From the NCBI GenBank assembly GCA_031323845.1, contig JAVIYP010000003.1, forward strand, positions 11,007-75,006: a stretch of DNA of 64,000 bases, in the 5' to 3' direction. Origin of the DNA: Bacteroidales bacterium (GTDB lineage: Bacteria; Bacteroidota; Bacteroidia; Bacteroidales; UBA7960). Numbering within the stretch: position 1 is the first letter of the stretch; the number at the start of each line of letters is the position of its first letter. The translations under genes were made by a program, and so were the position numbers. Below are positions 1-64,000 of this stretch, one piece after another. Below the pieces are notes generated by a model. The model was given only the letters and a program-made list of their open reading frames with translations, did not search any database and was not told the DNA's origin.

Positions 1-2458
<2,458 letters not shown>

Positions 2459-2555
2459 CAGCTTTGGTTACTGTCCGCTTCACCGCAAGCCCTCCTGCTG
2501 TTATCTCACCAGGCAGGCTTCCCCGCGAAGATAAGCAAAAACCTTCATTCATAAA

Positions 2556-2667
2556 GCTAAAAGCCAAAGGCAAAAATGGAGAAAATGAAAAGTGAAAAGT
2601 GAAAAATACCTGTAACATGACAAATCTTCACATTTGCACATCTGCACATTTTCACATCTGCACATCT
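2556..2667 (-). repeat. Mosaic short-tandem-repeat element, inverted copy (GCAGATGT-type x6, TTTTCAC-type x4, CTTTGG-type blocks)
   Basis: The reverse complement reads AGATGTGCAGATGTGAAAATGTGCAGATGTGCAAATGTGAAGATTTG-TCATGTT..-TTTTCACTTTTCACTTTTCATTTTCTCC-..GCCTTTGGCTTTTAGC. This is collinear with 22543-22656, including the identical terminal GCCTTTGGCTTTTAGC. Confidence 0.85.
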
Positions 2668-2730
2668 ATTTTTTTCATGCATCTGTGTGTAATCTCGCAT
2701 GAAAAAAATTTCATGTAAATTTGGAGAAAG
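2664..2730 (+). promoter_or_regulatory. Conserved ~65-nt promoter module with a -7 box TAAATTTG (2716-2723) upstream of the EEP gene
   Basis: TAAATTTG matches the Bacteroidota TAnnTTTG -7 consensus and lies 22 nt before the ATG at 2746. The module is roughly four-fifths identical by eye to 37474-37540. It contains a perfect 12-bp inverted repeat, TTTTTTTCATGC (2669-2680) / GCATGAAAAAAA (2697-2708). Confidence 0.55.
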
Positions 2731-2745
2731 AAGTTTATAAGGCAG

Positions 2746-3792
2746 ATGCACAGGTTTATTAAAACGGTTTTCTATATCATGGCCCTGCCCCTGGCTGTGA
2801 TCCTGTTGATCCTCTTGCATGCTCATCTTACGCTTTATAATCCTCCGCCACAAAAAATACTCCATCAGGAAGTGGACGCAGTGCTGACCAATCATACCGA
2901 TACCTTTGGTCTGATGACCTGGAACCTGGGGTACGCCGGGCTGGGCGACGACATGGATTTCTTCTATGACGGGGGCCGGCAGGTGCGGACCAGCCGTGAA
3001 CGGACTATGGAGAACCTTTCGGCTATCGGGCAATTCATACAGTCGCATCAGCGCCTTGACTTTTTTCTTTTCCAGGAAGCGGACCAGGGATCCCGGAGAT
3101 CCTATCGTATCCACATGCCCGACAGTATTTCCCGGGTGCTGCCTGATGCCCATCTGGCTTTCGGCAAAAACTATGACGTCCGCTTTGTTCCTGTGCCCTG
3201 GTATGCGCCTATGGGCAGGGTATTGTCGGGCGTGCTGACGGCCAGTCACCCGAAACCTTCCGAAGTCGTGCGTTACAGCTACCCCGGCAGCTATCCCTAC
3301 CCCGGCAGCTTGTTCAACCTGCAACGATGCCTGTTGCTGAGCCGCTACCCCCTGACCAACGGAAAGGAGCTGGTACTGATAAACACCCATAACTCAGCCT
3401 TCGATGACGGTGATTTGCGCAAGAAGCAGATGGATTTTCTAAAAAACCTGTTGCTGGATGAATTTGAGAAAGGCAATTATGTGATCGCCGGCGGTGATTT
3501 TAACCAGTGTCCGCCTGCTTTTAAATCCCAATTTTCAGCAAACGTCTTTAATGATGAAAAGGTGATGTACATCCCCGGCGATTTCCTGGAGGACTGGCAT
3601 TTTGTGTACGACCCGGCAGTGCCGACCAACCGGCGTGTGGTGGCGCCTTATGATGCGGAAACCACCAAAACCACCCTGATCGATTTTTTCATCATGTCGC
3701 CAAACATCAAACCCCTCAGTGTTAAAGGGGTGCATCTTGGGTTCCGCCACAGCGATCACAACCCGGTGCTTTCCGAATTTGTATTGCTATGA
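2746..3792 (+). CDS. Endonuclease/exonuclease/phosphatase (EEP) family protein with an N-terminal membrane anchor
   Basis: It has a hydrophobic N-terminus (FYIMALPLAVILLILL), a C-terminal SDHNPV catalytic-His motif and a GGDFN motif, both typical of the EEP fold. Confidence 0.7.
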   Translation: MHRFIKTVFYIMALPLAVILLILLHAHLTLYNPPPQKILHQEVDAVLTNHTDTFGLMTWNLGYAGLGDDMDFFYDGGRQVRTSRERTMENLSAIGQFIQSHQRLDFFLFQEADQGSRRSYRIHMPDSISRVLPDAHLAFGKNYDVRFVPVPWYAPMGRVLSGVLTASHPKPSEVVRYSYPGSYPYPGSLFNLQRCLLLSRYPLTNGKELVLINTHNSAFDDGDLRKKQMDFLKNLLLDEFEKGNYVIAGGDFNQCPPAFKSQFSANVFNDEKVMYIPGDFLEDWHFVYDPAVPTNRRVVAPYDAETTKTTLIDFFIMSPNIKPLSVKGVHLGFRHSDHNPVLSEFVLL

Positions 3793-3905
3793 AAACAGAT
3801 AGTGCCGCTCGCATGCAGGCTTTTTATACCAGGGAAAATGATTAAAAACATAAAAATCCTCAAAAACAATCAACATCAGTTATCAATAAGTATAACCTGA
3901 AGCAT

Positions 3906-4730
3906 ATGAAACAATACAACGAAACTTTTCAGCGGTTCTGGGACACCTACAGCAGTCAGAACCCTTCGGCCAAACGCATCCACGCACTTTTCACCACGCT
4001 TGGTGAGGAGGTCGTGCATGACCATATTGCGTTGCGTACCTTCAACGACCCGAGGATGAATATCGATGTGGTGGCCAAAGTGTTTACCGACAACGGTTAT
4101 GAAGCCCGGGGTACTTACGACTTTAAGGCCAAGAAAGTCTTTGGCAAACACTTCGAACATAAAACCGACCCTGAGGCTCCGAAGGTGTTCATCAGCGAGT
4201 TGCTCCTGGAGCAATTCAGCGACTTCCTCCGGCAAACGGTCAATGAAAAGCTCGACAGCCTTCCTGATGAAGCTTACCGCGACCCCATGCTGGTGTTTGG
4301 AGGCAGTATCTGGGGCGAAATATCGCTGGATACCTACAACAAGCTTCGTGAAGAGAGTGAGTATGCTGCCTGGACGCTGGTGTACGGTTACAGGGCCAAT
4401 CATTTTGCCATTAAGGTGAATGCACTGAAAAATTTCGGCAGTTTACAGGATGTTAATGCTTTTATTAAAGACAACGGTTATCTGATGAATACCTCTTCGG
4501 GGAATGAGATCTACGGAGCGCCTGAAGAATTGCTGGAGCAGTCGGCCACAAGAGCCGAAATACGGGAAGTGCGTTTCACCGACGGAATGCATAAGATACC
4601 GTCCTGTTTTTATGAATTCACGCTGAGGTATCCAGATGCCGACGGGCTTTTATATCCGGGTTTCAAAGCGGCCAATGCCGACAAGATCTTTGAAAGCACC
4701 AATTTTTACCGGGCCGGAGAGGCGATGTAA
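3906..4730 (+). CDS. DUF1338 (YdcJ/HglS-like) family protein, putative 2-oxoadipate dioxygenase/decarboxylase
   Basis: The N-terminal VHDHIALRTF motif and the 274-aa length fit short DUF1338 members. The next gene starts 22 nt downstream on the same strand. Confidence 0.6.
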   Translation: MKQYNETFQRFWDTYSSQNPSAKRIHALFTTLGEEVVHDHIALRTFNDPRMNIDVVAKVFTDNGYEARGTYDFKAKKVFGKHFEHKTDPEAPKVFISELLLEQFSDFLRQTVNEKLDSLPDEAYRDPMLVFGGSIWGEISLDTYNKLREESEYAAWTLVYGYRANHFAIKVNALKNFGSLQDVNAFIKDNGYLMNTSSGNEIYGAPEELLEQSATRAEIREVRFTDGMHKIPSCFYEFTLRYPDADGLLYPGFKAANADKIFESTNFYRAGEAM

Positions 4731-4752
4731 TATACGTTAAAGGAATACTGTT

Positions 4753-7692
4753 ATGAACAACACGGAATCGGGCATTGCCTTTGACCGCCTGAGGGATCAG
4801 CTGGAAGGCGATTTGTTTCTTGATTATAGCTGGCGCCTGATGTACGCCACGGATGCTTCTGTGTTCAAGGAGCTTCCCGTCGGGGTCTGCCGTCCGGCAA
4901 ATGAAAGCGACCTGGAAAAGATTCTTGCATTTTGCCGCGAACACAAATTGCCGGTAATACCGCGTACTGCCGGCACATCGCTGGCAGGACAGGTGGTTGG
5001 ACACGGCCTTGTGGTTGATTTCTCTCGCTACATGAACGAGATCCTGGAGTTGAATGTCGCAGAAAGGTGGGTCAGGGTTCAACCGGGTGTCATCCTCGAT
5101 GACCTCAACCGCTATCTGGCTCCCCACGGCCTGTTTTTTGCACCGGAAACATCGACAAGCAACCGTTGCATGATTGCAGGGATGGTCGCCAACAATTCCT
5201 GCGGTTCGCATTCGCTGGTTTATGGCAGTACTCGCGACCATACTCTCGAAATCAAAGCCATGCTTTACGATGGAAGCACGGCAGTGTTTGGTGACACGGA
5301 TGCGGATACTTTCCAGAAAAAGTGTGTGGGCAGCAAGCTGGAAAACAAGATTTACAGCGGGCTCTTCGAGATGCTTTCCAAAAAGGAGAACAGGGAAGAG
5401 ATCGTCAGGAACTATCCGGACCCTGGCATTAAAAGAAGAAACACAGGTTATGCGCTTGACCTGCTGTTAAAAGCCAATGTGTTTGGCGGCGAAGAGGCGT
5501 TCAACATGTGCAGGCTTTTGTGCGGTGCTGAGGGCACCCTGGCCTTTTATACCGAGATCAAGCTGAACCTGGTGCCTTTGCCTCCGCCGGAAACCGCGCT
5601 TTTGTGCGTCCATCTGGATACGGTTGAAGACGCCTTGCAGGCAAACCTGATCGCACTGAAATACAAGCCGGTGGCAGTGGAGCTGATCGACAAGGTGATC
5701 CTGGATTGCACCAAAGCCAACATAGGTCAGCGTAAAAACCGTTTTTTCCTGGAGGGAGACCCCGGCGCTATCCTGGTGGTGGAGTTTGCTTGCGACACAA
5801 GCAGCGAAGTTGATGAACTGGCAGGCGGTCTGGAGGCTCACCTCCGCCGGGAGGCCCTTGGCTTTCACTACCCTCTTTTGCGCGGCGGCGACATAAACAA
5901 GGTTTGGAACCTGCGCAAGGCCGGACTGGGCTTGCTGTCGAACATGCCGGGAGATGCCAAACCCGTTGCCGTTATTGAAGACAATGCCGTGCATGTTGAG
6001 GTCCTGCCCATGTTTATCAAGGAAGTGCTGCAGCTTCTGGATAAGCTCAGTCTGAAATGTGTGTTCTTTGCCCATATCGGCACCGGAGAAATTCACATTC
6101 GTCCGATAGTGAACCTCAAGAGCAGGGCTGATGTGGAACGTTTTTACCAGGTGGCCGAGGGTACTGCGCACCTGGTAAAAAAATACAAGGGGTCGCTCAG
6201 TGGCGAGCACGGCGACGGACGGTTGAGAGCCGGCTTCATTCCGCTCGTTATCGGTGAAAAGAACTATGAGCTGTTACGGGAAGTTAAAAAGCTGTGGGAT
6301 CCGCTGAATATTATGAACCCCGGTAAGATCATCGACCCTCCCTCCATGAAGACCTCGCTGCGCTACCTGCCGGGACAGCCTGAAAAAAAGCTCACCACCT
6401 ATTTCAACTACGACAAGACGCTCGGCTTTTTAAGGGCTGTGGAGCAATGCAATGGCTCGGGCGATTGCCGGAAGCCCCCTGCCGCAGGCGGCGTTATGTG
6501 CCCTTCATACCATGCAACCCTCAACGAGTTCGACAGCACAAGGGGCCGGGCAAACCTGCTGCGCGAATTCGTCACCAATTCATCAAAGAAAAACCCGTTT
6601 GACCATAAAGAGTTAATTGACGTACTCGACCTCTGCCTCTCATGCAAGGGCTGCAAGTCGGAATGCCCTTCGAGCGTGGATGTCGGAAAATACAAAGCCG
6701 AAACGCTGCAGCACTATTATGATGCCAACGGTACGCCGTTTGGCGCCAGGGTTACCGGAGCCTATGCCAAACTGAACAAGCTGGGAAGCCTTACGCCGCA
6801 GTTGTTTAATTTCATGGCCACTCAAAGGCTGAGCAGTGCACTGATAAAACGCATGCTCGGTTTTGCAAAGCAGCGAAGCCTGCCGTTGCTGCACCGGCAT
6901 AGTCTGAGGAAGTGGGCTCGAAAACAGCTGCCCGCATTAAACCGGAAAAACGGTTCAGGCAAAATGGTATACCTGTTTTGTGACGAGTTTACCAACTTCA
7001 ATGACACCCAAACGGGCATCCATGCGGTGCTTTTGCTCCATCACCTGGGTTACCGGGTAGAAATTCCCGTGCACGACGAAAGCGGCCGTACCTACCTTTC
7101 GAAAGGCTTGCTGAAAAAAGCCAAGAAGGTGATCGGGAATAACATCCGGCAGCTTTCGGGACTGGTAAGTGCCGAAACGCCTTTGGTCGGCATTGAGCCT
7201 TCTGCCATTCTCGGCTTCCGCGATGAATATCTTGAGCTGGCTGATGCCGGCTTGCTGGAAGCAGCGCAGGCCTTATCCGAAAATGCCTTCACCATTGAAG
7301 AGTTTATTGTTAAAGCTCATGAAAATGGTGAGATAGATGCGGGATTATTCACTAAAGCGAATAGAAAAATATACCTGCACGGCCATTGCCACCAGAAAGC
7401 GCTGTCATCGATTGACTATGGCCATAAGATGCTTTCGATACCTTCAGGAACGGAGGTAAGGAATATTGACTGCGGATGTTGCGGGATGGCCGGTGCTTTT
7501 GGCTATGAAAAGGATCATTATGAGATCAGCATGAAGATAGGTGAGCTGTCGCTGTTTCCAGCGGTCCGGCAGGCCGAAGCCGACGCACTTATCGTGGCCG
7601 CTGGCACAAGCTGTCGCCACCAAATTAAAGATGGTACCGGCCGCGAAGCCCTTCACCCTGCCGATGCCCTTTACCATTGCCTGGTCCTTTGA
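4753..7692 (+). CDS. FAD-linked oxidase fused to Fe-S/CCG domains (YdiJ-like, putative D-2-hydroxyacid dehydrogenase)
   Basis: The N-terminal region has an FAD-binding PCMH-type motif (PRTAGTSLAGQ). It also has the 4Fe-4S motif CLSCKGCKSECPS and a C-terminal Cys-rich CCG-like CGCCGMAG. The 979-aa fusion architecture matches E. coli YdiJ. Confidence 0.8.
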   Translation: MNNTESGIAFDRLRDQLEGDLFLDYSWRLMYATDASVFKELPVGVCRPANESDLEKILAFCREHKLPVIPRTAGTSLAGQVVGHGLVVDFSRYMNEILELNVAERWVRVQPGVILDDLNRYLAPHGLFFAPETSTSNRCMIAGMVANNSCGSHSLVYGSTRDHTLEIKAMLYDGSTAVFGDTDADTFQKKCVGSKLENKIYSGLFEMLSKKENREEIVRNYPDPGIKRRNTGYALDLLLKANVFGGEEAFNMCRLLCGAEGTLAFYTEIKLNLVPLPPPETALLCVHLDTVEDALQANLIALKYKPVAVELIDKVILDCTKANIGQRKNRFFLEGDPGAILVVEFACDTSSEVDELAGGLEAHLRREALGFHYPLLRGGDINKVWNLRKAGLGLLSNMPGDAKPVAVIEDNAVHVEVLPMFIKEVLQLLDKLSLKCVFFAHIGTGEIHIRPIVNLKSRADVERFYQVAEGTAHLVKKYKGSLSGEHGDGRLRAGFIPLVIGEKNYELLREVKKLWDPLNIMNPGKIIDPPSMKTSLRYLPGQPEKKLTTYFNYDKTLGFLRAVEQCNGSGDCRKPPAAGGVMCPSYHATLNEFDSTRGRANLLREFVTNSSKKNPFDHKELIDVLDLCLSCKGCKSECPSSVDVGKYKAETLQHYYDANGTPFGARVTGAYAKLNKLGSLTPQLFNFMATQRLSSALIKRMLGFAKQRSLPLLHRHSLRKWARKQLPALNRKNGSGKMVYLFCDEFTNFNDTQTGIHAVLLLHHLGYRVEIPVHDESGRTYLSKGLLKKAKKVIGNNIRQLSGLVSAETPLVGIEPSAILGFRDEYLELADAGLLEAAQALSENAFTIEEFIVKAHENGEIDAGLFTKANRKIYLHGHCHQKALSSIDYGHKMLSIPSGTEVRNIDCGCCGMAGAFGYEKDHYEISMKIGELSLFPAVRQAEADALIVAAGTSCRHQIKDGTGREALHPADALYHCLVL

Positions 7693-7702
7693 TGATGCCA
7701 TC

Positions 7703-7741
7703 AAAAAAAATGGCTTGCCGGATCCGGCAAGCCATTTTTTT
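7703..7741. terminator. Bidirectional intrinsic terminator between convergent genes
   Basis: The sequence is A8-TGGCTTGCCGG-AT-CCGGCAAGCCA-T7, an 11-bp GC-rich stem flanked by A and T runs. It lies between the YdiJ-like stop (7692) and the rpsA stop (7756). Confidence 0.85.
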
Positions 7742-7755
7742 CAAGCAAAAAAGCC

Positions 7756-10314
7756 TTAGTCTTCTTTCTGTTCCTCTGTTGAGGAATCAGCAGACTCGTC
7801 TGCCTTCTTTTCCTCATCTTCTTTTTCAGCAGCTTTTTTTGCCGTTTTTTTGGCGGTCTTTTTAACCGCTTTCTTCTCAGATGCAGCCGCATCGTCGTCC
7901 TCTGCCTTTGCCTTTTTAGCAGCTGTGGCCTTTGGCTTTTCTGCCGGCTTTTCTGCAGCCTCTTTGTCTTCCTCTTTTGCCTTCTCTTCTTTGGATGCAG
8001 GCTCTTCCTTCACAACCTCAGCTGCAGCGGCTTTTTCTTTCTCCTTCTTATCTTCCTTAACCGGCGCTTCCTTCTCAGCCTCATCTTTTTTGGCTTTTTC
8101 GGCAGCGGCTTTCTCCTCAAGCTTTTTCAAAGCCTCCTCTTTTTTAGCCTCCTGAACGGTTTTCTCAGACTTCTCTATCTTTGACTTCAGGTTTGCCAAA
8201 ACATCAAGGTCACCAAGCGTGGTTTTTTCAAGACTGTCTTTCATCTTCTTGACCACCTTCTTGGTAGCCTGCTCCTTGGCCTTTTGCTCAGAAACCTCTG
8301 AAGCACGCTCGGCATATTTTATATCCTGGTAAACCTTGGTGTGGGAAACGACGATCTTCTTGCTCTCTTTGTTGAACTCAATGACTTTAAAGTCAAGCGT
8401 TTCGTCCATCTTGGCAGTGGATCCGTCTTCCTTTACTACATGCCTTGTCGGGGCAAAGCCCTCAACGCCGTAGGGAAGGGCCACAATGACTCCCTTGTCG
8501 GAAGTGCCTACAATGGTACCCTGGTGGACGGAATCAATGGTAAACACCGACTCAAACACCTCCCACGGGTTCTCTTCCAGCTGTTTGTGTCCAAGGCTCA
8601 GACGGCGGTTTTCTTTGTCAACATCCAGGACAACCACCTCTATGCTCTCACCGATCTTGGTGAACTCTGCAGGATGCTTGATCTTTTTGCTCCAGCTAAG
8701 ATCGCTGATGTGGATCAGTCCGTCAACGCCTTCTTCGAGTTCTACAAAGATGCCGAAGTTGGTAAAGTTCCTGACGGTTGCCGTGGTTTTGCTTCCCACC
8801 GCATACTTTTCTTCAATATCTGACCAGGGATCCGGGATCAGCTGTTTGATGCCGAGTGACATCTTTCTCTCTTCACGGTCGAGCGTAAGGATCACGGCCT
8901 CCACTTCATCACCCACTTTCAGGAAGTCCTGTGCTGTGCGCAGATGCTGTGACCACGACATTTCCGATACGTGAATGAGGCCTTCAACTCCTGATGCAAT
9001 CTCAATAAAGGCGCCATAATCTGCAATAACTACCACCTTGCCGGTGACTTTGTCGCCCACTTTAAGGTTTGGATCAAGCGAATCCCACGGATGCGGTGTA
9101 AGCTGCTTGAGGCCCAGAGCGATGCGCTTCTTTTGCTCATCAAAGTCAAGAATAACCACGTTGATTTTCTCATCGAGCTTGACAATCTCTTCCGGATGGT
9201 TGATGCGTCCCCAGGAAAGGTCGGTGATGTGGATCAAACCGTCGACACCGCCAAGGTCAACAAACACACCGTAAGAGGTGATGTTTTTGACCGTTCCTTC
9301 CAGGATCTGACCTTTTTCAAGCTTGGCAATGATCTCAGCTTTCTGGATTTCAAGCTCTGCCTCAATCAGTGCCTTGTGGGAAACGACCACGTTTTTGTAT
9401 TCGTGATTGATCTTAACCACTTTGAAATCCATGGTTTTCCCAACATAAATATCATAATCGCGAATCGGTTTCACGTCAATTTGTGATCCCGGTAAAAACG
9501 CTTCAATACCGAAAACGTCAACGATAAGACCACCTTTGGTACGGCACTTAACAAAGCCCTGGATGATCTCATCTTTTTCTTTTGCTTCGTTGATGCGCTC
9601 CCATGAACGCAGGGTGCGCGCTTTTTTGTGCGACAACACCAGCTGTCCGCTGCTGTCTTCCTGGCTTTCAACGTAAACTTCTATTTTGTCGCCAATCTTC
9701 AGGTCGGGGTTGTACCTCAGTTCTGCAGCCGGCAAGATGCCATCGGACTTATATCCAATGTTAACGACGATCTCGCGCGTGTTTTTCGACACCACGGTGC
9801 CGTCAATAACTTCACCTTCACCGATAGACTTCAGCGTCTCCTCGTAAATGTTTTCGAGGCGTTGACGCTCTTCTGACGAATAAAGGTCTAGCTTTTTGTT
9901 CACTGCTTCCCAGTCGAAATCACCGGGCTCCTGCAGTTCAGGAACTGTAGTCTGGATTTCCTCTGAAGGTGTTTCTTCCCCAGGGGTTGTTTGTTCCTCT
10001 TCAACGGGGGGTTCTGCGGTGGTTTCAGCTAAGGGCGCTTCGGTTTCTGCTTCAGGAGAGCTTTCCGTTTCAGGTATAGCGTCTGCTTCTGCTTTAACTG
10101 AAGTGTCTTCAGCCTGCTCTCCGGCTACTTCGGCTTGTGGCGACTCCGGTTCTGCAGGGGTTTCTTCCTGCTCTTCCGTTTCAGGTGCTTGTGCTTCCTG
10201 CGGATCATCATCCGCTTTCTTTTCCTGTGAAGCCTTGGGGTCGTCTGCCTGATCCCGGGTTTCCTCTACCGGCTTTTCCTCCGGATTGGCGGTGTTTTTT
10301 TGTTCTTCTGACAT
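7756..10314 (-). CDS. rpsA: 30S ribosomal protein S1 with long low-complexity N- and C-terminal extensions
   Basis: S1/OB repeats recur, for example GTVKNITSYGVFVDLGGVDGLIHITDLSW, GKVVVIADYGAFIEIASGVEGLIHVSEMSW and ATVRNFTNFGIFVELEEGVDGLIHISDLSW. There is a ~130-aa acidic E/P/T-rich N-terminus and a ~190-aa K/E/A-rich C-terminus. Confidence 0.9.
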   Translation of the reverse strand: MSEEQKNTANPEEKPVEETRDQADDPKASQEKKADDDPQEAQAPETEEQEETPAEPESPQAEVAGEQAEDTSVKAEADAIPETESSPEAETEAPLAETTAEPPVEEEQTTPGEETPSEEIQTTVPELQEPGDFDWEAVNKKLDLYSSEERQRLENIYEETLKSIGEGEVIDGTVVSKNTREIVVNIGYKSDGILPAAELRYNPDLKIGDKIEVYVESQEDSSGQLVLSHKKARTLRSWERINEAKEKDEIIQGFVKCRTKGGLIVDVFGIEAFLPGSQIDVKPIRDYDIYVGKTMDFKVVKINHEYKNVVVSHKALIEAELEIQKAEIIAKLEKGQILEGTVKNITSYGVFVDLGGVDGLIHITDLSWGRINHPEEIVKLDEKINVVILDFDEQKKRIALGLKQLTPHPWDSLDPNLKVGDKVTGKVVVIADYGAFIEIASGVEGLIHVSEMSWSQHLRTAQDFLKVGDEVEAVILTLDREERKMSLGIKQLIPDPWSDIEEKYAVGSKTTATVRNFTNFGIFVELEEGVDGLIHISDLSWSKKIKHPAEFTKIGESIEVVVLDVDKENRRLSLGHKQLEENPWEVFESVFTIDSVHQGTIVGTSDKGVIVALPYGVEGFAPTRHVVKEDGSTAKMDETLDFKVIEFNKESKKIVVSHTKVYQDIKYAERASEVSEQKAKEQATKKVVKKMKDSLEKTTLGDLDVLANLKSKIEKSEKTVQEAKKEEALKKLEEKAAAEKAKKDEAEKEAPVKEDKKEKEKAAAAEVVKEEPASKEEKAKEEDKEAAEKPAEKPKATAAKKAKAEDDDAAASEKKAVKKTAKKTAKKAAEKEDEEKKADESADSSTEEQKED

Positions 10315-10427
10315 TAATTAAAAATTCTGCTGTGGCTCTCCCGGAAACTGTCGGCCAATATGCCTGTTTTCATTCATCCGGGATGACCGGGTTTAACAAT
10401 AAGTTACAGGGCCCGCAAACGGGACTG

Positions 10428-10435
10428 CAAAGGTA
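10428..10435 (-). promoter_or_regulatory. -7 promoter box TACCTTTG upstream of rpsA
   Basis: The reverse complement of CAAAGGTA matches TAnnTTTG. It lies about 113 nt upstream of the rpsA ATG, which implies a long leader. Confidence 0.45.
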
Positions 10436-10505
10436 GAAAAAAAACGGAAAATAGAAAACTGTAACTCAGAAATTTAAGCGGTTACCTGGCTTATGATAAA
10501 AAAAC

Positions 10506-12950
10506 TTAAGCCGGTTGTTTTGTTTTTTGGGATTCCATGCACTGGTCGACCACATCAATCATATTCTCAATATATTGAAAATCAAGACCATTCAGGTATT
10601 TCTGATTGATTTCCTCAACGTTTTTTCGGTTTTCTTCCGGAAGGATTACAGTAGTGATACCTGCGCGTTTGGCAGCCAGGATTTTTTCTTTGATACCGCC
10701 CACCGGCAGCACTTTTCCCCTGAGAGTGATTTCACCCGTCATGGCAACCCCCGGTTTCACCATTCTTTTTGTGAAGGCTGAGGCCAATGCGGCAAACATG
10801 GTGATGCCGGCCGATGGTCCGTCTTTGGGCGTTGCGCCCTCGGGTACGTGGATATGCACATGAGCGTTGGAAAACACTTTATCGTCAACGCCCAGCGCTT
10901 TGGCATGTGCTTTCAGGTATTCAAAAGCCAGGGTCGCGGATTCCTTCATTACGTCTCCTAAACTTCCGGTAAGGCTCAGGCTGCCTTTGCCTTTGCTGAT
11001 GCTTACCTCCACAAACAGCGTCTGACCGCCCGATTGCGTCCAGGCTAAGCCCGTCATGACTCCGGAAATATTTTTGAGCAGACTCTGATCGCGACTGTAC
11101 TTTGGTGCACCGAGAATGTCTTTCAGGTCAGCGGTTTGGAGGGTGGCCTCCTTGTGTTTGTCCATCACGATGTCGCGTGCCTTTGACCTGATGATCTTTG
11201 CCAGGTTTTTTTCGAGGCTTCTCACTCCTGACTCCCTGGTGTAATCCTGGATAATTTTTTCCAGCACTTTTTTGCTGAACCTGAGTTGTGTTTTCTTGAC
11301 TCCGTGAGCATCCAAAAGCCTTGGAATCAGATGGCGACGGGCAATTTCCTGTTTTTCTTCCACGATGTATCCGCTGAGGTCTATCACCTCCATGCGATCT
11401 CGAAGGGCTGGGTGTATGCCGGTCAGGGTGTTGGCCGTGGAAATGAACATGATGTTCGAAAGGTCGTATTCCACCTCCAGGTAATTGTCGTAAAAGCTGT
11501 TATTTTGCTCTGGATCAAGTACTTCAAGTAATGCTGAGGCAGGATCGCCTGAAAAACTTTTGAAACCGACCTTGTCCACTTCATCAAGAACGAAAACAGG
11601 ATTTGAAGAAGCGGCTTTTTTCAGGTTCTGGATGATTCGACCCGGCATTGCGCCCACGTAAGTCTTCCGGTGACCGCGAATCTCCGCCTCGTCACGCAGG
11701 CCGCCCAGCGACATGCGCACATACTTCCGGCCGATTGCACGTGCAATGGATTTGCCCAGGGAGGTTTTTCCCACACCGGGGGGGCCGACAAAGCAAAGAA
11801 TCGGTGATTTCATGTCGCCCTTAAGCTTAAGTACCGCCAGGTATTCAATGATGCGCTCCTTGATGGTTTCCAGTCCGTAATGGTCGCGGTCAAGGATCCG
11901 CTGTGCCTTGTGAAGGTCAAAATTGTCAGGCGTAAACTCATTCCATGGCAGATCAATCAGTGTTTCAAGGTAATTCAGATGTACCGTGTAGTCCATCGCC
12001 GCAGGATTCATGCGCTGCAAGCGGGCCACTTCTTTTTCAAATACATCTTTAACCTGTGCGCTCCACTTCTTGGTCTCAGCACGCTCCCTGAGGTCATTGA
12101 TCTGCTGCTGATGCGGGCTGCCCCCAAGTTCCTCCTGGATCGTCTTTAACTGCTGACCCAGGATATAGTCACGCTGCTGCTTGTCAATGTCAACTTTTAC
12201 CTTCGACTGTATCTGGTTTTTGAGTTCCACCACCTGAAGCTCCTTTTTGAGATGGGCAAGCACAATGTGTGCACGCGTGTTCAGGTCGGGCGTCTCAAGT
12301 AATTTCTGCTTCTCGTGCGTTTCAATATTGAGATTGCTGGAAATGAAATTGACCAAAAAGGTGGGGCTTTCTATGTTTTGCAGAGCAAAAGCTGCCTCAC
12401 TCGGCACATTGGGCGAAAGCTTGACAATTTGAATGGCCAGGTCTTTAATGGTGGCAATGAGGGCTTCGAACTTTTTGTTTTTCTTTGCCTTTTCAGGGAT
12501 TTCAAACGACTTGACGCGCGCGGTGAAATAAGGCTCCGTCTGTGTCATTTCCAACAGCTCAAAACGTTTTTTGCCCTGTATGATCACCGTAGTATTGCCA
12601 TCAGGCATCTGAAGTATTTTGATGATGTAAGCGGTGGTCCCAACCCTGTGTAAGTCTTCAAACGACGGATCTTCCTGGGCGGCATCCTTCTGGGAGATCA
12701 CGCCGATGATCCGGCTTTGCTTGTAAATTTCTCTGACCAGCTTTATGGATTTGTCACGGCTCACCGTGATGGGAATCACAACACCCGGAAATAAAACGGT
12801 GTTCTTGATCGGTAAGATCCCAAGTTCTTCAGGAATATCCTCAGCAGCCATCTGCTGTTCTTCCTCGGTAGAGAGAAGGGGAATAAATTCGCTGTCACCG
12901 TCAATATCATCACTGCCTATAAAAAAAGATTCCTTAAATAGCTTGCTCAT
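10506..12950 (-). CDS. lon: ATP-dependent Lon protease
   Basis: It has an N-terminal LON substrate domain, AAA+ Walker [10 protein letters not shown], Walker [10 protein letters not shown] and the protease motif [11 protein letters not shown] with the catalytic Ser. Length is 814 aa. Confidence 0.95.
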
Positions 12951-13372
12951 ATTTTTTTAAGTCAAAATGTCATTATAAATGTAAAAAAGTCAGGCTATGT
13001 CCTGGATTCAGGTGTTCTTTATATAGCCGGATGCTCTGCAATAGTCTTATAAACAGGCTGTTAACTCATGGTCTGCCTGTTCGGGCCAATTGCTTGTAAA
13101 AGACCCATACATGGAGATCAACCAACGTGCCATAAATGCACCATCTGGCAGCATTGTTGCGGATAACTTAAGGATTGCCTGCAACAGACAGCCCAAGAAT
13201 CATCCCTGAAGTAAGCAAAGCCTGTGGTTATGGTTCCGGATGCTGACCGGCGGTACATCATGTCTTTCGGGGCAGTCGTTACGAATCACAGCAGCAAGGC
13301 GCTAACAGGTTACCATATTGGGAGGATAAACAACCTCCGCCGGTTACCCGGGATTGCCCCTGTGGCTATGGG

Positions 13373-14560
13373 TCAGAGTTTTCTAAAGGCTAAGGTATGA
13401 TCAAACACATGCCTTAGTATTCTTTCCTCAACGCTGTCGAATTCTTTGTTTCTCCTGGCATACACTCTTTTGGCCACCTGGATGGCTTTGTCGATCTCAA
13501 CGGTAGTGAATCCGGATACGCTTCCCCAGGAGAAAGAAGGGATGAAATTCCGCATAAATCCCGCGCCGAAGATCTGGGCATTAACCCCCACAACAGTACC
13601 GGTGTTAAACATGGTGTTGATGCCGCATTTGGAATGATCTCCCATGAAAGTGCCGCAGAACATCATGCCGGTACTTACGAAGCTGCCTTCAGCGTAGTCC
13701 CAGAGCCTTACTTCGTCGTAATTGTTTTTCAGGTTGCTGGTGTTGGTATCGGCCCCCAGATTACACCATTCGCCAATTACACTGTGTCCGAGAAAGCCGT
13801 CGTGGGCTTTGTTGGAATACCCGAAGATCACCGACGACATCATTTCGCCGCCCACTTTGCAGAACGGGCCGATTGATGATCCGCCGTAGATCTTGGCTCC
13901 CATGCGGACTACGCTGCCCTCGCCGATAGCGGCAGGACCTTTTATGAGTGCACCGTCCATGACGTGTGCGTTTTTGCCGACATACACAGGTCCTTCAGAG
14001 GCATTAATGAATGCCATATCCACCCTGGCACCTTCTTCAATGAAAATATTTCCGGGGTTAATGGTCCTGACGTGATCCGACAAAGGCTGGCTTTTCCTGC
14101 CTGCGGTGATTAACCGGTAATCTTCGGGCAGCTGTTGCTCGTTGAGTATGATGATATCACGAAGCTGAAAAAGTTTTTTGATACTGGTTTGGGTGTGGAC
14201 AGGTTCTTCATCTTCCAGCATTTCAAGCTCAAGATTGTTGATGTCGCTGGCCTTAACCCTGTGAGCAATCAGGATATCGCCCGATATGAGGGTTTGGTTA
14301 GGTAAAAGCCGGTTAATCTCTTCCAGCAGGGTGGGTTCGGGAAATACACTGGCGTTGATCAGAATGTTGTCTTCTTCCTTTACCAGCGGATACTTCTCTG
14401 AAAGATACGGCTCAGTTAATGTTGACGTTTTCTTGTTCAGGTATTGCTCCCATTTTTCCCGCAGGGTAAGTATGCCCACCCTGATGTCCGCAATCGGACG
14501 AATAAAGGTAAATGGTAACAAATGATTACGTGCCTGTGCGCCAAATAAGATATAATTCAT
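13373..14560 (-). CDS. GlmU-like putative sugar nucleotidyltransferase with a left-handed beta-helix C-terminal domain
   Basis: The N-terminus LLPFTFIRPIADIRVGILTLREKWE resembles the NTP_transf_4-type family. The C-terminal half has hexapeptide-like repeats (IGEGSVVRMGAKIYGGSSIGPFCKVGG). Confidence 0.65.
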   Translation of the reverse strand: MNYILFGAQARNHLLPFTFIRPIADIRVGILTLREKWEQYLNKKTSTLTEPYLSEKYPLVKEEDNILINASVFPEPTLLEEINRLLPNQTLISGDILIAHRVKASDINNLELEMLEDEEPVHTQTSIKKLFQLRDIIILNEQQLPEDYRLITAGRKSQPLSDHVRTINPGNIFIEEGARVDMAFINASEGPVYVGKNAHVMDGALIKGPAAIGEGSVVRMGAKIYGGSSIGPFCKVGGEMMSSVIFGYSNKAHDGFLGHSVIGEWCNLGADTNTSNLKNNYDEVRLWDYAEGSFVSTGMMFCGTFMGDHSKCGINTMFNTGTVVGVNAQIFGAGFMRNFIPSFSWGSVSGFTTVEIDKAIQVAKRVYARRNKEFDSVEERILRHVFDHTLAFRKL

Positions 14561-14623
14561 GGTTTGTCCTGTATGGTTGGTTCTTAAGCTGTTGTTTTGA
14601 TGTTATAAAAATAGGTAAAAAAA

Positions 14624-14657
14624 ACAAAAAAAAGCCCTCTTACAGGGCTTTTTTTGC
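14624..14657 (-). terminator. Intrinsic terminator downstream of rpmE2
   Basis: AAAGCCCT-CTTAC-AGGGCTTT forms a hairpin flanked by long A and T runs. It lies about 20 nt past the L31 stop. Confidence 0.8.
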
Positions 14658-14676
14658 ATTTTAAGAAGAAAAAGAA

Positions 14677-14940
14677 TTACTTATTCTCTTTCAGGTGCTT
14701 TTTGTATTTGGTCCTGAATTTATCCACACGCCCGGCGGTGTCAACAAGTTGCTGTTTACCGGTGTAAAATGGGTGCGAAGTGTGAGAAATCTCAAGCTTC
14801 ACCAGGGGGTATTCGTTACCGTCTTCCCACTTAATGGTTTCTTTGCTTGTGGCTGTAGAGCGTGTCAGAAAGCTGTACTCGTTTGACATATCCTGGAATA
14901 CGACAAAACGATAGTTTTTGGGATGGATATCAGGTTTCAT
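14677..14940 (-). CDS. rpmE2: 50S ribosomal protein L31, type B
   Basis: [10 protein letters not shown]...SHPFYTG is the L31 signature. It lacks the CxxC zinc motif and has the length (87 aa) of the type B form. Confidence 0.9.
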
Positions 14941-15012
14941 CAGTCTGTGTGTTTGTTGTGATTTTTTTGCCGCCCGGTGGCAGCAGGATTATCTGTTGTT
15001 TTTTTCGGACTG

Positions 15013-15020
15013 CAAAGATA
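15013..15020 (-). promoter_or_regulatory. -7 promoter box TATCTTTG upstream of rpmE2
   Basis: The reverse complement of CAAAGATA matches TAnnTTTG. It lies about 72 nt upstream of the ATG at 14940. Confidence 0.45.
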
Positions 15021-15085
15021 GTGTTTTTTTTAGAAAGTCAATATCCTTATTAAAGAATATTATTTTCCCTTTCGGGGAAGGTCCA

Positions 15086-16333
15086 TTAATCCAGTTTATT
15101 CACAACCAGCCCGCTTCTCAGCTTGGGTTCGAACCAGGTGGTTTTGGGTGGCATGATGTTGCCGGTATCGGCAATGTCCATCAGCTGTTTCATAGTCACA
15201 GGATAAAGGGAAAAGGCCAGCTGCATCTCACCGCTGTCCACGCGGCGCTTCAGCTCTTCAAGTCCACGGATGCCCCCCACAAAATCAATGCGTTTGTCCG
15301 TACGGAGGTTTTTTATGCCAAGCACGGGTTCAAGCACCGACCTCGACAGTATGGTAACGTCCAGAACGCCGATGGGGTCGTTGTCGTCGTAGGTGTGCGG
15401 AAGGGCTTTCAAGGCATACCACTCACCGTCAAGGTACATGCTCATCACATGCAGGGCTCCGGGTTTAAAAGGGGTGGCGCCCATGTTCTGAATCTCAAAA
15501 TCCTTTTCAAGCTTCTTGAGGAAATTTGCCTTGTCGAGGCCGTTCAGGTCTTTGACCACCCTGTTGTAGTCAATAATGGTCAGCTGGTTGTCAGGGAACA
15601 GCACAGCCATGAAATAGTTGTAAGGCTCCTGCCCGGTATGAGCGGGGTTTTGTTCTCTCTTTTCTTTACCAACGAGGGCGGCGGCAGCCGTGCGATGATG
15701 GCCGTCGGCAACATAGAAATACCGGACGTCTGTAAAAAGTTGCTCCAGTTTGCTGATCGTTGCATCGTTCTCGATGACCCAGAAGTGATGCCCGAAACCA
15801 TCATCTGCAACAAAATCATAGAGCGGAGGAGCGGCTTCCACCACCTCTGCCACAATGGCATCAATGGCATCCACCTGGGGATACGTGAAAAAAACGGGCT
15901 CGGCATTCGCATTGGTAATGCGGACATGCTTCATGCGATCCTCCTCTTTATCTGGACGGGTGAGCTCATGCTTCTTAATAATGTCGTTCAGATAATCCTC
16001 TACACCGGCGCAGCCCACAATGCCGTACTGTGTCTTTTTGTTCCAGGTCTGTGCATAGACATAATAGTGCGGTTTTGTATCCCGGACCAGGTAGCCCTTG
16101 CTGATGAACTTTTCAAAATTCTCCTTCGCCTTGTCGTAGACCTGCTGCGAATACAGGTCTGTGTCTTCGGGAAGCTCGATTTCCGGTTTCACCACGCGCA
16201 AAAAGGAGTACGGGTTGTTGCCGGCTTCCTGTCGCGCCTCTTCTGAGTTTAATACATCATAAGGCCGTGAAGCCAGGTCTTTAACTAGTTCAGCAGGAGG
16301 TCTGTACCCCCTGAAAGGTTTTAAAATTGCCAT
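15086..16333 (-). CDS. DUF1015 family protein
   Basis: The N-terminus MAILKPFRGYRP and the internal ADGHHR motif are what I recall for DUF1015. Length is 415 aa, and it lies upstream of serA-serC on the same strand. Confidence 0.7.
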   Translation of the reverse strand: MAILKPFRGYRPPAELVKDLASRPYDVLNSEEARQEAGNNPYSFLRVVKPEIELPEDTDLYSQQVYDKAKENFEKFISKGYLVRDTKPHYYVYAQTWNKKTQYGIVGCAGVEDYLNDIIKKHELTRPDKEEDRMKHVRITNANAEPVFFTYPQVDAIDAIVAEVVEAAPPLYDFVADDGFGHHFWVIENDATISKLEQLFTDVRYFYVADGHHRTAAAALVGKEKREQNPAHTGQEPYNYFMAVLFPDNQLTIIDYNRVVKDLNGLDKANFLKKLEKDFEIQNMGATPFKPGALHVMSMYLDGEWYALKALPHTYDDNDPIGVLDVTILSRSVLEPVLGIKNLRTDKRIDFVGGIRGLEELKRRVDSGEMQLAFSLYPVTMKQLMDIADTGNIMPPKTTWFEPKLRSGLVVNKLD

Positions 16334-16518
16334 TTTCGTTCAGTAATAATTAAAATATTTATAACTGTAATTATTCGCTTCTCAATTCAGATCAACAATA
16401 TATTATTGAAATGAGGACAGGGGTGTTCAGTCAAACCGGGAATATCGTTTTGCAGAAAACCCCTGACTCCTGACGTTCAATCATGATTTGTTTTAAGCAA
16501 GGTGCAAATGATCCTGAG

Positions 16519-17439
16519 TTAATTCACTTTAAAGGTGTCATCGCCTTTCTCCAGGAAGTTGACGATTTGCGTGGCAGCGGCAATTCCTGCATTGATGTTG
16601 GCTTCTGCGGTTTGCGCGCCCATTTTTTTGGCGGTAAACACATAGCGCCCAGGATATTTTTCCTCGACCTCTCCGCGGCAATCCGGGGCAACATCCGAAA
16701 GATACACGAAATCGCTGCGCTCTTCCATAAGTTTCAGAAGGCCTTCCTCATCCATCACTTCCTTACGTGCGGTGTTCACCAGGGTGCCGCCTTTGGGCAT
16801 GAGGTTCAGCAGGTCGTAGCCGATCGACTTTTTTGTTTGCTCGTTCGCAGGAATATTTAGCGAAATGTACCGGCAGGTGCTGTAGAGCTCTTCGGCTGAC
16901 GCCAGGGGGGTGATCCCGTCTTTTTTGATATCCTCATCTTTCACAAAGGGATCATACGCATACAGTTCCATGCCAAAACCTTTGGCAATTTCCGCTACGA
17001 ACTTGCCCACGTTGCCATAGGCGTGGATGCCCAGCTTTTTGCCGCGCAGCTCACTGCCTGACTTACCGTTAAAGGCATTTCTTACCTGGTACAGCATCAT
17101 GCCGAAAGCGAGTTCCGCCACGGCGTTTGAATTTTGTCCGGGTGTGTTCATGGCCACAACACCCGCTTTGGTGCAAGCCTCCAGGTCAATGTTGTCGAAA
17201 CCTGCACCGGCCCTGACGATCACCTTCAACGCTCCGGCTGCACCGATAATATCGGCAGTGGCTTTGTCGCTGCGGATGATCATGGCATCCACGTCGGCGG
17301 CAGCCTGCTTCCATTCGTCGGCTGAAGCATATTTTTCCAGCAGGATCGTTTCGTAACCGGCTTTGTCGAACACCTTTCGGATGCCGTCAACGGCTACGGG
17401 AGCAAATGGCTTCTCAGTTGCTATCAATACTTTTTTCAT
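16519..17439 (-). CDS. serA: D-3-phosphoglycerate dehydrogenase (short form, D-2-hydroxyacid dehydrogenase family)
   Basis: It has the NAD-binding motif GIHAYGNVGKFVA and the D-isomer 2-hydroxyacid dehydrogenase layout. It lies directly upstream of serC. Confidence 0.8.
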   Translation of the reverse strand: MKKVLIATEKPFAPVAVDGIRKVFDKAGYETILLEKYASADEWKQAAADVDAMIIRSDKATADIIGAAGALKVIVRAGAGFDNIDLEACTKAGVVAMNTPGQNSNAVAELAFGMMLYQVRNAFNGKSGSELRGKKLGIHAYGNVGKFVAEIAKGFGMELYAYDPFVKDEDIKKDGITPLASAEELYSTCRYISLNIPANEQTKKSIGYDLLNLMPKGGTLVNTARKEVMDEEGLLKLMEERSDFVYLSDVAPDCRGEVEEKYPGRYVFTAKKMGAQTAEANINAGIAAATQIVNFLEKGDDTFKVN

Positions 17440-17571
17440 AATACAAACTTTTAAGGTTTATAGCTATGCGGCCGCAGAAACACAGGTTGATGTTGCCGGC
17501 ATATTTGCTGTGCCGGAACGGCTTTAAAGCAAGTCAAAACGGTGATTCTGCAGCCGGTAATACAGTTAAAT

Positions 17572-18645
17572 TTATTTTGCGTGTGTTTTTTCAAACTCCT
17601 GCATGACGTCAATCAGTGCCTGAACGCTCTCTTTTGGCATGGCATTGTATGTTGACGCCCTGAAGCCGCCTACCGACCGGTGGCCTTTGAGTCCGATCAT
17701 GCCCTTGCCTGTGGCAAACTCCAGGAAGGCCTTCTCCAGCTCCTGGTACTCGGGCTGCATCACAAAGCAGATGTTCATGATGGAACGGCTGTCGGCTGCA
17801 GCTGTGCCGACAAACAATTTGTTCCTGTTGATCTCGTCATAAAGCAGCGTGGCTTTTTCCTGGTTCATCTTCTGCATCACACCGACACCGCCCAGCTTCT
17901 TAAGCCAGCGGAGTGTTTCCATGCAGGTGTAAATGGGTAAGCACGGAGGGGTATTAAACATCGACCCGTTTTCGATGTGCGTCTCATATTTGAGCATGGT
18001 GGGAATGTAACGGTCAACCTTACCGAGCAGGTCATCGCGAATGATGATGAAGGTTGCACCGGCAGGGCCAAGGTTCTTCTGAGCACCACCGTAGATCATG
18101 CCGTATTTTGAGATGTCAACGGGGCGGCTGAAAATGTCCGAACTCATATCCGCGATAAGCGGCACAGGACTGTCATAATCCTCGAAGATCTCCGTTCCGA
18201 AAATGGTATTGTTGGTGGTGATGTGAAAGTAGTCGGCGTCGGCGGGAATGGTAAAGCCTTTGGGAATGTAGTTGAAGTTCTTGTCAGCCGAGGATGCCAC
18301 TACGTCAACTTCTCCAAAGCCTTTGGCTTCCTTAATGGCTTTTTTCGCCCAGGTGCCTGTTTCCAGGTAGGCCGCTTTTTTATTCATCAGGTTATAGGGG
18401 ATCATGCAGAATTGCAGGCTCGCACCTCCTCCGAGAAACAATACATGATAGTTGTCAGGAATATCCAGCAACTCTTTGAACAGCGCTACGGTTTCATCCA
18501 TGACGGCCTGGAAATCTTTGCCGCGATGGGAAAGCTCCATTACCGACAATCCAATACCGTTGAGGTCTAACACCGCCTTTGCAGTGTTTTCAATTACTTC
18601 CTTTGCCAAAATTGAAGGTCCGGCACTAAAATTATGTTTTTTCAT
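17572..18645 (-). CDS. serC: Phosphoserine aminotransferase
   Basis: [17 protein letters not shown] is the typical SerC N-terminus. It has a class V aminotransferase layout with [11 protein letters not shown], and is 357 aa long. Confidence 0.9.
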
Positions 18646-18949
18646 AGTGATGGTATTTTGATGGTTATTGAAAAATGTTGTTAAACATTGTAAAATGCGC
18701 TGCTGTCCTTACCAGTCCACCAAAGGGATCAAACCAACAAGGAAATCGTTTGAATAAAAAAGTTAACCGGAAAATTCTGGTTGCCCACTTTGTTGCAAGA
18801 TGCAACTTTTTTTCCTAATTTACTGCAAAAATGGCAAAATAAAACAAGAGGCAAAAGAAAAACGTCAATTTTATTTTTCAAAGTATATCTTTATACCTGC
18901 AATCGTGCACAGCACTAACATGTAAACCTGGATTGGTAAGGTTTTTATC

Positions 18950-20032
18950 ATGCATACAGTCGTTGCTCAGCGCATACATGCTTTTGTAAAACTTGGGGAA
19001 AGCCTCAGGCGCATTGCGGATGTTCTTTCGGAAGAAAACCACCCCGAAGTTCTTTCTGTGGGAGAAAGACATCTTTTTGATGTGAGCCTGAAGAGCGAAC
19101 AGCTCAACCCCTGGTTCGCCCGCCGTGAAATTGCCCGCACATTCAGGGCCCTGGCTTTTATGCTTGGCAAAGATGCCCTGCACGAATGGGTCGGCAGATA
19201 CCCGGCCTTCAGCAAAGGCTTGCCCCGTGAAAAAAAAGTGGCGGTCATCATGGCCGGCAATATCCCGTTGGTGGGTTTTCACGATTTTTTGTGCGTAGTC
19301 CTCAGTGGGCATGGCTTTACCGGTAAATTATCCTCACAAGACAGCCTGCTGCCGCCCGCACTTTCGGAACTGCTTGTCTCCTATCTGCCTGCGCTGCAAT
19401 CCAGGATACGTTTTACAAACAATGATGTTGCAGAAGCGGATGCCATAATTGCCACCGGAAGCGACAATACCGCCCGTTATTTTGAGTACCGCTATGCGGA
19501 TAAGCCCTGCATCATCAGGAAAAACCGCAATTCAGCAGCGGTGATCACTGGCCGTGAAACTATGGAGCAACTGCAAAGTCTCGGTGAGGATGTTTTTGCC
19601 TATTACGGCCGCGGATGCCGCAGCGTTTCCCTGATGATGCTTCCGGCATCATACGACATACAACGTCTTAAACAAGCCTGGTCTACCTGCAGTCATGTGC
19701 TGATGAATAAAAAGTACAGGAACAACCTCAGGTACAACCGTGCATTCTTTAATGCCGCCGGCAGGCCTTTTCACGACTTGCCGGGTTGTCTTCTGGTGAA
19801 TGACGGGCGGCCGGATTCGCCGGTTTCCGTTTTGCACGCTTCTCAATATAAAGATATAGCTGAAGCGGAAGCCCGCCTGCACCTCATGCAATCGTCGCTG
19901 CAATGTGTGGTTTGCGCCGAGGACATCAACGCGGGTGAGGTGCCGGTTTGCAAACCCGGACAGGCACAGTACCCAAGGGCGAGTGATTATGCTGACGGGA
20001 CAGACACCATGCTGTTCCTCTCAGGGCTTTAA
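18950..20032 (+). CDS. Acyl-CoA reductase (LuxC-like) family protein
   Basis: The VAVIMAGNIPLVGFHDFLCVVLSGH region resembles the LuxC-type acyl-CoA reductase family common in Bacteroidota. Length is 360 aa. Confidence 0.6.
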   Translation: MHTVVAQRIHAFVKLGESLRRIADVLSEENHPEVLSVGERHLFDVSLKSEQLNPWFARREIARTFRALAFMLGKDALHEWVGRYPAFSKGLPREKKVAVIMAGNIPLVGFHDFLCVVLSGHGFTGKLSSQDSLLPPALSELLVSYLPALQSRIRFTNNDVAEADAIIATGSDNTARYFEYRYADKPCIIRKNRNSAAVITGRETMEQLQSLGEDVFAYYGRGCRSVSLMMLPASYDIQRLKQAWSTCSHVLMNKKYRNNLRYNRAFFNAAGRPFHDLPGCLLVNDGRPDSPVSVLHASQYKDIAEAEARLHLMQSSLQCVVCAEDINAGEVPVCKPGQAQYPRASDYADGTDTMLFLSGL

Positions 20033-20114
20033 AGGCGGTGCTTCACAACAGGCGGATGTTAGCCAGGCGCAGCACGGCCGGATATGTTCCGGCTGCCTGT
20101 GGGGTTTTTCTGCT

Positions 20115-20840
20115 TCAGGCTGTTGGGAACAGCTGGCGGCTGAAGCTGATGATCACCATCAGGAGGCTTACGGCAATGGCGATGCCTGCGGCAATCACAA
20201 TGGAAGGAACATCCTGCTGCCGTTTCAGGATGATGCCTGTGAATGCCCATATAACGGCCAGTCCGGCGAATGGGTTTTCCAGCTTATAAACCACGGCAGC
20301 CGTGATCAGGCATCCCGCAGCAATCATTACTATTGTCCATACTTCATCCGGGATGCCCCATCCTCCCCACTGGTATTTGACCAGCAAGACCGTTACATTG
20401 GCAATGGTGGCGATGCAGATCCACCCCAGGTAAATACCGAAAACAGCCCTGCTTAGTCCTGCAGGGAAAGGCATCAGCTTCTGGTTGATGACCACAAGGG
20501 TGGCCAGCAGGGCGAGCATAAGGATCAGTGACCAGAACATGCGGTCGTAATGCCAGGCAAAGATCCAGGTGGCGTTCAGCACACAGCTCAGCGCAAAAAG
20601 CCAGCCCAGTGCAGCGATCATTTGCTTGTTTTCTTCACGGAACTGCAACAGGACGAAGACCATCAGCATCAGGTAAATAATACCCCAGATAGAGAAAGTG
20701 ATGCCGGCCGGAGCAAAGAGGTTCGGATAGGCTGCGGATATTTGTCCGGTGGTTTTTCCGTTGATGGGCAAGGCATTGGCCAGGTAGTTTACAAAAACCA
20801 TCAGTGCAAAGGCGAGAATGTTGATGTACTTGATTGGCAT
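20115..20840 (-). CDS. Polytopic membrane protein, TspO/MBR-related
   Basis: The N-terminus NYLANALPINGKTTGQISAAYPNLFAPAGITFSIWGIIYLML resembles proteins annotated as the tryptophan-rich sensory protein family. It is Trp-rich and has multiple predicted TM helices. Confidence 0.45.
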   Translation of the reverse strand: MPIKYINILAFALMVFVNYLANALPINGKTTGQISAAYPNLFAPAGITFSIWGIIYLMLMVFVLLQFREENKQMIAALGWLFALSCVLNATWIFAWHYDRMFWSLILMLALLATLVVINQKLMPFPAGLSRAVFGIYLGWICIATIANVTVLLVKYQWGGWGIPDEVWTIVMIAAGCLITAAVVYKLENPFAGLAVIWAFTGIILKRQQDVPSIVIAAGIAIAVSLLMVIISFSRQLFPTA

Positions 20841-20891
20841 GGGATGTGTGTTTTGAATGCTTGAGGGTGTGTGACTGAATGTTGATGATGC

Positions 20892-21821
20892 TTACTCCGG
20901 TAATTCGACAACGGCCTCCTTGTCATCAGTAATCAGAACGGCATTGCCTTTGGGCGTGATGCCGTGCCCGAACTTGTTGGCCCATTGTCGTGTAAATTCG
21001 GCGCCAAACAGCAGGATCAGCGCCACATAGGATGTCCAGATCAGGATGAGGATGATGGCCCCTGCAGCGCCGTAAACGGATGCCGGGCTGAATTTGCTGA
21101 AGTACATACTGAGGCCGTATTGCCCTATGGCGAACAACACGGCAGTAAGGAATGCCCCTATCCACACCGATCGCCAGCGTATAATGGCATCCGGCAGAAT
21201 TTTAAACATCAGGGCAAATAAGGTGGTGGTTACCAGCAATGAAAGGGCATAATGTGTCAGGGTTACCAGGGGTGAACCCAGCGTGGGCCAGTGCGTAACG
21301 AGCCAGTCGCCCAAAACAGCAAGTAAAGAAGTGACGATAAACGACACCAGCAGCAAAAAGCCAATGGCAAGAACCAGTCCAAACGACAGCAGCCGGTCTT
21401 TTACATACTTGAGAAAGGCTTGTTTTGGCTTGGGCATGACACCCCATATTCGGTTCAGGGAGAGTTGCAAGTGGTAAAAAACGGAGGTGGCCCCAAACAG
21501 CAGCAGGCCAATGCCGATAAGCATAGCCGTGGTTGAAGAGCCGGTTTGCGCAGCATTCGCAATCATGATCTCAACAGAGCGGGCGGTTTCCTTTCCGATC
21601 ATGGCGCTGATTTGAGCCGACAGCTCTTTGGCTACGGCATCTTCGCCAAAAAAATACCCTGATATAACAATGATGATCAACAAGAGGGCAGGTAAAGAAA
21701 AAATGGAGTAATAGGCCAGGATGGCACTCTGACGCCAGGGACCGGCCTCATTCCAGTGAATGGCGGTCTTTTTTACAACCTCCCACAGGTCTTTTGTAAC
21801 GTTTACGGATAGGCCCATCAT
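20892..21821 (-). CDS. YihY/BrkB family membrane protein
   Basis: The AILAYYSIFSLPALLLII motif, six hydrophobic segments and a length of 309 aa fit this family. Confidence 0.75.
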   Translation of the reverse strand: MMGLSVNVTKDLWEVVKKTAIHWNEAGPWRQSAILAYYSIFSLPALLLIIIVISGYFFGEDAVAKELSAQISAMIGKETARSVEIMIANAAQTGSSTTAMLIGIGLLLFGATSVFYHLQLSLNRIWGVMPKPKQAFLKYVKDRLLSFGLVLAIGFLLLVSFIVTSLLAVLGDWLVTHWPTLGSPLVTLTHYALSLLVTTTLFALMFKILPDAIIRWRSVWIGAFLTAVLFAIGQYGLSMYFSKFSPASVYGAAGAIILILIWTSYVALILLFGAEFTRQWANKFGHGITPKGNAVLITDDKEAVVELPE

Positions 21822-21836
21822 TTTACTCTTTAAAGC

Positions 21837-22493
21837 TTAAAACTCACCCTGCCTGTTAAAAACGTATTGCAAGATATTTGCTCCCATTTGCAGCGCCTTC
21901 AGCCGCACCTCTTCTGGATTTCCGTGAACGGCCTGATCTTCCCACCCGTTGCCCAGGTCTATTTCATAAGTATAATACAGTACAAGGCGTCCGTCGTAAA
22001 AAATTCCGAAACCCTGCGGAGGCTTTCCGTCATGCTCATGAATTTTTGGCGGGCCATCAGGAAACGAAAAGGACTGATGATATATGGGGTGGGAGAAGGG
22101 CAACTCAATAAGTTCATGGTCCGGGAAAATTTTTTTCAATTCTCTGCGGAAGTAGGGATCAAGGCCATAATTGTCGTCAACATGCAGAAAACCGCCACCT
22201 GTAAGGTAATTTCGGATGTTCTGCGCCTCCTGCGCGGAAAAAACCACATTGCCATGCCCTGTCATGTAAACAAAAGGGTAATTGAACAGCTGGGAGCTCC
22301 CTGCCTCTACGGTGGCGATGTGCTGACTTATCGTGGTGCCAATGTGTTCGTTGGCAAAACGCACAAGGTTGGGCAGGGCCGTCGGATTGGAATACCAGTC
22401 GCCACCACCGCGATACTTAAGCGTGGCTATCTGGTAGTGCTGCGCCTGAATGCCCATTGGCAGAAAAAAGAGTAGGATCAGGATAATTTTCAT
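21837..22493 (-). CDS. DUF4159 domain protein (secreted)
   Basis: It has a signal peptide, MKIILILLFFLPMGIQAQ, followed by ATLKYRGGGDWYSNPTALPNL, which is typical of DUF4159. Confidence 0.6.
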   Translation of the reverse strand: MKIILILLFFLPMGIQAQHYQIATLKYRGGGDWYSNPTALPNLVRFANEHIGTTISQHIATVEAGSSQLFNYPFVYMTGHGNVVFSAQEAQNIRNYLTGGGFLHVDDNYGLDPYFRRELKKIFPDHELIELPFSHPIYHQSFSFPDGPPKIHEHDGKPPQGFGIFYDGRLVLYYTYEIDLGNGWEDQAVHGNPEEVRLKALQMGANILQYVFNRQGEF

Positions 22494-22519
22494 GAGTTAA
22501 TAATAACTTAGGTACTTTA

Positions 22520-22890
22520 TTGTCTGTGTTATGATTGAATTTGCAGATGTGCAAATGTGCAGATGTGCAAATGTGCAGATATGCCATGTTTGCAGAAATT
22601 TTTCACTTTTCATTTTTCATTTTTCACTTTATTAGCTTTTGGCCTTTGGCTTTTAGCAAGAAGATCTGAAACGAGCTTCCGCCTTCGAGCTATCTTGTTT
22701 CCTTCGGGCTCCTAATCCTTCAAAAAGAAAAAACCAACAAATAAACGATTAAACGATTAAACGATTCAACAATAGTTTTCTGACTTCTGACCTCTGGCCT
22801 TCGACTTCAGACTTCCTGGCAGATTTCTCACTACGTTCGAAATAAACCTCTTCCCGGGAGATCATGATCTACGAAATGCTCATTTCATGA
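22520..22890 (+). repeat. Full-length mosaic intergenic element made of five different short tandem-repeat blocks
   Basis: There are five repeat blocks. GCAGATGT-type x5 lies at 22543-22585, with an 8-nt period. TTTTCAC/T x4 lies at 22599-22630 and CTTTTGG/CCTTTGG/CTTTTAG at 22636-22656, both with a 7-nt period. AAACGATT x3 lies at 22743-22766 (8 nt). TTCTGAC-type x5 lies at 22778-22816 (7 nt). The element is flanked by promoter-module-like sequence at both ends. Confidence 0.9.
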
Positions 22891-22891
22891 A

Positions 22892-23599
22892 CTACAAAAG
22901 CCCGTTCGCGGTGTTCCACTGGATACAAAGCGCCAGGGCTGCCGTCTCGGTTCTTAAACGGTGAGCCCCCATGCTTATTGCCTTAAAACCACGATCCTGG
23001 GCCGCTGCAATTTCCGCTGCTGTAAAATCTCCTTCCGGCCCGACAAGTACCAGGGTGTTCCTGCCCGGCTCGCAGCTTTCTGACGTGCTGAACTTTTCGC
23101 CGCCGGCACAATGGGCGATCAGCGCAACTTCCGGCAATGGCTGACTGATAAACTCCGCCAGTGTATGCGCCGGGTTCAGCTTCGGCAGGTAAGCCCGGAG
23201 CGATTGTTTCATGGCCGCCACCATTATTTTTTCCAGCCGATGGGTTTTAAGCACACGCCGTTCGCTCTTTTCACAGATCAAAGGTGTGATTTCGTCCACC
23301 CCGCATTCCGTTGCCTTCTCCAGAAACCACTCAAAACGGTCGATGTTTTTGGTGGGTGCTACTGCAATATGAAGGTGAAAAGGCCTTTTTCCGAAGCCTT
23401 CCTGCCTGTGAACGATGGTTGCGGTAGTTTCCGCCGGGTGTACCTCAAGAAGGTGTGCCCTGCACCAGGTACCCCTTCCGTCAACAATACCGATCTCATC
23501 CCCGGGCTTCATACGCAACACCCGTGTGCAATGCCTGCTTTCATCGCCATCAAGGGTAATCACATCCCCGCTCAGATCCTTAACATAGAAAAGATGCAT
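22892..23599 (-). CDS. rsmE: 16S rRNA (uracil1498-N3)-methyltransferase
   Basis: It has a PUA-like N-terminus with the DGDESRHCTRVLRMKPGD motif and a SPOUT C-terminal domain with LVLVGPEGDFTAAE. Confidence 0.85.
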   Translation of the reverse strand: MHLFYVKDLSGDVITLDGDESRHCTRVLRMKPGDEIGIVDGRGTWCRAHLLEVHPAETTATIVHRQEGFGKRPFHLHIAVAPTKNIDRFEWFLEKATECGVDEITPLICEKSERRVLKTHRLEKIMVAAMKQSLRAYLPKLNPAHTLAEFISQPLPEVALIAHCAGGEKFSTSESCEPGRNTLVLVGPEGDFTAAEIAAAQDRGFKAISMGAHRLRTETAALALCIQWNTANGLL

Positions 23600-23609
23600 G
23601 ATGCTCCGG

Positions 23610-24737
23610 TTATATATTATTCTCTGACTGCAACAAACCTTCTGCGTAAAGCTCCCGCAGCACGATCTCCGTCATTTCGCTCTGGAATGGAAACTCGTAC
23701 CGCACATCCATTACATAGGCCTTGAGCCGCATCTTCAAAAATGAGCCTTTGGGTACAAGCACGTTACTGAATTCCACCATGATGGGTTTGTTCAGGTAAA
23801 CATATTTCGACACCTGTGCGGCCTCAGTGGCTATGCGCCTCACATGTTTGGTGTCAATGCCCAGTGGAAGGAACAGCTCGGCCACCACCTGGCAGTTGTT
23901 TTCACCAAAATTTGCGTTTGAAATGGACTGGTTCATCATTTCTGAATTCGGAATGGTTACCACACTGTCGTCAGGCGTAACCACACGGGTTGACCTGAGT
24001 CCGATCTCAAGCACCTCTCCGTAGTACTTTCCGGATTCAATTTTATCACCGATCTGAAACGGTTTGTCCACAAGGATCATCAGACCCCCGAAAATATTTT
24101 TGAGGAAATCCTGTGAAGCGAAACCTATGGCCACACCAATAGAGGCAAAGAAAGCGAATACGGTTTCAACAGGCGGCTGCAGGATAAGGGTGATGATGAT
24201 ATACACCACGAATGACCACCCGATGATCTTTACCAGGGGCATGATACGCCTTATAGTGATCTTGTACCTTGGATGCCGGAGGGCAAACAGTGAAAAAATA
24301 CCTGCGATGGCCTTTATAACGAAGTATCCTGCCAGGAGAAAAACCACCGTCCATAAAATTTTGCTCAGCGAAATGGCACTCCTCAAATCCGGTGGCTGGG
24401 TTATTTCGTCACGCAGACGTGGCGACCCGTTTCTGCCGGCTTCCGCCAGTTCCCCGTCGCCCGCCTCATAGTCGCTGTCGGGCAGTTTTTCTTTATCGCC
24501 GTTCGCTTCTTCAGCCGGCTGATCAGGCTTTTGATTTCCGGCGTTTGTGCCGGTGTCTGCCGGTAACACATCCGAAGTCATATTGACAGAAAGGGTATCA
24601 TCAGCCACCGAAGCCCGGCTGAACAATTGAGCGGTGTGCAGGCAGAACAGCATGCACAGCAACAAAGACAGCATCATGGCCGGCACTCTTTTGCCGGAAC
24701 TTTTTCCTATCATGAAACAAGTTGTTTCGGTCTTCAT
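23610..24737 (-). CDS. Mechanosensitive ion channel (MscS) family protein
   Basis: It has a signal/TM N-terminus, TM helices, and the MscS beta-domain motif GDKIESGKYYGEVLEIGLRSTRVVTPDDSVVTIPNSEM. Confidence 0.85.
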   Translation of the reverse strand: MKTETTCFMIGKSSGKRVPAMMLSLLLCMLFCLHTAQLFSRASVADDTLSVNMTSDVLPADTGTNAGNQKPDQPAEEANGDKEKLPDSDYEAGDGELAEAGRNGSPRLRDEITQPPDLRSAISLSKILWTVVFLLAGYFVIKAIAGIFSLFALRHPRYKITIRRIMPLVKIIGWSFVVYIIITLILQPPVETVFAFFASIGVAIGFASQDFLKNIFGGLMILVDKPFQIGDKIESGKYYGEVLEIGLRSTRVVTPDDSVVTIPNSEMMNQSISNANFGENNCQVVAELFLPLGIDTKHVRRIATEAAQVSKYVYLNKPIMVEFSNVLVPKGSFLKMRLKAYVMDVRYEFPFQSEMTEIVLRELYAEGLLQSENNI

Positions 24738-24767
24738 GATCTTATATAATTAGTTGCGTGTTATGTT

Positions 24768-27700
24768 TCAGTATATCAGATTCTTATCAAGCAATAGCGC
24801 CAGGCTTTGCCGGTACAGCAGGGGATGGATGCTGAACATGCCGTTGTTCTGTGTGATGATGCCGCGGTCCTTCAAACGCATCATCATCATAAATGCCTGT
24901 GCCTTACCTGTATTCATGATGTGTGCAAGCTCCTCTTCATTCAGGATCTCATGCAGTACAAGCGCGTGCAGCCCGAAGATGACCTCATCGGGCAGGTTGT
25001 AGATAAAACTCAGGTCAAGCGTGTCGAGCGAGTTCATGTACACCACATTTTCCTCCACTTTACTGCTGCTGTGCAACCAGAGCTGAAGGGCAAAGGAGAT
25101 GTTCGACTGTGACAGACCATGTATTTTTTCAAAAAACTTTTCTCTCAGATGTAGTTGTTGTTCTTCCTCCGGCTTTTTGAGGAAGTTTCGGAGTTGCTGA
25201 TCTTCTTTTGAAGGAAGAAAATGCAGTTTGTAGCCGCTGGCATTATGCCTGAGCATGATGATCTTCCGGACTTTCTCTGTTTCAAGGCTTTTCATTTTGA
25301 TGAGCTGGGGGAAATAGCCGAACATACCGATCGCCTTGTCAAGAAAGGTGGCGGCATACAATCCGCAGCTGCACATCCAGAACACCTGTTTGCTTGTGGC
25401 ACTGATGATCTCAAAAAGACGTTTCAGCAGTTGAAATCCCGCCGGCTGCCTCATGTAGAATAAATGCAGCTTGTCAACAAAAAGTACAAAAGGTGCGTTC
25501 TCCTCAACAAAAGCAAGGAACTCATCATAACCGGCAAAAGCCTGACCTCTCAAACTGTTTCCCAATAATTCAAAAAGCTGTTCTTCAGACTTCAGGCGTT
25601 TTTCAGGCAGGCATTGATAATACGAAGTGTCATCTTTCAGTGTTTCTGCAGAGAACATGTGCACAAAGGTGCTGATCCCGCTGCCTTTTTCTCCGTAAAT
25701 CAGGGTTGCGGTAAATGAGCCCTCCTGCCATTTTTTGTAGGCATTGATGAGCATGTCCTTTTCTGTTTTCCTCGGAAAATAAAAAGCTGCATCGTCCAGC
25801 GGTTCATTGACAAACAGCCTCCGGTAAACAAAGGGCAGCTTTTGTATCCTGTCGTGATCACTGGCCAGAAAGTCCGACACTTCTATGGAAATGTCTTTCG
25901 AAAGCTTTTGCAGTCCCACGTAAGAACGCAGGACATTAATCATGGAGATCGACTTTTTCAGGCCCGCCCTGAAGAATACACGGCTTTTTTGCAGCGCGGT
26001 TTTTAAGACGGTTTTTATGGCAATGAGCACACGCTCCCTGTTTTTCAGGGCTTTTGTCCGCAGGATCCGGTATCTGATTTTTTCGACATGCGAATTGTCC
26101 GTGAGTTTTAGAAGTGCATCGTAGAGTTGACTGACGGTGTCGTCCACATCCTGTTGTATGGCCTCTATAAAATCGGTAAACCTTGCCGACAGTTCTTCAT
26201 AGGTGTCAAGGGCTCTCTGTATCCCTGCTTTGGCTTCGGAAGCCAGTTCCTCCAGACCTGTGTCCTTTTGCTTCTCAGGCATGAGTAAAGCCGACTCCAC
26301 ATTAAACAGCACCATACGGCCGAGGTCCTGAAAACGCTCATCCAGGCTGTTCAGCTCCCCGATGCTTTTCATCCTGCACTGGATGATTGATTTGTTAAGG
26401 CCTCCGGCAATTTCAAATTCAATCAGCCGCCGCAGCGATATCCCTTCAAGTGCCTTATCTGCATAGGCCTTTCCGGGGTCAAAATCGCGTATCAATATCC
26501 GCTTCCTCGATTGAAGCGACAGCGCCTCACAAAGCTCGTCCTTAACACCGGTGATAAGCTCGGGAAACTCCTGCGCCACCATGCTTCGGCTCACCTCAGG
26601 AATGATGATGTTGTGTAAATTTTTTCCGGCACTATACTTAAGAGTCTGAAGCTCTTTAGTCAACGTGTCGGGATCGCTCCCGTGGATGTCTTTTTGCGAT
26701 GCTGTAAGAAAGCGTTTTATGCGCAGCATTGCCTGGCTTACCGCTTTTTTCTTATCCTGGAGCCTGTTTTGAAAAACAAGGTTGATCAGCGCAGCATTGC
26801 CGGTCAGGATGTAGGCCTCCTGGTTGAACTTCCAGTCGTCGGCCAGAACGAAAAGGGTGTTTAACCTGCGGTTAACAGCAGTTACGTACCTCCTGCGGAT
26901 TTTTTTTCGCCGGTGTTTGCGGTAAACCTCCGGACGTAATACGGCGGGCGACTCAAGTGTGCCAGCAATTTCAACCTGTTGTTCAAACAGTTTGTCAGTT
27001 GTGCGCAGTGCTTCCTTCAGGGACGGCCTGAGCTCTCTCCGGGCGGCTTCAATCTTTTCTTTGGTGGCATGAATGGCCGGGATGAGCTCCTCCCTGAACG
27101 TGCTGGTTACCTCTGCCTTTTGCTTGTTACGGTTGATGAGGTCCATAATGAGCCTGAAAAACCGCTCATCAGCCTGCCAGAGTTCGTTGGCCAGCAGTGT
27201 CAGGGTCTTCATGGCGTCATCGGCAACAGGTGCAAAGAGTGAGAACAGCCTGTTCTCATAGTAACGAAGCGTTAAGGAGCGCGCCGGGATCTTTTGTCTC
27301 CAAACCGGCGGTTGTTTTTCCTTTTTTCCAAGTTTTGTCCTGACCCACTTTCCCAACAGGTAATATCGCCGGTGAAGCGCATAAGAGCCGCGTTTCAGCG
27401 CCTTTATAAACACCGTGGAGCGAGAATCGCCCGGCAATTTCCGAAAGCGCTCCTCTGCCTGTGCGGTAAACCAAAAGGCTTCCATGTCGTGACAAAATGC
27501 AGCAATCTTGTCATCAAAATCTGAGAATAAAGTCTCCGGGGTGTGTTTTTCACGATGGCTCATCCAGCTTTCCAGCAAGGCCAGGATGCTTTTCCTGTGC
27601 TCCAGGTGGTCATTTATGAAACCTGTCTCCGTGCCGGGTGACCGGTAGTCTTCGAGTTTGTCAATCAGGTGTGTTGCTGACTCTTCGTATGCCTCAAGCA

Positions 27701-27803
27701 ATGTTATCAGCGCTTTGAACCTATGGTCCAAAGGCTTCAGCAATGTGCCCGGAAGAAGATTATGCAGCTGCTCTTTGTGGGCTTTCAGCGTTTCCTGTAT
27801 CAT
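24768..27803 (-). CDS. Hypothetical 1011-aa protein with a long helical N-terminal region, a degenerate Orc1/Cdc6-like AAA+ module and a C-terminal winged-helix-like domain
   Basis: TLIYGEKGSGISTFV is P-loop-like but has Ile where the Lys is expected. FVLFVDKLHLF is Walker B-like but has Lys where the Glu is expected. The C-terminal NEEELAHIMNTGKAQAFMMMMRLKDRGIITQNNGMF looks like a wHTH. I recognise no motif in the first ~650 aa. Confidence 0.5.
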   Translation of the reverse strand: MIQETLKAHKEQLHNLLPGTLLKPLDHRFKALITLLEAYEESATHLIDKLEDYRSPGTETGFINDHLEHRKSILALLESWMSHREKHTPETLFSDFDDKIAAFCHDMEAFWFTAQAEERFRKLPGDSRSTVFIKALKRGSYALHRRYYLLGKWVRTKLGKKEKQPPVWRQKIPARSLTLRYYENRLFSLFAPVADDAMKTLTLLANELWQADERFFRLIMDLINRNKQKAEVTSTFREELIPAIHATKEKIEAARRELRPSLKEALRTTDKLFEQQVEIAGTLESPAVLRPEVYRKHRRKKIRRRYVTAVNRRLNTLFVLADDWKFNQEAYILTGNAALINLVFQNRLQDKKKAVSQAMLRIKRFLTASQKDIHGSDPDTLTKELQTLKYSAGKNLHNIIIPEVSRSMVAQEFPELITGVKDELCEALSLQSRKRILIRDFDPGKAYADKALEGISLRRLIEFEIAGGLNKSIIQCRMKSIGELNSLDERFQDLGRMVLFNVESALLMPEKQKDTGLEELASEAKAGIQRALDTYEELSARFTDFIEAIQQDVDDTVSQLYDALLKLTDNSHVEKIRYRILRTKALKNRERVLIAIKTVLKTALQKSRVFFRAGLKKSISMINVLRSYVGLQKLSKDISIEVSDFLASDHDRIQKLPFVYRRLFVNEPLDDAAFYFPRKTEKDMLINAYKKWQEGSFTATLIYGEKGSGISTFVHMFSAETLKDDTSYYQCLPEKRLKSEEQLFELLGNSLRGQAFAGYDEFLAFVEENAPFVLFVDKLHLFYMRQPAGFQLLKRLFEIISATSKQVFWMCSCGLYAATFLDKAIGMFGYFPQLIKMKSLETEKVRKIIMLRHNASGYKLHFLPSKEDQQLRNFLKKPEEEQQLHLREKFFEKIHGLSQSNISFALQLWLHSSSKVEENVVYMNSLDTLDLSFIYNLPDEVIFGLHALVLHEILNEEELAHIMNTGKAQAFMMMMRLKDRGIITQNNGMFSIHPLLYRQSLALLLDKNLIY

Positions 27804-28031
27804 TCGAATACGATTATTTATGGTGAAGCAAGATAAGAAAAAAAGTTCAGGTGGATCATCCCTGTTTCAATGCTTTTTTTACCGGTCCGGAACCTGGCTT
27901 TTTCAACTCAGTACCATGTTTTCTAACCTGACCAAGACGACGCGCATTAGTTCTTCCTTGCCGTCCAGGAATTTCTGCGACTATGCTGCATGGCATTCTG
28001 AACATGATATCAAAGCATACTCAGGCGCAGG

Positions 28032-29351
28032 TTATTTTTCGACTATGGCTTCCAGCGGATACCTGCGCTTCGACCACCACATGATGCCGCTGCCGATCAG
28101 TAAGCTGATGATGGAGATGGTGAAAGCTGTGGTAAATCCCCAGATCTCATAGAACACAACCCCGATAACCGGTGCAAAAACAGCACGGATGGCCGTAAGC
28201 CCAAGGTGTATTGATTGATACATCCCGGCTTCTTCGGGTGTGCAGAAGTAGGCTGACCCTATGCTCCAGCTGAGCGCCATGGTGGCGGCAAAAACACTGT
28301 GAAACAAAATGTAAAAGATCATGGTGTGGTAAAACGTGATGTCCCAGAACACAACATAGCTGTCAATATACTGTGTGAGGATCAGGGTAAACAAATACAA
28401 CGCCATGGCCAGGAACGACACTATGGAAAACTGCCGGGGATCAATGCGCCCGATAAGCCTGCCGAAGTAAGGCAGCATAAGGATGGCCAGCAGGTTGTAA
28501 GCATTTCGGTAAAAGGCAACACTGGAGTAGTTGAGCCCCAGACCGAACTCCCAGAACAGGATCATCACCGTAAAGGAGCTCATAAAGCCAAAACCGTAAA
28601 ACATGAATCCGGCCTGAAAATGGCGGTAAGGAACGTTCCTGATCAGTATCGCCTTCATCTCATTGACCGATTGTTTTATTCCTTCCCACACCGAATATCG
28701 TTTTTCATCAGGGATGCTTTTGTCCTGGTACGGAATGAGCGAGAGGAGAGAGATGGAAAGCATTCCCAGCAACGCTGCCACGGGGAAGATATACACAAAA
28801 ATGTAATGATTGGCATCCAGCGCCCAACCATAGGCAAAGGTCGTGATCATCAGCACCACCTTGTGTGCTGTGGTGGCTATACTATAAAGCCTGCCGAAGT
28901 TTTGGTGCGCGTAATTGTTTTTTAAGAAGAGGTTAATGCTTGGAAAAACAACCGGGTTGGCCAGGAAATATATCAGGAATATGGCCAGAAATATATAGTG
29001 GTAGATCGAGTCGCCACCCAGTTGTTCCGGACTGCGTGGAAACAGAAACAGCAGCAGCAGGGGCAGACGGGTAATTAGCGCCGTTCTCCGCAGCAGCCTT
29101 TTCTTGTTTTTTATCCTTTTCAGGAAGGTGTTAAAGAATACCAGCAATAAAAAAACCAGTGTGGCAAACTGAAACAGCATGCTTACCTGGTAGCTGGAAC
29201 CCATCAGGCTCTTTACAAAAACAAATTCGTTGAGTGCAATCAGACCGGCCAGTATGCCTTCAATGACCGAATAGGAAAAGTGCAGGGCAAAGGTTTTCCG
29301 CTCCCTGTTATCGAGTTGTGACAGACGAAATATATCTTTTCCCAAAGGCAT
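28032..29351 (-). CDS. MFS transporter
   Basis: It has about 12 hydrophobic segments in two halves. I prefer the ATG at 29351 (MPLGKDIF) over the GTG at 29450, because a -7 box lies at 29378-29385 inside the longer ORF. Confidence 0.7.
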   Translation of the reverse strand: MPLGKDIFRLSQLDNRERKTFALHFSYSVIEGILAGLIALNEFVFVKSLMGSSYQVSMLFQFATLVFLLLVFFNTFLKRIKNKKRLLRRTALITRLPLLLLFLFPRSPEQLGGDSIYHYIFLAIFLIYFLANPVVFPSINLFLKNNYAHQNFGRLYSIATTAHKVVLMITTFAYGWALDANHYIFVYIFPVAALLGMLSISLLSLIPYQDKSIPDEKRYSVWEGIKQSVNEMKAILIRNVPYRHFQAGFMFYGFGFMSSFTVMILFWEFGLGLNYSSVAFYRNAYNLLAILMLPYFGRLIGRIDPRQFSIVSFLAMALYLFTLILTQYIDSYVVFWDITFYHTMIFYILFHSVFAATMALSWSIGSAYFCTPEEAGMYQSIHLGLTAIRAVFAPVIGVVFYEIWGFTTAFTISIISLLIGSGIMWWSKRRYPLEAIVEK

Positions 29352-29377
29352 CTTGCAACAACTTATGGTTGACCCTG

Positions 29378-29385
29378 CAAAGTTA
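29378..29385 (-). promoter_or_regulatory. -7 promoter box TAACTTTG upstream of the MFS gene
   Basis: The reverse complement of CAAAGTTA matches TAnnTTTG. It lies 26 nt upstream of the ATG at 29351. Confidence 0.45.
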
Positions 29386-29467
29386 CACGTCTGAGTCAGG
29401 ATTTGATGGAATTCCGGCTCAGGGCATTCAAAAAAACACTTTTTCAGCACACAGGCGCATGATCATG

Positions 29468-29532
29468 GAAGTCGGAGGCCGGAAAATTATTGTTGAATCG
29501 TTTATTTGTTGAATCGTTTGATCGTTGGTTGG
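29468..29532 (-). repeat. Mosaic element fragment (TTCTGAC-type and AAACGATT-type blocks, inverted)
   Basis: GGAAGTCGGAGGCCGGAAAATTATTGTTGAATCGTTTATTTGTTGAATCGTTTGATCGTTGGTTGG is collinear with the reverse complement of 22735-22816 but has fewer repeat units. Confidence 0.8.
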
Positions 29533-29646
29533 GCTGCCGGCATCCTGCGAGCTTGCTGCTTCATGCAAAACAAAGGAAGTAATGAAGATGTTTCAGGATA
29601 TTTAAAAAAAAGCGTATTTTTATGGGATTGCAAAAATGGAAAAACT

Positions 29647-31059
29647 ATGAAAAAACTATGCTTCTTATTAATGGTCATTGCTCTCGCTTCCTGCAGCATG
29701 CCGGGTCCCGGAACGGTAACGGTCACGGGGGTTGTTGAAAACCCGACAGGCACGGAGGTAGAGGTCTTTTACTATAAGGATTTCATTACCAACTCCATGG
29801 AAAAGCTTGTTGTGTCTCTCGATGAACACAATGCCTTCTCCGCTACCCTGCCTCTGACGCAAGCTGAATTCGTGTACGTCAGCATTCCGCGGCGCACCTT
29901 CATGCTGTATTTGAAGCCGGGTGCAAAAACGCACATGTTGTTTGATGCCTCCGACCCGGAAAACATCCCTGTTGTCAGCGGTGATTTTGAAAAGGAAAAC
30001 AGCTTCTTTCTCTCTTACCGCATGCTTGTCGGACAGAAACACTCGCATTCCGATGTTTTTTCGATGATGCAGGAAGCTGAAGAAGCCCTGGAGTTTAAGG
30101 CGTATGTGCAAGGTATTTACGACGAACGAAAGCAATTTTTAACGGAACATCCCTTATATGCTGAACTTGACCGGGATTTTGTCCGTCATTTCGAACTGGA
30201 CATCCTGTATCAAAAGTATTTCTATCTGATGCAGTATGCTTCTGTGCTGGAGTTCCTGTTTGAACCCGATGTCATGCCGGAGTTAACAGATGAGTTTTTT
30301 GCTTTTCTTGATGATGAGAACCTGTTCAGCGACAAACATACCCTTTCACGGCAGTATTACAACTTCCTGAACCATTACCTGCGTTACAAAATGGCCATGC
30401 TTGCCGATGACGACGATGACAGATCGCGCCAGGTCACCCAGTTTGATCTTGCCACAGAGCTGTTTTCCGGCAAAAGTCGTGATCTTGTGCTTGCTGATGT
30501 GGTGATTTCGGCGCTCAGTTTCGGTGATTTTGAGGAAGCGATCGGTCTTTACCGGCGCTTTTCTGACATGCGTCCGTCAGGTGATGTTGCCGCGATTGTC
30601 CTGGCAGAATATACGGCCCATCAGGCATTGGCTCCCGGCAAGCCTGCGCCGGCCTTCACGCTGACTGACATTGACGGACAGGAAGTGTCGCTGGATGATT
30701 TTCTTGGGAAGGTTGTATATCTTGACTTCTGGGCAAGCTGGTGCGGACCTTGCCTGCAACAGATTCCGCATGCCAAAGAGCTGAAGCAGCGTATGGCCGG
30801 CCGTGATGACCTTGTGTTTTTGTACATTTCCGTAGATACCGACCAGCAGGCCTGGCGCAACATGGTTGCCGACCGCGACATCCAGGGCGTGCACCTCAAC
30901 GTGCCCGGCTTCAGCCATGAGGTCCCGCAAAGTTACAACCTGAAAGGCGTACCAACATTTTACCTGATAGGACGGGATGGAAAAATAGCTGATAACCGAC
31001 CGCCCAGGCCAAGCCAGGAACGTATCGATGAGGTATTGATGGCCGCCCTGGAACAATAA
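29647..31059 (+). CDS. TlpA-like thiol:disulfide oxidoreductase lipoprotein with a large N-terminal domain
   Basis: It has the lipoprotein signal MKKLCFLLMVIALASC and a C-terminal thioredoxin fold with WASWCGPC. I chose the start at 29647 rather than the track start at 29506. Confidence 0.8.
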   Translation: MKKLCFLLMVIALASCSMPGPGTVTVTGVVENPTGTEVEVFYYKDFITNSMEKLVVSLDEHNAFSATLPLTQAEFVYVSIPRRTFMLYLKPGAKTHMLFDASDPENIPVVSGDFEKENSFFLSYRMLVGQKHSHSDVFSMMQEAEEALEFKAYVQGIYDERKQFLTEHPLYAELDRDFVRHFELDILYQKYFYLMQYASVLEFLFEPDVMPELTDEFFAFLDDENLFSDKHTLSRQYYNFLNHYLRYKMAMLADDDDDRSRQVTQFDLATELFSGKSRDLVLADVVISALSFGDFEEAIGLYRRFSDMRPSGDVAAIVLAEYTAHQALAPGKPAPAFTLTDIDGQEVSLDDFLGKVVYLDFWASWCGPCLQQIPHAKELKQRMAGRDDLVFLYISVDTDQQAWRNMVADRDIQGVHLNVPGFSHEVPQSYNLKGVPTFYLIGRDGKIADNRPPRPSQERIDEVLMAALEQ

Positions 31060-31073
31060 TTTTCAAAAACCTT

Positions 31074-32495
31074 ATGAAAAAAATATTGATTTTTTTTGCG
31101 TCCGCACTCTTGCTGGTCGCCTGTCAACTGCCTACTTCTTACCACCTCGTTCAGTTCAGCGGAGCACTGGAGAACCCGCCGCCGGAGGCACCGGAACTGG
31201 ATTTTTTCAGGGATTATCTGAACAACGACCGCAGCATTGTTGCGCTGGACCTTAATGCCAGGGGCGCTTTCGCCACTACCTTTGAAGTGCCCGGGCCGGT
31301 TATGGCCACGCTGACCATCGGCCGTTCCAGGCTACCGGTATATCTTGAACGGGGCTATACGCTGCATCTGAAAGGAGATGCCTCCAGCATCGATTCCAGC
31401 CTGGAGTTCACAGGCGAAGGCAGTGCCGAAAACAACTTTCTGACGGCTTACCGTCGCGAGATAGAATCTCAGATCACCGGCAGCCTTTTGCAAAATGCCG
31501 CCAGGGACCTCGACCCCTCCGGCTATAAGCTGTTTGCCGACAGCATTGCGGGGCTTAAGCTTGACTTTTTCCGCAATCACGTAGCCTATTCCTTGTCGGG
31601 TAAGGGTTTCAGGACGTTCTTTGAAACCGGTGTCCTTTATGAAAAGTATCAGATGCTGCTCAACTACCCCACGCTTCATCAGCGGTTGCATCCCTCCGGA
31701 GAGAAACCGGTGCTTCCCGCTGATTACTATGACTTTCTGAAACAAGCACTCCAACACGACGATCAACCGCTAAGCAATCTGGTATATACGAACTTCCTGC
31801 TTTCTTACCTAGATTATAAAAAAGAAGGATATGAAGGCGGTTTTGACCGCTTGTCGCGTCATGAGGCCAACTACCTGCTTGCGGGAAGGTATCTTTCGGG
31901 CCCTCCCAGGTATTACATACAAGCGCTCTCCGTCAGTCGTGAAATGCATTCGGGTAACCTCGGACTTGCCATGTCGCTTTACGAGGATTACATGGAGCAC
32001 AGTCCTGTGGCTGAGTACAGGCAAAGCCTGGCCGGTGCCCTGGATGTCATTACATCGCTTTGGGCCGGCAATCCTGCCCCAGGTTTTGTGATGACCGACA
32101 TCGAAGGCAACACGGTTTCCTTACATGATTTTTATGGGAAGGTGGTGTACCTGAAGTTCTGGGCAAGCTGGTGCGGCCCGTGCATGCGTCAGGTGCCACC
32201 TGCGGCTGAACTGAAGAAGCGCCTGGCGGATGAAGAAGACCTGGTCTTCCTTTATGTCTCAATTGACAGGGATGAGGAAGCGTGGCGCAGTGCGGTCGCA
32301 CGCCATGGCATAACAGGCGTGCATATGCGCACCCCCGGCAGGGAGCGCGGTGTACCGGCGCTGTATAATGTCCGCTGGATCCCCACCTTTTACCTCATCG
32401 GACGCGATGGCAATATATACGATCACCGGCCGCCTTATCCTGATAACCCCGAACTGGATGCCGTACTCAGATCGGCACTTCATCAGGACCCTTAA
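31074..32495 (+). CDS. TlpA-like thiol:disulfide oxidoreductase lipoprotein (tandem paralog)
   Basis: It has the lipoprotein signal MKKILIFFASALLLVAC and a C-terminal WASWCGPC thioredoxin domain. It aligns with the upstream gene along its full length. Confidence 0.8.
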   Translation: MKKILIFFASALLLVACQLPTSYHLVQFSGALENPPPEAPELDFFRDYLNNDRSIVALDLNARGAFATTFEVPGPVMATLTIGRSRLPVYLERGYTLHLKGDASSIDSSLEFTGEGSAENNFLTAYRREIESQITGSLLQNAARDLDPSGYKLFADSIAGLKLDFFRNHVAYSLSGKGFRTFFETGVLYEKYQMLLNYPTLHQRLHPSGEKPVLPADYYDFLKQALQHDDQPLSNLVYTNFLLSYLDYKKEGYEGGFDRLSRHEANYLLAGRYLSGPPRYYIQALSVSREMHSGNLGLAMSLYEDYMEHSPVAEYRQSLAGALDVITSLWAGNPAPGFVMTDIEGNTVSLHDFYGKVVYLKFWASWCGPCMRQVPPAAELKKRLADEEDLVFLYVSIDRDEEAWRSAVARHGITGVHMRTPGRERGVPALYNVRWIPTFYLIGRDGNIYDHRPPYPDNPELDAVLRSALHQDP

Positions 32496-32513
32496 CATGC
32501 TTTCTTAAGTAGG

Positions 32514-33641
32514 TTAAGCCAGCCTGAATCCTGTTTGTGAAATTGTTTTTAAGACAACAGAGCCGCAGCTGCCTGTTCTGACGGTATACGCCTGAAACTC
32601 CCTTCGTGGCGGGTACTCGTCGCGGAACAGCTCAAACCGCTCAGGATGTGCTTTTAACAATTCGCTGTCGTGATGGATGTCATAAGTGTGCAGGAACAGC
32701 CGCCGCATGATATGTGTCGGATCCTGGGAATTCGGGTCAGCATGGATCACAGGATTTTCGGGTTCGGGTAATGTTTCGGGAAACCACGTATCAAGGCCAA
32801 GTCCGAAAAACCGGCTTACCGCCCTAACCGCCATGGCCGTGCCCATTGCTTTTCCATCGGCGGAATAGCCTGCTATGTGCGGTGTGCCGATGGTTGCCGC
32901 CTGCAGCAACTCTATATCTATACCGGGCTCCGATTCCCAAACGTCGAGAACAGCACCACGAATTCGTTCCCGCAGCAATGCATCGGTCAATGCGCGCGTG
33001 TCAGCCACTTCGCCGCGTGCCGTGTTGATGAACCAGGCACCGCGTTTCATCCGGGAGAAAAAAGCTGCATCAGCCATGTGATGGCTTTTATCGGGACCTG
33101 TGTAATAGAGCGGCATGTGCATGCTGACCATGTCAGCCTTCGCGAGTAACGTCTCCAGGTCCACGAAACCCTGTTTCCCTTCCATCCGCTCCCGCGGCGG
33201 GTCGTTGATCAATACGCGCATCCCCAGGGCGGAGGCCAGACCGGCAACTTTTTTGCCTACATGTCCGGCACCGATGATCCCAAGAACATAATCGCCGAAG
33301 CTTTTTTGATCATGCTCAGCAATTAACGCCAGGGCCGAGGCAACATACTGCATCACCGAGCCTGCATTACATCCCGGCGCATTGCTCCAGCGAATGCCGG
33401 CCTTTTTGCAATATTCCGCATCAATGTGATCGTGGCCGATGGTGGCAGTGGCAATATATTTCACGCGGGTGCCGGCAAGCAATGCCTCATTACAGTGAGT
33501 CCGGGTACGGATGATCAGCGCATCGGCATCCATGATCGCCTCACGGGTAAGCTGAGCAGCAGGCAAATGCCTCACCTCTGCGAAAGGCTCAAGCACACCC
33601 CGCAAAAAAGGGATCTTACTGTCGGCAACAATCTTTGGCAT
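32514..33641 (-). CDS. pdxB: 4-phosphoerythronate dehydrogenase
   Basis: The N-terminus MPKIVADSKIPFLRGVLEPF aligns with the start of E. coli PdxB. It has the NAD-binding motif GIIGAGHVGKKV and a C-terminal dimerisation extension. I prefer the ATG at 33641 over the GTG at 33656. Confidence 0.85.
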   Translation of the reverse strand: MPKIVADSKIPFLRGVLEPFAEVRHLPAAQLTREAIMDADALIIRTRTHCNEALLAGTRVKYIATATIGHDHIDAEYCKKAGIRWSNAPGCNAGSVMQYVASALALIAEHDQKSFGDYVLGIIGAGHVGKKVAGLASALGMRVLINDPPRERMEGKQGFVDLETLLAKADMVSMHMPLYYTGPDKSHHMADAAFFSRMKRGAWFINTARGEVADTRALTDALLRERIRGAVLDVWESEPGIDIELLQAATIGTPHIAGYSADGKAMGTAMAVRAVSRFFGLGLDTWFPETLPEPENPVIHADPNSQDPTHIMRRLFLHTYDIHHDSELLKAHPERFELFRDEYPPRREFQAYTVRTGSCGSVVLKTISQTGFRLA

Positions 33642-33706
33642 GTACGCTTTTTTCACAAAACAAGAATTTAATCCTTAATGTTATAAGCGGTCTGTTTATA
33701 ACCCTG

Positions 33707-34417
33707 TCATTCCGCCTGCATGGCAAAATACCGTTCGATTTCCTCCAGGGAGTCGTTTGGCAGTTGCAGATCCCGGATTATCCTGCCTTTCTCCAGAAGG
33801 ATGATGCGGTTACACATCCCCGTGATGTGATTCAGGTTGTGACTGGAAATAAGCATGGTTGTTTTGCGGACCTCATTATCCTGCTGCAACATCCGCCTGA
33901 TCAATATCTGCGAACTGGGGTCAAGGTAATTGAAGGGTTCATCCAGGATCAGTAATCCAGGACGCGTGATCAGGGCGGCAACAATCCCTGTTTTTTGCTT
34001 GTTTCCTGACGACAGCTGGCGGATGTATTTTCTTTGACCAACGATCTCATCGGTTAAAAAGCGCTTGTAAGGGACCAGCGCTTCTTTGATTTCAGCTTCG
34101 GAGAATCCGTAAAGACCGCCGGTAAACGTAAAATACTCTTCCGGGGTCATGAAATCAATCAGGAAGCCTTCATCAAGATAGCTTCCGGTAAAGTCTTTCC
34201 ACCGAGCGTTTCCGGCAACTGCACCCTGGTTCACGTGAATGGTGCCGGCGTCGGCCTCGATCAGGTCAAGCATCAGCCTGAACATGGTGGTTTTCCCGGC
34301 ACCGTTGTTCCCGACAATTCCGCACAGCTGTCCCGGTTCAACATGCAGGCTGTCAATGTCGAGGGCAAGCTGATGTCCGTATTTTTTCTGCAGTCCGGAG
34401 ATGTTTATTTCGATCAC
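33707..34417 (-). CDS. ABC transporter ATP-binding protein
   Basis: It has Walker A GNNGAGKTT, signature LSSGNKQKTGIVAAL and Walker B LLILDEP. It uses a GTG start. Confidence 0.9.
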   Translation of the reverse strand: MIEINISGLQKKYGHQLALDIDSLHVEPGQLCGIVGNNGAGKTTMFRLMLDLIEADAGTIHVNQGAVAGNARWKDFTGSYLDEGFLIDFMTPEEYFTFTGGLYGFSEAEIKEALVPYKRFLTDEIVGQRKYIRQLSSGNKQKTGIVAALITRPGLLILDEPFNYLDPSSQILIRRMLQQDNEVRKTTMLISSHNLNHITGMCNRIILLEKGRIIRDLQLPNDSLEEIERYFAMQAE

Positions 34418-34471
34418 AATGAATGGGGTTTACGGGTTAAAGATCAGGTTAAGGTTATGCATAAACGTCAG

Positions 34472-35959
34472 TTATTTCTCCCGGTATTTGGCCAGCTGGC
34501 CGTATTTTTTTTTGTTGAACTTTTTTACCGCACCCCTTAACCAGACCGTGTGTGTTGCAATGCCAGCCAAACCTGTAACACCAATGATCAGGGATATGGC
34601 CGTTTCAAACCGCAATGGCAAAGCATAGGCAACCACCATGAGGGGAATATATGAAAGCATCACCAGTAAGATGAAAACAAACTGGGTGCCGCTGGTGCCC
34701 TCCATGTTGAAGTATGCTTTTTTGTCGGGATCAATCCGTGTACTGTAGCCGATACCGGCACGAAACAGTATGGCGAAAACCGGTCCTGTTACGTAAAACA
34801 TAAAAGCAACTAACGGTAATATCAGCTCAGGTCTGATAAAATACAGAAATGGGGTTATTATTATTGTTTGAAGGACCGCAAGTGTGAGATAAAAGTAATA
34901 TTTTGACCGGATCATGGCGTACAGGTCGATTTTCGTTGCTGCGATATAGTCAAAGAACCTGCTTTCCCACGAGTAAACAAATTGCAGGTGGAAGAAGCCG
35001 TATCCCCCTGCAAACATCAGGAAAAAGAACATATACGTTTGCAACAGGTCCTCCTTCGCGTAAAGCACAAAAAAGATGACAAAAACAATGCTGAGTGGCC
35101 ATTGCCTGAAGCCTTTTGCAGTGCGCTTGTTGCGGTTTAGGAGGCGCCACTCCAGCAACCAGTAATTGCCGTATGCAGGAATGCTTTGAAAAAAAGTTTC
35201 AATCCGGCTTTTGGTGGCCGTTTTGGAAGTACCGGAATGGGTATGAAAACGGTACATTGACCGGCCCAATTCCTGGGCGGTTAAACTTTGAAACATGCCG
35301 ATGATGACAGCAGCGGTCAGAAAAAACCACGGATTGCCCTGCATGAAGTTGCTGCCGACGTACAATGAGACGACAAACACGGAATCCCTGTAAAGAAGCA
35401 TGGCGGCTGCAAGTACCAAAACCGGTAGTATCAGAAGCGCCTTAAAGGTCAGGGAATTGTTGCTGCGGGTTTTTATAAGCATGATGAGGGTGTGGTTGAT
35501 GCTTCCCAAAAGAAAACAGCCTGCCAACAGCAGCCAGAACGCTTGTGGCTGACCTGTGATCAGCAGGGTACGGAAAAAAAACGGAAGCAGCAACGCAAAC
35601 AGGTAAAAATTATAGATGTTTAACCACGACCTGGCTAAGATGATTCGTATCAGCACTTGTCTTTTTACCGGCAGGTGAAGGTAGGGCTGAACCTGTTGCA
35701 TGGGCACTTTCTGCGTGAAAAAGCGTATCACAAAATCAGCTGCATAGATGAGCAACAGCAATGATAAAAAGGCATCCATCACCGCCAGATCCGGGAAGAT
35801 GATCCGGAGCCACCCCGGCAGCATCATTCCCAGTCCGAGCATGTAAAACATCGTTATGATGCCTAAAAAAGCAAGGAATGTTTTGGTGCCGAGGCTGCGT
35901 TCAAAGTGATGCGACCGGCGGAACCCGAGCCATATATGGTGCAACAGCGTTTGATACAT
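34472..35959 (-). CDS. Polytopic membrane protein, DUF5687-like putative permease partner of the ABC ATPase
   Basis: It has many TM segments and the N-terminus MYQTLLHHIWLGFRRS, as I recall for DUF5687. Its stop is 54 nt upstream of the ATPase gene start. I prefer the ATG at 35959 over the TTG at 35971. Confidence 0.5.
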   Translation of the reverse strand: MYQTLLHHIWLGFRRSHHFERSLGTKTFLAFLGIITMFYMLGLGMMLPGWLRIIFPDLAVMDAFLSLLLLIYAADFVIRFFTQKVPMQQVQPYLHLPVKRQVLIRIILARSWLNIYNFYLFALLLPFFFRTLLITGQPQAFWLLLAGCFLLGSINHTLIMLIKTRSNNSLTFKALLILPVLVLAAAMLLYRDSVFVVSLYVGSNFMQGNPWFFLTAAVIIGMFQSLTAQELGRSMYRFHTHSGTSKTATKSRIETFFQSIPAYGNYWLLEWRLLNRNKRTAKGFRQWPLSIVFVIFFVLYAKEDLLQTYMFFFLMFAGGYGFFHLQFVYSWESRFFDYIAATKIDLYAMIRSKYYFYLTLAVLQTIIITPFLYFIRPELILPLVAFMFYVTGPVFAILFRAGIGYSTRIDPDKKAYFNMEGTSGTQFVFILLVMLSYIPLMVVAYALPLRFETAISLIIGVTGLAGIATHTVWLRGAVKKFNKKKYGQLAKYREK

Positions 35960-36135
35960 TATAATGGTCAATGAGATGGTGCAAGTTTACACATTTTTTT
36001 CTCAATCATAACTGTTGATTTGCTTAGCGGTTCAATCTTTGGATTTATTGACGAAAAAGCAGGTGTTTAATATGTTTACGGAAAAATAAAACAAAATGTA
36101 GTATTACGGTGTTGTCTTGATGACAGTTGTTTTGT

Positions 36136-36143
36136 TATCTTTG
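36136..36143 (+). promoter_or_regulatory. -7 promoter box TATCTTTG upstream of queD
   Basis: It matches TAnnTTTG exactly and lies 26 nt before the ATG at 36170. Confidence 0.5.
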
Positions 36144-36169
36144 TTTTTCAGTAACATAAATGATTTATA

Positions 36170-36583
36170 ATGCACATTACCCGGAGAGAAACCTTTAACG
36201 CTGCGCATCGCTTGTTCCGGTCCGAATGGAGTGACGAGAAGAACCTTGAGGTATTTGGCAAATGCTCCAATCCGAACTGGCACGGGCACAACTATACCTT
36301 ATATGTAACCGTAAAGGGCAGTGTGAGCGAGGAGACCGGTTTTGTGCTGAACCTGAAAACTTTAAGCAAGATCATTGATAATTTTGTATTACAGAAGCTT
36401 GATCACAAAAACATCAACACTGAAGTGGATTTCATGCACGGAAAGCTTGCCTCCACCGAAAACCTTGCCAAAGGGATCTGGGAACAGCTGGAGCAACCCG
36501 TCAGAGACCTTGGTGCACGGTTGTACAAAATCAAGCTTGAGGAAACGGAGAAAAATCATGTTGAATATTATGGCCAAGAATAA
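36170..36583 (+). CDS. queD: 6-carboxy-5,6,7,8-tetrahydropterin synthase / 6-pyruvoyl-tetrahydropterin synthase
   Basis: The FNAAHRL and CSNPNWHGHNY motifs provide the Zn-binding His residues and the catalytic Cys. Length is 137 aa. Confidence 0.9.
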   Translation: MHITRRETFNAAHRLFRSEWSDEKNLEVFGKCSNPNWHGHNYTLYVTVKGSVSEETGFVLNLKTLSKIIDNFVLQKLDHKNINTEVDFMHGKLASTENLAKGIWEQLEQPVRDLGARLYKIKLEETEKNHVEYYGQE

Positions 36584-36625
36584 TGGTTCACAAACAAAAA
36601 AAGTAAACACCTAAACTTTCACATC

Positions 36626-37267
36626 ATGTCATCAGAGATCAACCGCGATATGGTCATTGAGAATAAAATGGACGATTACGAAAAAATCGACCAGTACAAT
36701 CCGAAAAAAATTCAGGAGCTTTCATCACACTACAAGGAAATTCTCAAGCTTGTAGGGGAGGATCCGGATCGCGAAGGTCTGGAAAAGACACCGGAGCGTG
36801 TAGCCAAGGCCATGCAGTTCCTGACACACGGCTACGACCTTGACGGTTCGGAAATTCTGAAGTCGGCCATGTTCAGGGAAGATTACAAACAAATGGTCAT
36901 TGTCAAGGATATCGAGATCTACTCGATGTGCGAACATCATATGCTTCCTTTTGTGGGCAAAGCCCATGTTGCCTACATCCCAAACAAATACATTGTAGGT
37001 TTGAGCAAAATACCGAGGGTCGTTGATGCCTATGCCCGCCGGCTGCAGGTTCAGGAACGCCTTACCACACAGATTAAGGACTGCATCCAGGACACTCTGA
37101 AACCCCTGGGTGTTGCAGTGGTCATTGAGGCGCACCACTACTGCATGATGATGCGCGGGATACAAAAACAAAACTCGGTTACCACCACGAGCGATTTCAC
37201 AGGGGCCTTTCTTACCGATAAAACCAGGGCCGAATTCATCCATCTCATCGGGTCGAACCTTCACTAA
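36626..37267 (+). CDS. folE: GTP cyclohydrolase I
   Basis: The [10 protein letters not shown] and [13 protein letters not shown] motifs are diagnostic for FolE type 1. Confidence 0.95.
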
Positions 37268-37473
37268 GGGCCTAAAGAAGAGGCTTTTGGGGCGTAAAAG
37301 CACCCGGTTGGACATCCCAACAGAGAAACAGTTTAATGTATTTCGCCTTCACACCTGTTCCGCTTTCGCGGGAAGCTTGGGCAAGGCTGAACTCCGGCTT
37401 CTGACTGTGGCATCAGGCATGTCAGCATAGCGGTTCCCGTTTTGTCATCAGGACAAAGGCACCGCCTGTCTTG

Positions 37474-37540
37474 CTCTATGTTTTTCATTTGTCTGTGTGT
37501 GCTTTCGAATGAATAAATTTCATGTACATTTGCAGGGAAA
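37474..37540 (+). promoter_or_regulatory. Conserved ~65-nt promoter module with a -7 box TACATTTG (37525-37532) upstream of fabD
   Basis: CTCTATGTTTTTCATTTGTCTGTGTGTGCTTTCGAATGAATAAATTTCATGTACATTTGCAGGGAAA aligns without gaps over the first ~44 nt, and with a 1-nt gap thereafter, to 2664-2730. The -7 box lies 37 nt before the ATG at 37570. Confidence 0.55.
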
Positions 37541-37569
37541 ATTGTTAACATAAGTAAACCACAGTTATT

Positions 37570-38445
37570 ATGAAAGCATATGTATTTCCCGGTCAGGGCG
37601 CGCAGTTTGTCGGTATGGGTAAAAACCTTTATGAAGACAATGCCGGGGCAAAAGAGATGTTTGAGAAGGCCAATGAAATCCTGGGTTTCCGGATCACCGA
37701 CCTGATGTTTGGTGGCACTGACGAGGATTTGCGGCAAACCAACGTTACCCAGCCAGCCATTTTCCTTCATTCGGTTATTCTGGCTCACACCCTTGGGGCT
37801 GATTTTCAGCCGGATATGGTTGCAGGCCACAGTCTGGGAGAGTTTTCTGCCCTGGTGGCTGCAAAGGCTTTATCGTTTGAAGATGGCCTGGTGCTTGTGT
37901 CAAAAAGGGCAGGAGCGATGCAGAAAGCCTGCGAAGTGAAGCCCTCTACCATGGCAGCCATCATCGGACTGGAAGATAAGGTGGTGGAGCAGGTTTGTGC
38001 CGGTATCTTTGATGTGGTTGTTCCTGCGAATTATAACAGTCCGGGCCAGTTGGTAATATCCGGCACCATACAGGGTGTGGACGTTGCCTGCGAAAAGTTA
38101 AAGGAAGCTGGTGCCAAACGCGCTCTTCCGCTGAAGGTGGGAGGGGCCTTTCATTCACCTCTCATGGAACCCGCCCGGCTGGAACTTGCCAAAGCCATCA
38201 ACGAAACCGCATTTAACGTACCCGTTTGTCCGGTATACCAGAATGTGGATGCTCAACCTTATACAGACCCTGAAAAGATCAAGGAAAACCTCATCGCTCA
38301 GCTCACAAATCCCGTCCGCTGGACACAAATCTCTGAAAATATGATCCGTGACGGGGCGAAGGTGTTTGTTGAAGTGGGCCCGGGTAAGGTGTTGCAGGGT
38401 CTGGTCAAAAAGGTAAACCACGAGGTTGACGCTTACAGCGCTTAG
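37570..38445 (+). CDS. fabD: Malonyl-CoA:ACP transacylase
   Basis: It has the active-site motif GHSLGEFSA, the N-terminus FPGQGAQFVGMG and a length of 291 aa. Confidence 0.95.
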   Translation: MKAYVFPGQGAQFVGMGKNLYEDNAGAKEMFEKANEILGFRITDLMFGGTDEDLRQTNVTQPAIFLHSVILAHTLGADFQPDMVAGHSLGEFSALVAAKALSFEDGLVLVSKRAGAMQKACEVKPSTMAAIIGLEDKVVEQVCAGIFDVVVPANYNSPGQLVISGTIQGVDVACEKLKEAGAKRALPLKVGGAFHSPLMEPARLELAKAINETAFNVPVCPVYQNVDAQPYTDPEKIKENLIAQLTNPVRWTQISENMIRDGAKVFVEVGPGKVLQGLVKKVNHEVDAYSA

Positions 38446-38517
38446 CAGATGTGCAGATGCGCAGATGTGCAAATGTGAAGATGTGCAGGTGTGAAGATGT
38501 GAAGCTGTAAGGATGCT
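38445..38517 (+). repeat. GCAGATGT-type 8-nt tandem array, 9 units
   Basis: The units are GCAGATGT GCAGATGC GCAGATGT GCAAATGT GAAGATGT GCAGGTGT GAAGATGT GAAGCTGT AAGGATGC. The first G is the last base of the fabD TAG stop. Confidence 0.9.
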
Positions 38518-38536
38518 GAAATAAAACACAGAGCGG

Positions 38537-39499
38537 ATGGCTGTCACTTATATATTGTTTGTGCTTGGTTTCATCCTTTTGGTGTATGGTGCCAATTGGC
38601 TGGTTGATGGAGCGGCATCCATAGCCCGCAGATATCAGATTTCGCACGTGGTGATCGGCCTGACCATCGTCGCACTGGGCACTTCAGCACCGGAACTTGT
38701 CGTAAACCTCATAGCCAGTTATCAGGGTACTGCCGATGTAGCTCTTGGCAATATTCTCGGAAGCAACATCTCCAATATCTTTTTGATCCTGGGCATTTCT
38801 GCCCTGGTGTTTCCCCTAGCAGTCAACAGAAATACGCTCTGGAAAGAAATCCCCTTTGCCCTTGGCGGTGCCGTGCTCTTTGGCCTTTTGGCCAATAATC
38901 TGATCTTTGCATCCTGGAGCGACCCTCGAATAGCACGTGTTGATGGCCTGGTGCTGATCCTGTTCTTTCTCTTGTTTATGGTGTATACGTTTTCCATTGC
39001 CAGAATAAAGGGCCGCAGTATCCACGCGGAGTATCAGGTGAAAGAGTATCCGGTAATGCTGTCCATGCTAATGATTGCGGGAGGAATGATCACGCTTGTC
39101 CTTGGCGGTCGCTGGATTGTCAGCGGTGCTGTGTCCATTGCTGCCGGCCTGGGCATGAGCGAAGCCGTGATCAGCCTGACGATCGTTGCCATCGGCACCT
39201 CGCTGCCGGAACTTGCAACCTGTGTTGCCGCCGCCATGAAAAGGAATGCCGATATTGTGATCGGCAATATTCTGGGATCCAATATCTTCAATATATTCTT
39301 TGTGATGGGGACCAGTGCCCTGGTCAGGCCCCTGGCCTTTAACCAGGTCATGAATTTTGACGTGCTGGTGGGAGTATTTTCCGTGTTATTGCTGTGGATC
39401 TTCCTGGTAATATCCCGGAGAAACACACTGACCCGCTGGCAGGGTGGTCTTTTCCTGGTGCTTTATGTGGCGTATATTGTTTTTTTGATAACAGGGTGA
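38537..39499 (+). CDS. Ca2+/Na+ antiporter (CaCA family, YrbG-like)
   Basis: It has two alpha-repeat motifs, GNILGSNISNIF and GNILGSNIFNIF, preceded by GTSAPEL and GTSLPEL, and about 10 TM helices. Confidence 0.9.
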   Translation: MAVTYILFVLGFILLVYGANWLVDGAASIARRYQISHVVIGLTIVALGTSAPELVVNLIASYQGTADVALGNILGSNISNIFLILGISALVFPLAVNRNTLWKEIPFALGGAVLFGLLANNLIFASWSDPRIARVDGLVLILFFLLFMVYTFSIARIKGRSIHAEYQVKEYPVMLSMLMIAGGMITLVLGGRWIVSGAVSIAAGLGMSEAVISLTIVAIGTSLPELATCVAAAMKRNADIVIGNILGSNIFNIFFVMGTSALVRPLAFNQVMNFDVLVGVFSVLLLWIFLVISRRNTLTRWQGGLFLVLYVAYIVFLITG

Positions 39500-39581
39500 A
39501 ACAATGAACACGAGTGCACCCTTAATGCCAACAAGCTTAACTTCCGATTTCTAAATTCCACCCTCTGGCTGTACACTGTTG

Positions 39582-40634
39582 TCAACGACGTACATATTGT
39601 TGTTCGTAATACTCCTGGTAGGCACCCGAAGTAACCCCGCGAAGCCATTCTTCGTTGTTCAGGTACCAGTCAACGCATTTTCCGAGACCGGTCTCAAAGT
39701 TTAGTGATGGCTTCCATCCCAGTTCATCCTGAAGTTTGGATGCGTCAATGGCGTAACGCAGATCGTGTCCTGCCCTGTCTTTCACATAAGTGATCAGGCC
39801 TTCGGATGTGCCCGGGTCGCGGCCGAGCTTTTCATCCATTATCTTGCATAGAAGTCTGATCAGATCAATGTTTTTCCACTCATTATGTCCGCCGATGTTA
39901 TAGGTCTCTCCGATAGTACCTTGTTGTAAAATAAGATCAATGGCCTCTGCATGGTCTACAACATAAAGCCAGTCGCGTACATTCTCCCCTTTGCCATAAA
40001 CGGGCAGCGGTTTTTTATTGATAATGTTATTGATGAAGAGCGGAATGAGTTTCTCAGGGAATTGATTTGGCCCGTAATTGTTGGAGCAGTTTGAGATCAC
40101 AACAGGTAATCCATACGTATGATGGTAGGCCCTGACAAAGTGGTCGCTTGACGCTTTGGAGGCTGAATAGGGGCTGCGCGGATCGTAAGGTGTTGTTTCG
40201 GTGAACAGTCCCTCGTCACCCAAGGAACCATATACTTCGTCGGTGCTTACATGGTAGAAGCGTTTGCCTTCCCATTGATCCTGCCAGTAGTGTTTTGCTG
40301 CATTCAGCAGGTTTACCGTTCCGGTAACGTTGGCATGAACAAAATCCATAGGATTTGCAATGGATCGGTCAACGTGCGATTCTGCCGCAAGGTGTATCAC
40401 TTTATCAAAACGATACTTTTCAAAGAGGGCAAACACAAATTCGCCATCCACAATATCGCCTTTTACAAAAACATAATTCGGCTTATTTTCGATGTCGGTC
40501 AGGTTCAGCAGGTTACCGGCATAAGTAAGCTTGTCGAGGTTGACAATGGTGCTTTCGGGATACTTGTTGACAAAGAGCCTAACGGTGTGTGATCCGATAA
40601 AGCCGGCACCTCCGGTGATCAGGATTTTGTTCAT
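39582..40634 (-). CDS. rfbB: dTDP-glucose 4,6-dehydratase
   Basis: It has the Rossmann motif GGAGFIGS, the catalytic YSASKA and characteristic RfbB length and sequence. Confidence 0.95.
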   Translation of the reverse strand: MNKILITGGAGFIGSHTVRLFVNKYPESTIVNLDKLTYAGNLLNLTDIENKPNYVFVKGDIVDGEFVFALFEKYRFDKVIHLAAESHVDRSIANPMDFVHANVTGTVNLLNAAKHYWQDQWEGKRFYHVSTDEVYGSLGDEGLFTETTPYDPRSPYSASKASSDHFVRAYHHTYGLPVVISNCSNNYGPNQFPEKLIPLFINNIINKKPLPVYGKGENVRDWLYVVDHAEAIDLILQQGTIGETYNIGGHNEWKNIDLIRLLCKIMDEKLGRDPGTSEGLITYVKDRAGHDLRYAIDASKLQDELGWKPSLNFETGLGKCVDWYLNNEEWLRGVTSGAYQEYYEQQYVRR

Positions 40635-40725
40635 GTGTTTATAATTTAAAAACTATATGTTATTTAGCTATTTTTTTGGTGTTATTAAACTGCCCTTTCA
40701 TGGCGATCCGTTTCCACCGTTCCAG

Positions 40726-40780
40726 CCTTAAACTTTAAACCTCAAACCTTCAACATCTAACTTCTAACCTCTAACTTCTA
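40726..40780. repeat. G-free 7-nt tandem array (CCTTAAA/CTTCTAA type, 8 units), a variant of the TTCTGAC block
   Basis: The units are CCTTAAA CTTTAAA CCTCAAA CCTTCAA CATCTAA CTTCTAA CCTCTAA CTTCTA. The TTCTAAC units differ by one base from TTCTGAC at 22778-22816. The array overlaps the last five codons and the stop of galE. Confidence 0.85.
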
Positions 40781-41804
40781 TAATACCTGCTGCCAGGTTT
40801 TGCTCCCATTTCCAGGCGGTGTCCATCATAACATCAAGTCCTTTTTCAGCCTTCCAGCCAAGCCTGATGTTGGCCAGGGTAGTGTCTGCCCACACCTGTT
40901 CGATATCACCGGGCCGCCGTCCGCTGAATGTCCGGTTCAGCTTAACACCACTGACCTTCTCAAAAGTGTTTATGGCCTCAAGGACGCTGTAACCGGTGCC
41001 GGTGCCAAGGTTAAACACCTCGTAGGGATCCTGGCTGATCTTCCCAAGCATCCGCTCAACAGCCACCACATGCGCCCTTGCCAGATCTCCAACGTAGATA
41101 TAATCCCTGATGCAGGTGCCGTCGGGAGTGTTGTAATCGTTGCCGAACACCGTCAGCTTGTCACGCTTTCCAATGGCAGTCTGGGTGATGTAAGGGACCA
41201 GGTTGTCGGGCACACCGATGGGCAGTTCACCGATCAGGGCACTCTCATGGGCGCCGATGGGATTGAAATACCGGAGTGAGATGGCGGTTACCGGTTTTTG
41301 CCGTACCGTGTCGCGAATGATCTCTTCTGATATCTGCTTGGTGTTTCCGTAAGGTGAGATGGCCGCTTTTACCGGTGCCTTTTCAGTGACCGGCAGTTCA
41401 TCAGGCTGGCCGTACACGGTGCAGGAAGAGGAAAAAACCAGGTTGCGTGTGTCCAGGAGCTGCATGCACTCAAGTAGGTTGATCAGGGAAACAAGGTTGT
41501 TGCGATAGTATTTGAGCGGCTCGTTAACCGATTCACCTACAGCCTTGTACGCTGCAAAATGTATGACGCCCCGGATGTCGCGGTGCTGCCTGAAAAACGC
41601 TTCCAGCGACGGCAGGTCGCACATGTCGAGCTTCTCAAATAGCGGCTTCTTACCCGTGATCCGGCTTATCTGCTTCACAATAACCTCCGATGAGTTCGAA
41701 AGGTTATCAATGATCAATGCATCAAAACCGCTCTTTTGCAGCTCCACAACCGTGTGTGAACCGATATATCCCGTTCCGCCGGTTACCAGAATCTTGGGTC
41801 GCAT
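40764..41804 (-). CDS. galE: UDP-glucose 4-epimerase
   Basis: MRPKILVTGGTGYIGSH provides the Rossmann motif, and YGNTK the catalytic Tyr/Lys. I prefer the ATG at 41804; the track ORF starts at an upstream GTG. Confidence 0.9.
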   Translation of the reverse strand: MRPKILVTGGTGYIGSHTVVELQKSGFDALIIDNLSNSSEVIVKQISRITGKKPLFEKLDMCDLPSLEAFFRQHRDIRGVIHFAAYKAVGESVNEPLKYYRNNLVSLINLLECMQLLDTRNLVFSSSCTVYGQPDELPVTEKAPVKAAISPYGNTKQISEEIIRDTVRQKPVTAISLRYFNPIGAHESALIGELPIGVPDNLVPYITQTAIGKRDKLTVFGNDYNTPDGTCIRDYIYVGDLARAHVVAVERMLGKISQDPYEVFNLGTGTGYSVLEAINTFEKVSGVKLNRTFSGRRPGDIEQVWADTTLANIRLGWKAEKGLDVMMDTAWKWEQNLAAGIIEVRG

Positions 41805-42002
41805 AATGATAATGTTCTCAATGATATAACGTCTGGTGTTTTTGCCGTCTGTATGATTGGTCAGCTCAGTAACCTGGGCATTCCTGTTACTCCGGAAACA
41901 CACTGTATGCCGGTCGTCTTCCTGTTGATTTTTTGATGGGTCGGACGGCAGTTCAGCACCGGGGTGCTTTCAAACATCTGGCTAATATAAACAAAAAAAA
42001 CG

Positions 42003-43304
42003 TCAAAAACTCCAGTAGTTCAGTGTTTTGATCTTGTTACGGTAAATCCCCTTAATGTCAATAAGGATGCCGTTTCCATTGTCTTTAAGGATGGTTTTGA
42101 AATATTCTTCCGTCAATTCAAGGTAGGGCTTATGGTTGACGGCCACAACAACGGCATCGTAGTTTCTGTCGTAGTTGTCAACCAGGTCAAAACCATATTC
42201 TTCCTGGACCTCTTTTGGATCAGCAAACGGATCGGTAACATCAACGTGCACGCCGTAGCTTTGCAGTTCCGAGATCAGGTCGGCAACTTTTGAATTCCGG
42301 ATATCAGTGACATTTTCCTTAAAGGTGGCACCCATCACGAGCACTTTGGTGTCGAGGATGTTTTTTCCGGCGGCAATCAGTTTTTTTACGAGCTGTTTAG
42401 CTGCATAGAACCCCATGGAGTCGTTGACGAACCTGCCCGAATTAATCACCTGCGGGTGATACCGGAACTCTTTTGCCTTGTATACCAGGTAATATGGGTC
42501 AACACCGATGCAGTGCCCGCCAACCAGCCCCGGGAAGAACTTAAGGAAATTCCACTTGGTGCCGGCCGCTTCAAGTACATCATACGTATTGATGCCCATG
42601 CGGTTAAAGATAATTGACAGCTCATTCATCAGCGCAATGTTCACATCTCGCTGGGTGTTTTCAATGATTTTGGCCGCTTCGGCTACTTTGATGGTGGCGG
42701 CCCTGTGTACGCCTGCCTCTATGATGAGCTCATATGTTTTTGCAATATTTTCGAGAGCAAGATCATCACAACCCGAAACCACTTTCATGATGCTGGTGAG
42801 GGTGTTGACCTTATCTCCCGGATTGATCCTTTCGGGAGAAAAACCGACTTTGAAATCTTTTCCGGCGGTTAAGCCCGACAGTTCTTCAAGGATAGGAATG
42901 CAGTCTTCCTCCGTACAGCCGGGATACACGGTCGACTCGTACACCACATAATCTCCCTTTTTAAGGATCCTGGCCACAGACTTTGTGGCTGACAGCAGCG
43001 GCCGCAGGTCGGGCAGGTTATGGCTGTCGATGGGCGTAGGCACGCCAACAACATGGAAGGCCGCCACGGCCAGATCCAGCGGATTTGTGGTGAACTCGAT
43101 GTCGCAGCCCTCAAAGGCTTCCGAACTTAACTCGTGATTCGGGTCAATGTTGCGACGCATCAGCTCCACCCTGTCCTCACGGATGTCGAAGCCGATTACC
43201 TTTATTTTCTTTGCAAATTCAAGTGCTATGGGAAGCCCTACATATCCAAGGCCCACCACGGATAGCACCGCCTCTTTTTTGATTAGTTTTTCGTAAATAT
43301 TCAT
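42003..43304 (-). CDS. Nucleotide-sugar dehydrogenase (UDP-GlcNAc 6-dehydrogenase, WbpA/TviB-like)
   Basis: It has the N-terminal VVGLGYVGLPIALEF NAD-binding motif and the UDP-glucose/GDP-mannose dehydrogenase family layout, with a catalytic Cys in GGHCIGVDPYY. Confidence 0.85.
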   Translation of the reverse strand: MNIYEKLIKKEAVLSVVGLGYVGLPIALEFAKKIKVIGFDIREDRVELMRRNIDPNHELSSEAFEGCDIEFTTNPLDLAVAAFHVVGVPTPIDSHNLPDLRPLLSATKSVARILKKGDYVVYESTVYPGCTEEDCIPILEELSGLTAGKDFKVGFSPERINPGDKVNTLTSIMKVVSGCDDLALENIAKTYELIIEAGVHRAATIKVAEAAKIIENTQRDVNIALMNELSIIFNRMGINTYDVLEAAGTKWNFLKFFPGLVGGHCIGVDPYYLVYKAKEFRYHPQVINSGRFVNDSMGFYAAKQLVKKLIAAGKNILDTKVLVMGATFKENVTDIRNSKVADLISELQSYGVHVDVTDPFADPKEVQEEYGFDLVDNYDRNYDAVVVAVNHKPYLELTEEYFKTILKDNGNGILIDIKGIYRNKIKTLNYWSF

Positions 43305-43376
43305 TGGTTAATGTAATTTTATTGATTGAGGTTTTACTATCTGTTATGATGAAATGGTTACTGTTTTTTTGAAGCG

Positions 43377-43985
43377 TCAGGAAGCAGGTTCGGGATTTTC
43401 CTTATACACACGTTGGTCTTTAAGTGTGTAGCCTTCCTTGCTTTCAGGACATACGGCGCGTCCGTTTTGGTCGAATTCCAGACGGTGTCCGAACTCGCTC
43501 ATCCAGCCTATATGTTTTGCCGGATTACCAACTACAAGCGCGTAGGCGGGCACATCCCTGATCACCACGGCACCTGCCCCGATAAACGCATACTCCCCGA
43601 TTTCAATACCGCAAACTATGGTGGCGTTTGCACCAATGCTGGCGCCCCTCCTGACCAGGGTTTTTACGTACTGGTCGCGTCGGATAACGGCGCTGCGCGG
43701 GTTTACAATGTTGGTGAATACCATCGAAGGCCCCAGGAAAACATCATCCTCACATTCCACACCAGTGTAAATGGAAACATTATTCTGGACCTTCACATTG
43801 TTTCCAAGTTTCACTCCCGGCGATACCACCACGTTTTGCCCGAAATTGCAGTTTTCTCCAATCTCGCAATCCGGCATGATGTGCGTGAAGTGCCAGATCT
43901 TTGTGCCTGCCCCGATGCTGGAGCCCTCATCAATAACGGCCGTTTTATGATAAGAATATCCTGATTTTTTTATGATCTCACTCAT
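43377..43985 (-). CDS. Hexapeptide-repeat N-acetyltransferase (WbpD/WlbB-like)
   Basis: It has left-handed beta-helix repeats throughout and the C-terminal [11 protein letters not shown] motif typical of UDP-2-acetamido-3-amino-2,3-dideoxy-glucuronate N-acetyltransferases. Confidence 0.75.
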
Positions 43986-44024
43986 AGTGTTTTGATGTAA
44001 AGGTGTGCCTGATTCGCATATGCA

Positions 44025-45164
44025 TCAGCCCTGTAAGGCTTCTATGCCTTCAAGAACAGATGCGCTGATATACTGAAGCTGTTCCTCGTCCAGTTCGGTA
44101 TGCATGGGCAGAGAGATCACACATTCGCTTAAGGCTTCTGAAACGGGGAAATCGCCCTTTTTGTAACGCGGGTCATCATAAGCTTTCTGCATATGCATGG
44201 GTACCGGGTAATAAACCATGGCAGGGATCTCTTTCTTTGCAAGAAACTCCTGCAGTCCGAAACGGTCTGTGTCTTTTAACTTAAGTGTATACTGGTGGAA
44301 GACATGCGTTGAAAAGCTGCTTCTGACCGGGGTTGTAATGGATGGATGTCCTGCAAAAGCCTTATCGTAAAAGTCAGCCGCTTTCAGCCGGGCAGCTGCA
44401 TAATCGTCCAGCCGCCTGAGCTTGATCCGCAATATGGCCGCCTGAATGCTGTCGAGCCTCGAATTCACACCAATGGAGTCATGATAATACCGGGTCACCA
44501 TGCCATGATTCACAATCATTCGCATTTTGCCGGCCAGCTCATCATCGTTGGTGAAGAGTGCTCCCCCATCACCGTAACATCCCAGGTTTTTTGAAGGAAA
44601 GAAAGAAGTGCATCCTATGTGTCCTATGGTGCCGGCCATTTTCTTTTTCCCATCCCTGAAAAGGTATGCTGAGCCAATGGCCTGTGCGGTATCTTCAATC
44701 ACATAAAGATTATGAGTCTCGGCGATGTCCAGCAGGGCTTCCATGTCCACACACTGTCCGAACAGATGTACCGGGACAATGGCTTTAGTTTTTGGCGTAA
44801 TCGCTTTTTTAACGGCTTCGGGATCGATGTTGAAGGTGTCAGGCAGCACGTCCACCAAAACAGGCGTAAGTCCCAGAAGGGCAATCACTTCAACGGTGGC
44901 AACAAAGGTAAACGATGTAGTGATCACTTCATCTCCGGGCTTAAGGTCAAGGGCCATCATAGCCACTTGTAGCGCATCAGTTCCGTTTGCGCAGGGCACT
45001 ACATGCCTGACGTTTAAGTAGCGTTCCAGCTCAGCCTGGAATTCTTTGACCTCCGGACCGTTGATAAACTGAGTGGATTGGATCACATTCAATACTGCTT
45101 CGTCGATTTCTCCTTTAATGTTTTCGTATTGACGCTTAAGGTCAACCATTTGAATTTGTCTCAT
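44025..45164 (-). CDS. DegT/DnrJ/EryC1/StrS-family sugar aminotransferase (WbpE-like)
   Basis: MRQIQMVDLKRQY is a typical N-terminus. The PLP-lysine motif is SFFPSKNLG. I prefer the start at 45164; the track ORF starts at the GTG at 45215. Confidence 0.85.
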   Translation of the reverse strand: MRQIQMVDLKRQYENIKGEIDEAVLNVIQSTQFINGPEVKEFQAELERYLNVRHVVPCANGTDALQVAMMALDLKPGDEVITTSFTFVATVEVIALLGLTPVLVDVLPDTFNIDPEAVKKAITPKTKAIVPVHLFGQCVDMEALLDIAETHNLYVIEDTAQAIGSAYLFRDGKKKMAGTIGHIGCTSFFPSKNLGCYGDGGALFTNDDELAGKMRMIVNHGMVTRYYHDSIGVNSRLDSIQAAILRIKLRRLDDYAAARLKAADFYDKAFAGHPSITTPVRSSFSTHVFHQYTLKLKDTDRFGLQEFLAKKEIPAMVYYPVPMHMQKAYDDPRYKKGDFPVSEALSECVISLPMHTELDEEQLQYISASVLEGIEALQG

Positions 45165-45342
45165 CGGTAACTTATGTGTATTTTTTTTGTTTATACTTTT
45201 TGATGTGCCGCGCACAGGTCAACCCTGCCGTATTGACTGAATTTTGTGCTTATGTGTCCCGCACATTGGCTGCAAAAATAGGGTTTTTTCAATAACTATC
45301 CGGCATTTTGGTCGAAAAACAGGCGTCAAACAAACATTATGT

Positions 45343-45350
45343 ATCTTTGA
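45343..45350 (+). promoter_or_regulatory. -7 promoter box TATCTTTG upstream of waaA
   Basis: It matches TAnnTTTG exactly and lies 14 nt before the ATG at 45365. Confidence 0.45.
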
Positions 45351-45364
45351 CAGGCGAAAAATAA

Positions 45365-46642
45365 ATGTTTATGCGAGGGTTATACCATTTTTTCCTTATC
45401 GTCTATTTCTTAGGCATTCATCTGCTCTCCTTATTTTCAAACAAGGCAAGGTTATGGGTGAAAGGACGGCGGTCGCTGATGCACAGCATGCAGGAAGCTG
45501 CCGGAGCTGACAGGCCTGACAGAAAGGTGCGTCATACCCTTTGGTTTCATTGTGCTTCGCTGGGCGAGTTTGAACAGGGCCGGCCGGTGATCGAGTCGGT
45601 AAAGGCCGCATATCCTGAATGCCGCTTGCTGCTTACCTTTTTTTCGCCAAGCGGCTTTGAAGTGAGGAAAAATTACCCCGTGGCAGACCATGTCTTTTAT
45701 TTGCCATTGGATACACCCGGCAATGTACGGCGGTTTCTTGACCTGTGGAAGCCTGATCTGGCTGTTTTTGTGAAATATGAGTATTGGTTTAATTACCTGG
45801 ATGCCTTGCACAAGGCCGGCACCCCGGTGTTTGTCATATCCGCTATTTTCCGGCCGGGGCAGTATTTTTTTCGCACCTGGGGAAGATGGTTCCTGAAGCA
45901 TTTAAAAACGGTCAGTTGTTTTTTTATCCAGGACGAAGCTTCCGCCGAATTGCTGCGAAAGCAAAACATCAGGCAGGTTGTTCTCAGCGGCGACACCCGT
46001 TTCGACAGGGTGTGGCAGTTGAGCAAAAACCCTGAAAGCCTTCCTGAGGTGGCCGCATTTAAAGGCGACGAGAAGGTCCTTGTGGCAGGCTCTACATGGC
46101 CCGCCGATGAGACCCTGCTCCGGCAGCTGATCAACGATGAGTCACTCAAACTGAAATATATAATTGCACCTCACGAGGTTCATGAAGACAGGATCAGGCA
46201 GCTGGAGCAGCTTGCCCCGGGAAATACGGTGCGCCATTCTCAATGGATTAAGAATCCTGATGCCCGTGCGCGCCTGATGATCATAGACGGCATAGGCTTC
46301 CTGTCGCATGTTTATCAATACGGACATGTTGCCTATATCGGAGGAGGTTTTGGCGACGGGATTCACAACATCCTTGAAGCGGCAACGTATGGACTGCCTG
46401 TATTCTTCGGGCCGAAATATCAGAAATTTGCTGAAGCCCGCGAATTGCTGAAAAGGGGAGGTGTATACAGCGTGTCCAATGCTGAAACCATGCGGGATCT
46501 GTTAAGGCCGATTATAGAAAAGGAAGATGAATTACGTCGGCACGCTGCCATTTGCCGTGAATTTGTGGAGTCAGGCCGGGGAGCTGCCAGCATCATTACA
46601 ACGCATATCACAGAAAAACTTAATCTGTCAGAAAGCAGCTAA
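45365..46642 (+). CDS. waaA: 3-deoxy-D-manno-octulosonic acid (Kdo) transferase
   Basis: It has an N-terminal membrane anchor, the WFHCASLGEFEQGRPVIE motif characteristic of KdtA/WaaA, and a GT-B layout. Confidence 0.85.
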   Translation: MFMRGLYHFFLIVYFLGIHLLSLFSNKARLWVKGRRSLMHSMQEAAGADRPDRKVRHTLWFHCASLGEFEQGRPVIESVKAAYPECRLLLTFFSPSGFEVRKNYPVADHVFYLPLDTPGNVRRFLDLWKPDLAVFVKYEYWFNYLDALHKAGTPVFVISAIFRPGQYFFRTWGRWFLKHLKTVSCFFIQDEASAELLRKQNIRQVVLSGDTRFDRVWQLSKNPESLPEVAAFKGDEKVLVAGSTWPADETLLRQLINDESLKLKYIIAPHEVHEDRIRQLEQLAPGNTVRHSQWIKNPDARARLMIIDGIGFLSHVYQYGHVAYIGGGFGDGIHNILEAATYGLPVFFGPKYQKFAEARELLKRGGVYSVSNAETMRDLLRPIIEKEDELRRHAAICREFVESGRGAASIITTHITEKLNLSESS

Positions 46643-46667
46643 TTCATTGTGAACTGAAGCAAGGAAA

Positions 46668-48710
46668 TTATTCTGCATCAGTTTTGAGCGTAAAGTAAAA
46701 AGTGGAACCCTTGCCTTCTTCACTTTCCACCCAGATAGTACCACCATTCCTTTTGACCAGCTCGGCACATAAGATCAGGCCGAGCCCTGTGCCTTGCTCT
46801 TTTTCCGTGCCGGGCCTTTTGTGCTCCTTGTTGATTTCGAAGATCTTGCTTTGCCATACCCTTGGGATACCCACACCATTATCGCTGATAAACACCTGCA
46901 GATATCTGTTTTGAGTCTTTGCGCCTATCTTGATGTTGCCGTTGCGCGGTGTGAATTTTATCGCATTGGACAACAGGTTTCGAATAACGGTATACACCAT
47001 GTTGTTGTCGGCGAACACCATCGAACCCTTTGCAACATCCGCTTCAATGTCAATTTTTTTGTTTGCGGCGCTTTCCGAAACAGCTTTAACGCCTTCCTCG
47101 ACCAGTGCTGAAAGGTCAAACAGTTCAGGATTGTAGCTTAGTTTTCCTGTCTGGCTGCGCGACCAATCCAGGAGGTTCTGCAGCAGCTTATACGTTCCTG
47201 AGGAGGCCTCATAAATGTTGGCAACAAACCTTTTCCTCTCTTTTTCACTAAAACTGTCGTAGGTGTTTAACAACATCTCACTGAATCCCAGAATGGCATT
47301 AAACGGCCCGATGAGGTCATGTGCAATGATGGAAAACAATTTGTCTTTAGCCTCAATGGCTGATTTAAGGTTATGTTCACTGATTTTCAACATCCCGACG
47401 GCTTTTTCCAGTTCTGAATTGAGCCTCCTGATTTCCCTTAACCGGAGCCATACAATGGTCGCAAACAAAAGAACCAGCGCAGCAAACAGGACAATCATAG
47501 TGGTGGTAAATCTGTTTCTTCTGATGGTGAGTTCTTTTAACTCATTATCCATTCTTAACATTATATTCTCCCGGTAAGTGACCTCTGTTTTCCGTTGCGT
47601 TTCCAGGTTGCTTATCAGTTGTTGGAGATCGTTGGTATAAATTTCTTCTCTCAGCACAGCAGCTCTTACTGCATGTTGGTATGCCTTTTCGTAACGGCCC
47701 AGTTCAGCATAAAGAAGGGATAACTGGTGCAGGCAGCGCTGAAGAGGTTCTTTAAAACCTTCTTGTTCAAGAATAGCCAGGGCCTGCAAAAGATGTTTCT
47801 CTGACGCTGCATACCTTTTGCTGAGGCGGTGCAGCTCACCCAGGTTAACATTAACGGTAGTCAAACCGAAAACATCATTGATCCTGGTCCGGATTTCCAG
47901 TGCTTTCAGATAATACTGCTCTGCCTGATCATAATTCCCCCTGGTCATTGATATCATGCCAAGGTTATTGAACGTATTGGCCAGAAAGCGGGGTTCTTTA
48001 TCTTCATCCTTAAACTCAACCGAGAGCAGGAAATAGCGCTCAGCCTGTTCAAAATCATTGAGCTTCTGATACACCGTACCTTTGTTGTTATATACAGAAG
48101 CCAGGCCCTGTTCATCATCAAGTTCCGTATATATCTTCTTTGCCTCTTCGAGCATGGCCAGGGATTCGTCCATCCTGCCGGCCTTTTTTAACAGCACACT
48201 GGTGTTGGAAAGGCTGCGGGCCATGCCGGGCATGTCATTTTGTTCCTTCCGGATGTGTAAGGATCTTTTAAGAAATTCCGTAGCGGTATCAAAATCTCCA
48301 ATAATCTGGTAAAGGACACCAAGATTGTTCAGCGTCTTGTCGATCTCCAAAGAATCAGCAATCAATTCCTTTAACTCAAGGCTTTGGGAGATAAGCGTTA
48401 TAGCGGTGGCAACATCCGATTTTGCATAAAAAGACAAGCCCATATTGTTGAGAATATTGGATTGGGCTGCTGTGTCTTTTTCTTTGATGGCAATGTCAAG
48501 TGCTATTGAATCATAAGCCAGCGATAAATCAAGGTTACTTGCGGAATAATAATCAGAAAGCCGGTTCAGAATGTTCAGCTTATCAAGCCCCCTGGCATCA
48601 TTCAACTCTTTCAACAAACTGTCAATATAGTTGGATTGCGCACCAGTTCCGGCATAACCCAACATCATGAGCAAGATAAAAGCAACACTTTTTATTGCAT
48701 TTGACAGCAT
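46668..48710 (-). CDS. Sensor histidine kinase with an N-terminal TPR array
   Basis: It has a signal peptide, about 8 TPR-like repeats, one TM helix (TTMIVLFAALVLLFATIVWL), the H-box SIIAHDLIGPF, the N-box LLSNAIKFT, and G-boxes DNGVGI and GTGLGL. No response regulator lies nearby. Confidence 0.85.
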   Translation of the reverse strand: MLSNAIKSVAFILLMMLGYAGTGAQSNYIDSLLKELNDARGLDKLNILNRLSDYYSASNLDLSLAYDSIALDIAIKEKDTAAQSNILNNMGLSFYAKSDVATAITLISQSLELKELIADSLEIDKTLNNLGVLYQIIGDFDTATEFLKRSLHIRKEQNDMPGMARSLSNTSVLLKKAGRMDESLAMLEEAKKIYTELDDEQGLASVYNNKGTVYQKLNDFEQAERYFLLSVEFKDEDKEPRFLANTFNNLGMISMTRGNYDQAEQYYLKALEIRTRINDVFGLTTVNVNLGELHRLSKRYAASEKHLLQALAILEQEGFKEPLQRCLHQLSLLYAELGRYEKAYQHAVRAAVLREEIYTNDLQQLISNLETQRKTEVTYRENIMLRMDNELKELTIRRNRFTTTMIVLFAALVLLFATIVWLRLREIRRLNSELEKAVGMLKISEHNLKSAIEAKDKLFSIIAHDLIGPFNAILGFSEMLLNTYDSFSEKERKRFVANIYEASSGTYKLLQNLLDWSRSQTGKLSYNPELFDLSALVEEGVKAVSESAANKKIDIEADVAKGSMVFADNNMVYTVIRNLLSNAIKFTPRNGNIKIGAKTQNRYLQVFISDNGVGIPRVWQSKIFEINKEHKRPGTEKEQGTGLGLILCAELVKRNGGTIWVESEEGKGSTFYFTLKTDAE

Positions 48711-48751
48711 AAAACTCGACTTATTAAATGAAGAGTATCATCGACGACTCT

Positions 48752-48759
48752 CAAAGGTA
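48752..48759 (-). promoter_or_regulatory. -7 promoter box TACCTTTG upstream of the histidine kinase
   Basis: The reverse complement of CAAAGGTA matches TAnnTTTG. It lies 41 nt upstream of the ATG at 48710. Confidence 0.45.
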
Positions 48760-48933
48760 ACAATATAAAGAAAACTATGTTTAACTATTATCCTCATTTT
48801 AAGTTAGTGATAAAAAACGGTATTGATGACGGATGACAATTTTCGTTAGTCGGATAATGGTGTTAATAGTCTCACTGACAGTAATATATTTGGTATTTTT
48901 GATTCCAGTGCAGGGAGTGGGCATTATGGAACA

Positions 48934-49653
48934 TCAGGTTAAACCATTACTTTGCAGGTGTGAACTTGTGTTATTCTGCCTTGCTTCATCATCCGTTTCT
49001 TCTCCTTTTTCTTCCTCATCTTCCTCATCTTCCTCGTCGTCCCATGAATACTGATCACGGGGAGGGCCCTGGTTGCGGTGAAACAGGGCAAGAAGAATGC
49101 CCGCCATCATTCCTGTAAAATGACCTTCCCAGGAAATGTTTCGTTTTGGAAAAAAGTCCGGGAAAATTCCCCACACCATACTGCCATAAAGGAACATAAC
49201 AAGCAGCGAAAAAGCCAGCAGCCTGGTGTTTCGCTTAATAAGACCAGCCGTAACATGAAATGCCGTAAATCCATAAACCAACCCGCTGGCTCCAATGTGG
49301 ATGCTTCCAAACGAACCCAATACCCAAAGCCACAAACCGGATATCAGATAAAGCTGAATAAACACCTGGTGGCTGATGCGCCGATAATAGTAATACAAAG
49401 CCGTGCCCAGAAACAAAAGAGGAACGGAGTTTGCGGCCAGATGCCCCAGGTCCTTGTGCAACAGCGGATAGGTGAACACCCCGTATATTCTTTGCAGGTT
49501 GCGGGGAGCCATGCCATAGCCCGACAAGCTAAAACCGCTGACCTCTTCTACCAGCTTAATGAGCCATAATAAGAGGACAAACGCAGCAGGCCAGATAAAA
49601 CTTTTTATCAACAGCTGTTTTTCAAGGCTGGAACCGGTTGGTGCTTTTTGCAT
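48934..49653 (-). CDS. Rhomboid family intramembrane serine protease with an acidic C-terminal tail
   Basis: It has the catalytic GASGLVYG motif and a downstream His in a TM helix. Its tail is DDEEDEEDEEEKGEETDDE. I prefer the ATG at 49653; the track start at 49674 is a TTG that overlaps a -7 box. Confidence 0.8.
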   Translation of the reverse strand: MQKAPTGSSLEKQLLIKSFIWPAAFVLLLWLIKLVEEVSGFSLSGYGMAPRNLQRIYGVFTYPLLHKDLGHLAANSVPLLFLGTALYYYYRRISHQVFIQLYLISGLWLWVLGSFGSIHIGASGLVYGFTAFHVTAGLIKRNTRLLAFSLLVMFLYGSMVWGIFPDFFPKRNISWEGHFTGMMAGILLALFHRNQGPPRDQYSWDDEEDEEDEEEKGEETDDEARQNNTSSHLQSNGLT

Positions 49654-49671
49654 AGAGACTATGATGATATG

Positions 49672-49679
49672 CAAAAGTA
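49672..49679 (-). promoter_or_regulatory. -7 promoter box TACTTTTG upstream of the rhomboid gene
   Basis: The reverse complement of CAAAAGTA matches TAnnTTTG. It lies 18 nt upstream of the ATG at 49653. Confidence 0.45.
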
Positions 49680-49757
49680 GGCTTTTTATTGTTTACTTCA
49701 AATCAACGGCATTACTGAACCTGATATAAAAAAATGGCGGTTGATCATTATATTTCG

Positions 49758-49765
49758 TACTTTTG
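49758..49765 (+). promoter_or_regulatory. -7 promoter box TACTTTTG upstream of the DUF360/holin-like gene
   Basis: It matches TAnnTTTG exactly and lies inside the longer track ORF. This supports the ATG at 49806 as the start. Confidence 0.45.
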
Positions 49766-49805
49766 CATATTATGCAAACTGGTCTGTTCAGATAAAACCG
49801 ATGTT

Positions 49806-50156
49806 ATGAACTTTTTGATCAAAACCCTTATTTCAACTTTTGCGGTAGTCATTACATCCTACCTGCTTGGTGGTGTGCATGTTGATAGTTTTGTGGCTGC
49901 TCTTGTCGTAGCTTTTGTGCTGGGTGTGCTTAATATGATTTTGAAACCTGTGCTGATCATCCTTACCATACCCGTAACCATTTTGAGTCTTGGGCTTTTT
50001 CTTTTGGTTATCAACGCGTTTATTATTCAGCTGGCCGCCTATATCGTGCCGGGTTTTGAAGTAAACACCTTCTGGTGGGCGCTGTTATTCAGCATTATTC
50101 TGTCACTTGTAACCTGGTTCCTCGAGCTTCCTGCCAAAAGCCGAAGAGGCGTCTGA
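49806..50156 (+). CDS. Small membrane protein, DUF360 / phage-holin-4-like (YvlD family)
   Basis: MNFLIKTLISTFAVVITSYLLGGVHV is followed by four hydrophobic helices, and the protein is about 116 aa. The family is common in non-phage contexts. Confidence 0.6.
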   Translation: MNFLIKTLISTFAVVITSYLLGGVHVDSFVAALVVAFVLGVLNMILKPVLIILTIPVTILSLGLFLLVINAFIIQLAAYIVPGFEVNTFWWALLFSIILSLVTWFLELPAKSRRGV

Positions 50157-50273
50157 AACAACCTCAACCCAATACGGGTTATTCGTTTTTCAAACAGTGA
50201 AAATAATTGATTAAAAAATCGCCGGGAATACACCCCGGGCTTAAGCCTTTTGATAAATAGAACAGAGGTGCCG

Positions 50274-50936
50274 TTACTCTTTGAGCAAATCCCTGAACAA
50301 TTGCTCAAACTTTTTCACCTTGGGAGAGATCACCATCTGGCAGTATGCCTGATAAGGATTTCGTGCAAAATAGTTCTGATGATAATCGCTGGCCGCGTAA
50401 AAGGCATCCAGCGGACTTAACTCGGTAACAATCGGATCATCCCATATTCCTTCTCTGCTCAGTGCGGCAATTGCCTGTTCAGCCTTGTTCTTTTGTTCCT
50501 CGTTGTGGAAAAAGATGACCGAGCGGTATTGAGGTCCTATATCATTTCCCTGGCGGTTGAGGGTGGTAGGATCGTGGACTTTAAAAAAGACTTCCAGAAG
50601 TTGTAGATATGATATTGCTGATGGATCATAGGTGATCTGCACCACTTCTGCGTGACCGGTATTCCCGGCCACAACCTGTTCATAGGTCGGATGCTCCAGG
50701 TGTCCGCCTGCAAAACCTGAAGTAGCACTTTTTACACCGTTTAATCTTGAAAAAACAGCTTCAATACACCAGAAACAACCGCCCCCGAACGTTGCTACTG
50801 TCCATTCGGTCTGATTTTTGTCTGTCATGTTTTTCATTGTTTCATTATACATATGGAATTGACTATTATGCCCCGTGAACTGCAATCCGGCAATCAGAAA
50901 AGCCGTTAAAAAAGCTATATGGTTTATCAAAGTCAC
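50274..50936 (-). CDS. msrA: Peptide-methionine (S)-S-oxide reductase
   Basis: It has the catalytic motif GGGCFWC. The track start is a GTG that gives a hydrophobic N-terminal segment. An internal ATG start (MKNMTDKNQ) is also possible. Confidence 0.85.
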
Positions 50937-51240
50937 AGCAATGCTTTATGTAATGGTTGAGCCGGGTGGCTGCTCTGATGCGGACCCACAACTAACAGAA
51001 TACTCTGAGTATGCTCCGCACAGATACCTCTCTTTGTTCCGGTTTTGTTTACCAGATGGTAAACAGTCGAACTGCGGAAATTGTTTATGCGGGCTGTTTT
51101 GAAGCGTTTGCATGGTACATTGATTTTCAGGTTGATTGATGAGAAATGTATATAAATACGGCATATGATTTTAACTTTTATTTCAGAATGTTGTAATTTC
51201 GCAATGAAAAATGAAAGGAGTTTCACTAATTCATACAACG

Positions 51241-52431
51241 ATGAATAATAAAAAATTCAAAGGAACGATTGCAATTCTGACAGGCGGAGGAGATGTGCCC
51301 GGGCTCAATCCGGCCATACGCGCCATTACTATCCGTGCTCTGCGGGAAAACTACCGGGTGATAGGTATCCGGCGTGGCTGGGCCGGTTTGATGGAAATCG
51401 TTCGTGACAAAAAAGCAGACAACAGTTTAAACTATATTGATCTTTCTGAGGATCTTGTAAACAGGGCAGGACGTACCGGGGGTACCTTTCTTCATACATC
51501 CAGAACACGCCCGAGCCACGTGCCGGCAAAACATGTACCTGAGCAATACAAGGACAAGTATACGGAGGAGATCAATGACCTGACGCCCGAGGTTTTAAAG
51601 AATATTGACTTTTTGGGTATTGACTACCTGATACCTATAGGAGGCGACGATACCCTGAGTTACGGTGTCCGGATGTACCAGGAAGGAATGAGGGTGGTTG
51701 CCATACCAAAGACTATGGATAACGATGTGCCCGGAACCGATTATTGCATTGGTTTCAGCACCTGTGTGACCCGCACCATTCATATGGCAAACTTGCTCAG
51801 GACGTCAGCCGGTTCACACGAACGTATTCTGGTTATGGAGGTTTTTGGCCGTTATGCGGGCTTTACAGCCCTTTTGCCAACCATGGCGGGTGCCGCTAAC
51901 CGTTGCGTTATTCCAGAATATAAGTTTGACATTGAGCATCTTACAGAACTTCTTGTTGAAGACAGGCGAAAGAATCCAAGCAATTACTCCGTTGTCCTGG
52001 TGTCTGAGGGCGCGTCTTTTAAAGGGGTGGATATGATGTTTCAAAGCACGGAAAAAGATATGTACGGGCACGCAAAACTGGGCGGCATCGGCGATGCTGT
52101 ATCTGCTAAGATCAAAGAGCTGAGTCCGAAATTCAACAAGGGTAAAAGAGTGGAAACCATAAACCAGTACCTGGGTTACCTGGTCCGCTCAGGAGACCCC
52201 GACGCAATCGACAGCATTGTGCCCATGGCCTACGGCAACCTTGCACTGGACCTGATTCTGCAAGGTATTCACGGCAGGTTGGTGATCCTGAAAAATGGCC
52301 GCTACGACAACATACCTGTTGATATCATAACAAGTACTAAAAAACTTATTGACGTTAACAAACATTACAACACAAACAGGCTGCGACCTGTATATGAATC
52401 CTTTATAGACAAACCGCTCTTCCTTATCTAA
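51241..52431 (+). CDS. 6-phosphofructokinase, probably pyrophosphate-dependent
   Basis: The TGGGDVPGLN motif marks the family. GGDDT and PKTMDND have Asp and Lys at the two positions that are Gly in ATP-dependent enzymes. The start at 51241 (MNNKKF) gives the usual N-terminal length, but the ATG at 51211 is also possible. Confidence 0.85.
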   Translation: MNNKKFKGTIAILTGGGDVPGLNPAIRAITIRALRENYRVIGIRRGWAGLMEIVRDKKADNSLNYIDLSEDLVNRAGRTGGTFLHTSRTRPSHVPAKHVPEQYKDKYTEEINDLTPEVLKNIDFLGIDYLIPIGGDDTLSYGVRMYQEGMRVVAIPKTMDNDVPGTDYCIGFSTCVTRTIHMANLLRTSAGSHERILVMEVFGRYAGFTALLPTMAGAANRCVIPEYKFDIEHLTELLVEDRRKNPSNYSVVLVSEGASFKGVDMMFQSTEKDMYGHAKLGGIGDAVSAKIKELSPKFNKGKRVETINQYLGYLVRSGDPDAIDSIVPMAYGNLALDLILQGIHGRLVILKNGRYDNIPVDIITSTKKLIDVNKHYNTNRLRPVYESFIDKPLFLI

Positions 52432-52441
52432 GGATGAAGAC

Positions 52442-52479
52442 AAAAAAAGCAGGCCGTTCAAAACAGCCTGCTTTTTTTA
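52442..52479. terminator. Bidirectional intrinsic terminator between the pfk gene and the DUF4168 gene
   Basis: The sequence is A7-AGCAGGC-CGTTCAAAACA-GCCTGCT-T7, lying between convergent stops at 52431 and 52495. Confidence 0.8.
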
Positions 52480-52494
52480 TCTGTGCTTTGCCAA

Positions 52495-52950
52495 TTACTG
52501 CATCAGCTTCTGAACCCTTTGCTGCACTTCAGGATTCTGCTGGTAAGCAGCCATGATTTCTTCATATTTCTCTACCGTCAACCCCTCATCTTCAATCTTG
52601 CCAATGATCACAGCCTCCAGTTCAATCTGGATGTACTCAATCTCTTCGGTCAGATCAATAAAAACTTCAATCTCGGCTTCCGTGCCATCTATTTCATCAA
52701 GCGGCATTTCCATAGCCTGCATATAAAGCTCATTGAATCTTTGCACCGTCATTTCATATTCTTCAATTTTTTGCATCATCTGCATCTGACCTTGCTGTTG
52801 AAGCGAAATAACCTGAACAACGGCATTTGCAAAACCTTTTAACTCCTCATCACTGAAACCATCCTGTTTTGCCTGGGCAGGCATTGAAAACAAAAGAAAC
52901 AGGGTGGCAATGATTGCAGTAAAATAACTCCTCTTTTTTGATAAATACAT
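52495..52950 (-). CDS. DUF4168 domain protein (secreted)
   Basis: It has a signal peptide ending in AQA, followed by DEELKGFANAVVQVISLQQQ, which is typical of DUF4168. Confidence 0.55.
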   Translation of the reverse strand: MYLSKKRSYFTAIIATLFLLFSMPAQAKQDGFSDEELKGFANAVVQVISLQQQGQMQMMQKIEEYEMTVQRFNELYMQAMEMPLDEIDGTEAEIEVFIDLTEEIEYIQIELEAVIIGKIEDEGLTVEKYEEIMAAYQQNPEVQQRVQKLMQ

Positions 52951-53113
52951 AATGTTTTTTTTTGGAAATGAGAATGTAATGATTTAAAATTTAACCGATT
53001 AATCGGCAAAGGTAGGAAAGTCCTGCCTTAAATCCAAAAAGCATCTTATGTTTAACATAAATTGTAGGCCTCCTGGAGAGCTGTTGATGGAAAAAAATAC
53101 ACATGGTGACGGC

Positions 53114-53121
53114 TAAATTTG
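53114..53121 (+). promoter_or_regulatory. -7 promoter box TAAATTTG upstream of mutS
   Basis: It matches TAnnTTTG exactly and lies inside the track ORF that starts at 53103. This argues for a downstream start. Confidence 0.45.
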
Positions 53122-53153
53122 TATTTTTGTTACTATATCAAAAATGCTGCAGC

Positions 53154-55778
53154 GTGGCAAAACAGGCATCAAAATATGTAGACACCCCGTTAATGAAGCA
53201 GTACTATGGCATCAAGGCCAGGTATCCTGATGCCTTACTGTTGTTCAGGGTGGGGGATTTTTATGAGACTTTTGGTGATGATGCCATCAAGACTTCTGAG
53301 ATCCTGGGTATTGTGCTTACCCGCAGAGCCAATGGGGCGGCTTCTTATGTTGAACTGGCGGGTTTCCCGCATCATGCGATTGACACCTATCTGCCCAAGC
53401 TGGTAAGAGCCGGTCAGAGAGTAGCCATTTGTGATCAGCTCGAAGATCCGAAGCAGGCAAAAAAGATCGTAAAACGAGGCGTTACCGAACTGGTTACACC
53501 CGGCATCGCGTTCAGCGACAAAGTGCTTGATCATAAAGAAAACAACTTTCTGGCTTCGCTCCATTTTGATGAAAGCATTACCGGGATCGCCCTGCTTGAT
53601 GTTTCTACCGGGGAGTTTTTGTGCGACCAGGGGAACAGGGAGTATATGGACAAACTCCTGCAAAGCTTCCGGCCAAGCGAGATCGTGGTTCAGAAAAAAA
53701 ACCTCCGGTTTGCCCGTGAGAACCTTCCCGGCAAATATCATATAAGTGCTCTGGATGACTGGGCATTTACACGCGATTTTGCCGACGACCTGCTGCTGAA
53801 ACACTTTGGCACCGTTTCATACAAAGGCTTTGGCATTGAAGAACTGCATCAGGGCATCATTGCCGCCGGCGCGGTGATGCATTATCTCAGCGAAAGTCGC
53901 CACGATAAACTGCCTCACATCAACCGCATATCGCGCATCGATCAAAGCCGCTTTGTGTGGCTTGACAAGTTTACCATACGTAATCTTGAAATACTGGAGT
54001 CAGTCAACGAAGGGGCCACCACCCTTAAAGACGTGCTGGACCATACCATTTCCCCCATGGGCAGCAGGTTACTGAAGCGATGGATCATTCTGCCGCTGAA
54101 AGATAAAGCGCTCATCAGTGAACGCCACGACGTTGTTGAGTACCTGTTAAATGAGCCTGGTGTTGCCGAAGCCATGGCAGATCACCTCCGGCAGATTGGT
54201 GATCTTGAACGGCTGATTTCAAAAGTTGCCGTTGGCAAGGTTAACCCGCGCGAACTGCAGCAGATCCGCAAAGCCCTGAGCGTTGTAGAACCCTTGCGCA
54301 CCCTGTGTTCAGAGAGCGACTGTGTGCCTCTGAAAAAGGCTGCCGACCAGATGAATCCCTGTACATTCATACGCGACCGGATTACCCGTGAAATAAAAGA
54401 AGAGCCATCGGCGCTGATAGCCAAAGGAAATGTAATTGCCGAAGGCGTCTCTGAAGAACTTGACGAGTTGCGTAACATTGCCTACTCAGGTAAAGACTAT
54501 CTTGCGCGCTTGCGTCAGCGGGAAATTCAACGTACCGGTATCCCCTCCATCAAGATATCGTTCAACCAGGTTTTCGGTTATTACCTTGAGGTTACCAATA
54601 CGCACAAGGATAAGGTTCCTGATGATTGGCAGCGCAAGCAAACCCTTACCAATGCCGAGCGCTATATCACCCCGGAACTCAAGGAATATGAGGAAAAGAT
54701 CCTGAGTGCGGAAGAAAAGATACTGCAGCTTGAAGAACGTCTGTTCAGGGAACTAGTTTTGGCGGTTACCGAATATGTCGAACCTATCCAGGTTAATGCC
54801 AATGTCATTGCGCGTATCGACTGCCTGTTGTGCTTCGCTCATATCGCTGAGCAATACCGCTACGTCCGGCCCGAAATGAACGACACCTATGTGCTCGATA
54901 TTAAAGGAGGGCGTCACCCGGTAATTGAACAGCAGCTGCCACCGGGAGAAGCCTATGTTGCCAACGATGTCTGGCTCGACAATGAAAGGCAGCAGGTCAT
55001 GATCATTACCGGGCCGAACATGTCGGGTAAATCCGCGCTGCTCAGGCAGTGCGGGCTTATTGTCCTGCTGGCGCAGATGGGTAGCTTTGTTCCCGCCGAC
55101 AGCGCCTCCCTGGGTATCGTCGACAAGATCTTTACCCGTGTGGGTGCCTCCGACAACATCTCCTCGGGTGAGTCAACCTTTATGGTGGAAATGAATGAAA
55201 CGGCCAGCATCCTTAACAATATTTCTGACCGTAGCCTTATCCTCCTGGATGAGATCGGACGCGGAACAAGCACCTACGATGGCATCAGCATTGCCTGGGC
55301 CATTGCCGAATACCTGCATGAGCATCCGATGTTCAGGGCAAAAACACTCTTTGCCACACACTACCACGAGTTGAACGAAATGGCAGAGTCGTTCCAGAGA
55401 ATCAAAAATTACAATGTGTCGGTTAAGGAAGTCAGGAACAGCGTGATCTTTTTGCGCAAACTGGTACCCGGCGGCAGCGAACACTCCTTTGGCATTCATG
55501 TGGCCCGGATGGCCGGCATGCCCCCCTCGGTGATAGAACGCGCCAAAGACCTGCTTGTGCACCTCGAAAAAACGCACAGTCACGACGCGCTCACCGAAAA
55601 AGGGAAAAAATCAACCGGAAGTAAAAAGACTGACGACTTTCAGCTCAGCTTTTTTCAGCTTGATGACCCCTTGTTGCAACAAATCAAGGAAGACATCCTG
55701 AATACTGACATCGACACGCTGACTCCGGTCGAGGCACTGATGAAGCTGAATGAGATAAAAAGGCTGCTGGGCAAATAA
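53154..55778 (+). CDS. mutS: DNA mismatch repair protein MutS
   Basis: [30 protein letters not shown] aligns with the MutS mismatch-binding N-terminus. It has Walker A GPNMSGKS and the TFMVEMNE and [12 protein letters not shown] motifs. I prefer the GTG at 53154 because the ATG at 53103 lies upstream of the -7 box; this start is uncertain. Confidence 0.9.
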
Positions 55779-55806
55779 TCAGGGAAAGCGGTAATGGGAT
55801 CAAAGA

Positions 55807-56322
55807 TCAGTTTCTGTAACCCAGTCGCTGCAGCACGTCATCACTGAGGTCATATCGCACATCGGTGAAAATCATGGAAGCACCCCCGGCTTTGTCAAAA
55901 ATAACCGCATAGTTACCCCTGTTGGCAATATGTTCAACAGCATCATAGATCCTGTCCTGGATGGGTTTGATGAGCTCCTGCCGTCTCGTAAAAAGCTCTC
56001 CATCTCTTCCGAAACGCTGCATCTGCATCTGTTTTGCCTCTCTTTCCTTGTTGATGATATGCTCTTCTCGCTGGCGCTTCATTTCTTCGGGAAGCAAGGG
56101 TGCCTCTGCCTGATATTCGCGGTATAAACGGTCGATCTCGGCAAACATGCCTTCAATTTCAGTCTGCCATTCCATGGATAATTGTTCTATCTCCCGCTCA
56201 GCCGCCTGGTATTCCGGAATGTTCTCCAGTATATATTCGGTGTCAATAAAGGCGAATCGCTGCGCCGACACAGCCATTGAGAAACCGGCAAGCAGCATTA
56301 TAAATACAAATGTTTTTTTCAT
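55807..56322 (-). CDS. OmpH/Skp family periplasmic chaperone
   Basis: It has the signal peptide MKKTFVFIMLLAGFSMAVSAQ and a coiled-coil-rich body, and lies immediately downstream of bamA. I prefer the ATG at 56322 over the TTG at 56337. Confidence 0.85.
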   Translation of the reverse strand: MKKTFVFIMLLAGFSMAVSAQRFAFIDTEYILENIPEYQAAEREIEQLSMEWQTEIEGMFAEIDRLYREYQAEAPLLPEEMKRQREEHIINKEREAKQMQMQRFGRDGELFTRRQELIKPIQDRIYDAVEHIANRGNYAVIFDKAGGASMIFTDVRYDLSDDVLQRLGYRN

Positions 56323-56347
56323 AGGAAAGTCCTCCAAACAGGATTAA

Positions 56348-58849
56348 TTAATCAATGGTATGTCCGATAGAAAAGTGGAACTGGCCTCCATGTGCACCCG
56401 GACGGCCGGGGATTTCATCGAAACCGTATCCATAGTCGATGCCCATAAGTCCGAACATCGGCAGGAATATCCTGAGGCCGACGCCCACAGACCGTTTAAA
56501 GTCAAACGGATTGAAGGAGTTGATGTTGGCCCAGGCATTACCTCCTTCAACAAAAGCAAGGGCGTAAATAGTGGCCATGGGGTTTAACGATACCGGATAA
56601 CGCAGCTCCATGGTGTATTTGTTATATGCATTTGCCCCGATAAATTCACCTGCTGCATTCGTTGGTGTTAACGAATAGTTGGTATATCCCCGCAAAGCAA
56701 TGATCTCACGGCCATCTATTTCCCAGCCTGAAAGCCCGTCACCGCCAAGATAAAACCTTTCAAAGGGCGGATAACCAATATCCGAATTATAAAAGCCTAG
56801 AAATCCGAACCTGATGCGGGCCGTGAAAATCAGATCACCCAGAACAGGGGCATACCAATTTCCCCTGAATTTCCACTTGTGGTATTCGAGCCACTTGTAT
56901 TTTTCCTGCGGCGTGGCTTCGTCCATGTCTTTGCCGCTGATCAGAGAATACGGCGGCGTCAGTTGCAGGGAGAGTGAGACTTCTGAACCCGTCCTGGGAA
57001 ACAAAGCCGCATCAACGGAGTTACGCCCGAAGACCACATTGTAGCTCAGGTTATTCGATTGCCCGTTGTCAAAGATAAAACGAATCGGGCTGTTCAGGAT
57101 GTCATAATACTGGTAGTTAATTGACTGTTGCAGGAAAAAATAGTCGTCGGGTACCGACAGCCGCCTGGCAAGTCCTACCGATGCACCGATGATGGAGTAA
57201 TAACCGTAATCCGGATGTGTCCTGGCCAGGTTTCTCCGGTGCGTGGTTTGATAAAAGGCCAGACTGAGCGAATTGGGTCGCTTCCCTCCAAGCCAGGGTT
57301 CAGTAAAAGAAGCACTGTAGGAAATATAACCCCTGCCGTAAGTTTGTGCACGCAACGACAGCCGCTGACCATCACCGGTAGGCAAGGGCCTCCATGCCTC
57401 CCTGTTGAATATATTCCTGGTGGAAAAATTATTAAAGGATATACCTACCGTTCCGATGATGCGGTTAGCCCCCCATCCGCCCGAAAGTTCAATCTGGTCT
57501 GATGATGTTTCTTCAACAATGTACTCAAGGTCAACGGTGTTGTCGGCCGGATTAGGAATAGGGTTCACAGTTATCTTTTCCTGATCGAAGAAACCCAGTT
57601 GTATGATCTCACGCTGGCTTCTGATGATGGCAGACCGGCTGAAAAGCTGTCCGGGCCTGGTCCGGATCTCCCGCATAATCACATGGTCGTTGGTCCGGGT
57701 GTTACCCCTCACCGAAACCCTGTTGATAGTGGCAGGTTCTCCCTCGTAAATCCTGATTTCCAAATCAATGGAGTCGTTCATGACGGCCACCTCCACCGGG
57801 TCCAGACTGAAAAACAAGTACCCGATATCCATATACAGAGAGCTTACGTCTCCCTGCTCCATGTTCATGAACAGGTTCTTCTCCAGCTTGTTGTGATTGT
57901 AAATATCGCCGGGCCGGATGTCCAGTACCTCGTTCAGCACCTCCTCTGAGTACACCGTGTTCCCGATCCATTCTATGTTACGGAAATAATAGGTCGGACC
58001 CTCGTAAATATAGATGTCAATCTCAATTCTGTCATCATCAACAAAATAAACAGTATCCCTGAGAATCTTGGCATCCCGTTTCCCGATTTCATTGTACCGG
58101 TCAATCAGCATGATTTTATCTTCCTCAAAATCATCTTCAACAAGTCGTGACGATGAAAAAAGAAACCGCAGGCTGCGTTCACGGGTGTTTTTAAGAATGC
58201 GTTTTATCTGCCAGTCGCTCAGGGCCTCATTACCATGAATGTTTACGTTGCTGATCCTTGTTCTTTTGCCCCTGTCGATATCGAACTCCAGGATCATGCT
58301 GTTGACCCTTGTGGTATCTTCGATCTTTCTGATTTCTACGCTGGGTCGGAGGAATCCTTTTTTGATGTAATAATCTTTGATGGCACTTTCGGCTCTGAAC
58401 AATACGCTTTCGGTCAGCATATCGCCACGGGTAAGCCGTAACTTTTCCTCAAGCTTATCGGCATCGGAGCGTCTGGCTCCTTTAAATTCGTATCGTGTCA
58501 GCCTTGGTCTTTCGGCCACTTCAATATCAAGAAAAATTATATTGTCCTGGATAGAGGTTACGCCAATGCTGACATGCCTGAACAGGTCCTGCCTCCAGAG
58601 GTTGGTCACTGCGTTGGTGATTTCTTCGCCGGGGACCAAAATACTTTGCCCGACGGAAAGCCTGCTGGCGATGATAACGAGGTTGTCGTTGACCGACTGG
58701 TTGCCGCTGACGGATATTCCTCCGATCTCATATTCTCCCGGGTTCATTGGGTCAATAACGATCTGATCTCCTGTCAGTACTTGCTGCGCATGCACGTTAA
58801 CAGGAGTTAAAAACAGAAGACCCAGAAGCAACAGAAAAACTTTGTTCAT
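56348..58849 (-). CDS. bamA: Outer membrane protein assembly factor BamA
   Basis: It has a signal peptide, five POTRA-like repeats, and a C-terminal beta-barrel ending in an aromatic-rich strand. It sits in the conserved uppS-bamA-skp arrangement. Confidence 0.95.
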   Translation of the reverse strand: MNKVFLLLLGLLFLTPVNVHAQQVLTGDQIVIDPMNPGEYEIGGISVSGNQSVNDNLVIIASRLSVGQSILVPGEEITNAVTNLWRQDLFRHVSIGVTSIQDNIIFLDIEVAERPRLTRYEFKGARRSDADKLEEKLRLTRGDMLTESVLFRAESAIKDYYIKKGFLRPSVEIRKIEDTTRVNSMILEFDIDRGKRTRISNVNIHGNEALSDWQIKRILKNTRERSLRFLFSSSRLVEDDFEEDKIMLIDRYNEIGKRDAKILRDTVYFVDDDRIEIDIYIYEGPTYYFRNIEWIGNTVYSEEVLNEVLDIRPGDIYNHNKLEKNLFMNMEQGDVSSLYMDIGYLFFSLDPVEVAVMNDSIDLEIRIYEGEPATINRVSVRGNTRTNDHVIMREIRTRPGQLFSRSAIIRSQREIIQLGFFDQEKITVNPIPNPADNTVDLEYIVEETSSDQIELSGGWGANRIIGTVGISFNNFSTRNIFNREAWRPLPTGDGQRLSLRAQTYGRGYISYSASFTEPWLGGKRPNSLSLAFYQTTHRRNLARTHPDYGYYSIIGASVGLARRLSVPDDYFFLQQSINYQYYDILNSPIRFIFDNGQSNNLSYNVVFGRNSVDAALFPRTGSEVSLSLQLTPPYSLISGKDMDEATPQEKYKWLEYHKWKFRGNWYAPVLGDLIFTARIRFGFLGFYNSDIGYPPFERFYLGGDGLSGWEIDGREIIALRGYTNYSLTPTNAAGEFIGANAYNKYTMELRYPVSLNPMATIYALAFVEGGNAWANINSFNPFDFKRSVGVGLRIFLPMFGLMGIDYGYGFDEIPGRPGAHGGQFHFSIGHTID

Positions 58850-58857
58850 TTTCAGGA

Positions 58858-59619
58858 TTAGATTCCAATATTTTTAGATACCACCTCACGTTCCTCAACT
58901 TTCCCGAACCGGCGTTCACGCTTTTGATAGTCAATGATGGCCTGGTACAGGTGTTCTCTTCTGAAGTCGGGCCAGAATACCGGAGTAAAGTACAATTCGG
59001 CGTAGGCAATCTGCCAGAGCAGGAAATTGCTGATGCGCTGTTCACCGCTCGTCCGAATCAGCAGGTCCGGGTCGGGTGTGTCGGGTGTTTCCATACAGGC
59101 CTGGAACATATCCTGATCAATTTGGTCGGGACTGATAAGCCGGTCGGCTACTTTCTGTGCTATTTTCTGTGCTGCCCTGACAATTTCCCATCGTGCACTG
59201 TAACTTAAAGCAACCGTTACTATCAGTTTTTCATTTTTTGAAGTGAGTTCAATCGCTTCGTGAAGTTGTTCCCTGCAGCGCTGTGGCAGTGCTTCAAGAT
59301 CACCTATGGCCCGGAGTCTGACACCGTTTTTGTTGAGTTCGGGTGTTTCGTTTTCAATTGCCCTGACGAGAAGGTCCATCAGCGTTTCAACTTCCAGAAG
59401 GGGGCGAAGCCAGTTTTCAGTGGAAAACGCAAAAAAAGTAAGGTACTTCACGCCAATTTCCGCAGCGGCTTTTACCGTATCCCGAACGGCTTCGATACCG
59501 TTCTCATGCCCGAAAATCCTCTCTTTGCCACGCTGATTAGCCCATCTTCCGTTGCCATCCATAATGATGGCAATATGTTGCGGGAGATTTCCCTTGTCAA
59601 TGTATTGCGTTAAATCCAT
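58858..59619 (-). CDS. uppS: Isoprenyl transferase (undecaprenyl diphosphate synthase)
   Basis: It has the HIAIIMDGNGRWA motif and the C-terminal RISNFLLWQIAYAELYF motif. Confidence 0.95.
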   Translation of the reverse strand: MDLTQYIDKGNLPQHIAIIMDGNGRWANQRGKERIFGHENGIEAVRDTVKAAAEIGVKYLTFFAFSTENWLRPLLEVETLMDLLVRAIENETPELNKNGVRLRAIGDLEALPQRCREQLHEAIELTSKNEKLIVTVALSYSARWEIVRAAQKIAQKVADRLISPDQIDQDMFQACMETPDTPDPDLLIRTSGEQRISNFLLWQIAYAELYFTPVFWPDFRREHLYQAIIDYQKRERRFGKVEEREVVSKNIGI

Positions 59620-59718
59620 CCTTTACCTATAAGTATAACCACTGCAAAAAGTGGCACAAATTTCCGAAATTCTTTCGACAAATAAAAGGAAATGTGACGG
59701 GTTTATACATTTTTAATG

Positions 59719-60447
59719 CTAATAATTATGAAAAGGACACACAGCCTGGCTTCTGTCAAGAAACTTATAACTTAACGAGATGCCTGCAAAAGAATACCAG
59801 TCGTTGCGTTTTGGATTGCCCGGCATGGCCTTTTCAATAACATAATCAAGGTTATCACTCCGGGTACGTCGCATGCCCCACTCAATACCTGTTGTCAGCC
59901 TGCTTGACAGGTTAAGTTTGAAACCTGTCCCAAGGAGGTAACTGGCCGTGAATGCATCATAATCGTCCCTGCTATAATACAATGCCCCTGCTCCGCCAAA
60001 AATATAGGGGGTAAATCGTGTATCGGTGTTTCCCGGCAGAAAAGGCAGAAAATTGACCTCTCCCTGTATGGATGATTCGATCAGCAGCGTCTCAAAACTA
60101 TAGGAAAGGTCATCTATAATAAAACGACTGTTTTTCTGATTGCCCTCTATATGCCCCGCCAGCATGGTTAGCCTTGCGGCCAGATGCCGGTTGTGGCTGT
60201 ACCTTAGCATCACTCCGCCGGCAAGCCTATTGTCCTGGAACAAGTCACCAGGCGACATAAACTGCCTGAGATCTCCCGAATAAAATGATGATCCGGTAAG
60301 TATGCCGGCTTCGTATATCTGGCCTTTTGCCTCCGTTGTGTACAAAAACAAACAGGCAGACAGTATGCCCGTAATGAGCAGTTTTTTTAGCAAAACATCC
60401 ATAGTCGGTGCCGCAGAATAAGTCATGAAAATTACCTGGCGTGTCAT
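59719..60447 (-). CDS. Outer-membrane beta-barrel protein, DUF6089-like
   Basis: It has an alternating beta-strand pattern, a C-terminal aromatic strand, and the usual Bacteroidota position between nadK and uppS. The real start may be the internal MDVLLKKLLITGILSAC (ATG at 60402). Confidence 0.5.
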   Translation of the reverse strand: MTRQVIFMTYSAAPTMDVLLKKLLITGILSACLFLYTTEAKGQIYEAGILTGSSFYSGDLRQFMSPGDLFQDNRLAGGVMLRYSHNRHLAARLTMLAGHIEGNQKNSRFIIDDLSYSFETLLIESSIQGEVNFLPFLPGNTDTRFTPYIFGGAGALYYSRDDYDAFTASYLLGTGFKLNLSSRLTTGIEWGMRRTRSDNLDYVIEKAMPGNPKRNDWYSFAGISLSYKFLDRSQAVCPFHNY

Positions 60448-60483
60448 GTAGAATAACGTATGGAGCAGGGCTTTATTTTGTGG

Positions 60484-61362
60484 TTAATTCCTTTTGTCGA
60501 GACCCCAGGCAAGCTTGTTGCGAATGGTTTTGTAGAAGTCTTTACTGCCAATGCATACCAGGTTGATGGAGAAGGCTGCTCTCTTTATGACGAGTTCAGT
60601 GGTAGTGCTCAGCGGCCGCGACCGGGAGTCAAGAGAAACAAGATACTCCTGGGTTCTGCCCGAAATGCGCAGTTTAACAACACTGCTGTCGGGAATAACG
60701 ATGGGTCTGACGGTAAGGTTGTGTGTGGCAATCGGTGTGATGATGAAGTTACTGCTCTCGGGAGAAATTATCGGCCCGCCGCAACTCAGCGAATAGCCTG
60801 TTGATCCTGTAGGGGTGGCTACAATCAGTCCATCGGCCCAATAGGTGTTCAGGTAAAGGTCGTCAACGTAAGCTTTTATGGTGATCATGGTCGAATTGTC
60901 CCTTTTCAGCACCGAAAGTTCATTCAATGCATAATTGAAGTTCCCGAATAGATCGTCGGGTGAGGACAATTCGAGCATGGTCCGGGTCTCAATGCCAAAA
61001 TCGCCTGATATCAACGACTTTGCCGCCATGGCGATCTCATCCGTGGAAATGGCCGATAAAAACCCGAGCCTTCCGGTATTAATGCCCAGCACAGGAATGC
61101 CTGAATCCTGGAGCAGCGTTATGGTATCCAGTAAGGTACCGTCGCCTCCGATACTGATCATACAGAAAGTGTCCGTGTCGGGTCTTTTGTCGGGTGCAAT
61201 GGTTTTTACGGGCTTCCTGAAGTGAACATGCCCAAGAATGTGGTTGTAAAAACTTTCGTAGAAATGCAGTTCAGTGGCTTTTTCTTCCAGGATATTGATA
61301 AGAAGCCGGAAGTTATCCAGAAAATCAGGGTCAAATGCCCGGCCAAAAAAAGCGATTTTCAT
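60484..61362 (-). CDS. nadK: NAD kinase
   Basis: It has the GGDGT motif and the NadK-family C-terminal beta-sandwich. I chose the start at MKIAFFG (61362). The longer track ORF to 61719 overlaps rodA, and its extra residues look non-protein-like. Confidence 0.9.
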   Translation of the reverse strand: MKIAFFGRAFDPDFLDNFRLLINILEEKATELHFYESFYNHILGHVHFRKPVKTIAPDKRPDTDTFCMISIGGDGTLLDTITLLQDSGIPVLGINTGRLGFLSAISTDEIAMAAKSLISGDFGIETRTMLELSSPDDLFGNFNYALNELSVLKRDNSTMITIKAYVDDLYLNTYWADGLIVATPTGSTGYSLSCGGPIISPESSNFIITPIATHNLTVRPIVIPDSSVVKLRISGRTQEYLVSLDSRSRPLSTTTELVIKRAAFSINLVCIGSKDFYKTIRNKLAWGLDKRN

Positions 61363-61409
61363 GAAGTTTTTTTTTCGAAGGTATAAAAAAGGATTGACAG
61401 CAATACGTA

Positions 61410-62672
61410 TTATAACAAATCCAGCCTTTTGGCGTCCAGTTTCATAAAAGTAAACAGCATAAGGCTTACACCCCATAGCGAAGACCCACCGTAGCTGACC
61501 AACGGCAGTGGGATGCCGATCACAGGCACCAGCCCTATGGTCATGCCGATGTTGATGGCAAAATGAAAAAAGATAATAGAGGCAACGGAATACCCGAAAA
61601 CCCTGCTGAAAGTAGATTTTTGCCTTTCTGCAACAAAGATGATGCGCAGCAGCAGGAAGAGGTAGAGTCCTATGATGATGGTGCTGCCGACAAACCCCCA
61701 TTCTTCTCCAATGGTACAAAAGATAAAATCGGTGGTTTGCTCCGGAACAAAATTGAACTGGGTTTGTGTGCCCTGCAGAAAGCCTTTTCCGGTCAGTCCT
61801 CCTGATCCGATGGCAATTTTTGACTGATGGAGGTTGTAACCAACGCCCTGGAGGTCAAATCCTTTGTGCAACAGCACCTCAATCCTCGCCTTGTGGTGGG
61901 GCTCTAAAATGTTTTCCATCGTGTAATCAACGGAATATACGTAAAATGCCATAACAAAGAACAACAACGTCAACTGTAGCAAAGCCTTTACTTTTTTCCT
62001 GAGGAAGTATCCGATGATCAGCATCACTGCGGCTAAGGCTCCGATGATAAGGAATTCGTTGACGATCAACGTCAGCACAAACAGAGTGATGGCAACACCT
62101 GCAAAGAAAAGCACAAGTCCCCCGATATACCCTTCGCGGAACAGGACAAAGGAAAAAGAGGCAAACACCAGGGTGGTGCCAACATCCTTCTGAAGCAGCA
62201 CCATAGCGGCCGGTATGAGTATAATGGCAAATGCCCTGACTTTTCTTCCGATGCCGGTTTTTGTACTTTTTGTTTTATTCAGGAATGCAGCCAGGGCCAG
62301 AGCCGTACCATATTTGGCCAGCTCAGATGGCTGGAAGCTCAGACTGCCGACCCTGAACCATGCTTTTGTTGCATTGATCTCGACTCCAACAAACAAAACG
62401 GCTACCAACAACAACAAACAGAAACCATAGATAACCCACGAGACCCCTGTAAAGAACCTCACATCCATAATGAACACGGCCAGTCCAATAACAAGCGATG
62501 TGCCGATAAAGATAAGTTGTTTCCCGTAGCTCGTACTGAGGTCAAAAATGTTTCTGTTCACCTCGTTGTATTCCGCGGCATAGATGTTCAGCCATCCAAT
62601 GAAGACCAACACCAGATAAAGCAGCAGCAGCCCCTTATCGGTATTTTTGAATGTATTTTGGTTGGTTGTCAT
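61410..62672 (-). CDS. rodA: Rod shape-determining protein RodA (SEDS family)
   Basis: It has a 10-TM SEDS layout and the C-terminal GIPLPLVSYGGSS motif. Its ATG overlaps the mrdA stop (ATGA). Confidence 0.9.
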   Translation of the reverse strand: MTTNQNTFKNTDKGLLLLYLVLVFIGWLNIYAAEYNEVNRNIFDLSTSYGKQLIFIGTSLVIGLAVFIMDVRFFTGVSWVIYGFCLLLLVAVLFVGVEINATKAWFRVGSLSFQPSELAKYGTALALAAFLNKTKSTKTGIGRKVRAFAIILIPAAMVLLQKDVGTTLVFASFSFVLFREGYIGGLVLFFAGVAITLFVLTLIVNEFLIIGALAAVMLIIGYFLRKKVKALLQLTLLFFVMAFYVYSVDYTMENILEPHHKARIEVLLHKGFDLQGVGYNLHQSKIAIGSGGLTGKGFLQGTQTQFNFVPEQTTDFIFCTIGEEWGFVGSTIIIGLYLFLLLRIIFVAERQKSTFSRVFGYSVASIIFFHFAINIGMTIGLVPVIGIPLPLVSYGGSSLWGVSLMLFTFMKLDAKRLDLL

Positions 62673-64000
62673 GGCTGTGCTGTCATAAAGCTGGCTTCAA
62701 GAACTCTTTGTTCAAACCACTGCCTGTTGATTTCTCTTGTAAGGTATTTCTCTATCATGAGGCTTGCGATAGGTGCTGCCCACACAGAACCGTATCCGGC
62801 GTTTTCCACGACCACGGATATGGCAATCCTGGGATCATCCACAGGAGCAAAAGCGACAAAAACACTGTGGTTTTCTCCGTGCGGATTTTGCACGGTCCCT
62901 GTTTTGCCGGCCATTTCTATGCCCTCTATGCGTGAAAATCGTGCCGTGCCGTCGGTCACCGCCAAATGCATGGCCTCCACCATGGTTTCGAAATGAGCCT
63001 TGTCAATATCGATGGTGTTTAACACTTTGATCTCCTCGTTGATGTTCTCGGGCCCGCCAATCGCAGTAACCATATGGGGAGTATAATAATAGCCCCTGTT
63101 TGCAATTGCGGCAGTCATGTTTGCAAGCTGCAAAGGTGTTACTCCCAGTTCACCCTGGCCGATGCCCAGTGAAAGAATGGTTTGAGAGCGCCATCCCCGT
63201 GGTCCGTAAATCCTGTCGTAATAATCTGAAGTGGCTACCAGTCCGGGAAGCTCGTGGGAGAGATCGCTGTTAAACCTCCGGCCCAGGCCAAAGCTCTGGA
63301 CATAGTCGCGCCAGCGTGTAAACGATGCCTGAATGTTTTCAAAGTGAGGCTGGTTGATGGTATTCTGAAAGATAATGCTGGAATAGGTGTTGCAGCTGTG
63401 CTGAATACCTGATAACGCATTCACGGGATTGGGATGCGGCCGGCATCTCACACTAATACCCCTGGTATGGTATATTCCTGAACAAGAATAGGATGTTGCC
63501 GGCGTAACCACACCTTCCTGCAGGGCAATAAGGGTGCTTATCAGTTTAAACACGGAGCCCGGCGGGTATTGCGCCATAAGCGCCCTGTTAAACAAGGGCT
63601 TCAGTGTGTCGTTTTGTAAAGCACGATAGTTGCGTGTTCTTTGGCGTCCGACCAGCAAACCGGGATCAAAAGAGGGTGATGACACCAGCGCAAGCACTTC
63701 TCCTGTGGCAGGTTCTATGGCTACGATGCTGCCGCGTTTGTTCTGCATCAGCGTTTCGCCGTATATCTGTAAAGCTGCATCGAGACTGGTGTGCAGGTTG
63801 TTGCCCGGGATGGCAAGGGTGTCGTAACGGCCATCCTGAAAAGATCCGATGTCGCGGTTTAAAAAATCCACCATCCATATGCGTAACCCTTTATGCCCCC
63901 TTAACTCTTCCTCATATGCCTTTTCGAGGCCGCTGATGCCAATGTAGTCGCCCTGGCGGTAATAAGGGTTGTTCTGAATGACAGCCGGCCCAACTTCACC
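62669..64000 (-). CDS. mrdA: Penicillin-binding protein 2 (transpeptidase), N-terminus outside the window
   Basis: It has SVFK (the SxxK motif) and KTGT. The frame stays open from 63875 to nt 64000, reading ...GISGLEKAYEEELRGHKGLRIWMVD, so the gene continues beyond the window. Confidence 0.9.
   Translation of the reverse strand, partial: GEVGPAVIQNNPYYRQGDYIGISGLEKAYEEELRGHKGLRIWMVDFLNRDIGSFQDGRYDTLAIPGNNLHTSLDAALQIYGETLMQNKRGSIVAIEPATGEVLALVSSPSFDPGLLVGRQRTRNYRALQNDTLKPLFNRALMAQYPPGSVFKLISTLIALQEGVVTPATSYSCSGIYHTRGISVRCRPHPNPVNALSGIQHSCNTYSSIIFQNTINQPHFENIQASFTRWRDYVQSFGLGRRFNSDLSHELPGLVATSDYYDRIYGPRGWRSQTILSLGIGQGELGVTPLQLANMTAAIANRGYYYTPHMVTAIGGPENINEEIKVLNTIDIDKAHFETMVEAMHLAVTDGTARFSRIEGIEMAGKTGTVQNPHGENHSVFVAFAPVDDPRIAISVVVENAGYGSVWAAPIASLMIEKYLTREINRQWFEQRVLEASFMTAQP

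Follow-up and report, generated by a model that had tools for sequence, protein, structure and literature searches.

Insertion sequences (ISs) of the IS110/IS1111 families that work with a bridge RNA or seekRNA, such as IS621 and ISEc11 (PMC11208160, PMC11187229), encode a recombinase with DEDD and Transposase_20 domains, lack terminal inverted repeats, show the same short core at both junctions and insert into one specific target sequence, for example REP or attC. Members of the IS1111 subgroup also have, 3′ of the gene, a long non-coding region whose boxes covary with the element ends, and 11–13 bp subterminal inverted repeats at distances of 7 bp (left) and 3 bp (right) from the tips (PMC11187229). 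ISPpu9 is accompanied by free-standing ssr9 small RNA modules without a transposase (bioRxiv 10.1101/2025.01.17.633520), which may be compared with the mini elements described below. The BrickBuilt MITE of Porphyromonas gingivalis is a multi-copy intergenic Bacteroidales element made up of a 'leader', a variable tandem array and a 'tail'; it has a single array of 23 nt units and small inverted-repeat ends, and its 19 copies lie 49–591 nt from genes (PMC4596501). Long simple sequence repeats with units of 5–11 nt were described by Mrazek et al. 2007, as cited in PMC4679880, and the latter study reported TAACTGA heptamer repeats in Beggiatoaceae, Cyanobacteria and Bacteroidetes. These are tandem 7–8 nt units in intergenic gaps, oriented to start codons, with mixed unit types in one gap and with relatives that have shorter gaps without arrays; no carrier element was found there.

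The DNA analysed here (the window, 64,000 nt) comes from a short-read metagenome assembly of a Bacteroidales bacterium (2.9 Mb, 121 contigs, 48% G+C). A mosaic of 7–8 nt tandem repeats upstream of lolD (copy A) is probably an internal fragment, lacking both ends, of the dominant repeat family of this genome, whose members would be transposase-less (MITE-like) derivatives of Bacteroidota IS110-family ISs. Full-length relatives in other Bacteroidota share with the IS110/IS1111 elements the recombinase, the lack of terminal inverted repeats, the common core at both junctions and the single target and, as in IS1111, the long downstream non-coding region with covarying boxes. They differ in that the target is a start codon plus a lysine codon (ATGAAA) rather than REP or attC, and in that 11–13 bp subterminal repeats were not seen. 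The copies in the present genome differ further: they carry neither transposase nor guide region, their interior is a microsatellite mosaic, and their mobility is presumed. Compared with BrickBuilt, the family has up to seven arrays of 7–8 nt units in a fixed order, no inverted ends, about 90 copies, and a left end that sits on the start codon. Unlike the TAACTGA repeats, from which the units differ (TAACTGA itself was not seen), its arrays are carried by an element with unique ends. Two further repeat types are similar in architecture: the STRR heptamers of heterocystous cyanobacteria, which comprise several families of short tandem repeats outside genes, and the BOX elements of pneumococcus, with a modular A-B(n)-C build and a variable number of middle units. 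Both are unrelated in sequence and host, and neither is known to be linked to a start-codon target or to IS110.

The mosaic between lolD and the EEP gene

Six families of array units were distinguished: A (GCAGATGT), B (TTTTCAC), C (CTTTTGG), D (TAAACGAT), E (TTCTGAC) and F (CGAGCTT). Copy A (window 2553–2667, minus strand, about 115 nt) is collinear with 22538–22656, part of a second mosaic termed copy B (Table 1). Such a pair had been proposed in the initial annotation, and it is real. Local alignment gave 99 of 119 identical positions (83%) and a score of 135, compared with 19.8 ± 3.5 for 2000 dinucleotide shuffles (z = 32.7) and 28 for the wrong (reverse) orientation, a similarity far above low-complexity chance. 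The native order scored highest among all 24 block permutations, and the mean column identity in a MAFFT alignment with 22530–22680 was 82%. In a 17-mer search, block A found 14 matches in the window where 0.27 were expected. Further details of the initial description also held up: the spacer contains CATGTT, the terminal 16 nt are identical in both copies, and the six and four units counted there correspond to 5.5 GCAGATGT-type and 3.7 TTTTCAC units by TRF, within the fuzziness of partial units. Unit numbers do differ between the two, copy B having one additional B unit and one additional C unit. With period 8 (5.5 copies) and period 7 (3.7 copies) at 2581–2667, copy A belongs to the class of long simple sequence repeats with 5–11 nt units. 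Read on the minus strand, it runs out in ...GCCTTTGGCTTTTAGC after the TTTTCAC units.

Copies A and B are not a special pair. Both fall in a subfamily of at least six copies that lack the inverted D array and have the CATGTT spacer in common, and the nearest relative of copy A is C96:99591–99703, which sits within a canonical element and matches at 102 of 112 positions (91%) with equal unit counts, whereas copy B reaches only the 83% given above. The spacer of copy A is nearly the same at C96:99596, on C97, on C113 and on the minus strand of C96, and has a shorter form in copy B. In local alignments against C96, C97, C113 and copy B, homology to every relative breaks off sharply at 2553/2556 and at 2665–2667, and copy A has neither of the unique end modules of the family (L and R, described below).

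Table 1. Repeat features and neighbouring motifs of the window
Feature	Position	Strand	Remarks
Box TTTTTGCTTATCTTCG proximal to lolD, with −7-like TAtcTTcG	2526–2541	−	Between array and lolD (1802–2455)
Core-like motif ATGAATGAA	2544–2552	−	Directly outside C end of copy A
Copy A, block C: TTTTTGCCTTTGGCTTTTAGCTTT	2553–2578	−	Alignments to C96, C97, C113 and copy B end at 2553–2556
Copy A, block B: 3.7 units TTTTCAC/TTTTCAT	2579–2605	−	TRF (2581–2605), pattern search
Copy A, unique spacer ...TTTGTCATGTTACAGGTA, with CATGTT	2606–2623	−	Mark of the subfamily; inverted TAAACGAT array lacking
Copy A, block A: ~5.5 units GCAGATGT / GCAAATGT / GAAAATGT	2624–2667	−	TRF period 8, 5.5 copies
Core-like motif ATGAAAAAAAT	2668–2678	−	Directly outside A end of copy A; within left arm of inverted repeat
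Putative EEP promoter module (ancestral)	2669–2745	+	12 bp inverted repeat and −7 box TAAATTTG (2716–2723)
Copy B, complete but decayed mini element	22494–22888	+	Fills whole gap from rsmE to secreted-protein gene
Copy B, start: shortened L module, then A array	A 22538–22584	+	
Copy B, middle: B, C, CGAGCTT-like stretch	B 22600–22630; C to 22656	+	
Copy B: TAAACGAT x3.6, TTCTGAC x5, then unique tttctcactacgttcgaaataaac	22742–22770; 22778–22815	+	
Copy B, degenerate R module ending TTTCAT (...CATTTCAT)	22856–22888	+	
Short TAAACGAT / TTCCGAC junction fragment	29468–29532	−	Same family
Solitary A-type array	38445–38520	+	Starts on last base of fabD stop codon

Could the lolD copy be a mis-join or a collapsed repeat of the assembly? 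Of the 242 contig ends, 64 lie within 300 nt of an array, so that copy numbers in this genome are lower bounds and unit counts may be imprecise, and contig C34 has a Nextera adapter near its end. Against this, copy A is only 115 nt long, lies inside an 84.6 kb contig, between unique flanks whose synteny is shared by 13 relatives; an artefact is exceedingly unlikely. The Nextera/Tn5 adapter of C34 (CTGTCTCTTATACACATCT, about 10330–10350; L024:~735–755) lies inside the contig just past a full-length element, and suggests that the end of this contig is chimeric or contaminated by adapter. Contigs of the same species, on which polymorphism in unit number could be judged, were sought in two metagenome scans, with 0 matches.

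The lolD and EEP genes are divergent neighbours in all 13 relatives, and the copy A array is absent from 13 of 13 gaps. What is conserved lies on either side of it. On the lolD side, CGAAGATAA(A/G)CAAAA or a near variant is found in most of these gaps, 26–60 nt from the lolD start. On the other side, a TAnnTTTG box precedes the EEP gene in nearly all 13, mostly as catgTAnnTTTG; in the window, its counterpart TAAATTTG lies 22 nt ahead of the EEP ATG (2746). A −7 promoter consensus for Bacteroidetes has been published, and the likeness of the boxes to it, together with their conservation, points to two promoters. The module that had been noted before the divergent EEP gene holds up, and relatives conserve it.

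Copy A thus appears to be a lineage-specific insert between two older divergent promoter regions, upstream of both. A role in the lolD leader is unlikely, because the array lies upstream of the conserved lolD box and is absent in the 13 relatives; it is most likely only a spacer of about 115 bp, and not a lolD control element.

A promoter-like module (about 60 nt; TTTTTCATGCrTCTGTGTGT..CGCATGAAAAAAATTTCATGTAnnTTTG) is found again in front of unrelated genes, often directly after an R module (window 2669–2745 and 37474–37540; C32:~257, C54 and C12 beside R modules). Its EEP copy is ancestral, since G002 and G004, two of the relatives, have it too.

ATGAA motifs occur within 12 nt of both edges of copy A on the same strand (naive chance 5e-4, a post hoc estimate). 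The one at the A end overlaps the left arm (2669–2680) of a 12 bp inverted repeat whose other arm is at 2697–2708, and relative G002 has GCATGAAC at the position of ATGAAAAAAAT without any array, so that this ATGAA is ancestral. The reverse complement of block B (GTGAAAA/ATGAAAA) resembles the core of the family. The bracketing by ATGAA hints that copy A may have entered by a core-directed event.

Order, ends and target of the repeat family

Across the assembly, TRF reported 354 period-7 and 307 period-8 rows, and 426 of 502 classified arrays are intergenic. The commonest multi-block order is A+ D− [E−] B+ C+ F+ [D+ E+], whole or partial. B lies downstream of A on the same strand at 39 of 40 loci, so block order at other copies is not random; D lies downstream of A on the opposite strand at 59 of 69, and most copies have an inverted TAAACGAT array between A and B. 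Arrays hold from 2 to 17 units, and unique spacers are common to separate copies. The initial suggestion of a composite element copied as a whole agrees with the fixed order and strand and with the shared unique spacers, but the A, B and C arrays are not the whole composite: they are the middle of a larger element with unique ends. Changes of unit number by slippage, also suggested there, are likely, since copies differ by whole units, as slippage predicts.

If the arrays were plain simple-sequence filler, born in place by replication slippage from favoured seeds, then separate loci would resemble each other because they use the same favoured units. The wide range of unit numbers is in keeping with this, as is the occurrence of the same unit types, in very different amounts, in 14 of the 18 species of the genus; the rsmE gap of two relatives holds quite different arrays, and both long simple sequence repeats (5–11 nt units) and mixed heptamer arrays are known from Bacteroidetes gaps (PMC4679880). 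Such an origin is nevertheless very unlikely, as non-repetitive spacers and junctions are common to the copies, block order and strand are fixed, copy A equals its C96 relative in unit counts at 91% identity, and the family has sharp edges and unique ends.

These edges are seen in BLAST depth along long copies, which climbs from 1 to above 50 over some 15 nt and is 56–110 along full copies. The left jump lies directly after CAT and the right one after ...ATAATCATCCCCCTGTGTGTCAAAATCTTCGACATGGGCGTTTCAT. The left module L (about 62 nt; CAT/nTGTTTATATTT...CTGTGTTTTGTGTTTATGTCTAAGATGCTGAAC, the slash marking the junction) was found 89 times by strict matching, and the right module R (46 nt, ending TTTCAT) 61 times. 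An R module follows within 1.2 kb downstream of 28 L modules, on the same strand in 28 of 28, delimiting elements of 160–655 nt. An A array comes next after L in 59 of the 89; A arrays number 113 in all, and many arrays lie outside L...R elements, a point against the derivation proposed below. Junctions read (T)TTCAT/L...R ending GTTTCAT/, with the same short core on both sides, and neither L nor R is an inverted copy of the other. Both modules recur in other species of the genus, where they enclose different units (TAGAAGT, CTAACCTC) or non-repeat sequence. The R module occurs in three forms (examples at C5, C12, C31:10886 and C93:26339): a short one, one with a 23 nt hairpin insert (TCCCGAATGGTCGGGA), and one with GGCTTCGCCGGGCTGGCAAGTGCCCGGT before the final TCAT.

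In 63 of 89 cases the L module abuts a CAT, which in 38 of them is the start of an ORF with 70 aa or more. ATGAAA is the start of 31 of the 38 ORFs, compared with 17.5% of all genes (p = 1e-17). Judged by their N-termini, the genes behind L are functionally unrelated (dehydrogenases, a methyltransferase, regulators and many secreted proteins).

Copy B shows this arrangement in the window. It begins directly after the CAT (22491–22493) of an ATGAAA-start secreted-protein gene (21837–22493) and ends 3 nt from the stop codon of an rsmE-type gene. In most syntenic relatives examined, the rsmE gap is 27–130 nt long and lacks copy B, and in two relatives (G006, locus L062; G007, locus L071) it is filled by a unit of about 16 nt (GCATTGCTTTGAGAAT), then GAGGTTT, then TTTTGTC. 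These arrays are quite different from copy B, which suggests that the gap was colonised or remodelled independently there.

Two other groups of arrays were noted. About ten GCAGATGT arrays in the genome start on, or 1–4 nt from, an upstream stop codon (TGAtgtgcagatgtg, TAGcagatgtg), as at window 38443–38520 and, for example, C109:4501, C32:10519, C54:23693 and C86:46555; they have no L module and are oriented opposite to the family rule. At window 40726–40780, in the 3′ end region of a minus-strand gene, there is a mosaic of 7 nt units (CCTCAAA, CTTCTAA, AACCTCT) that resemble mini-element interiors in other species of the genus.

By crude ORF-based gene calls, 58 of 77 arrays have their A end towards a gene start (40 versus 14 in tandem gaps), and convergent gaps are avoided (5 of 77). 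Copy A had been described as lying in sense orientation upstream of lolD; in the family, the gene that conforms to the rule is the one on the A side, here EEP and not lolD. The bias is what might be expected of regulatory arrays, i.e., binding sites for a protein or the ribosome, or promoter or UP elements, in which case copy A would tune lolD and/or the EEP gene. The reverse strand of the A array contains TTTG and cACATTTG, resembling −33 and −7 boxes, and the R/L junction of some species reads TTTG-N20-TAnnTTTG; a BrickBuilt element has promoter activity (PMC4596501), and the TAACTGA repeats have been proposed as translational signals (PMC4679880). Regulation is still an unlikely explanation. 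The orientation bias follows from insertion of the L end at start codons, the host genes are unrelated in function, and array content varies between species. Copy A is absent from 13 relatives that keep both promoter boxes; the junction promoter is missing in closed genome G139, and a scan of 2400–2800 for terminators and sigma-70 promoters, which does not cover Bacteroidetes promoters, found neither. A promoter formed at the R/L junction of a circular intermediate was rejected as a general feature: only some species have it, G139 lacks it, and it faces away from the transposase.

Full-length IS110-type relatives

A 21-mer of R has more than 118 exact matches across Bacteroidota orders, in Algoriphagus, Cyclobacterium, Labilibaculum, Carboxylicivirga, Salegentibacter, Chitinophagaceae and Bacteroidales genomes; tandem L-mid-R units of about 97 nt each occur in Labilibaculum. 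The reverse complement of R forms the first 45 nt of an IS of 1.53–1.55 kb in Algoriphagus boritolerans, Algoriphagus sp. MSM8 and a Chitinophagaceae contig (full homologues in other Bacteroidota are 1.5–1.7 kb), and its product matches the Pfam domains DEDD_Tnp_IS110 (1.9e-28) and Transposase_20 (6e-17). The right end of the IS reads ...AATTATAAACAG/ATGAAA and lies on the start codon of the host gene. R aligns with the left ends of these ISs over all 46 nt, and L has CAT-nTGTTTATAwTT in common with their right ends, only about 15 nt. Since both ends match those of IS110-family ISs, the mosaics are best read as the interiors of transposase-less mini IS110 elements.

G139, of the same order, carries six copies, and the five full ones all read flank/ATGAAAC...ACGT/ATGAAA followed by a signal-peptide ORF, with left flanks unrelated to each other. 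Homologous ISs in four further genomes of the order (G093, G110, G111, G215) also abut ATGAAA; the copies of G223 and G224 are uninformative. The ISs form an IS110-family clade of Bacteroidota whose copies lie on ATGAAA starts mostly of signal-peptide or lipoprotein genes (L108:1654–3187, L126:4011–5545, L116:85–1637, and L209–L214 of G139), and the left end opens with a mini-ORF (e.g. MKYP-stop). Neither a start-codon-targeting IS110 clade nor IS110-derived mini elements in Bacteroidetes were found in the literature searched. IS900 may likewise insert close to a start codon, between it and the ribosome-binding site, but plays no part in the argument here.

A non-coding region of about 200 nt at the 3′ side of the IS gene contains two ATGAAA boxes. 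The nucleotide that follows box 1 is identical to base 7 of the left end in 8 of 8 ISs, and the 2 nt before box 2 equal the last 2 nt of the right end in 7 of 8. Between the boxes, a helix of 7–11 bp with compensatory changes (CGCTAAG, ACAGATAAG, AGTTTAAG, AGCCAAG) was recognised in 7 of 8 ISs by direct inspection; RNAalifold on the eight IS tails missed it, the 3′ arm being misaligned. Covarying boxes are what the bridge-RNA/seekRNA model of IS110/IS1111 would predict (PMC11208160, PMC11187229), and these ISs are probably RNA-guided. In the Algoriphagus, Chitinophagaceae and G139 ISs, inspection of the ends showed no subterminal inverted repeats of the IS1111 type.

It might be argued that L and R are REP-like repeats of the host and a mere landing site for IS110-type elements. 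Homing to REP sequences is known for members of the IS110 family (PMC11208160), and the Algoriphagus IS adjoins small L-R units. However, the G139 and Chitinophagaceae ISs start with R-type sequence despite unique left flanks, the guide-like boxes covary with the ends of the IS itself, and the right end of the IS lacks the 'mid' segment of the small units, and little credence is given to a mere landing site.

The properties expected of mini IS110 elements are largely found. Homology to IS ends is present at the family level (R 46 nt, L about 15 nt), not in copy A; both junctions carry the same core without terminal inverted repeats or a variable target duplication; and the site is sequence-specific (31/38 ATGAAA in this genome, 5/5 in G139). 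A cognate recombinase and guide RNA in the same cell were not found in the present, fragmented assembly. Its 121 contigs gave no match to the IS110-type transposase domains (PF01548, PF02371), and any current mobiliser in this genome is hypothetical. A protein search of 25 genomes of the genus also found no homologue; these consist of 80–430 contigs each, and such assemblies often lose IS copies. Close recombinase homologues (47–69% aa identity) are present in 8 of 201 genomes of the order.

Other classes of element were rejected. A classical MITE of the BrickBuilt type, mobilised by a DDE transposase, does not agree with ends that are not inverted copies or with a flanking repeat that is always the same core. 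REP/BIME elements, which combine palindromic REP sequences some 35 nt long with a gene for a Y1 (RAYT) transposase, do not fit either: units and modules fold no better than shuffles (z = −1.3 to +0.2), and the same is true of the minimal unit of about 97 nt, whichever strand or phase is taken. Mobilisation by a Y1/RAYT enzyme was ruled out, the sole Y1 match in the assembly being a truncated 79 aa IS200-like remnant that stops before the HUH motif (L023:1492–1731; C22:54652–54891). Rfam gave no match in the window at gathering score, and none on the elements at five loci with E ≤ 1.

Proposed origin and meaning of the mosaics

The mini elements would have arisen from such ISs as follows. L would correspond to the right end of a full IS, and R to the left one. 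Full ISs lie exactly on ATGAAA start codons, which they rebuild from their own core copy, and supply an A/C-rich leader; the guide is presumably an RNA from the 3′ non-coding region, by analogy with IS621 and ISEc11. Mini elements, probably mobilised in trans by the same RNA-guided route, would then have the layout CAT (host gene start)/L (about 62 nt)–arrays–R (46 nt, ending GTTTCAT)/, with a full array order of GCAGATGT, inverted TAAACGAT, TTTTCAC, CTTTTGG, CGAGCTT, TAAACGAT and TTCTGAC. Their interior would be dispensable and presumably neutral, and would have turned into microsatellites with 7–8 nt units; whenever an element is copied its arrays would go with it, and their unit numbers would change afterwards, most probably by slippage. 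In this lineage only, copy A would have entered the gap between lolD and the EEP gene. The array-filled interior appears to be the new part; IS110 derivatives, MITEs with internal satellites and long simple sequence repeats are kinds already known.

A more active role of the arrays is also conceivable. The B unit on the host-gene strand is an ATGAAAA/GTGAAAA core and ATGAA brackets copy A, so IS110-type core-to-core recombination could act on the arrays, adding, removing, inverting or exporting blocks in whole-unit steps, while L would serve as a translation leader for about 40 unrelated genes. This is unlikely; if true, it would amount to a genome-wide system for rewiring 5′ regions and tuning their length.

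The derivation from mini IS110 elements offers an origin for the gene gaps of some Bacteroidota that are packed with ordered 7–8 base repeats and were previously filed as unexplained simple-sequence filler. Carriage by such elements would explain why the arrays are oriented to gene starts, keep a fixed order, are present in particular lineages and coincide with assembly breaks. It also cautions annotators that neither the mosaics nor the shared 62 nt 'leader' should be read as regulons or operators. The start-codon IS110 clade may be of interest to the bridge-RNA recombinase field, as its natural target would be a defined 6 nt core at the start of coding sequences.

Follow-up and report, generated by a model that had tools for sequence, protein, structure and literature searches.

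The intergenic gap between rsmE and a DUF4159 gene in the DNA analyzed here (a 64,000-nt stretch of a Bacteroidales contig, hereafter the window) contains five arrays of tandemly repeated 7- or 8-nt units, which are grouped into modules with copies elsewhere in the window and follow a strand polarity also found at other Bacteroidota loci. We consider it reasonably probable that this gap represents leader or spacer DNA that was made by slippage, was copied by recombination and may act in cis on the downstream gene.

Structure of the gap and copies of its arrays in the window

The gap comprises exactly 398 nt (22494-22891, minus strand) which, as judged from the ORF map and Pfam matches, represent the rsmE trailer and the leader/promoter region of the DUF4159 gene. 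It is bounded by the stop codon of rsmE (22892-23599, encoding the 16S rRNA U1498 methyltransferase; Pfam PF04452 and PF20260), which is located 5' of the element, and by the start of the DUF4159 gene (21837-22493; Pfam PF13709, E = 9e-71) 3' of it, both genes being encoded on the minus strand. The rsmE product is 100% identical to a protein encoded by a Bacteroidales MAG. The gap length and the five arrays had been reported in an initial reading made from the letters alone (hereafter, the sequence-only reading) and were both found here. Block 1 (22543-22582) consists of five octamers, which read GCAGATGT or GCAAATGT on the plus strand and are of the CACATYTG type on the gene strand; a degenerate sixth unit is present at 22583-22590, and the ATG of the DUF4159 gene is located 49 nt beyond the end of the block. 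Block 2 (22600-22627) comprises four heptamers (TTTTCAC or TTTTCAT; GTGAAAA or ATGAAAA on the gene strand), block 3 (22636-22656) the heptamers CTTTTGG, CCTTTGG and CTTTTAG (CCAAAAG-type on the gene strand), with an exact 16-nt match to 2556-2571, and block 4 (22743-22766) three octamers AAACGATT (AATCGTTT on the gene strand). Block 5 (22778-22812) is formed by five heptamers (on the plus strand and in this order, TTCTGAC, TTCTGAC, CTCTGGC, CTTCGAC and TTCAGAC), is G-rich on the gene strand (GTCAGAA, GTCGAAG and GCCAGAG) and begins 79 nt past the rsmE stop. All five blocks were assigned to the minus strand; block 3 was recognized in the sequence, and the other four in the sequence and by TRF. 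A unique, non-repeat central segment (22657-22742, no strand assigned), which is unmatched elsewhere in the window, separates the two modules described below. A weak BLAST and TRF link to block 3 was also observed at 7834-8103; this is an unrelated low-complexity coding stretch and was rejected as a relative of the block.

Comparison against 500 dinucleotide-preserving shuffles of the gap confirmed that the arrays are real and far above chance expectation. TRF arrays covered 145 of the 398 nt, as compared to a mean of 2.8 nt (maximum 70) in the shuffles, and the best TRF score was 80, as compared to 58 or less in the shuffles. Across the window, TRF arrays with periods of 7, 8, 14 or 16 were confined to 5 of the 33 intergenic gaps, with one exception (a marginal period-7 row of 20 nt with a score of 33, within an ORF), and arrays with periods of 6, 9 or 12 were located in ORFs.

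Recurrence of the blocks at four other places in the window, as proposed in the sequence-only reading, was borne out for 2556-2667, 29468-29532 and 38445-38517 but not for 40726-40780, where the resemblance is limited to the unit level (unit CTTCTAAC as compared to CTTCTGAC in block 5; no BLAST match). Positions 22542-22657 align to the opposite strand of the window at 2662-2556 (89% over 82 nt and another 16 nt), 22735-22780 to 29526-29482, and 22543-22580 to 38445-38501. Blocks 3 and 2, the non-repeat spacer CTGCAAACATGGCA and block 1 together form composite module 1, which was identified by alignment as copy A (22538-22668, minus strand; nhmmer E = 1.5e-41) and, with identical block order and spacer, as copy B (2542-2667, plus strand; nhmmer E = 3.6e-37), the latter approx. 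80 nt 5' of an ATG at 2746. Composite module 2, i.e., blocks 5 and 4 with the shared non-repeat sequence AAAACTATTGTTG, is likewise present as copy A (22730-22822, minus strand; nhmmer E = 8.8e-27) and copy B (29460-29540, plus strand; nhmmer E = 1.7e-22), the latter approx. 110 nt 5' of a lipoprotein-type ATG at 29648. The two copies of each module show 80-90% identity, including the non-repeat spacers. The copies have the order of their blocks, the approximate number of units and the non-repeat spacers in common and therefore represent paralogous copies.

A third octamer array (38445-38520, plus strand, GCAGATGT orientation, approx. 9 units; TRF and BLAST) starts with the last base of the TAG stop codon of the upstream gene, and the C-rich heptamer array at 40726-40780 (plus strand; TRF) includes the stop codon (complement CTA, 40764-40766) and the final codons of ORF 40764-41804 on the minus strand. 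With the octamer at three sites in 64 kb, the other blocks at two sites each and both modules in two copies, these data agree with the earlier view of a dispersed modular family and not a single local microsatellite. All module copies face the start codon of a gene located 3' of them and read on the strand of this gene, a uniform orientation that is consistent with leader DNA, or DNA upstream of promoters, belonging to the flanking genes.

Octamer arrays, strand polarity and orthologous gaps in Bacteroidota

A genome scan, in which loci were selected by the octamer pattern, found arrays of CACATYTG units, as in block 1, at more than 100 Bacteroidota loci; among the matches listed, carriers of the unit range from Prevotellaceae to Chitinophagaceae. 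The position of arrays relative to genes was analyzed for the window and 117 genome loci among the matches listed, with gene boundaries taken from crude ORF calling (the result was the same when stops were taken from ORFs of 900 nt or longer). Among these matches, arrays located within 25 nt after a stop codon showed more G than C on the sense strand in 55 cases and more C than G in 4 cases for the CACAT family (46 and 10 cases for other units), and arrays located within 25 nt before a start codon showed more C than G in 35 cases and more G than C in 2 cases for the CACAT family (31 and 9 cases for other units). Arrays therefore tend to place their G-rich strand behind the stop codon and their G-poor strand ahead of the start codon. 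For stop-proximal arrays, background composition was ruled out as the source of this polarity, as array-free gaps among the matches listed had more G than C in 70 cases and more C than G in 78. The window gap shows the same polarity, with unpaired arrays; its CACATYTG strand is G-poor and free of ATG ahead of the downstream start codon.

Many gaps among the matches listed contain inverted pairs of arrays, which fold into long hairpins (z = -8.5 and -5.0 for the paired-array gaps of loci L089 and L023, respectively) and show a single polarity in all 45 of 45 pairs. Compared to these hairpins, the arrays of the window gap are non-complementary and show no excess folding. Paired arrays were ruled out as intrinsic terminators, as the T-tract precedes the pair, the A-tract follows it and the loops span 20-250 nt. 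Pairing between CACATYTG in the 5'-UTR and CARATGTG in the 3'-UTR of one gene was also rejected; both were present in 1 of 635 complete genes among the matches listed, as compared to 3.3 expected. Of the arrays near gene boundaries among the matches listed, 9 are located in divergent, 16 in convergent and 58 in co-directional gaps; the finding that convergent gaps contain octamer arrays as commonly as divergent gaps do is evidence against a plain promoter role. Many stop-adjacent arrays extend over the stop triplet and final codons of their gene, and stop triplets occur at 0.83 per 8 nt on the sense strand and 0.45 on the antisense strand (both among the matches listed). As arrays can contain or overwrite stop and last codons, gene calling is affected.

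The order of rsmE and the DUF4159 gene is kept in three relatives (L118, L211 and L212), where the gaps measure 141, 121 and 32 nt and are array-free; RsmE of the nearest relative compared is 69% identical to that of the window. One of these three carries arrays of its own in other gaps, including four units of GCAAATGT that begin at a stop codon. Related Bacteroidota, which the sequence-only reading had named as the place to look for the blocks, thus lack them at the orthologous gap in these three relatives, but the octamer unit is common to many Bacteroidota. Octamer arrays are retained in orthologous gaps of different species, with differing unit numbers and diverged spacers (e.g., approx. 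10 units as compared to 4-5 units in the orthologous gaps of L108 and L111), and some orthologous gaps contain wholly different units.

Explanations for the arrays and their orientation

Under the explanation that we favor, the gap would be non-coding intergenic DNA that grew from a few tens of bases to its present length by long simple-sequence repeats. Replication slippage would be the most likely origin of the arrays and of their length changes, and module 1 (approx. 125 nt, blocks 3-2-spacer-1) and module 2 (approx. 90 nt, blocks 5-4) appear to have been copied between gaps of the genome, more likely by recombination or gene conversion than by transposition. Translation in Bacteroidota starts without Shine-Dalgarno sequences and needs unstructured leaders; the arrays may act in cis to tune or insulate the expression of the downstream gene, as a leader or spacer that is poor in structure and variable in length. 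The octamer block is probably a binding array for a conserved factor, as its TTTG form (CACATTTG) fits the -7 box TAnnTTTG at 7 of 8 positions. A leader role does not explain the G-richness of stop-adjacent arrays, even where these are located in convergent gaps or are solitary.

A possible but clearly less probable alternative is that the arrays are functionless by-products of neutral slippage, with their orientation reflecting selection against upstream ATGs and G-rich leaders together with the harmlessness of duplications that span a stop codon. The high diversity of units from gap to gap, the entirely different units in some orthologous gaps, the frequent inclusion of stop triplets and last codons in stop-adjacent arrays and the array-free gaps of the three relatives are consistent with neutrality. 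On the other hand, the octamer unit persists from Prevotellaceae to Chitinophagaceae as well as in orthologous gaps with unalignable spacers, and CARATGTG arrays, which contain no stop triplet, are nevertheless oriented 55:4 in one direction when adjacent to a stop (among the matches listed); the uniform polarity of the inverted pairs also argues against neutrality.

We regard as a somewhat weaker candidate the proposal that the octamers form a binding array for RNA polymerase sigma-A, by means of -7-like CACATTTG boxes, or for another conserved DNA- or RNA-binding protein of Bacteroidota, and act as an outward promoter cluster or a polar insulator at gap edges. The sigma-A promoter of Bacteroidota consists of a -33 TTTG and a -7 TAnnTTTG element. 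Neither strand of 22494-22891, and hence not the gene strand, contains an exact TAnnTTTG; the gap has only CACATTTG units, the last of which is located 58 nt before the ATG. Among the matches listed, an array extends to within 30 nt of the ATG in 22 genes; a distance of 5-34 nt separates the end of the last CAYATTTG of these arrays from the ATG, a region that is occupied by exact -7 boxes in control genes, and exact boxes are rarer in these array gaps (2 of 22, as compared to 29% of 485 controls among the matches listed). Phylum-wide conservation of the unit and its strictly outward polarity among the matches listed also agree with binding. Stop-adjacent arrays, however, would then fire antisense into genes, divergent gaps are not enriched, the 8-nt period is unlike the usual spacing of -33 and -7 boxes, and other units without TTTG show the same polarity.

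It is improbable that the composite modules are non-autonomous, MITE-like mobile elements. Their presence as two similar copies each within 64 kb, similarity of the non-repeat spacers included, would fit mobility, as would the outer ends of octamer pairs elsewhere (TRATGTG...CACATYA), which resemble terminal inverted repeats. However, the copies in the window show no terminal inverted repeats or target-site duplication, copies in other genomes share arms with unrelated spacers (L089), and no associated transposase is present. A search of a metagenome collection with the module-1 junction pattern yielded 89 matches, all attributable to chance and without flanking arrays, a number close to the rough expectation for 18 specified bases at the size of that collection. 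A plasmid collection yielded only one 47-nt match, on a Bacillus plasmid, and a phage collection none.

The sequence-only reading had suggested that the gap could be transcribed as an independent, plus-strand repeat-rich RNA starting near 22535-22545. The minus-strand location of both rsmE and the DUF4159 gene would fit such an RNA, as would a weak similarity of 22511-22541 to two real promoter modules (2664-2730 and 37474-37540), but its existence is very unlikely. The promoter likeness extends to one shared 10-mer (TTGTCTGTGT) and the array edge but not beyond; an exact -7 box is absent, TGAATTTG being the candidate and its -33 element being poorly spaced, and the other module copies are oriented oppositely to such a promoter, always facing a gene start. 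No Rfam match was found at the gathering score in the whole window, and the three matches in 22400-23000 were at chance level (E = 0.78-4.2), so that the Rfam search does not assign the gap to a described RNA family. Folding of the gap was not in excess of shuffles (z = +0.64 for the plus and +1.30 for the minus strand); in correction of the earlier remark that no array forms an obvious hairpin, partial self-complementarity was found in the octamer array (arms of 15 nt, 87%). A consensus terminator scan of the gap found no terminator. The gap contains small ORFs of 44, 52 and 56 aa, which encode low-complexity sequence and gave no Pfam match; no coding signal was found, and under the favored explanation the gap is not a gene of its own.

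Least of all do we expect the mosaic to be an artefact of metagenome assembly: the source is a MAG and assemblers can be misled by repeats, but the arrays measure up to approx. 50 nt each, i.e., less than the read length, are flanked by unique sequence and have counterparts in isolate genomes and complete long-read chromosomes (e.g., L023, L024, L015 and L037).

A wider, more tentative reading, which we consider possible but no more probable than neutrality, is that tandem arrays at gap edges form a polar system throughout the phylum, of which the window mosaic is an unpaired member. In such a system, the conserved octamer CACATYTG and many gap-specific heptamers would abut stop and start codons with the G-rich strand reading away from the gene, and the octamer would be a putative binding array for a conserved factor. 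In many co-directional gaps, complementary edge arrays could form a stem that joins the upstream stop and the downstream start region at its base and could couple or insulate the expression of neighboring genes in a phylum without Shine-Dalgarno pairing. If upheld, three features of this system would matter, i.e., a single octamer unit kept phylum-wide, arrays of any unit under one strand rule at stop and start codons, and orthologous gaps that keep arrays, or the paired-array architecture, as the intervening sequence is replaced. These would suggest selection on cis-acting signals in Bacteroidota, whose promoters, leaders and translation initiation depart from the E. coli model and whose intergenic signals have been mapped poorly.

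Comparison with known repeat classes

The sequence-only reading could not match the element to REP/BIME, to CRISPR or to those MITEs that carry terminal inverted repeats, and it indeed belongs to none of these classes; tests of the gap and of the module ends were negative for all three. REPs are single imperfect palindromes of 20-40 nt that are linked to RAYT transposases. The present arrays resemble REP/BIME in representing a dispersed intergenic family often found just past stops, and paired arrays elsewhere form BIME-like hairpins, but the window element consists of direct tandem units without excess folding, and the palindrome test of the gap found only the 15-nt self-complement within the octamer array. 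When tested for CRISPR (repeats of 23-55 nt with spacers), the gap showed contiguous, spacer-free units of 7-8 nt. No terminal inverted repeats were found at the ends of the gap or modules, and the flanks of both copies of each module share no duplicated bases. In Porphyromonas gingivalis, minisatellite-bearing MITEs possess terminal inverted repeats, and their internal repeat units are longer; the conceptual likeness drawn earlier extends to being a Bacteroidota element with internal tandem repeats, but not to these two features.

In Haemophilus influenzae, the number of 7-bp repeats upstream of hmw can grade expression, as a promoter/5'-UTR rheostat. Such rheostats consist of one array each and belong to contingency loci of pathogens (simple-sequence repeats of host-adapted pathogens have been surveyed; PMC2651432), whereas several different arrays are found here, upstream of a gene of housekeeping type, and the Bacteroidales MAG is environmental. 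The likeness consists in the placement of tandem 7-nt units between a start codon and the signals upstream of it. Heterocystous cyanobacteria carry short tandemly repeated repetitive (STRR) heptamers. In Nostoc PCC 7120, heptamer repeats are located near start codons, and reporter data hint at modulation of expression (bioRxiv 10.1101/2022.06.06.494920). Like those, the present arrays are dispersed, non-coding families of tandem repeats, heptamers among them, near promoters and start codons; they differ in phylum and units, with no evidence of common descent.

The sequence-only reading overlooked that elements of this kind have already been described in general, under the names of long simple-sequence repeats, STRR or TAACTGA heptamers (PMC4679880). 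As summarized there, Mrazek, Guo & Shah (2007) surveyed prokaryotic repeats with units of 5-11 nt, among which heptamers are commonest and for which slippage was invoked; these repeats are intergenic at periods not divisible by 3 and are unstable between relatives (PMC4679880). The window arrays correspond to this class, with 3-5 head-to-tail units and a period of 7 or 8 in each of five arrays, a non-coding location at periods not divisible by 3 (with one marginal exception), several loci with the same unit within 64 kb, and differences in presence and unit number between species. Fixed composite modules, a phylum-shared unit and strand polarity at starts and stops are not part of that survey as summarized (PMC4679880). 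Bacteroidota are among the prokaryotic phyla richest in short tandem repeats (PMC12699852), and our literature search found no description of these repeat strings or of octamer/heptamer arrays in Bacteroidota genera.

The closest counterparts are long simple-sequence repeats of prokaryotes, namely the cyanobacterial STRR and TAACTGA, the latter an intergenic heptamer direct repeat of Beggiatoaceae, Cyanobacteria and five Bacteroidetes (MacGregor 2015, PMC4679880), which is found in forward orientation 1-43 nt before start codons, with one set in reverse just past a stop, and which was proposed to be a binding site for a post-transcriptional regulator. As in the gap studied here, relatives that keep the order of genes have shorter, repeat-free gaps at TAACTGA loci, and gaps of Gramella, Aequorivita and Elizabethkingia are mosaics of several heptamers (PMC4679880). 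None of the five blocks of the window gap is TAACTGA, however, octamers are included here, and neither a general G/C polarity rule nor inverted array pairs were reported for TAACTGA (PMC4679880). Overall, the gap alone is one further case of intergenic simple-sequence repeats, a class known since the 1990s, and the orientation of arrays relative to genes across Bacteroidota hints at a role in gene expression.

Tandem arrays in the rsmE-DUF4159 gap and their copies in the window

Exactly 398 nt separate two minus-strand genes, a DUF4159 gene (21837-22493), whose start borders the gap, and rsmE (22892-23599), whose stop borders it. From left to right on the plus strand, the gap holds block 1 (GCAGATGT/GCAAATGT x5, 22543-22582), block 2 (TTTTCAC/T x4, 22600-22627), block 3 (CTTTTGG/CCTTTGG/CTTTTAG, 22636-22656), block 4 (AAACGATT x3, 22743-22766) and block 5 (five heptamers resembling TTCTGAC, 22778-22812). 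Read along the minus strand, the rsmE side comprises the stop, 79 nt, GTCAGAA-type x5, AATCGTTT x3 and about 85 nt of unique sequence, followed on the DUF4159 side by CCAAAAG-type x3, GTGAAAA x4, a 16-nt spacer, CACATYTG-type x5, 49 nt and the ATG. Of the 398 nt, 145 lie in TRF arrays, as compared to a mean of 2.8 nt (maximum 70) among 500 dinucleotide-preserving shuffles; both the sequence and this coverage bear out the gap-filling mosaic of five arrays described in the sequence-only reading. Arrays with periods of 7, 8, 14 or 16 nt were present in 5 of the 33 window intergenic gaps of at least 60 nt, with a marginal 20-nt period-7 row (score 33) as the sole exception inside an ORF; arrays with periods of 6, 9 or 12 nt are located within ORFs. 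Two genes from the gap, the sole Pfam signal of a 1011-aa ORF (24768-27803, minus strand) was a weak, sub-threshold AAA_16 match.

That reading had also placed the blocks in a dispersed modular family, correctly, as two composite modules and the octamer array recur in the window. Module 1 (blocks 3, 2, spacer and 1), including its non-repeat spacer CTGCAAACATGGCA, has a second copy at 2542-2667 (plus strand), about 80 nt upstream of an ATG at 2746, with the same block order and similar unit numbers (nhmmer E = 1e-37 to 1e-41 for the module 1 copies). Module 2 (blocks 5 and 4), including the common non-repeat sequence AAAAYTATTGTTG, has a second copy at 29460-29540, upstream of a lipoprotein gene starting at 29648. 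The octamer array alone recurs in the opposite orientation at 38445-38520, where it starts at the final base of the stop codon of the gene upstream. For the further recurrence claimed at 40726-40780, likeness of this C-rich heptamer array to block 5 was found at the level of the unit and nothing beyond it. The array takes in the stop codon (complement CTA, 40764-40766) of ORF 40764-41804 (minus strand) together with roughly its five final codons, and has either grown from the 3' end of this ORF or overwritten that end. Neither module shows terminal inverted repeats or a target duplication. A large ORF at 7755-10314 (minus strand) has a low-complexity stretch rich in Lys, Ala and Glu that gives rise to 9- and 12-nt coding repeats (7834-8103); although 15 nt match block 3, these repeats have no relation to the arrays between genes.

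A promoter-like module of about 65 nt (TTTTTCAT..TCTGTGTGT..ATGAAnAAATTTCATGTAnATTTG) is common to 2664-2730 and 37474-37540 (both plus strand); each copy is closed by an exact Bacteroidota -7 box (TAnnTTTG), i.e., TAAATTTG at 2716-2723 and TACATTTG at 37525-37532, located 22 and 37 nt upstream of ATGs at 2746 and 37570, respectively. The supposed third copy at 22511-22541 has only TTGTCTGTGT and the array edge in common with these two. No Rfam family reached threshold in the whole window (matches in the gap were at chance level), folding of the gap was not better than that of shuffles on either strand (z = +1.30 for the gene strand and +0.64 for the plus strand), consensus scans of the gap found no sigma-70 promoter and no terminator, exact -7 boxes were absent from both of its strands, and its small ORFs lack support. 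An independent, repeat-rich plus-strand RNA is thus unsupported, with nothing in its favor except the strand of the neighboring genes; the overall interpretation is supported in part, for the modular and dispersed character of the family.

The octamer across Bacteroidota and relatives of the locus

A scan of one genome per species with the pattern CACATYTGCACATYTGC yielded at least 117 loci. Among the matches listed, 100 loci are Bacteroidota-named (Chitinophagaceae, Mucilaginibacter, Prevotellaceae, Chryseobacterium, Flavobacterium and Bacteroidales MAGs), 9 are bins with Prevotellaceae-like context, and 8 belong to other phyla, each with 2-3 units only; 111 of the 127 listed arrays with at least 3 units are intergenic. 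The composite modules were not found outside the window in a search that included the module 1 junction in the metagenome collection. Loci of other genomes are given as L-numbers; the comparison loci of the octamer scan were chosen by the octamer pattern.

Bins named "Christensenella sp. UBA1685" (L013, L031, L048, L077, L084, L085, L109) and "bacterium H07689" (L103, L111) carry octamer arrays in a Prevotellamassilia timonensis-like context, adjoining a second repeat, the hairpin GTAGAGCGCGACGTTTnAAACGTCGCCCCCAT; L111 and P. timonensis L108 are 87% identical across 7.9 kb. These bins probably contain Prevotellaceae contigs. In four Sphingobacteriia/Chitinophagia genomes (L012, L086, L087, L092), octamer arrays adjoin an apparently orthologous tRNA gene.

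An identical RsmE protein is present in a Bacteroidales MAG, and the next best match is only 69% identical. Three relatives keep the order rsmE-then-DUF4159, with gaps of 141 nt (L118), 121 nt (L211) and 32 nt (L212), none of which contains 7- or 8-nt arrays. As arrays are missing at the same gap in these relatives, those of the window gap are lineage-specific additions onto a short ancestral gap. Elsewhere in L118, the closest relative, GCAAATGT x4 begins at the stop codon of a BrkB-family gene, and 8775-8915 is a further heptamer mosaic in leader position (AACCAGT x14 directly followed by perfect AATTAGA x6, ending 9 nt before the ATG of a TspO/MBR-family gene); no arrays were found in 31 kb of L211 and L212.

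Polarity and persistence of the arrays

Polarity was analyzed in the comparison loci and the window, with gene boundaries from a crude, self-made ORF caller. Among the matches listed, the 3' end of CACATYTG arrays lies a median of 42 nt from a co-directional start (within 21 nt for 23 of 55) and a median of 14 nt from the stop of a convergent gene, and the 5' end is far from the other neighbor (medians of 119-156 nt). All 45 inverted pairs among these matches read [CARATGTG]n...[CACATYTG]n, and none showed the opposite order. The polarity rule does not depend on the octamer: in the listed loci and the window, non-octamer arrays within 25 nt after a stop showed more G than C on the sense strand (46 vs. 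10; p = 1e-6), and those within 25 nt before a start more C than G (31 vs. 9; p = 7e-4). The rule is valid in co-directional, convergent and divergent gaps alike, is followed by solitary arrays, and persisted when the analysis was restricted to complete ORFs of 900 nt or more (22:3 and 35:3). Gaps free of arrays were balanced in G and C after stops (70:78) and leaned only mildly toward C before starts (117:71). Many stop-adjacent arrays hold the stop triplet and last codons inside the repeat unit, which explains the stop-adjacent skew in part; it cannot account for the CARATGTG arrays, which lack the stop triplet. The window gap follows the rule, with G-rich heptamers toward rsmE and G-poor octamers ahead of the DUF4159 start, as do the window arrays at 38445 and 40726.

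Other genomes have many gaps in which the two edge arrays are mutually reverse-complementary around a unique spacer of 20-250 nt, with a unit that varies from gap to gap. Such gaps form long stems (z = -8.5 in L089 and -5.0 in L023); the window gap does not form a stem of this type. Orthologous gaps between species (flanks 72-87% identical) retained an octamer array at each edge, with unit numbers that differ and spacers that are no longer alignable, and other orthologous gaps kept the paired architecture with a replaced unit. For example, a 100-nt gap in Mucilaginibacter (L081, 1461-1560) carries an inverted pair of 21-nt units (AATGATTRCACCGAT...), and its ortholog in another Mucilaginibacter (L033) carries an inverted CACATYTG pair instead. 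In L089, an identical 31-nt array (GATTACGGATTGCGGATTGCGGATTACGGATT) straight after a stop codon occurs in two gaps 3 kb apart (3821-3852 and 6886-6917), each with a complementary array before the next gene and unrelated spacers; the second gap is the one with z = -8.5.

Possible origin and function, and known repeat systems

In the best-supported reading, slippage would have generated the long simple-sequence repeats of which the window element is a mosaic, and recombination would have copied two composite blocks from gap to gap. The element is situated in the trailer of one flanking gene and the leader of the other and is constrained in orientation, and we infer that a cis-acting function is most likely, in which a structure-poor, ATG-free and G-poor leader or spacer would tune or insulate expression of the downstream gene and the octamer would serve as a binding array. 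In its TTTG form, the octamer agrees with 7 of the 8 positions of the -7 box. For arrays with an end no more than 30 nt from an ATG, the distance from the end of the last unit of this form to the ATG is 5-34 nt, as it is for exact -7 boxes in control genes; these gaps contain exact boxes less often (2/22 vs. 29% in controls). A purely neutral origin, with selection acting on orientation alone, is a serious rival. A role of the array as a plain promoter is weakened, since arrays are as frequent in convergent as in divergent gaps. An intrinsic terminator was rejected because of how T- and A-tracts are ordered around the arrays, and a model in which 5' and 3' arrays pair around a single gene was also rejected.

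A literature search with partial coverage found no description of the CACATYTG octamer, the composite modules, the G/C polarity rule or the paired-array stems, which is not proof of novelty. The class of the window element is already known. As summarized in PMC4679880, Mrazek and colleagues reported long simple-sequence repeats whose units of 5-11 nt are most often heptamers. In Beggiatoaceae, Cyanobacteria and five Bacteroidetes, MacGregor found direct repeats of TAACTGA that precede start codons by 1-43 nt in forward orientation, and one set that is reversed just after a stop; several heptamers are mixed in mosaics in Gramella, Aequorivita and Elizabethkingia, and where relatives share the gene order, their gaps are shorter and lack repeats (PMC4679880). 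Heptamer repeats near start codons were suggested to affect expression in Nostoc (bioRxiv 10.1101/2022.06.06.494920), and a 2025 survey placed Bacteroidota among the STR-richest prokaryotic phyla (PMC12699852). The part that deserves follow-up is the wider pattern of polarity and persistence.

Follow-up and report, generated by a model that had tools for sequence, protein, structure and literature searches.

MscS-type channels are regarded as self-sufficient tension-gated valves whose known regulation lies in domains fused to the channel itself, and a regulatory element added to the MscS core is a recurrent theme, as in MscK, MscM and YnaI and in the cyclic-nucleotide-gated bCNG channels. Other membrane transport proteins are controlled by cytoplasmic ligand-binding assemblies of the RCK/KTN type (TrkA, KtrA, KefC). 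Moreover, degenerate AAA+ sites serve structure or switching in the clamp-loader delta and delta' subunits, Orc2/Orc3 and NSF D2. A full-text search of the literature found no description of an AAA+/ORC-like partner of any MscS channel.

Here, we analysed a 64,000-nucleotide stretch of DNA from a Bacteroidales bacterium (the window), in which a soluble protein, P0001, is encoded next to an MscS-family channel. The initial annotation had described a reading frame of 1011 aa at 24768-27803, a gap of 30 nt to an MscS-family gene, a further 10 nt to rsmE and an MFS gene just upstream; the reading frame is present on the minus strand in the ORF list and in translation, both gaps match the coordinates and the MFS gene is there. 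The features are as follows.

22892-23599, minus strand: rsmE (NF008702, E 3e-80), with the MscS gene 10 nt upstream
23610-24737, minus strand: partner channel of the MscS family, 375 aa (PF00924, 74 bits against a cut-off of 20.2)
24738-24767, minus strand: intergenic spacer of 30 nt (coordinates)
24768-27803, minus strand: gene of P0001, 1011-aa soluble protein (ORF list and translation; full-length homologs exist)
24771-25883, minus strand: C-module, residues 641-1011 (secondary structure of the model and Foldseek matches to ORC/Cdc6)
24771-25067, minus strand: C-terminal winged helix, residues 913-1011 (model; weak TrmB, Sta1 and Lrs14 matches)
25230-25250, minus strand: lid motif R852-H853-N-A-S856-G857-Y858 (lid helix 842-856 of the model)
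25464-25490, minus strand: Walker B-like strand F772-VLFV-D777-K778-LH780, first acid kept and second replaced by Lys
25668-25694, minus strand: degenerate Walker A, G704-E-K-G-S-G-I710-S-T712, with Ile for Lys (alignments)
25884-25913, minus strand: flexible hinge between N-domain and C-module, about residues 631-640
25914-27803, minus strand: N-terminal helical domain, residues 1-630 (AlphaFold model, pLDDT 91.2, pTM 0.81)
26889-26927, minus strand: basic patch YRKHRRKKIRRRY, residues 293-305, at the start of an 80-residue helix
28032-29450, minus strand: MFS gene (PF07690), upstream of the P0001 gene

P0001 had been called an orphan, which proved wrong: a word-indexed search returned relatives in 36 clusters and an exhaustive search in 2556 clusters at 50% identity, mostly full-length proteins of about 1000 aa, and a second, profile-based word-indexed search brought little new among the candidates listed except AA_permease-fused relatives. 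The P0001 family is a large, unnamed group of Orc1/Cdc6-like ATPase look-alikes in which the catalytic lysine is mostly lost. It is defined operationally here by an LPFVY[QR]RLF lead-in, a GE[KR]GSG-x-[ST][ST] P-loop, an RH-x-x-SGY lid, a C-terminal winged helix ending LLYRQ...KN[IL]I[HY], and, immediately downstream, a gene for a partner-type MscS. P0001, the long, stand-alone form, carries every one of these motifs, with the MscS gene in place 30 nt downstream, and has no transmembrane segment (highest 19-residue Kyte-Doolittle mean, 1.19). Its full-length model (pLDDT 86) comprises the helical N-domain, the hinge, an AAA+ base, a lid and the winged helix.

The C-module runs from the conserved LPFVYRRLF lead-in through an AAA+ alpha-beta-alpha base and a helical lid to the winged helix, and is the best-conserved part of the protein (2.3-2.9 bits per column). 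An Orc1/Cdc6- or archaeal-ATPase-like AAA+ domain followed by a winged helix had been proposed for the C-terminal third, and the top Foldseek matches agree. Sequence profiles remain sub-threshold: the best Pfam match, AAA_16 (PF13191), reaches 23.6 bits against a cut-off of 32.6 (E 8.3e-5, residues 678-802). Searched as a profile against PDB sequences, the family alignment gave only low-complexity helical and P-loop noise (E >= 0.026), and the fold was therefore assigned from the predicted structure. The top matches of P0001 are Orc4/Orc1/Cdc6 proteins, with 1fnn, 2v1u and 2qby, and PAB2304 (2qen), over about 400 aligned columns at E 3e-6 to 6e-5; indeed, the top 16 PDB matches are all ORC/Cdc6 proteins or PAB2304. 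With archaeal Orc1/Cdc6 and eukaryotic ORC/Cdc6 (1fnn, 2v1u, 2qby, 7jgr, 7tjj, 8s0e) the module shares AAA+ base, lid and winged helix at probability 1.00, although sequence identity is only 11-16%. Unlike these proteins, P0001 lacks the Walker A lysine and the second Walker B acid, has an acidic winged helix and carries a 630-residue helical domain N-terminal to the module; furthermore, it is bacterial and encoded with a membrane channel, with no replication genes nearby or at the sampled homologous loci. PAB2304 of Pyrococcus abyssi (ATPase_2, PF01637) likewise has helical and winged-helix parts after its Walker-type P-loop domain (Foldseek E 1.8e-5, target-normalised TM-score 0.47), but P0001 differs from it in its degenerate catalytic site, large N-domain, channel partner and lack of a PF01637 match; one relative (P0185) gives a weak ATPase_2 match and faint nSTAND3 and NPHP3_N matches. 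The P0001 sequences GEKGSGIST and VDKLH match the AAA_16 motif style, GE-x-G-x-G-[K]-[ST] and hhhh-D-D-L-H. In contrast to AAA_16/STAND regulators (MalT, LuxR-type), P0001 has a large extra domain at its N-terminus and no C-terminal sensor repeat domain; it ends at the winged helix and its Walker A lysine is missing, which leaves it outside the STAND class.

At the nucleotide site, the peptides quoted in the initial annotation are all found in P0001 (TLIYGEKGSGISTFV at residues 699-713, FVLFVDKLHLF at 772-782 and, around the lid, MKSLETEKVRKIIMLRHNASG at 837-857), and its claim of Ile for the Walker A lysine and Lys for the second Walker B acid is right when P0001 is set against relatives with canonical GSGKT and ED/EE. 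GEKGSGIST departs from the canonical GxxGxGK[ST] at Ile710. Family-wide, this lysine site varies freely (I/A/V/L and others, 2.1 bits) and the remaining P-loop is strongly conserved, with G704, E705, G707, S708, G709 and [ST]711-712 at 3.3-4.3 bits; the Walker A frequencies were drawn from an unbiased phmmer set, because the related-loci search, built on a 12-sequence alignment, used two patterns of which one, GEKGSG[IAM]..., favours members without the lysine. Position 777 is E or D in 88/88 family sequences. At position 778 the wider family has N, D, K or G, and P0001, with Asp-Lys, has no hhhhD[DE] motif; this Asp-Lys pair occurs only in the window's clade. Both substitutions are fixed in all 41 members of that clade, and P0001 is therefore not a decaying copy. 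Only about 8 of 185 family members combine a Walker A lysine with two acids at Walker B. The third P-loop residue, K706, was considered as a stand-in for the lost lysine, an idea that fails as a rule because K or R is common there with the Walker A lysine (16/23 rows) and without it (about 146/162). About 42 rows carry a basic residue directly after the first Walker B acid, every one of them without the Walker A lysine, whereas the 23 rows with that lysine carry no basic residue there; the 42 rows amount to only about three independent events. The Walker B lysine of the window's clade may replace the phosphate contact of the lost one. The lid motif is close to invariant (R852 and G857 in 88/88 sequences, H853 in 87/88, S856 in 86/88), and the motif would be placed like sensor-2. 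We propose that the Orc1/Cdc6-like core is no longer an ATP-hydrolysing motor. Its pocket probably still takes a phosphate-bearing ligand, because it keeps the scaffold of the P-loop, the Ser/Thr that coordinates Mg, the first acid of Walker B and the invariant lid Arg-His. Binding by a P-loop that lacks its lysine is assumed here, and the pocket could be purely structural. The family would then be a large natural case of an ATPase fold kept for a use other than hydrolysis, with the lysine site drifting freely while the rest of the pocket stays constant.

The link to the channel, which had been put forward for examination across Bacteroidota, is kept there and is far stronger than was guessed. 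The partner MscS gene lies directly downstream on the same strand in 72 of 74 evaluable homologous loci, drawn from Bacteroidales, Cytophagales, Flavobacteriales, Saprospiraceae and Ignavibacteria, and the pairing holds also in an Acidobacteriota member. In 51 of the 72 paired loci the spacer is at most 10 nt or there is an overlap of 1 or 4 nt; in the window, a scan of the 30-nt spacer gave no minus-strand terminator-like site. Conversely, 30 of 30 partner-type MscS loci show the 3' end of a family gene directly upstream. Flanking genes outside the pair vary from locus to locus; a radical-SAM gene occupies the channel's downstream place at one locus (L037), and an ADP-ribosylglycohydrolase gene is inserted between the two pair genes at another (L078). 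The short form, P0187, consisting of the C-module alone, precedes the channel gene in one sampled family.

The N-terminus of the partner channel resembles a signal peptide, with a variable acidic linker, TM1-TM3 and the beta and alpha-beta domains after it. The channel matches 41 PDB sequences at E <= 1e-3, including MscS, with MscM, MscK and YnaI closest. Its cytoplasmic alpha-beta domain is conserved about as strongly as the pore helix TM3 (3.56 and 3.57 bits), and the subfamily is 45-67% identical across orders. Partner channels score E 1e-109 to 1e-164 against the partner profile, as compared with 1e-10 to 1e-29 for other nearby MscS paralogs; judged by these scores, they are one dedicated MscS subfamily rather than any MscS. 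Like MscK, MscM, YnaI and bCNG channels, the partner has the MscS core (TM3, beta and alpha-beta domains), whereas the element proposed to regulate it is not a fused domain: a soluble AAA+-like protein encoded by the gene upstream would have this role. Taken with the features of the P0001 family, this pairing suggests that such channels have a partner subunit of a kind not yet described. We favour, with a probability of roughly 55%, the reading that P0001 and the downstream MscS-family gene form a two-gene unit in which P0001 serves the channel as a cytoplasmic subunit, regulatory or scaffolding, without hydrolytic activity; for proteins of this type, the scaffold or switch of the initial annotation is a reasonable suggestion. 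P0001 would contact the channel physically, bind a ligand without hydrolysing it and act in osmotic or ion homeostasis. Adjacency and translational coupling would also fit simple co-regulation, or a role of P0001 in assembly.

The same module recurs fused to transporters. The genome of the window encodes a 1789-aa paralog in which an AA_permease/SLC12-like transporter is fused to it, where an MscS-like gene follows directly and a second one lies upstream in divergent orientation, and an MscS-like ORF lies downstream in 9 of 10 loci of such fused paralogs. A Na_H_Exchanger fusion (P0036, which also gives a weak MarR_2 match) has an MscS gene and a CitMHS/TrkA_C transporter close by. Since the module is fused behind ion transporters with an MscS-like gene still next to it, it seems to couple cytoplasmic state to solute release via the channel. 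In the fused forms uptake would be coupled too, and the core would work as a conformational switch or assembly interface. A more specific and considerably more tentative version is that a pseudo-ATPase or non-hydrolysing switch ring sits under the channel's cytoplasmic cage and gates or plugs the heptamer on a cytoplasmic signal, and that, fused to SLC12-like or Na+/H+ transporters, the module couples solute uptake to release, which would make a self-contained osmostat of a kind undescribed for any MscS channel. In this context, non-catalytic AAA+ subunits and RCK/KTN rings are functional analogies only, and the P0001 family is not homologous to the RCK/KTN domains, which have a Rossmann fold. 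If the favoured reading is true, an obligate, translationally coupled AAA+-derived cytoplasmic partner of one widespread MscS subfamily would be a new control layer in how bacteria keep their osmotic and ionic balance, and the transporter fusions would extend the control to uptake.

The N-terminal region, described earlier as helix-rich and free of recognisable motifs, is a confidently predicted helical fold with no known relative: Foldseek of this domain alone against the PDB gave no fold match, the best hits being generic or designed helical bundles (E 0.02). Its long predicted helices include H292-371 and H457-511/H517-566/H570-629, and conserved patches comprise Q115, R119, F120, D126, K134, K137, W168, G281-T282-x-E284 and D323-W324. 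The basic patch quoted in the initial annotation is found at the listed residues, and residues 285-312 carry a net charge of +10 in P0001 (family average +6.2). The segment that joins this domain to the C-module is the only one below pLDDT 50 in the full-length model (residues 626-638). We read the long-helix domain as a probable accessory arm, missing in some lineages. An elongated 630-residue helical domain with a conserved basic patch, together with the degenerate ATPase site, the strongly conserved cytoplasmic domain of the channel and a translational coupling tight enough to suit co-assembly, would also be expected if P0001 were an assembly, targeting or tethering factor that places or assembles the channel heptamer at a membrane site and has no control over gating. 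This alternative is unlikely, although it is the best of those we weighed: P0187, which lacks the helical arm, is still paired with the channel, transporters with no need of such a factor carry the same module as a fusion, and the strongly conserved pocket residues suggest a ligand-dependent function and not a passive tether.

The winged-helix stretch quoted earlier was located at residues 955-990. The domain ends in a strongly conserved helix (Y997, R998, N1008), which is better conserved than the recognition helix, and its net charge is -5 in P0001 and -1.9 on average in the family, with the recognition helix averaging +0.4. Under the favoured reading of P0001 as a channel subunit, the winged helix and its C-terminal helix would contact protein and not DNA. 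Orc1/Cdc6-type proteins and TrmB-, MarR- and Lrs14-like winged helices do bind DNA, regulators often adjoin their target genes, and the weak TrmB, Sta1 and Lrs14 matches, with MarR_2 in P0036, would suit a transcription regulator whose P-loop module senses a signal and which controls the channel gene. Such a role is improbable, as the winged helix is net acidic and best conserved away from its recognition helix, as the overlap of stop and start codons implies that both proteins are made in about the same quantity, an uncommon ratio between a regulator and its target, and as fusion behind transporters of 10-12 transmembrane segments would tether a regulator of about 1000 aa to the membrane.

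Of 201 sampled genomes of the phylum, 37 (about 18%) encode the partner-type MscS, one copy each. In the genus, 2 of 25 genomes have the pair, which is either there as a whole or wholly missing between rsmE and the MFS gene; given these frequencies, the pair is accessory, a status that fits a niche function and is also compatible with a conflict system. The rsmE and MFS genes, listed initially as neighbours, were rejected as parts of the unit, since they are not kept beside P0001-type genes outside the genus. The initial annotation had also given the MFS gene a putative promoter of its own; a sigma-70 promoter scan gave no more sites than shuffled sequence, with a model that does not cover Bacteroidota promoters, and a terminator scan, of a type unsuited to Bacteroidota, gave no excess over shuffled sequence. 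STAND- and ORC-like NTPases with membrane effectors are a common theme of defence systems, and the patchy spread, the gain or loss of the unit at a fixed site and a faint, P-loop-only likeness to PADLOC mad8 would all be at home in an anti-phage or abortive-infection system, in which the NTPase senses infection and channel opening collapses ion gradients. We hold this to be as improbable as the transcription regulator: neither protein has a significant match in PADLOC-DB 2.0 (best for P0001, mad8 at E 0.017; for the channel, none), each genome has one copy in housekeeping surroundings, and synteny is stable within lineages, with, for example, PAD_porph and GIY-YIG neighbours in three loci. Furthermore, the channel's high identity across orders is unlike that of defence effectors, which evolve fast, most members have a degenerate version of the NTPase site on which STAND proteins of defence depend, and the SLC12-like and Na+/H+ transporter fusions point to ion physiology.

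That the two proteins are independent and merely co-transcribed in a stress regulon, the AAA+-like protein having an unrelated cytoplasmic job, suits the same-strand run shared with rsmE in the window but is very improbable given adjacency in both directions (72/74 and 30/30) across orders and phyla while other neighbours change, the recurrence of the pattern in a paralogous fused system and a partner drawn from one dedicated MscS subfamily.

Cultured species that carry the pair include Fulvivirga spp., Flexithrix dorotheae DSM 6795 and Perlabentimonas gracilis, and the partner question is therefore directly testable.

The main finding of the analysis is a gene pair, in which the gene of the large protein P0001 directly precedes that of an MscS-family channel. 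The open reading frame described in the initial annotation and all the peptides quoted from it were confirmed in the translation, as were the positions of its neighbors, whose identities were obtained from profiles:

24768..27803, minus strand, large gene (P0001, 1011 residues; ORF list and translation)
23610..24737, MscS-family gene, 30 nt downstream of the large gene (PF00924, 74 bits)
22892..23599, rsmE, 10 nt beyond the MscS gene (NF008702, E 3e-80)
28032..29450, MFS gene, upstream of the large gene

An MscS gene was identified just downstream in four diverged Bacteroidota homologs, in the Acidobacteriota member, and in a relative fused to a Na+/H+ exchanger, with variable outer neighbors. 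Among the 80 named loci, 74 were evaluable for the downstream gene, and in 72 of them the large gene is immediately followed by the channel gene in the same orientation. Direct adjacency failed at just two loci: in L037 a radical-SAM/SPASM gene (7298..8407) follows the large gene in the channel's place, and in L078 an inserted ADP-ribosylglycohydrolase gene (8112..9545) separates the large gene from its MscS partner. Since the spacer was 10 nt or shorter, or the genes overlapped by 1 or 4 nt, in 51/72 paired loci, translational coupling of the pair is suggested. In the reverse search, a partner-type channel was detected in 37 of the 201 sampled genomes of the phylum, one copy each, with the 3' end of a family gene directly upstream in 30/30 loci. 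Moreover, chance adjacency is negligible, because a first-look search of the window's 2.9-Mb genome returned at most 12 MscS-like candidates.

Judged from its sequence, the channel forms one dedicated subfamily, matching the partner profile with E 1e-109 to 1e-164, versus 1e-10 to 1e-29 for other nearby MscS paralogs. Its identity across orders (45-67%) denotes a higher conservation than that of the large protein, and within it the cytoplasmic alpha-beta domain and the pore helix are conserved to the same degree. An additional MscS paralog of the ordinary type (~280-315 aa; E 1e-10 to 1e-29 with the partner profile) was further observed 1-6 kb from the cassette in many loci (L023, L025, L041, L052, L058, L059, L063-L065, L069, L070, L072, L073, L075, L077, L079, L082, L094, and L100).

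The initial annotation had called the large protein an orphan, a description that was refuted by the size of the family. A word-indexed homolog search recovered 34 clusters of ~1010 aa (37-54% identity) and two distant relatives, and an exhaustive phmmer search recovered 2556 clusters, defined at 50% identity, at E <= 1e-3 (553 at E <= 1e-30), mostly full-length relatives of about 1000 aa with 24-29% identity. The 80 named loci, obtained by genome scan, came from Bacteroidales, Tenuifilaceae, Perlabentimonas gracilis, several Fulvivirga species, Flexithrix dorotheae, Catalinimonas, Cyclobacteriaceae, Flavobacteriales, Saprospiraceae, and Ignavibacteria; one family member was from Blastocatellia (Acidobacteriota). 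The copies most closely related to that of the window were found in sediment and lake metagenome bins (CSSed16..., DLM2, ML7; L021, L024, L030, L037, and L040) and in L016 (JGI sample 3300001336). These bins may derive from soda- or saline-lake samples, and if so, they would represent a habitat where osmotic control matters.

Regarding the fold, sequence profiles gave only sub-threshold support for the proposed domains: Pfam AAA models matched P0001 below threshold (AAA_16, 23.6 bits; cut-off, 32.6), AAA_22 and the winged-helix models TrmB, Sta1, and Lrs14 matched weakly in the profile search, Pfam has no model for the N-domain, and a profile search against PDB sequences returned no relatives. 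The full-length structure, predicted from an 88-sequence family alignment (mean pLDDT 86, pTM 0.67), comprises long helices in residues 1-630 (the longest spanning 292 to 371), a P-loop alpha-beta-alpha core (strands 700-704, 727-731, 772-776, 807-814, and 833-836), a helical lid (842-911), and a winged helix (913-1006); residues 626-638, the sole low-confidence segment, may be read as a hinge. The initial assignment to an Orc1/Cdc6- or archaeal-ATPase-like AAA+ module plus winged helix is right at the fold level, since Foldseek with the predicted model ranked Orc4, Orc1, and Cdc6 first among PDB entries, followed by archaeal Orc1/Cdc6 (1fnn, 2v1u, 2qby) and PAB2304, over about 400 columns (E 3e-6 to 6e-5). 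PAB2304 (2qen) is an archaeal Walker-type ATPase. The N-domain modeled alone was predicted with more confidence than the full-length protein (pLDDT 91, pTM 0.81), and Foldseek found no significant match to it in the PDB (best E 0.02, designed bundles).

The altered nucleotide site of the AAA+ module is not a sign of decay in the window's copy, as all members of its clade (41 rows and 100% local support in the C-module tree) carry a GE[KR]GSG-[IVA]-S/T-S/T P-loop and a V-D-[KR]-L-H Walker B. Across 185 family members, the Walker A Lys position is occupied by I, L, A, K, V, T, R, S, M, Q, H, N, C, or F, with Lys present in only 23 rows; at the second position of Walker B, N, D, K, or G occurs, and Lys is combined with two acidic Walker B residues in only ~8 rows. 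In the C-module tree, Lys is kept in every basal branch (transporter-fused paralogs, short form, and Acidobacteriota member), and at least nine switches from Lys to another residue or back must be assumed, at least six of them forced by well-supported branches. The other pocket positions vary little: G704, E705, G707, S708, G709, and [ST]711-712 (P0001 numbering) are conserved at 3.3-4.3 bits, against 2.1 bits at the Lys site, 88/88 sequences have E or D as the first Walker B acid, and the lid motif R852-H853-x-x-S856-G857-Y858 is invariant. Because the Lys site drifts within such a conserved pocket, we infer that hydrolysis would be dispensable for the function of the family, and that the pocket retains some use, possibly in ligand binding.

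In one well-sampled family, the gene upstream of the channel is a short form of ~413-447 residues, which comprises only the C-module and has a canonical P-loop, GERGSGKST:

4447..6634 in L132 (also in L131 and L133), short-form gene (Walker B IEGLQ) directly followed by the partner MscS gene

At these three loci the genes upstream are on the other strand. Since the C-module alone precedes the channel gene, the helical N-domain is accessory. Furthermore, another contig of the window's genome (C86, locus L020, 6320..14114) encodes a 1789-aa paralog in which an N-terminal AA_permease/SLC12-like transporter is joined to the same helical/AAA+/winged-helix module, with a canonical P-loop (GARSSGKSS) and an hhalign probability of 99.4% against the family (profile columns 467-1004). 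A 235-aa MscS-like gene directly follows and overlaps the stop codon of the paralog, and on the upstream side there is a full MscS gene of 556 aa in divergent orientation. Nearly all genomes of the genus carry the SLC12-like fused paralog; in 9/10 such loci of related genomes it is directly followed by an MscS-like ORF, and the family profile covers such paralogs over nearly its full length. In P0036 the module is fused to a Na+/H+ exchanger, and the same locus encodes an MscS protein as well as a CitMHS/TrkA_C transporter.

No transmembrane segment was found in P0001. As a whole, the evidence is best explained if the large protein is a cytoplasmic partner of the channel; its physical contact with the channel, its ligand binding, and its physiological role we infer. 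In this reading, the conserved core of AAA+ module and winged helix would serve as a switch or as an interface for assembly, without ATP hydrolysis, and in the fused forms it would link transporter and channel. The patchy distribution keeps alive a second reading, in which the pair is a conflict (defence) system, made less probable by the absence of any defence-system profile match to the pair, the single copy per genome, the housekeeping nature of the surrounding genes, and the high conservation of the channel. A conserved DNA-binding role of the winged helix is disfavored, because this domain is net acidic (family mean -1.9; P0001 -5) and its recognition helix about neutral. The components of the pair belong to known superfamilies, and full-text literature searches turned up no report of an MscS channel with an AAA+/ORC-like partner; there is a sizeable chance that the pair represents a regulated channel complex of a new kind.

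The MFS link raised in the initial annotation did not extend beyond the genus, within which alone rsmE and the MFS gene adjoin the cassette. Both were rejected as parts of the unit, being neighbors only there and also present in congeners devoid of the cassette, which occurs in only 2/25 genus genomes. Three congeners without it showed the order DUF gene, rsmE, a stretch of ~1 kb, MFS gene, and two thioredoxin-like genes, the stretch being occupied by an SBF-family gene:

3591..4535 in L139, plus strand (opposite to its neighbors), SBF-family gene (sodium/bile acid symporter, 314 aa), with a matching ~1-kb gap in L140 and L141

In G010, channel, large gene, and MFS gene are arranged as in the window. 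Since congeners lacking the cassette keep the flanking order and G010 has it whole, the pair is gained or lost as a unit. Two tandem paralogous genes, which adjoin the MFS gene in congeners too, were also observed in the window:

29506..31059, plus strand, 517-aa protein
31074..32495, plus strand, 473-aa protein

Both products begin with a signal- or lipoprotein-like sequence and carry a WASWCGPC motif of the thioredoxin type in their C-terminal part.

Follow-up and report, generated by a model that had tools for sequence, protein, structure and literature searches.

Correia (CREE) elements of Neisseria are short, non-coding, high-copy intergenic repeats with outward-reading promoters; they have 26-bp terminal inverted repeats, duplicate a TA target and carry sigma-70 boxes at their ends. 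The palindrome-associated elements derived from IS200/IS605, and the REP/REPIN-RAYT elements, have no terminal inverted repeats but carry subterminal hairpins at both ends. They insert beside a specific short sequence that resembles their own 3' end and exist as non-autonomous short copies. REPs are typically found at the 3' ends of genes.

Putative mobile promoters (PMPs) were described by Matus-Garcia, Nijveen and van Passel in 2012 as highly similar non-coding sequences upstream of non-homologous genes within one genome (summarised in PMC3575422). They were defined on positions -150 to -50 and come mostly in pairs; their authors propose a rewiring of transcription and state that the way of moving is unknown. 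Mobile promoters are known from sequence surveys, and their movement is described as an open question (PMC3575422). BrickBuilt, a MITE of Porphyromonas gingivalis, is strictly intergenic and species-restricted, is made up of a leader and a tail with an internal tandem repeat, and has promoter activity; it has small inverted-repeat ends, a 23-nt minisatellite and bidirectional promoters, and lies 49-591 nt from genes (PMC4596501). Hits of the Rfam family Flavo-1 (RF01705), for which no function is known, point both along and against transcripts in Flavobacterium (PMC9723704). The promoter consensus of Bacteroidota is TAnnTTTG at -7 with TTTG near -33, the -33 motif being weak or absent in some members of the phylum (PMC7366714), and the -7 box of Flavobacterium spans -12 to -5 (PMC9723704).

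The window analyzed here is a stretch of 64,000 nt (contig C111, positions 11007-75006) of a Bacteroidales metagenome-assembled genome (MAG), G000, whose assembly comprises 2.9 Mb in 121 contigs and is 96.65% complete. A preliminary description of the window proposed that a stretch of about 65 nt is shared by the regions upstream of fabD (37474-37540) and of a gene that it named EEP (2664-2730). The shared stretch is real: the two copies aligned in register with one indel and 52 of 68 identical columns (76%), or about 80% up to TTTG by a hand count. We propose, with a probability of roughly 0.7, that a non-coding repeat of about 139 nt (L+P), specific to one genus, lies in the -7 boxes of genes and that this module (P) forms its 3' part and bears its promoter. 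The features of the two copies are as follows:

2556..2667, no strand assigned: microsatellite arrays (ATCTGCAC-type and others) that adjoin the left edge of the EEP P module
2663..2723, plus strand: P module of the EEP copy, matching positions 78-139 of the family consensus at 90% identity and no longer similar past G2723
2669..2708, plus strand: P hairpin of the EEP copy, with perfect 12-bp arms TTTTTTTCATGC / GCATGAAAAAAA and a 16-nt loop
2693-2696, plus strand: -33-like TCTC of the EEP copy, with a 19-nt spacer to the -7 box
2716..2723, plus strand: -7 box TAAATTTG of the EEP copy, 22 nt upstream of the ATG at 2746
2746..3792, plus strand: EEP gene (name from the preliminary description), 348 aa, its ATG 22 nt past the box
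37457..37532, plus strand: diverged copy of L (3' part) and P at fabD, 78% identical to consensus positions 59-139, hairpin decayed
37503-37506, plus strand: -33-like TTTC of the fabD copy, with an 18-nt spacer to the -7 box
37525..37532, plus strand: -7 box TACATTTG of the fabD copy, 37 nt upstream of the ATG at 37570
37570..38445, plus strand: fabD, 291 aa, its ATG 37 nt past the box

Both copies end in TAnnTTTG, and the EEP copy carries a perfect inverted repeat, TTTTTTTCATGC-N16-GCATGAAAAAAA, as had been described; this repeat gave a DNA fold of -10.3 kcal/mol (z -3.6). The imperfect version reported for the fabD copy is present but decayed, folding no better than shuffles (z -1.0); this copy lost the repeat and kept the promoter boxes. 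The 3' block of L is still discernible at 37457-37480, and the fabD copy is an old L+P.

We built a first HMM from the two window copies alone and recovered 43 further places in the genome at E<1e-3; the motif search suggested at the outset thus uncovered more copies. One iteration yielded a second model with 61 matches in G000. Among these, 57 reach the -7 end, 32 being long and 25 short, and 10 of the 61 are less than 300 nt away from the end of a contig, which is what a repeat that breaks assemblies should show. The similarity of the two window copies is far beyond chance. Neither model matched the 'shortened version' claimed at 22520-22548 or the fragment claimed at 22870-22891. Neither has a gene to drive, since the gene next to the former (21837-22493, minus strand) is encoded on the other strand and the gene next to the latter (22892-23599, also minus strand) turns its 3' end towards it; the latter occupies the position where, on contigs C52 and C99, P follows the 'tail' of a microsatellite mosaic, and it may be a decayed remnant. 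A further proposed match, between the 14-mer CTTTCGCGGGAAGC and the reverse complement of 2517-2530 upstream of lolD, required an indel and fell to chance level: with up to 2 edits allowed, the genome contains 127 unrelated occurrences of the motif.

In every aligned copy the similarity stopped at the same base, the G of TGTAYATTTG, and the sequence 3' of this G was unique. P was followed by an unrelated gene or a tRNA in sense, mostly 12-57 nt away. An ATG-initiated ORF of at least 70 aa began within 60 nt 3' in sense in 33 of 48 evaluable copies, compared to 22% of random positions (p=1e-11), and within 200 nt in 43 of 48; the expected position upstream of start codons in sense therefore held for most copies, but not for all of them. 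Two of the exceptions precede tRNA genes, with tRNA-Arg(CCG) 9 nt and tRNA-Gln about 40 nt after the element. Ten sampled downstream ORFs belonged to ten unrelated Pfam families (metallo-beta-lactamase fold, TPR, Sua5/YrdC, peptidyl-tRNA hydrolase, PAPS reductase, shikimate kinase, PurE, inositol monophosphatase, tRNA editing domain and DsrC), the TPR gene lying 27 nt downstream of the copy at C60:57706, and dNK and ETF-beta were also confirmed among the genes downstream of copies. By their N-terminal sequences, we take other downstream genes to be rpoN, frr, hisS, pepD and others. The module stands in sense before more than 40 unrelated genes.

A right-anchored alignment of the copies resolved a unit of about 139 nt, with L as its left half and P as its right half; the module of about 65 nt is P, the 3' part of the unit. 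After a flanking TAnnTTT, the left part reads CTCCTGTAAAAAAGCATCTTCATTTTGT-TGAAAAAATAT-ACAAAATGAAGATGTACAGGAG-GAACCGCTTCGCTTTCC and the right part CATGAATTTTTTTCATGCG-TCTGTGTGTAATTT-CGCATGAAAAAAAATTCATG-TAYATTT, followed by G and unique flank. The left hairpin is formed by CTCCTGTA...TACAGGAG around CATCTTCATTTTGT / ACAAAATGAAGATG; the right hairpin is formed by CATGAATTTTTTTCATGCG and CGCATGAAAAAAAATTCATG with a 14-nt loop, and leads into the terminal TAYATTT. Between the hairpins lies a conserved block, GGAACCGCTTCGCTTTCC. Folded as single-stranded DNA, the consensus formed two long hairpins (-34.3 kcal/mol, z -8.8). The ends of the unit, CTCCTGTAAAAAAG... and ...AAATTCATGTAYATTT, have only TGTA in common by inspection after one is reverse-complemented; inspection of the consensus ends revealed no terminal inverted repeats of the kind that a classical DDE-type MITE has. 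A duplicated hairpin element in the trkA leader of another genome, with GAATTTTTTTCAT and a TTCATGTA-ATTT core, may be the same element.

The hairpins varied in a compensated manner. In an alignment of 36 full-length copies from six genomes, 90.6% of cells were paired, and 17 pairs had changed on both sides, compared to 9.0+-1.5 in shuffles (0 of 500); controls with slid partners reached at most 14 such pairs and 26 cells, against 78 cells observed. Because the copies are related, this covariation represents a handful of events and not 78 independent ones. The left stem occurs as CATCTTCATTTTGT/ACAAAATGAAGATG in G000, CACCAGCATTTTGT/ACAAAATGCTGGTG in G017 and G016, and GCAGCCATTTTGT/ACAAAATGGCTGC in G002, and the arms of the right stem vary between species with complementarity kept (CATGCG/CGCATG, CATTCG/CGAATG and CATGTG/CACATG). 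Since the arms change and yet stay complementary, the constraint on the hairpins is clearly on pairing, a pattern that does not point to a half-site recognized by a protein.

This result bears on the suggestion, also made in the preliminary description, that the module is a common operator for a dimeric regulator. In such a reading, the inverted repeat would bind a dimeric transcription factor, the downstream genes would form its regulon and the similarity would stem from selection on the site. The inverted repeat of 12-13 bp does overlap the -33 region in most copies, and the conserved unpaired block GGAACCGCTTCGCTTTCC could be a protein site. However, the downstream genes, tRNAs among them, are functionally unrelated and are not a regulon; identity extends over about 139 nt, loop and spacer bases included, with a sharp end; orthologous promoters in sister species lack the site; the arms differ between species with complementarity retained; and the fabD copy is without the repeat but has the promoter boxes. 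We consider an operator very unlikely indeed.

The arrangement of P is that of a promoter. TAYATTTG stands at the end of nearly every copy and conforms to the -7 pattern TAnnTTTG. Located 18-20 nt upstream of this box, at a distance set by the length of an A-run, is TTTC (TCTC in the EEP copy), compared to TTTG in the -33 consensus. P consists of a -33-like TTTC inside the hairpin, an A-rich spacer of 18-20 nt and TAYATTTG. In its layout it resembles a complete Bacteroidota sigma-A promoter and would be expected to act as one; from its sequence and position, it appears to supply the promoter of the downstream gene. The predicted transcription start falls in unique DNA, some 5 nt beyond the 3' end of the element, and the mRNA would then contain no element sequence.

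The stability and covariation of both hairpins could also point to a role in RNA, with L+P as an insulating terminator-plus-promoter cassette or with L as a small RNA. As a cassette, the P hairpin and the UAYAUUU after it would stop transcription from the split upstream box or the upstream gene shortly ahead of the new start. L starts directly after a -7-like box and so could be transcribed, and one copy, searched within 451 nt, gave a weak full-length minus-strand match to Flavo-1 (30.5 bits, E 1.4e-4). This score is below the gathering score of 42 bits, however, and there were 0 matches genome-wide at E<=1. The plus strand has no U-run of 4 or more after either hairpin and a terminator scan flagged neither, albeit with sigma-70 and terminator consensus scans being uninformative for Bacteroidota; the covariation fits DNA hairpins equally well. 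We regard this account as unlikely to be the main explanation, and an RNA role is compatible with L+P as a mobile promoter, as an added function. A search of Rfam found no match to the window at E<=0.1, and matches to miRNA families were generic artefacts of long hairpins.

We evaluated how widely the element occurs, all genomes in the analysis being MAGs. Nine of 18 genomes of the same genus carry it, with many copies in G016, G017, G002 and G012, and in 12 genomes from other families of the order the matches were limited to two short, marginal ones (E about 8e-4). When 185,579 species genomes were scanned for the exact pattern, it turned up in only two MAGs labelled 'Bacteroidales bacterium', from soda-lake sediment. 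A scan of JGI metagenomes found it on 18 contigs of one sediment data set (prefix SL_3KL_010_SED), which is apparently soda-lake sediment, and on one other contig. The copies in relatives and on metagenome contigs have the same anatomy and the same placement before genes. The element is confined to part of one genus from soda-lake sediments. A viral origin was considered, and the viral contigs scanned held no match.

Comparison with orthologous loci showed where the element sits. The module is absent upstream of fabD in all 17 sister-species orthologues with a recovered upstream region, the comparison that had been proposed for this gene; these mostly have a native box of the TACCTTTG type, and the folE-fabD synteny is kept in several. 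At rpoN, more than 20 sister species read stop codon ... CATTTTTATTATTTTTG / ATGTTAGG..., the slash marking the site of the element, and G000 reads ... TCTTTTTATTATATTT / L+P / G GTAAGG..., so that the native promoter is split at its box. The native leader of rpoN resumes right of the element with an offset of about 2 nt. The same arrangement was found at frr in G000 and at dNK in G012. G017 has a P module before both dNK and frr, with its end at the corresponding position and the leader conserved. The orthologous promoters of fabD, rpoN, frr and dNK in the sister species are native and, judged against them, the element is acquired at these promoters and not ancestral. The sister species are about 20% diverged and the junctions are therefore resolved to about +-2 nt.

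The flanks of the copies gave a consistent picture. By a hand tally, the left flank was exactly TAnnTTT abutting CTCCTGT in 12 of 19 full-length non-tandem copies, compared to a background of 0.39% per intergenic position (p~7e-25), and most of the remaining non-tandem left flanks ended in ATTT or AATT. The other full-length copies occupy the box of a P module that precedes them, forming tandem arrays (contigs C84, C93, C60/C89, C106 and C90, and also many sites in G017), in which the junction CATGTAYATTT / CTCCTGT occurs. Most copies lie between direct repeats of 7 nt, TAnnTTT; in 8 of 11 solo copies the 7-mers on the two sides were identical, the variable 'nn' included (hand tally). The right repeat was always TAYATTT, regardless of the native box in sister species. 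At rpoN and dNK the sister boxes are TATTTTTG, compared to TATATTT in the left box of the carriers, which could mean a different ancestral box or homogenisation of the two repeats.

Occupancy differed between genomes: rpoN and fabD are occupied in G000 only, dNK in G000, G012 and G017, frr in G000 and G017, and etfB in G000 and G012. At a gene of the MBL fold, the element is complete in G000, whereas G012 and G033 retain remnants, the G033 hairpin having collapsed. Orthologous copies resemble the consensus of their own genome, which suggests repeated re-insertion at occupied boxes, or conversion. Neighboring P copies in tandem often carry common locus-specific variants (loci L045, L048, L056 and L057), indicating that some copies arose by local duplication or conversion and not by fresh insertion. 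In look-ups by exact protein, polymorphism between empty and filled sites within a species was not seen; contigs from other samples carry the element and break inside it, and two of the look-ups gave no match.

The locus-specific variants common to neighboring tandem copies raise the possibility that the element is not mobile, has no insertion mechanism of its own and was spread by homologous recombination or gene conversion, with local duplication, between promoters that were already similar. Copies within a genome are indeed more alike than orthologous ones, as at dNK in G000, G012 and G017, which looks like concerted evolution, and no transposase was found. Against this, at the rpoN and fabD sites occupied in G000 only, the flanks match those of other copies in the box of 7-8 nt and nowhere else, a match too short for conversion of the RecA type; about 57 copies have their right boundary at exactly the same base; and the native box is kept on the left, as after insertion and not replacement. 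We consider spread by recombination alone very unlikely.

A second repeat accounts for some of the short copies. A microsatellite-bearing mosaic of about 210 nt interrupts the copy at C5:13407-13064: L is intact, P breaks off after its first bases (...CATGAATTTTTTTCAT) and resumes beyond the mosaic (TCATGTGTCTG...), with TCAT on either side of the mosaic. The same order of L, mosaic and P was found on contigs C93 and C95, with L decayed. In the copies examined in detail, the mosaic is a second repeat that landed in the P hairpin and not the carrier of the promoter. In the short copies, the EEP copy included, a P module is preceded on its left by DNA of other repeats: at the EEP copy, (ATCTGCAC)n arrays from the mosaic adjoin the T-run, and the arrays at 2556..2667 belong to this separate repeat, the nesting being demonstrated at the other loci. 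The proposal of a portable promoter carried by mosaic elements thus holds for the portable promoter but not for the vehicle, since the primary carrier is the compact two-hairpin L+P.

These results give the following scheme for L+P. New copies lie inside existing boxes, with the native TAnnTTT on the left and G and the native leader on the right, and the terminal box of the element takes the place of the gene's own -7 box. With a native TAnnTTT on the left and TAYATTT on the right, 7-nt direct repeats flank the element. These repeats might be a 7-bp duplication of a preferred TAYATTT target, or the product of recombination within a shared core, common to the target and the 3' end of the element; they would permit local tandem duplication and scarless loss. 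Later copies insert into the box of earlier copies to give tandem arrays, and where the separate microsatellite mosaic has inserted into the P hairpin, a short P module remains, as at EEP.

With two subterminal hairpins, a sequence-specific target and no terminal inverted repeats, the element resembles single-strand (HUH/Y1) or site-specific systems, and L+P does show the structural hallmarks of IS200/IS605 or REP/RAYT elements (subterminal hairpins, no terminal inverted repeat, a specific short flank). We searched for a Y1/HUH transposase as partner. The only match to PF01797 (Y1_Tnp) in G000 was a truncated 79-aa fragment with unrelated REP-like flanks. Across 25 genomes of the genus, the number of Y1 genes did not correlate with the copy number of the element, no element ends were found near the Y1 genes of the genus, and no Y1 gene was detected in the high-copy genomes G017, G002 and G012, a negative limited by the incompleteness of MAGs. 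A candidate autonomous version on contig C85, in which L with half of P (36435) and P (40820) lie 4.3 kb apart, was a rearrangement with no partner; the 4.3-kb interval holds a fabK-like gene, toxin-antitoxin-like ORFs and ISAs1/IS630-like fragments.

A tentative extension, which we hold to be possible and somewhat less than even in its chances, is that L+P represents a new class of 'promoter-homing' site-specific element with the sigma-A -7 box as its integration site and a novel mobilising enzyme that would be either host-encoded or lost from the MAGs. The strand melted by RNA polymerase might serve as a single-stranded target, and the box would be rebuilt with the 3' end of the element, so that the upstream half of a housekeeping promoter would be replaced and the gene would not be silenced.

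The case is unusually clean, with junctions placed to about 2 nt in a core box, 7-nt repeats, compensated hairpins and empty sister sites. In one lineage an imported promoter appears to drive about 60 genes, among them rpoN, frr, pth, hisS, fabD and tRNAs. If true, a selfish or domesticated repeat can rewire housekeeping transcription wholesale in Bacteroidota, whose promoters are of an unusual type. P would also be a compact candidate constitutive promoter for engineering in Bacteroidota. The carriers are uncultured organisms known as MAGs alone, and the analysis was at the level of DNA.

Compared to the described systems, the family is, by its sequences, a clear case of a putative mobile promoter. 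Copies that precede non-homologous genes agree at 80% or more of positions across 50 nt or more, the measure used for PMPs. The family differs from PMPs in being large (about 60 copies in 2.9 Mb), in its pair of covarying hairpins, in ending exactly in the -7 box, in targeting existing -7 boxes and in having a promoter of the Bacteroidota type. L+P is like Correia elements in apparently supplying promoters to neighboring genes, but it has subterminal hairpins in place of terminal inverted repeats and lies inside a promoter box of 7-8 nt. Likewise, it partly resembles BrickBuilt in supplying promoters, both being repeats of Bacteroidales; by description, BrickBuilt is nearer to the mosaic repeat nested in P than to L+P. 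The element is neither a Correia element nor BrickBuilt, differing in its ends, its target and its promoter type. Unlike REPs, it lies in promoters and in sense, and a cognate Y1 gene was not found in G000. Flavo-1 is a similar A/U-rich, long-hairpin, intergenic repeat of Bacteroidota, whereas the single L+P copy that matched it, at 30.5 bits, scored below 42 and partly through its flank, with none genome-wide and none in the window. What is new relative to the known kinds is the exact occupation of the -7 box, together with the apparent rebuilding of that box.

The hairpin in the right half (P) of the ~139-nt promoter element harbors, at one fixed site in its left arm, a ~210-nt microsatellite-bearing mosaic repeat (...TTTTTTTCAT / mosaic / TCATGCG...), and the insertion is bordered by TCAT at both ends. 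The mosaics therefore seem to have a target specificity of their own, namely the P hairpin. Three such loci were found in the source genome (G000), for which the microsatellite arrays at 2556-2667 of the window serve as the comparison region.

G000:C5:13407-13064, minus strand, mosaic in P
G000:C93:26180-26484, plus strand, mosaic in P
G000:C95:17070-16826, minus strand, mosaic in P

Consensus positions 60-77 hold the unpaired block GGAACCGCTTCGCTTTCC, which carries a tandem CGCTT repeat. This block belongs to neither hairpin nor to the promoter box, yet few parts of the element are as well conserved across six genomes. Nearly invariant, too, is the A6 bulge in the left hairpin.

G000:C93:26541-26558, example of the GGAACCGCTTCGCTTTCC block

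Two element copies in G000 lie directly upstream of tRNA genes, with only 9 nt separating the element from the 5' end of tRNA-Arg.

G000:C112:21031, element copy; tRNA-Arg(CCG) at C112:20947-21021
G000:C97:35395, element copy; tRNA-Gln at C97:35283-35354

We compared the dNK locus of two Logan contigs from other samples (L110 and L111, runs SRR32456906 and SRR32456884) with that of G000. The dNK gene and its leader were identical, but the P module, at positions 1-61 of the contigs, differed by 2-3 bases (TTTCACATGAAAAAAATTC vs TTTCGCATAAAAAAAATTC), being nearer to the upstream tandem copy of G000. The two contigs, which break off early, possibly represent a strain without the second insertion.

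A collapsed derivative 5' of the MBL-fold gene orthologue in the related genome G033 (L160) reads from the 3' block of the left half (L) to CATGAAAATTTTTCAT and then TTAAATTTG; its P hairpin appears to have been lost by deletion between the arms, with a -7 box retained. At G000:C85:36435-40877 (L193), a fabK-like gene has at its 3' end an L plus half-P copy with no gene to drive. A short P is located 4.3 kb from this copy, and the interval contains ISAs1- and IS630-like transposase fragments and toxin-antitoxin-like ORFs. This arrangement looks like an IS-mediated rearrangement across an element copy.

In sister species that lack the promoter element, the corresponding intergenic positions are taken up by other microsatellites, which form long arrays of 7-9-nt units of the TTAGAAA, TTTCGAC, TTTTGTC and TTAAACC types.

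fabD, frr and dNK upstream regions, microsatellite arrays in G010, G006, G007, G002 and G017 (L016, L022, L094, L099, L103, L078)

REP-like hairpins of G000 (GACCCCGCAGGGGTC and CTCCCTTCGGGG), which have no relation to the promoter element, precede an IS200/RAYT-like Y1 transposase that is truncated to 79 aa and lacks the HUH part.

G000:C22:54652-54891 (L001:1492-1731), truncated Y1 transposase fragment
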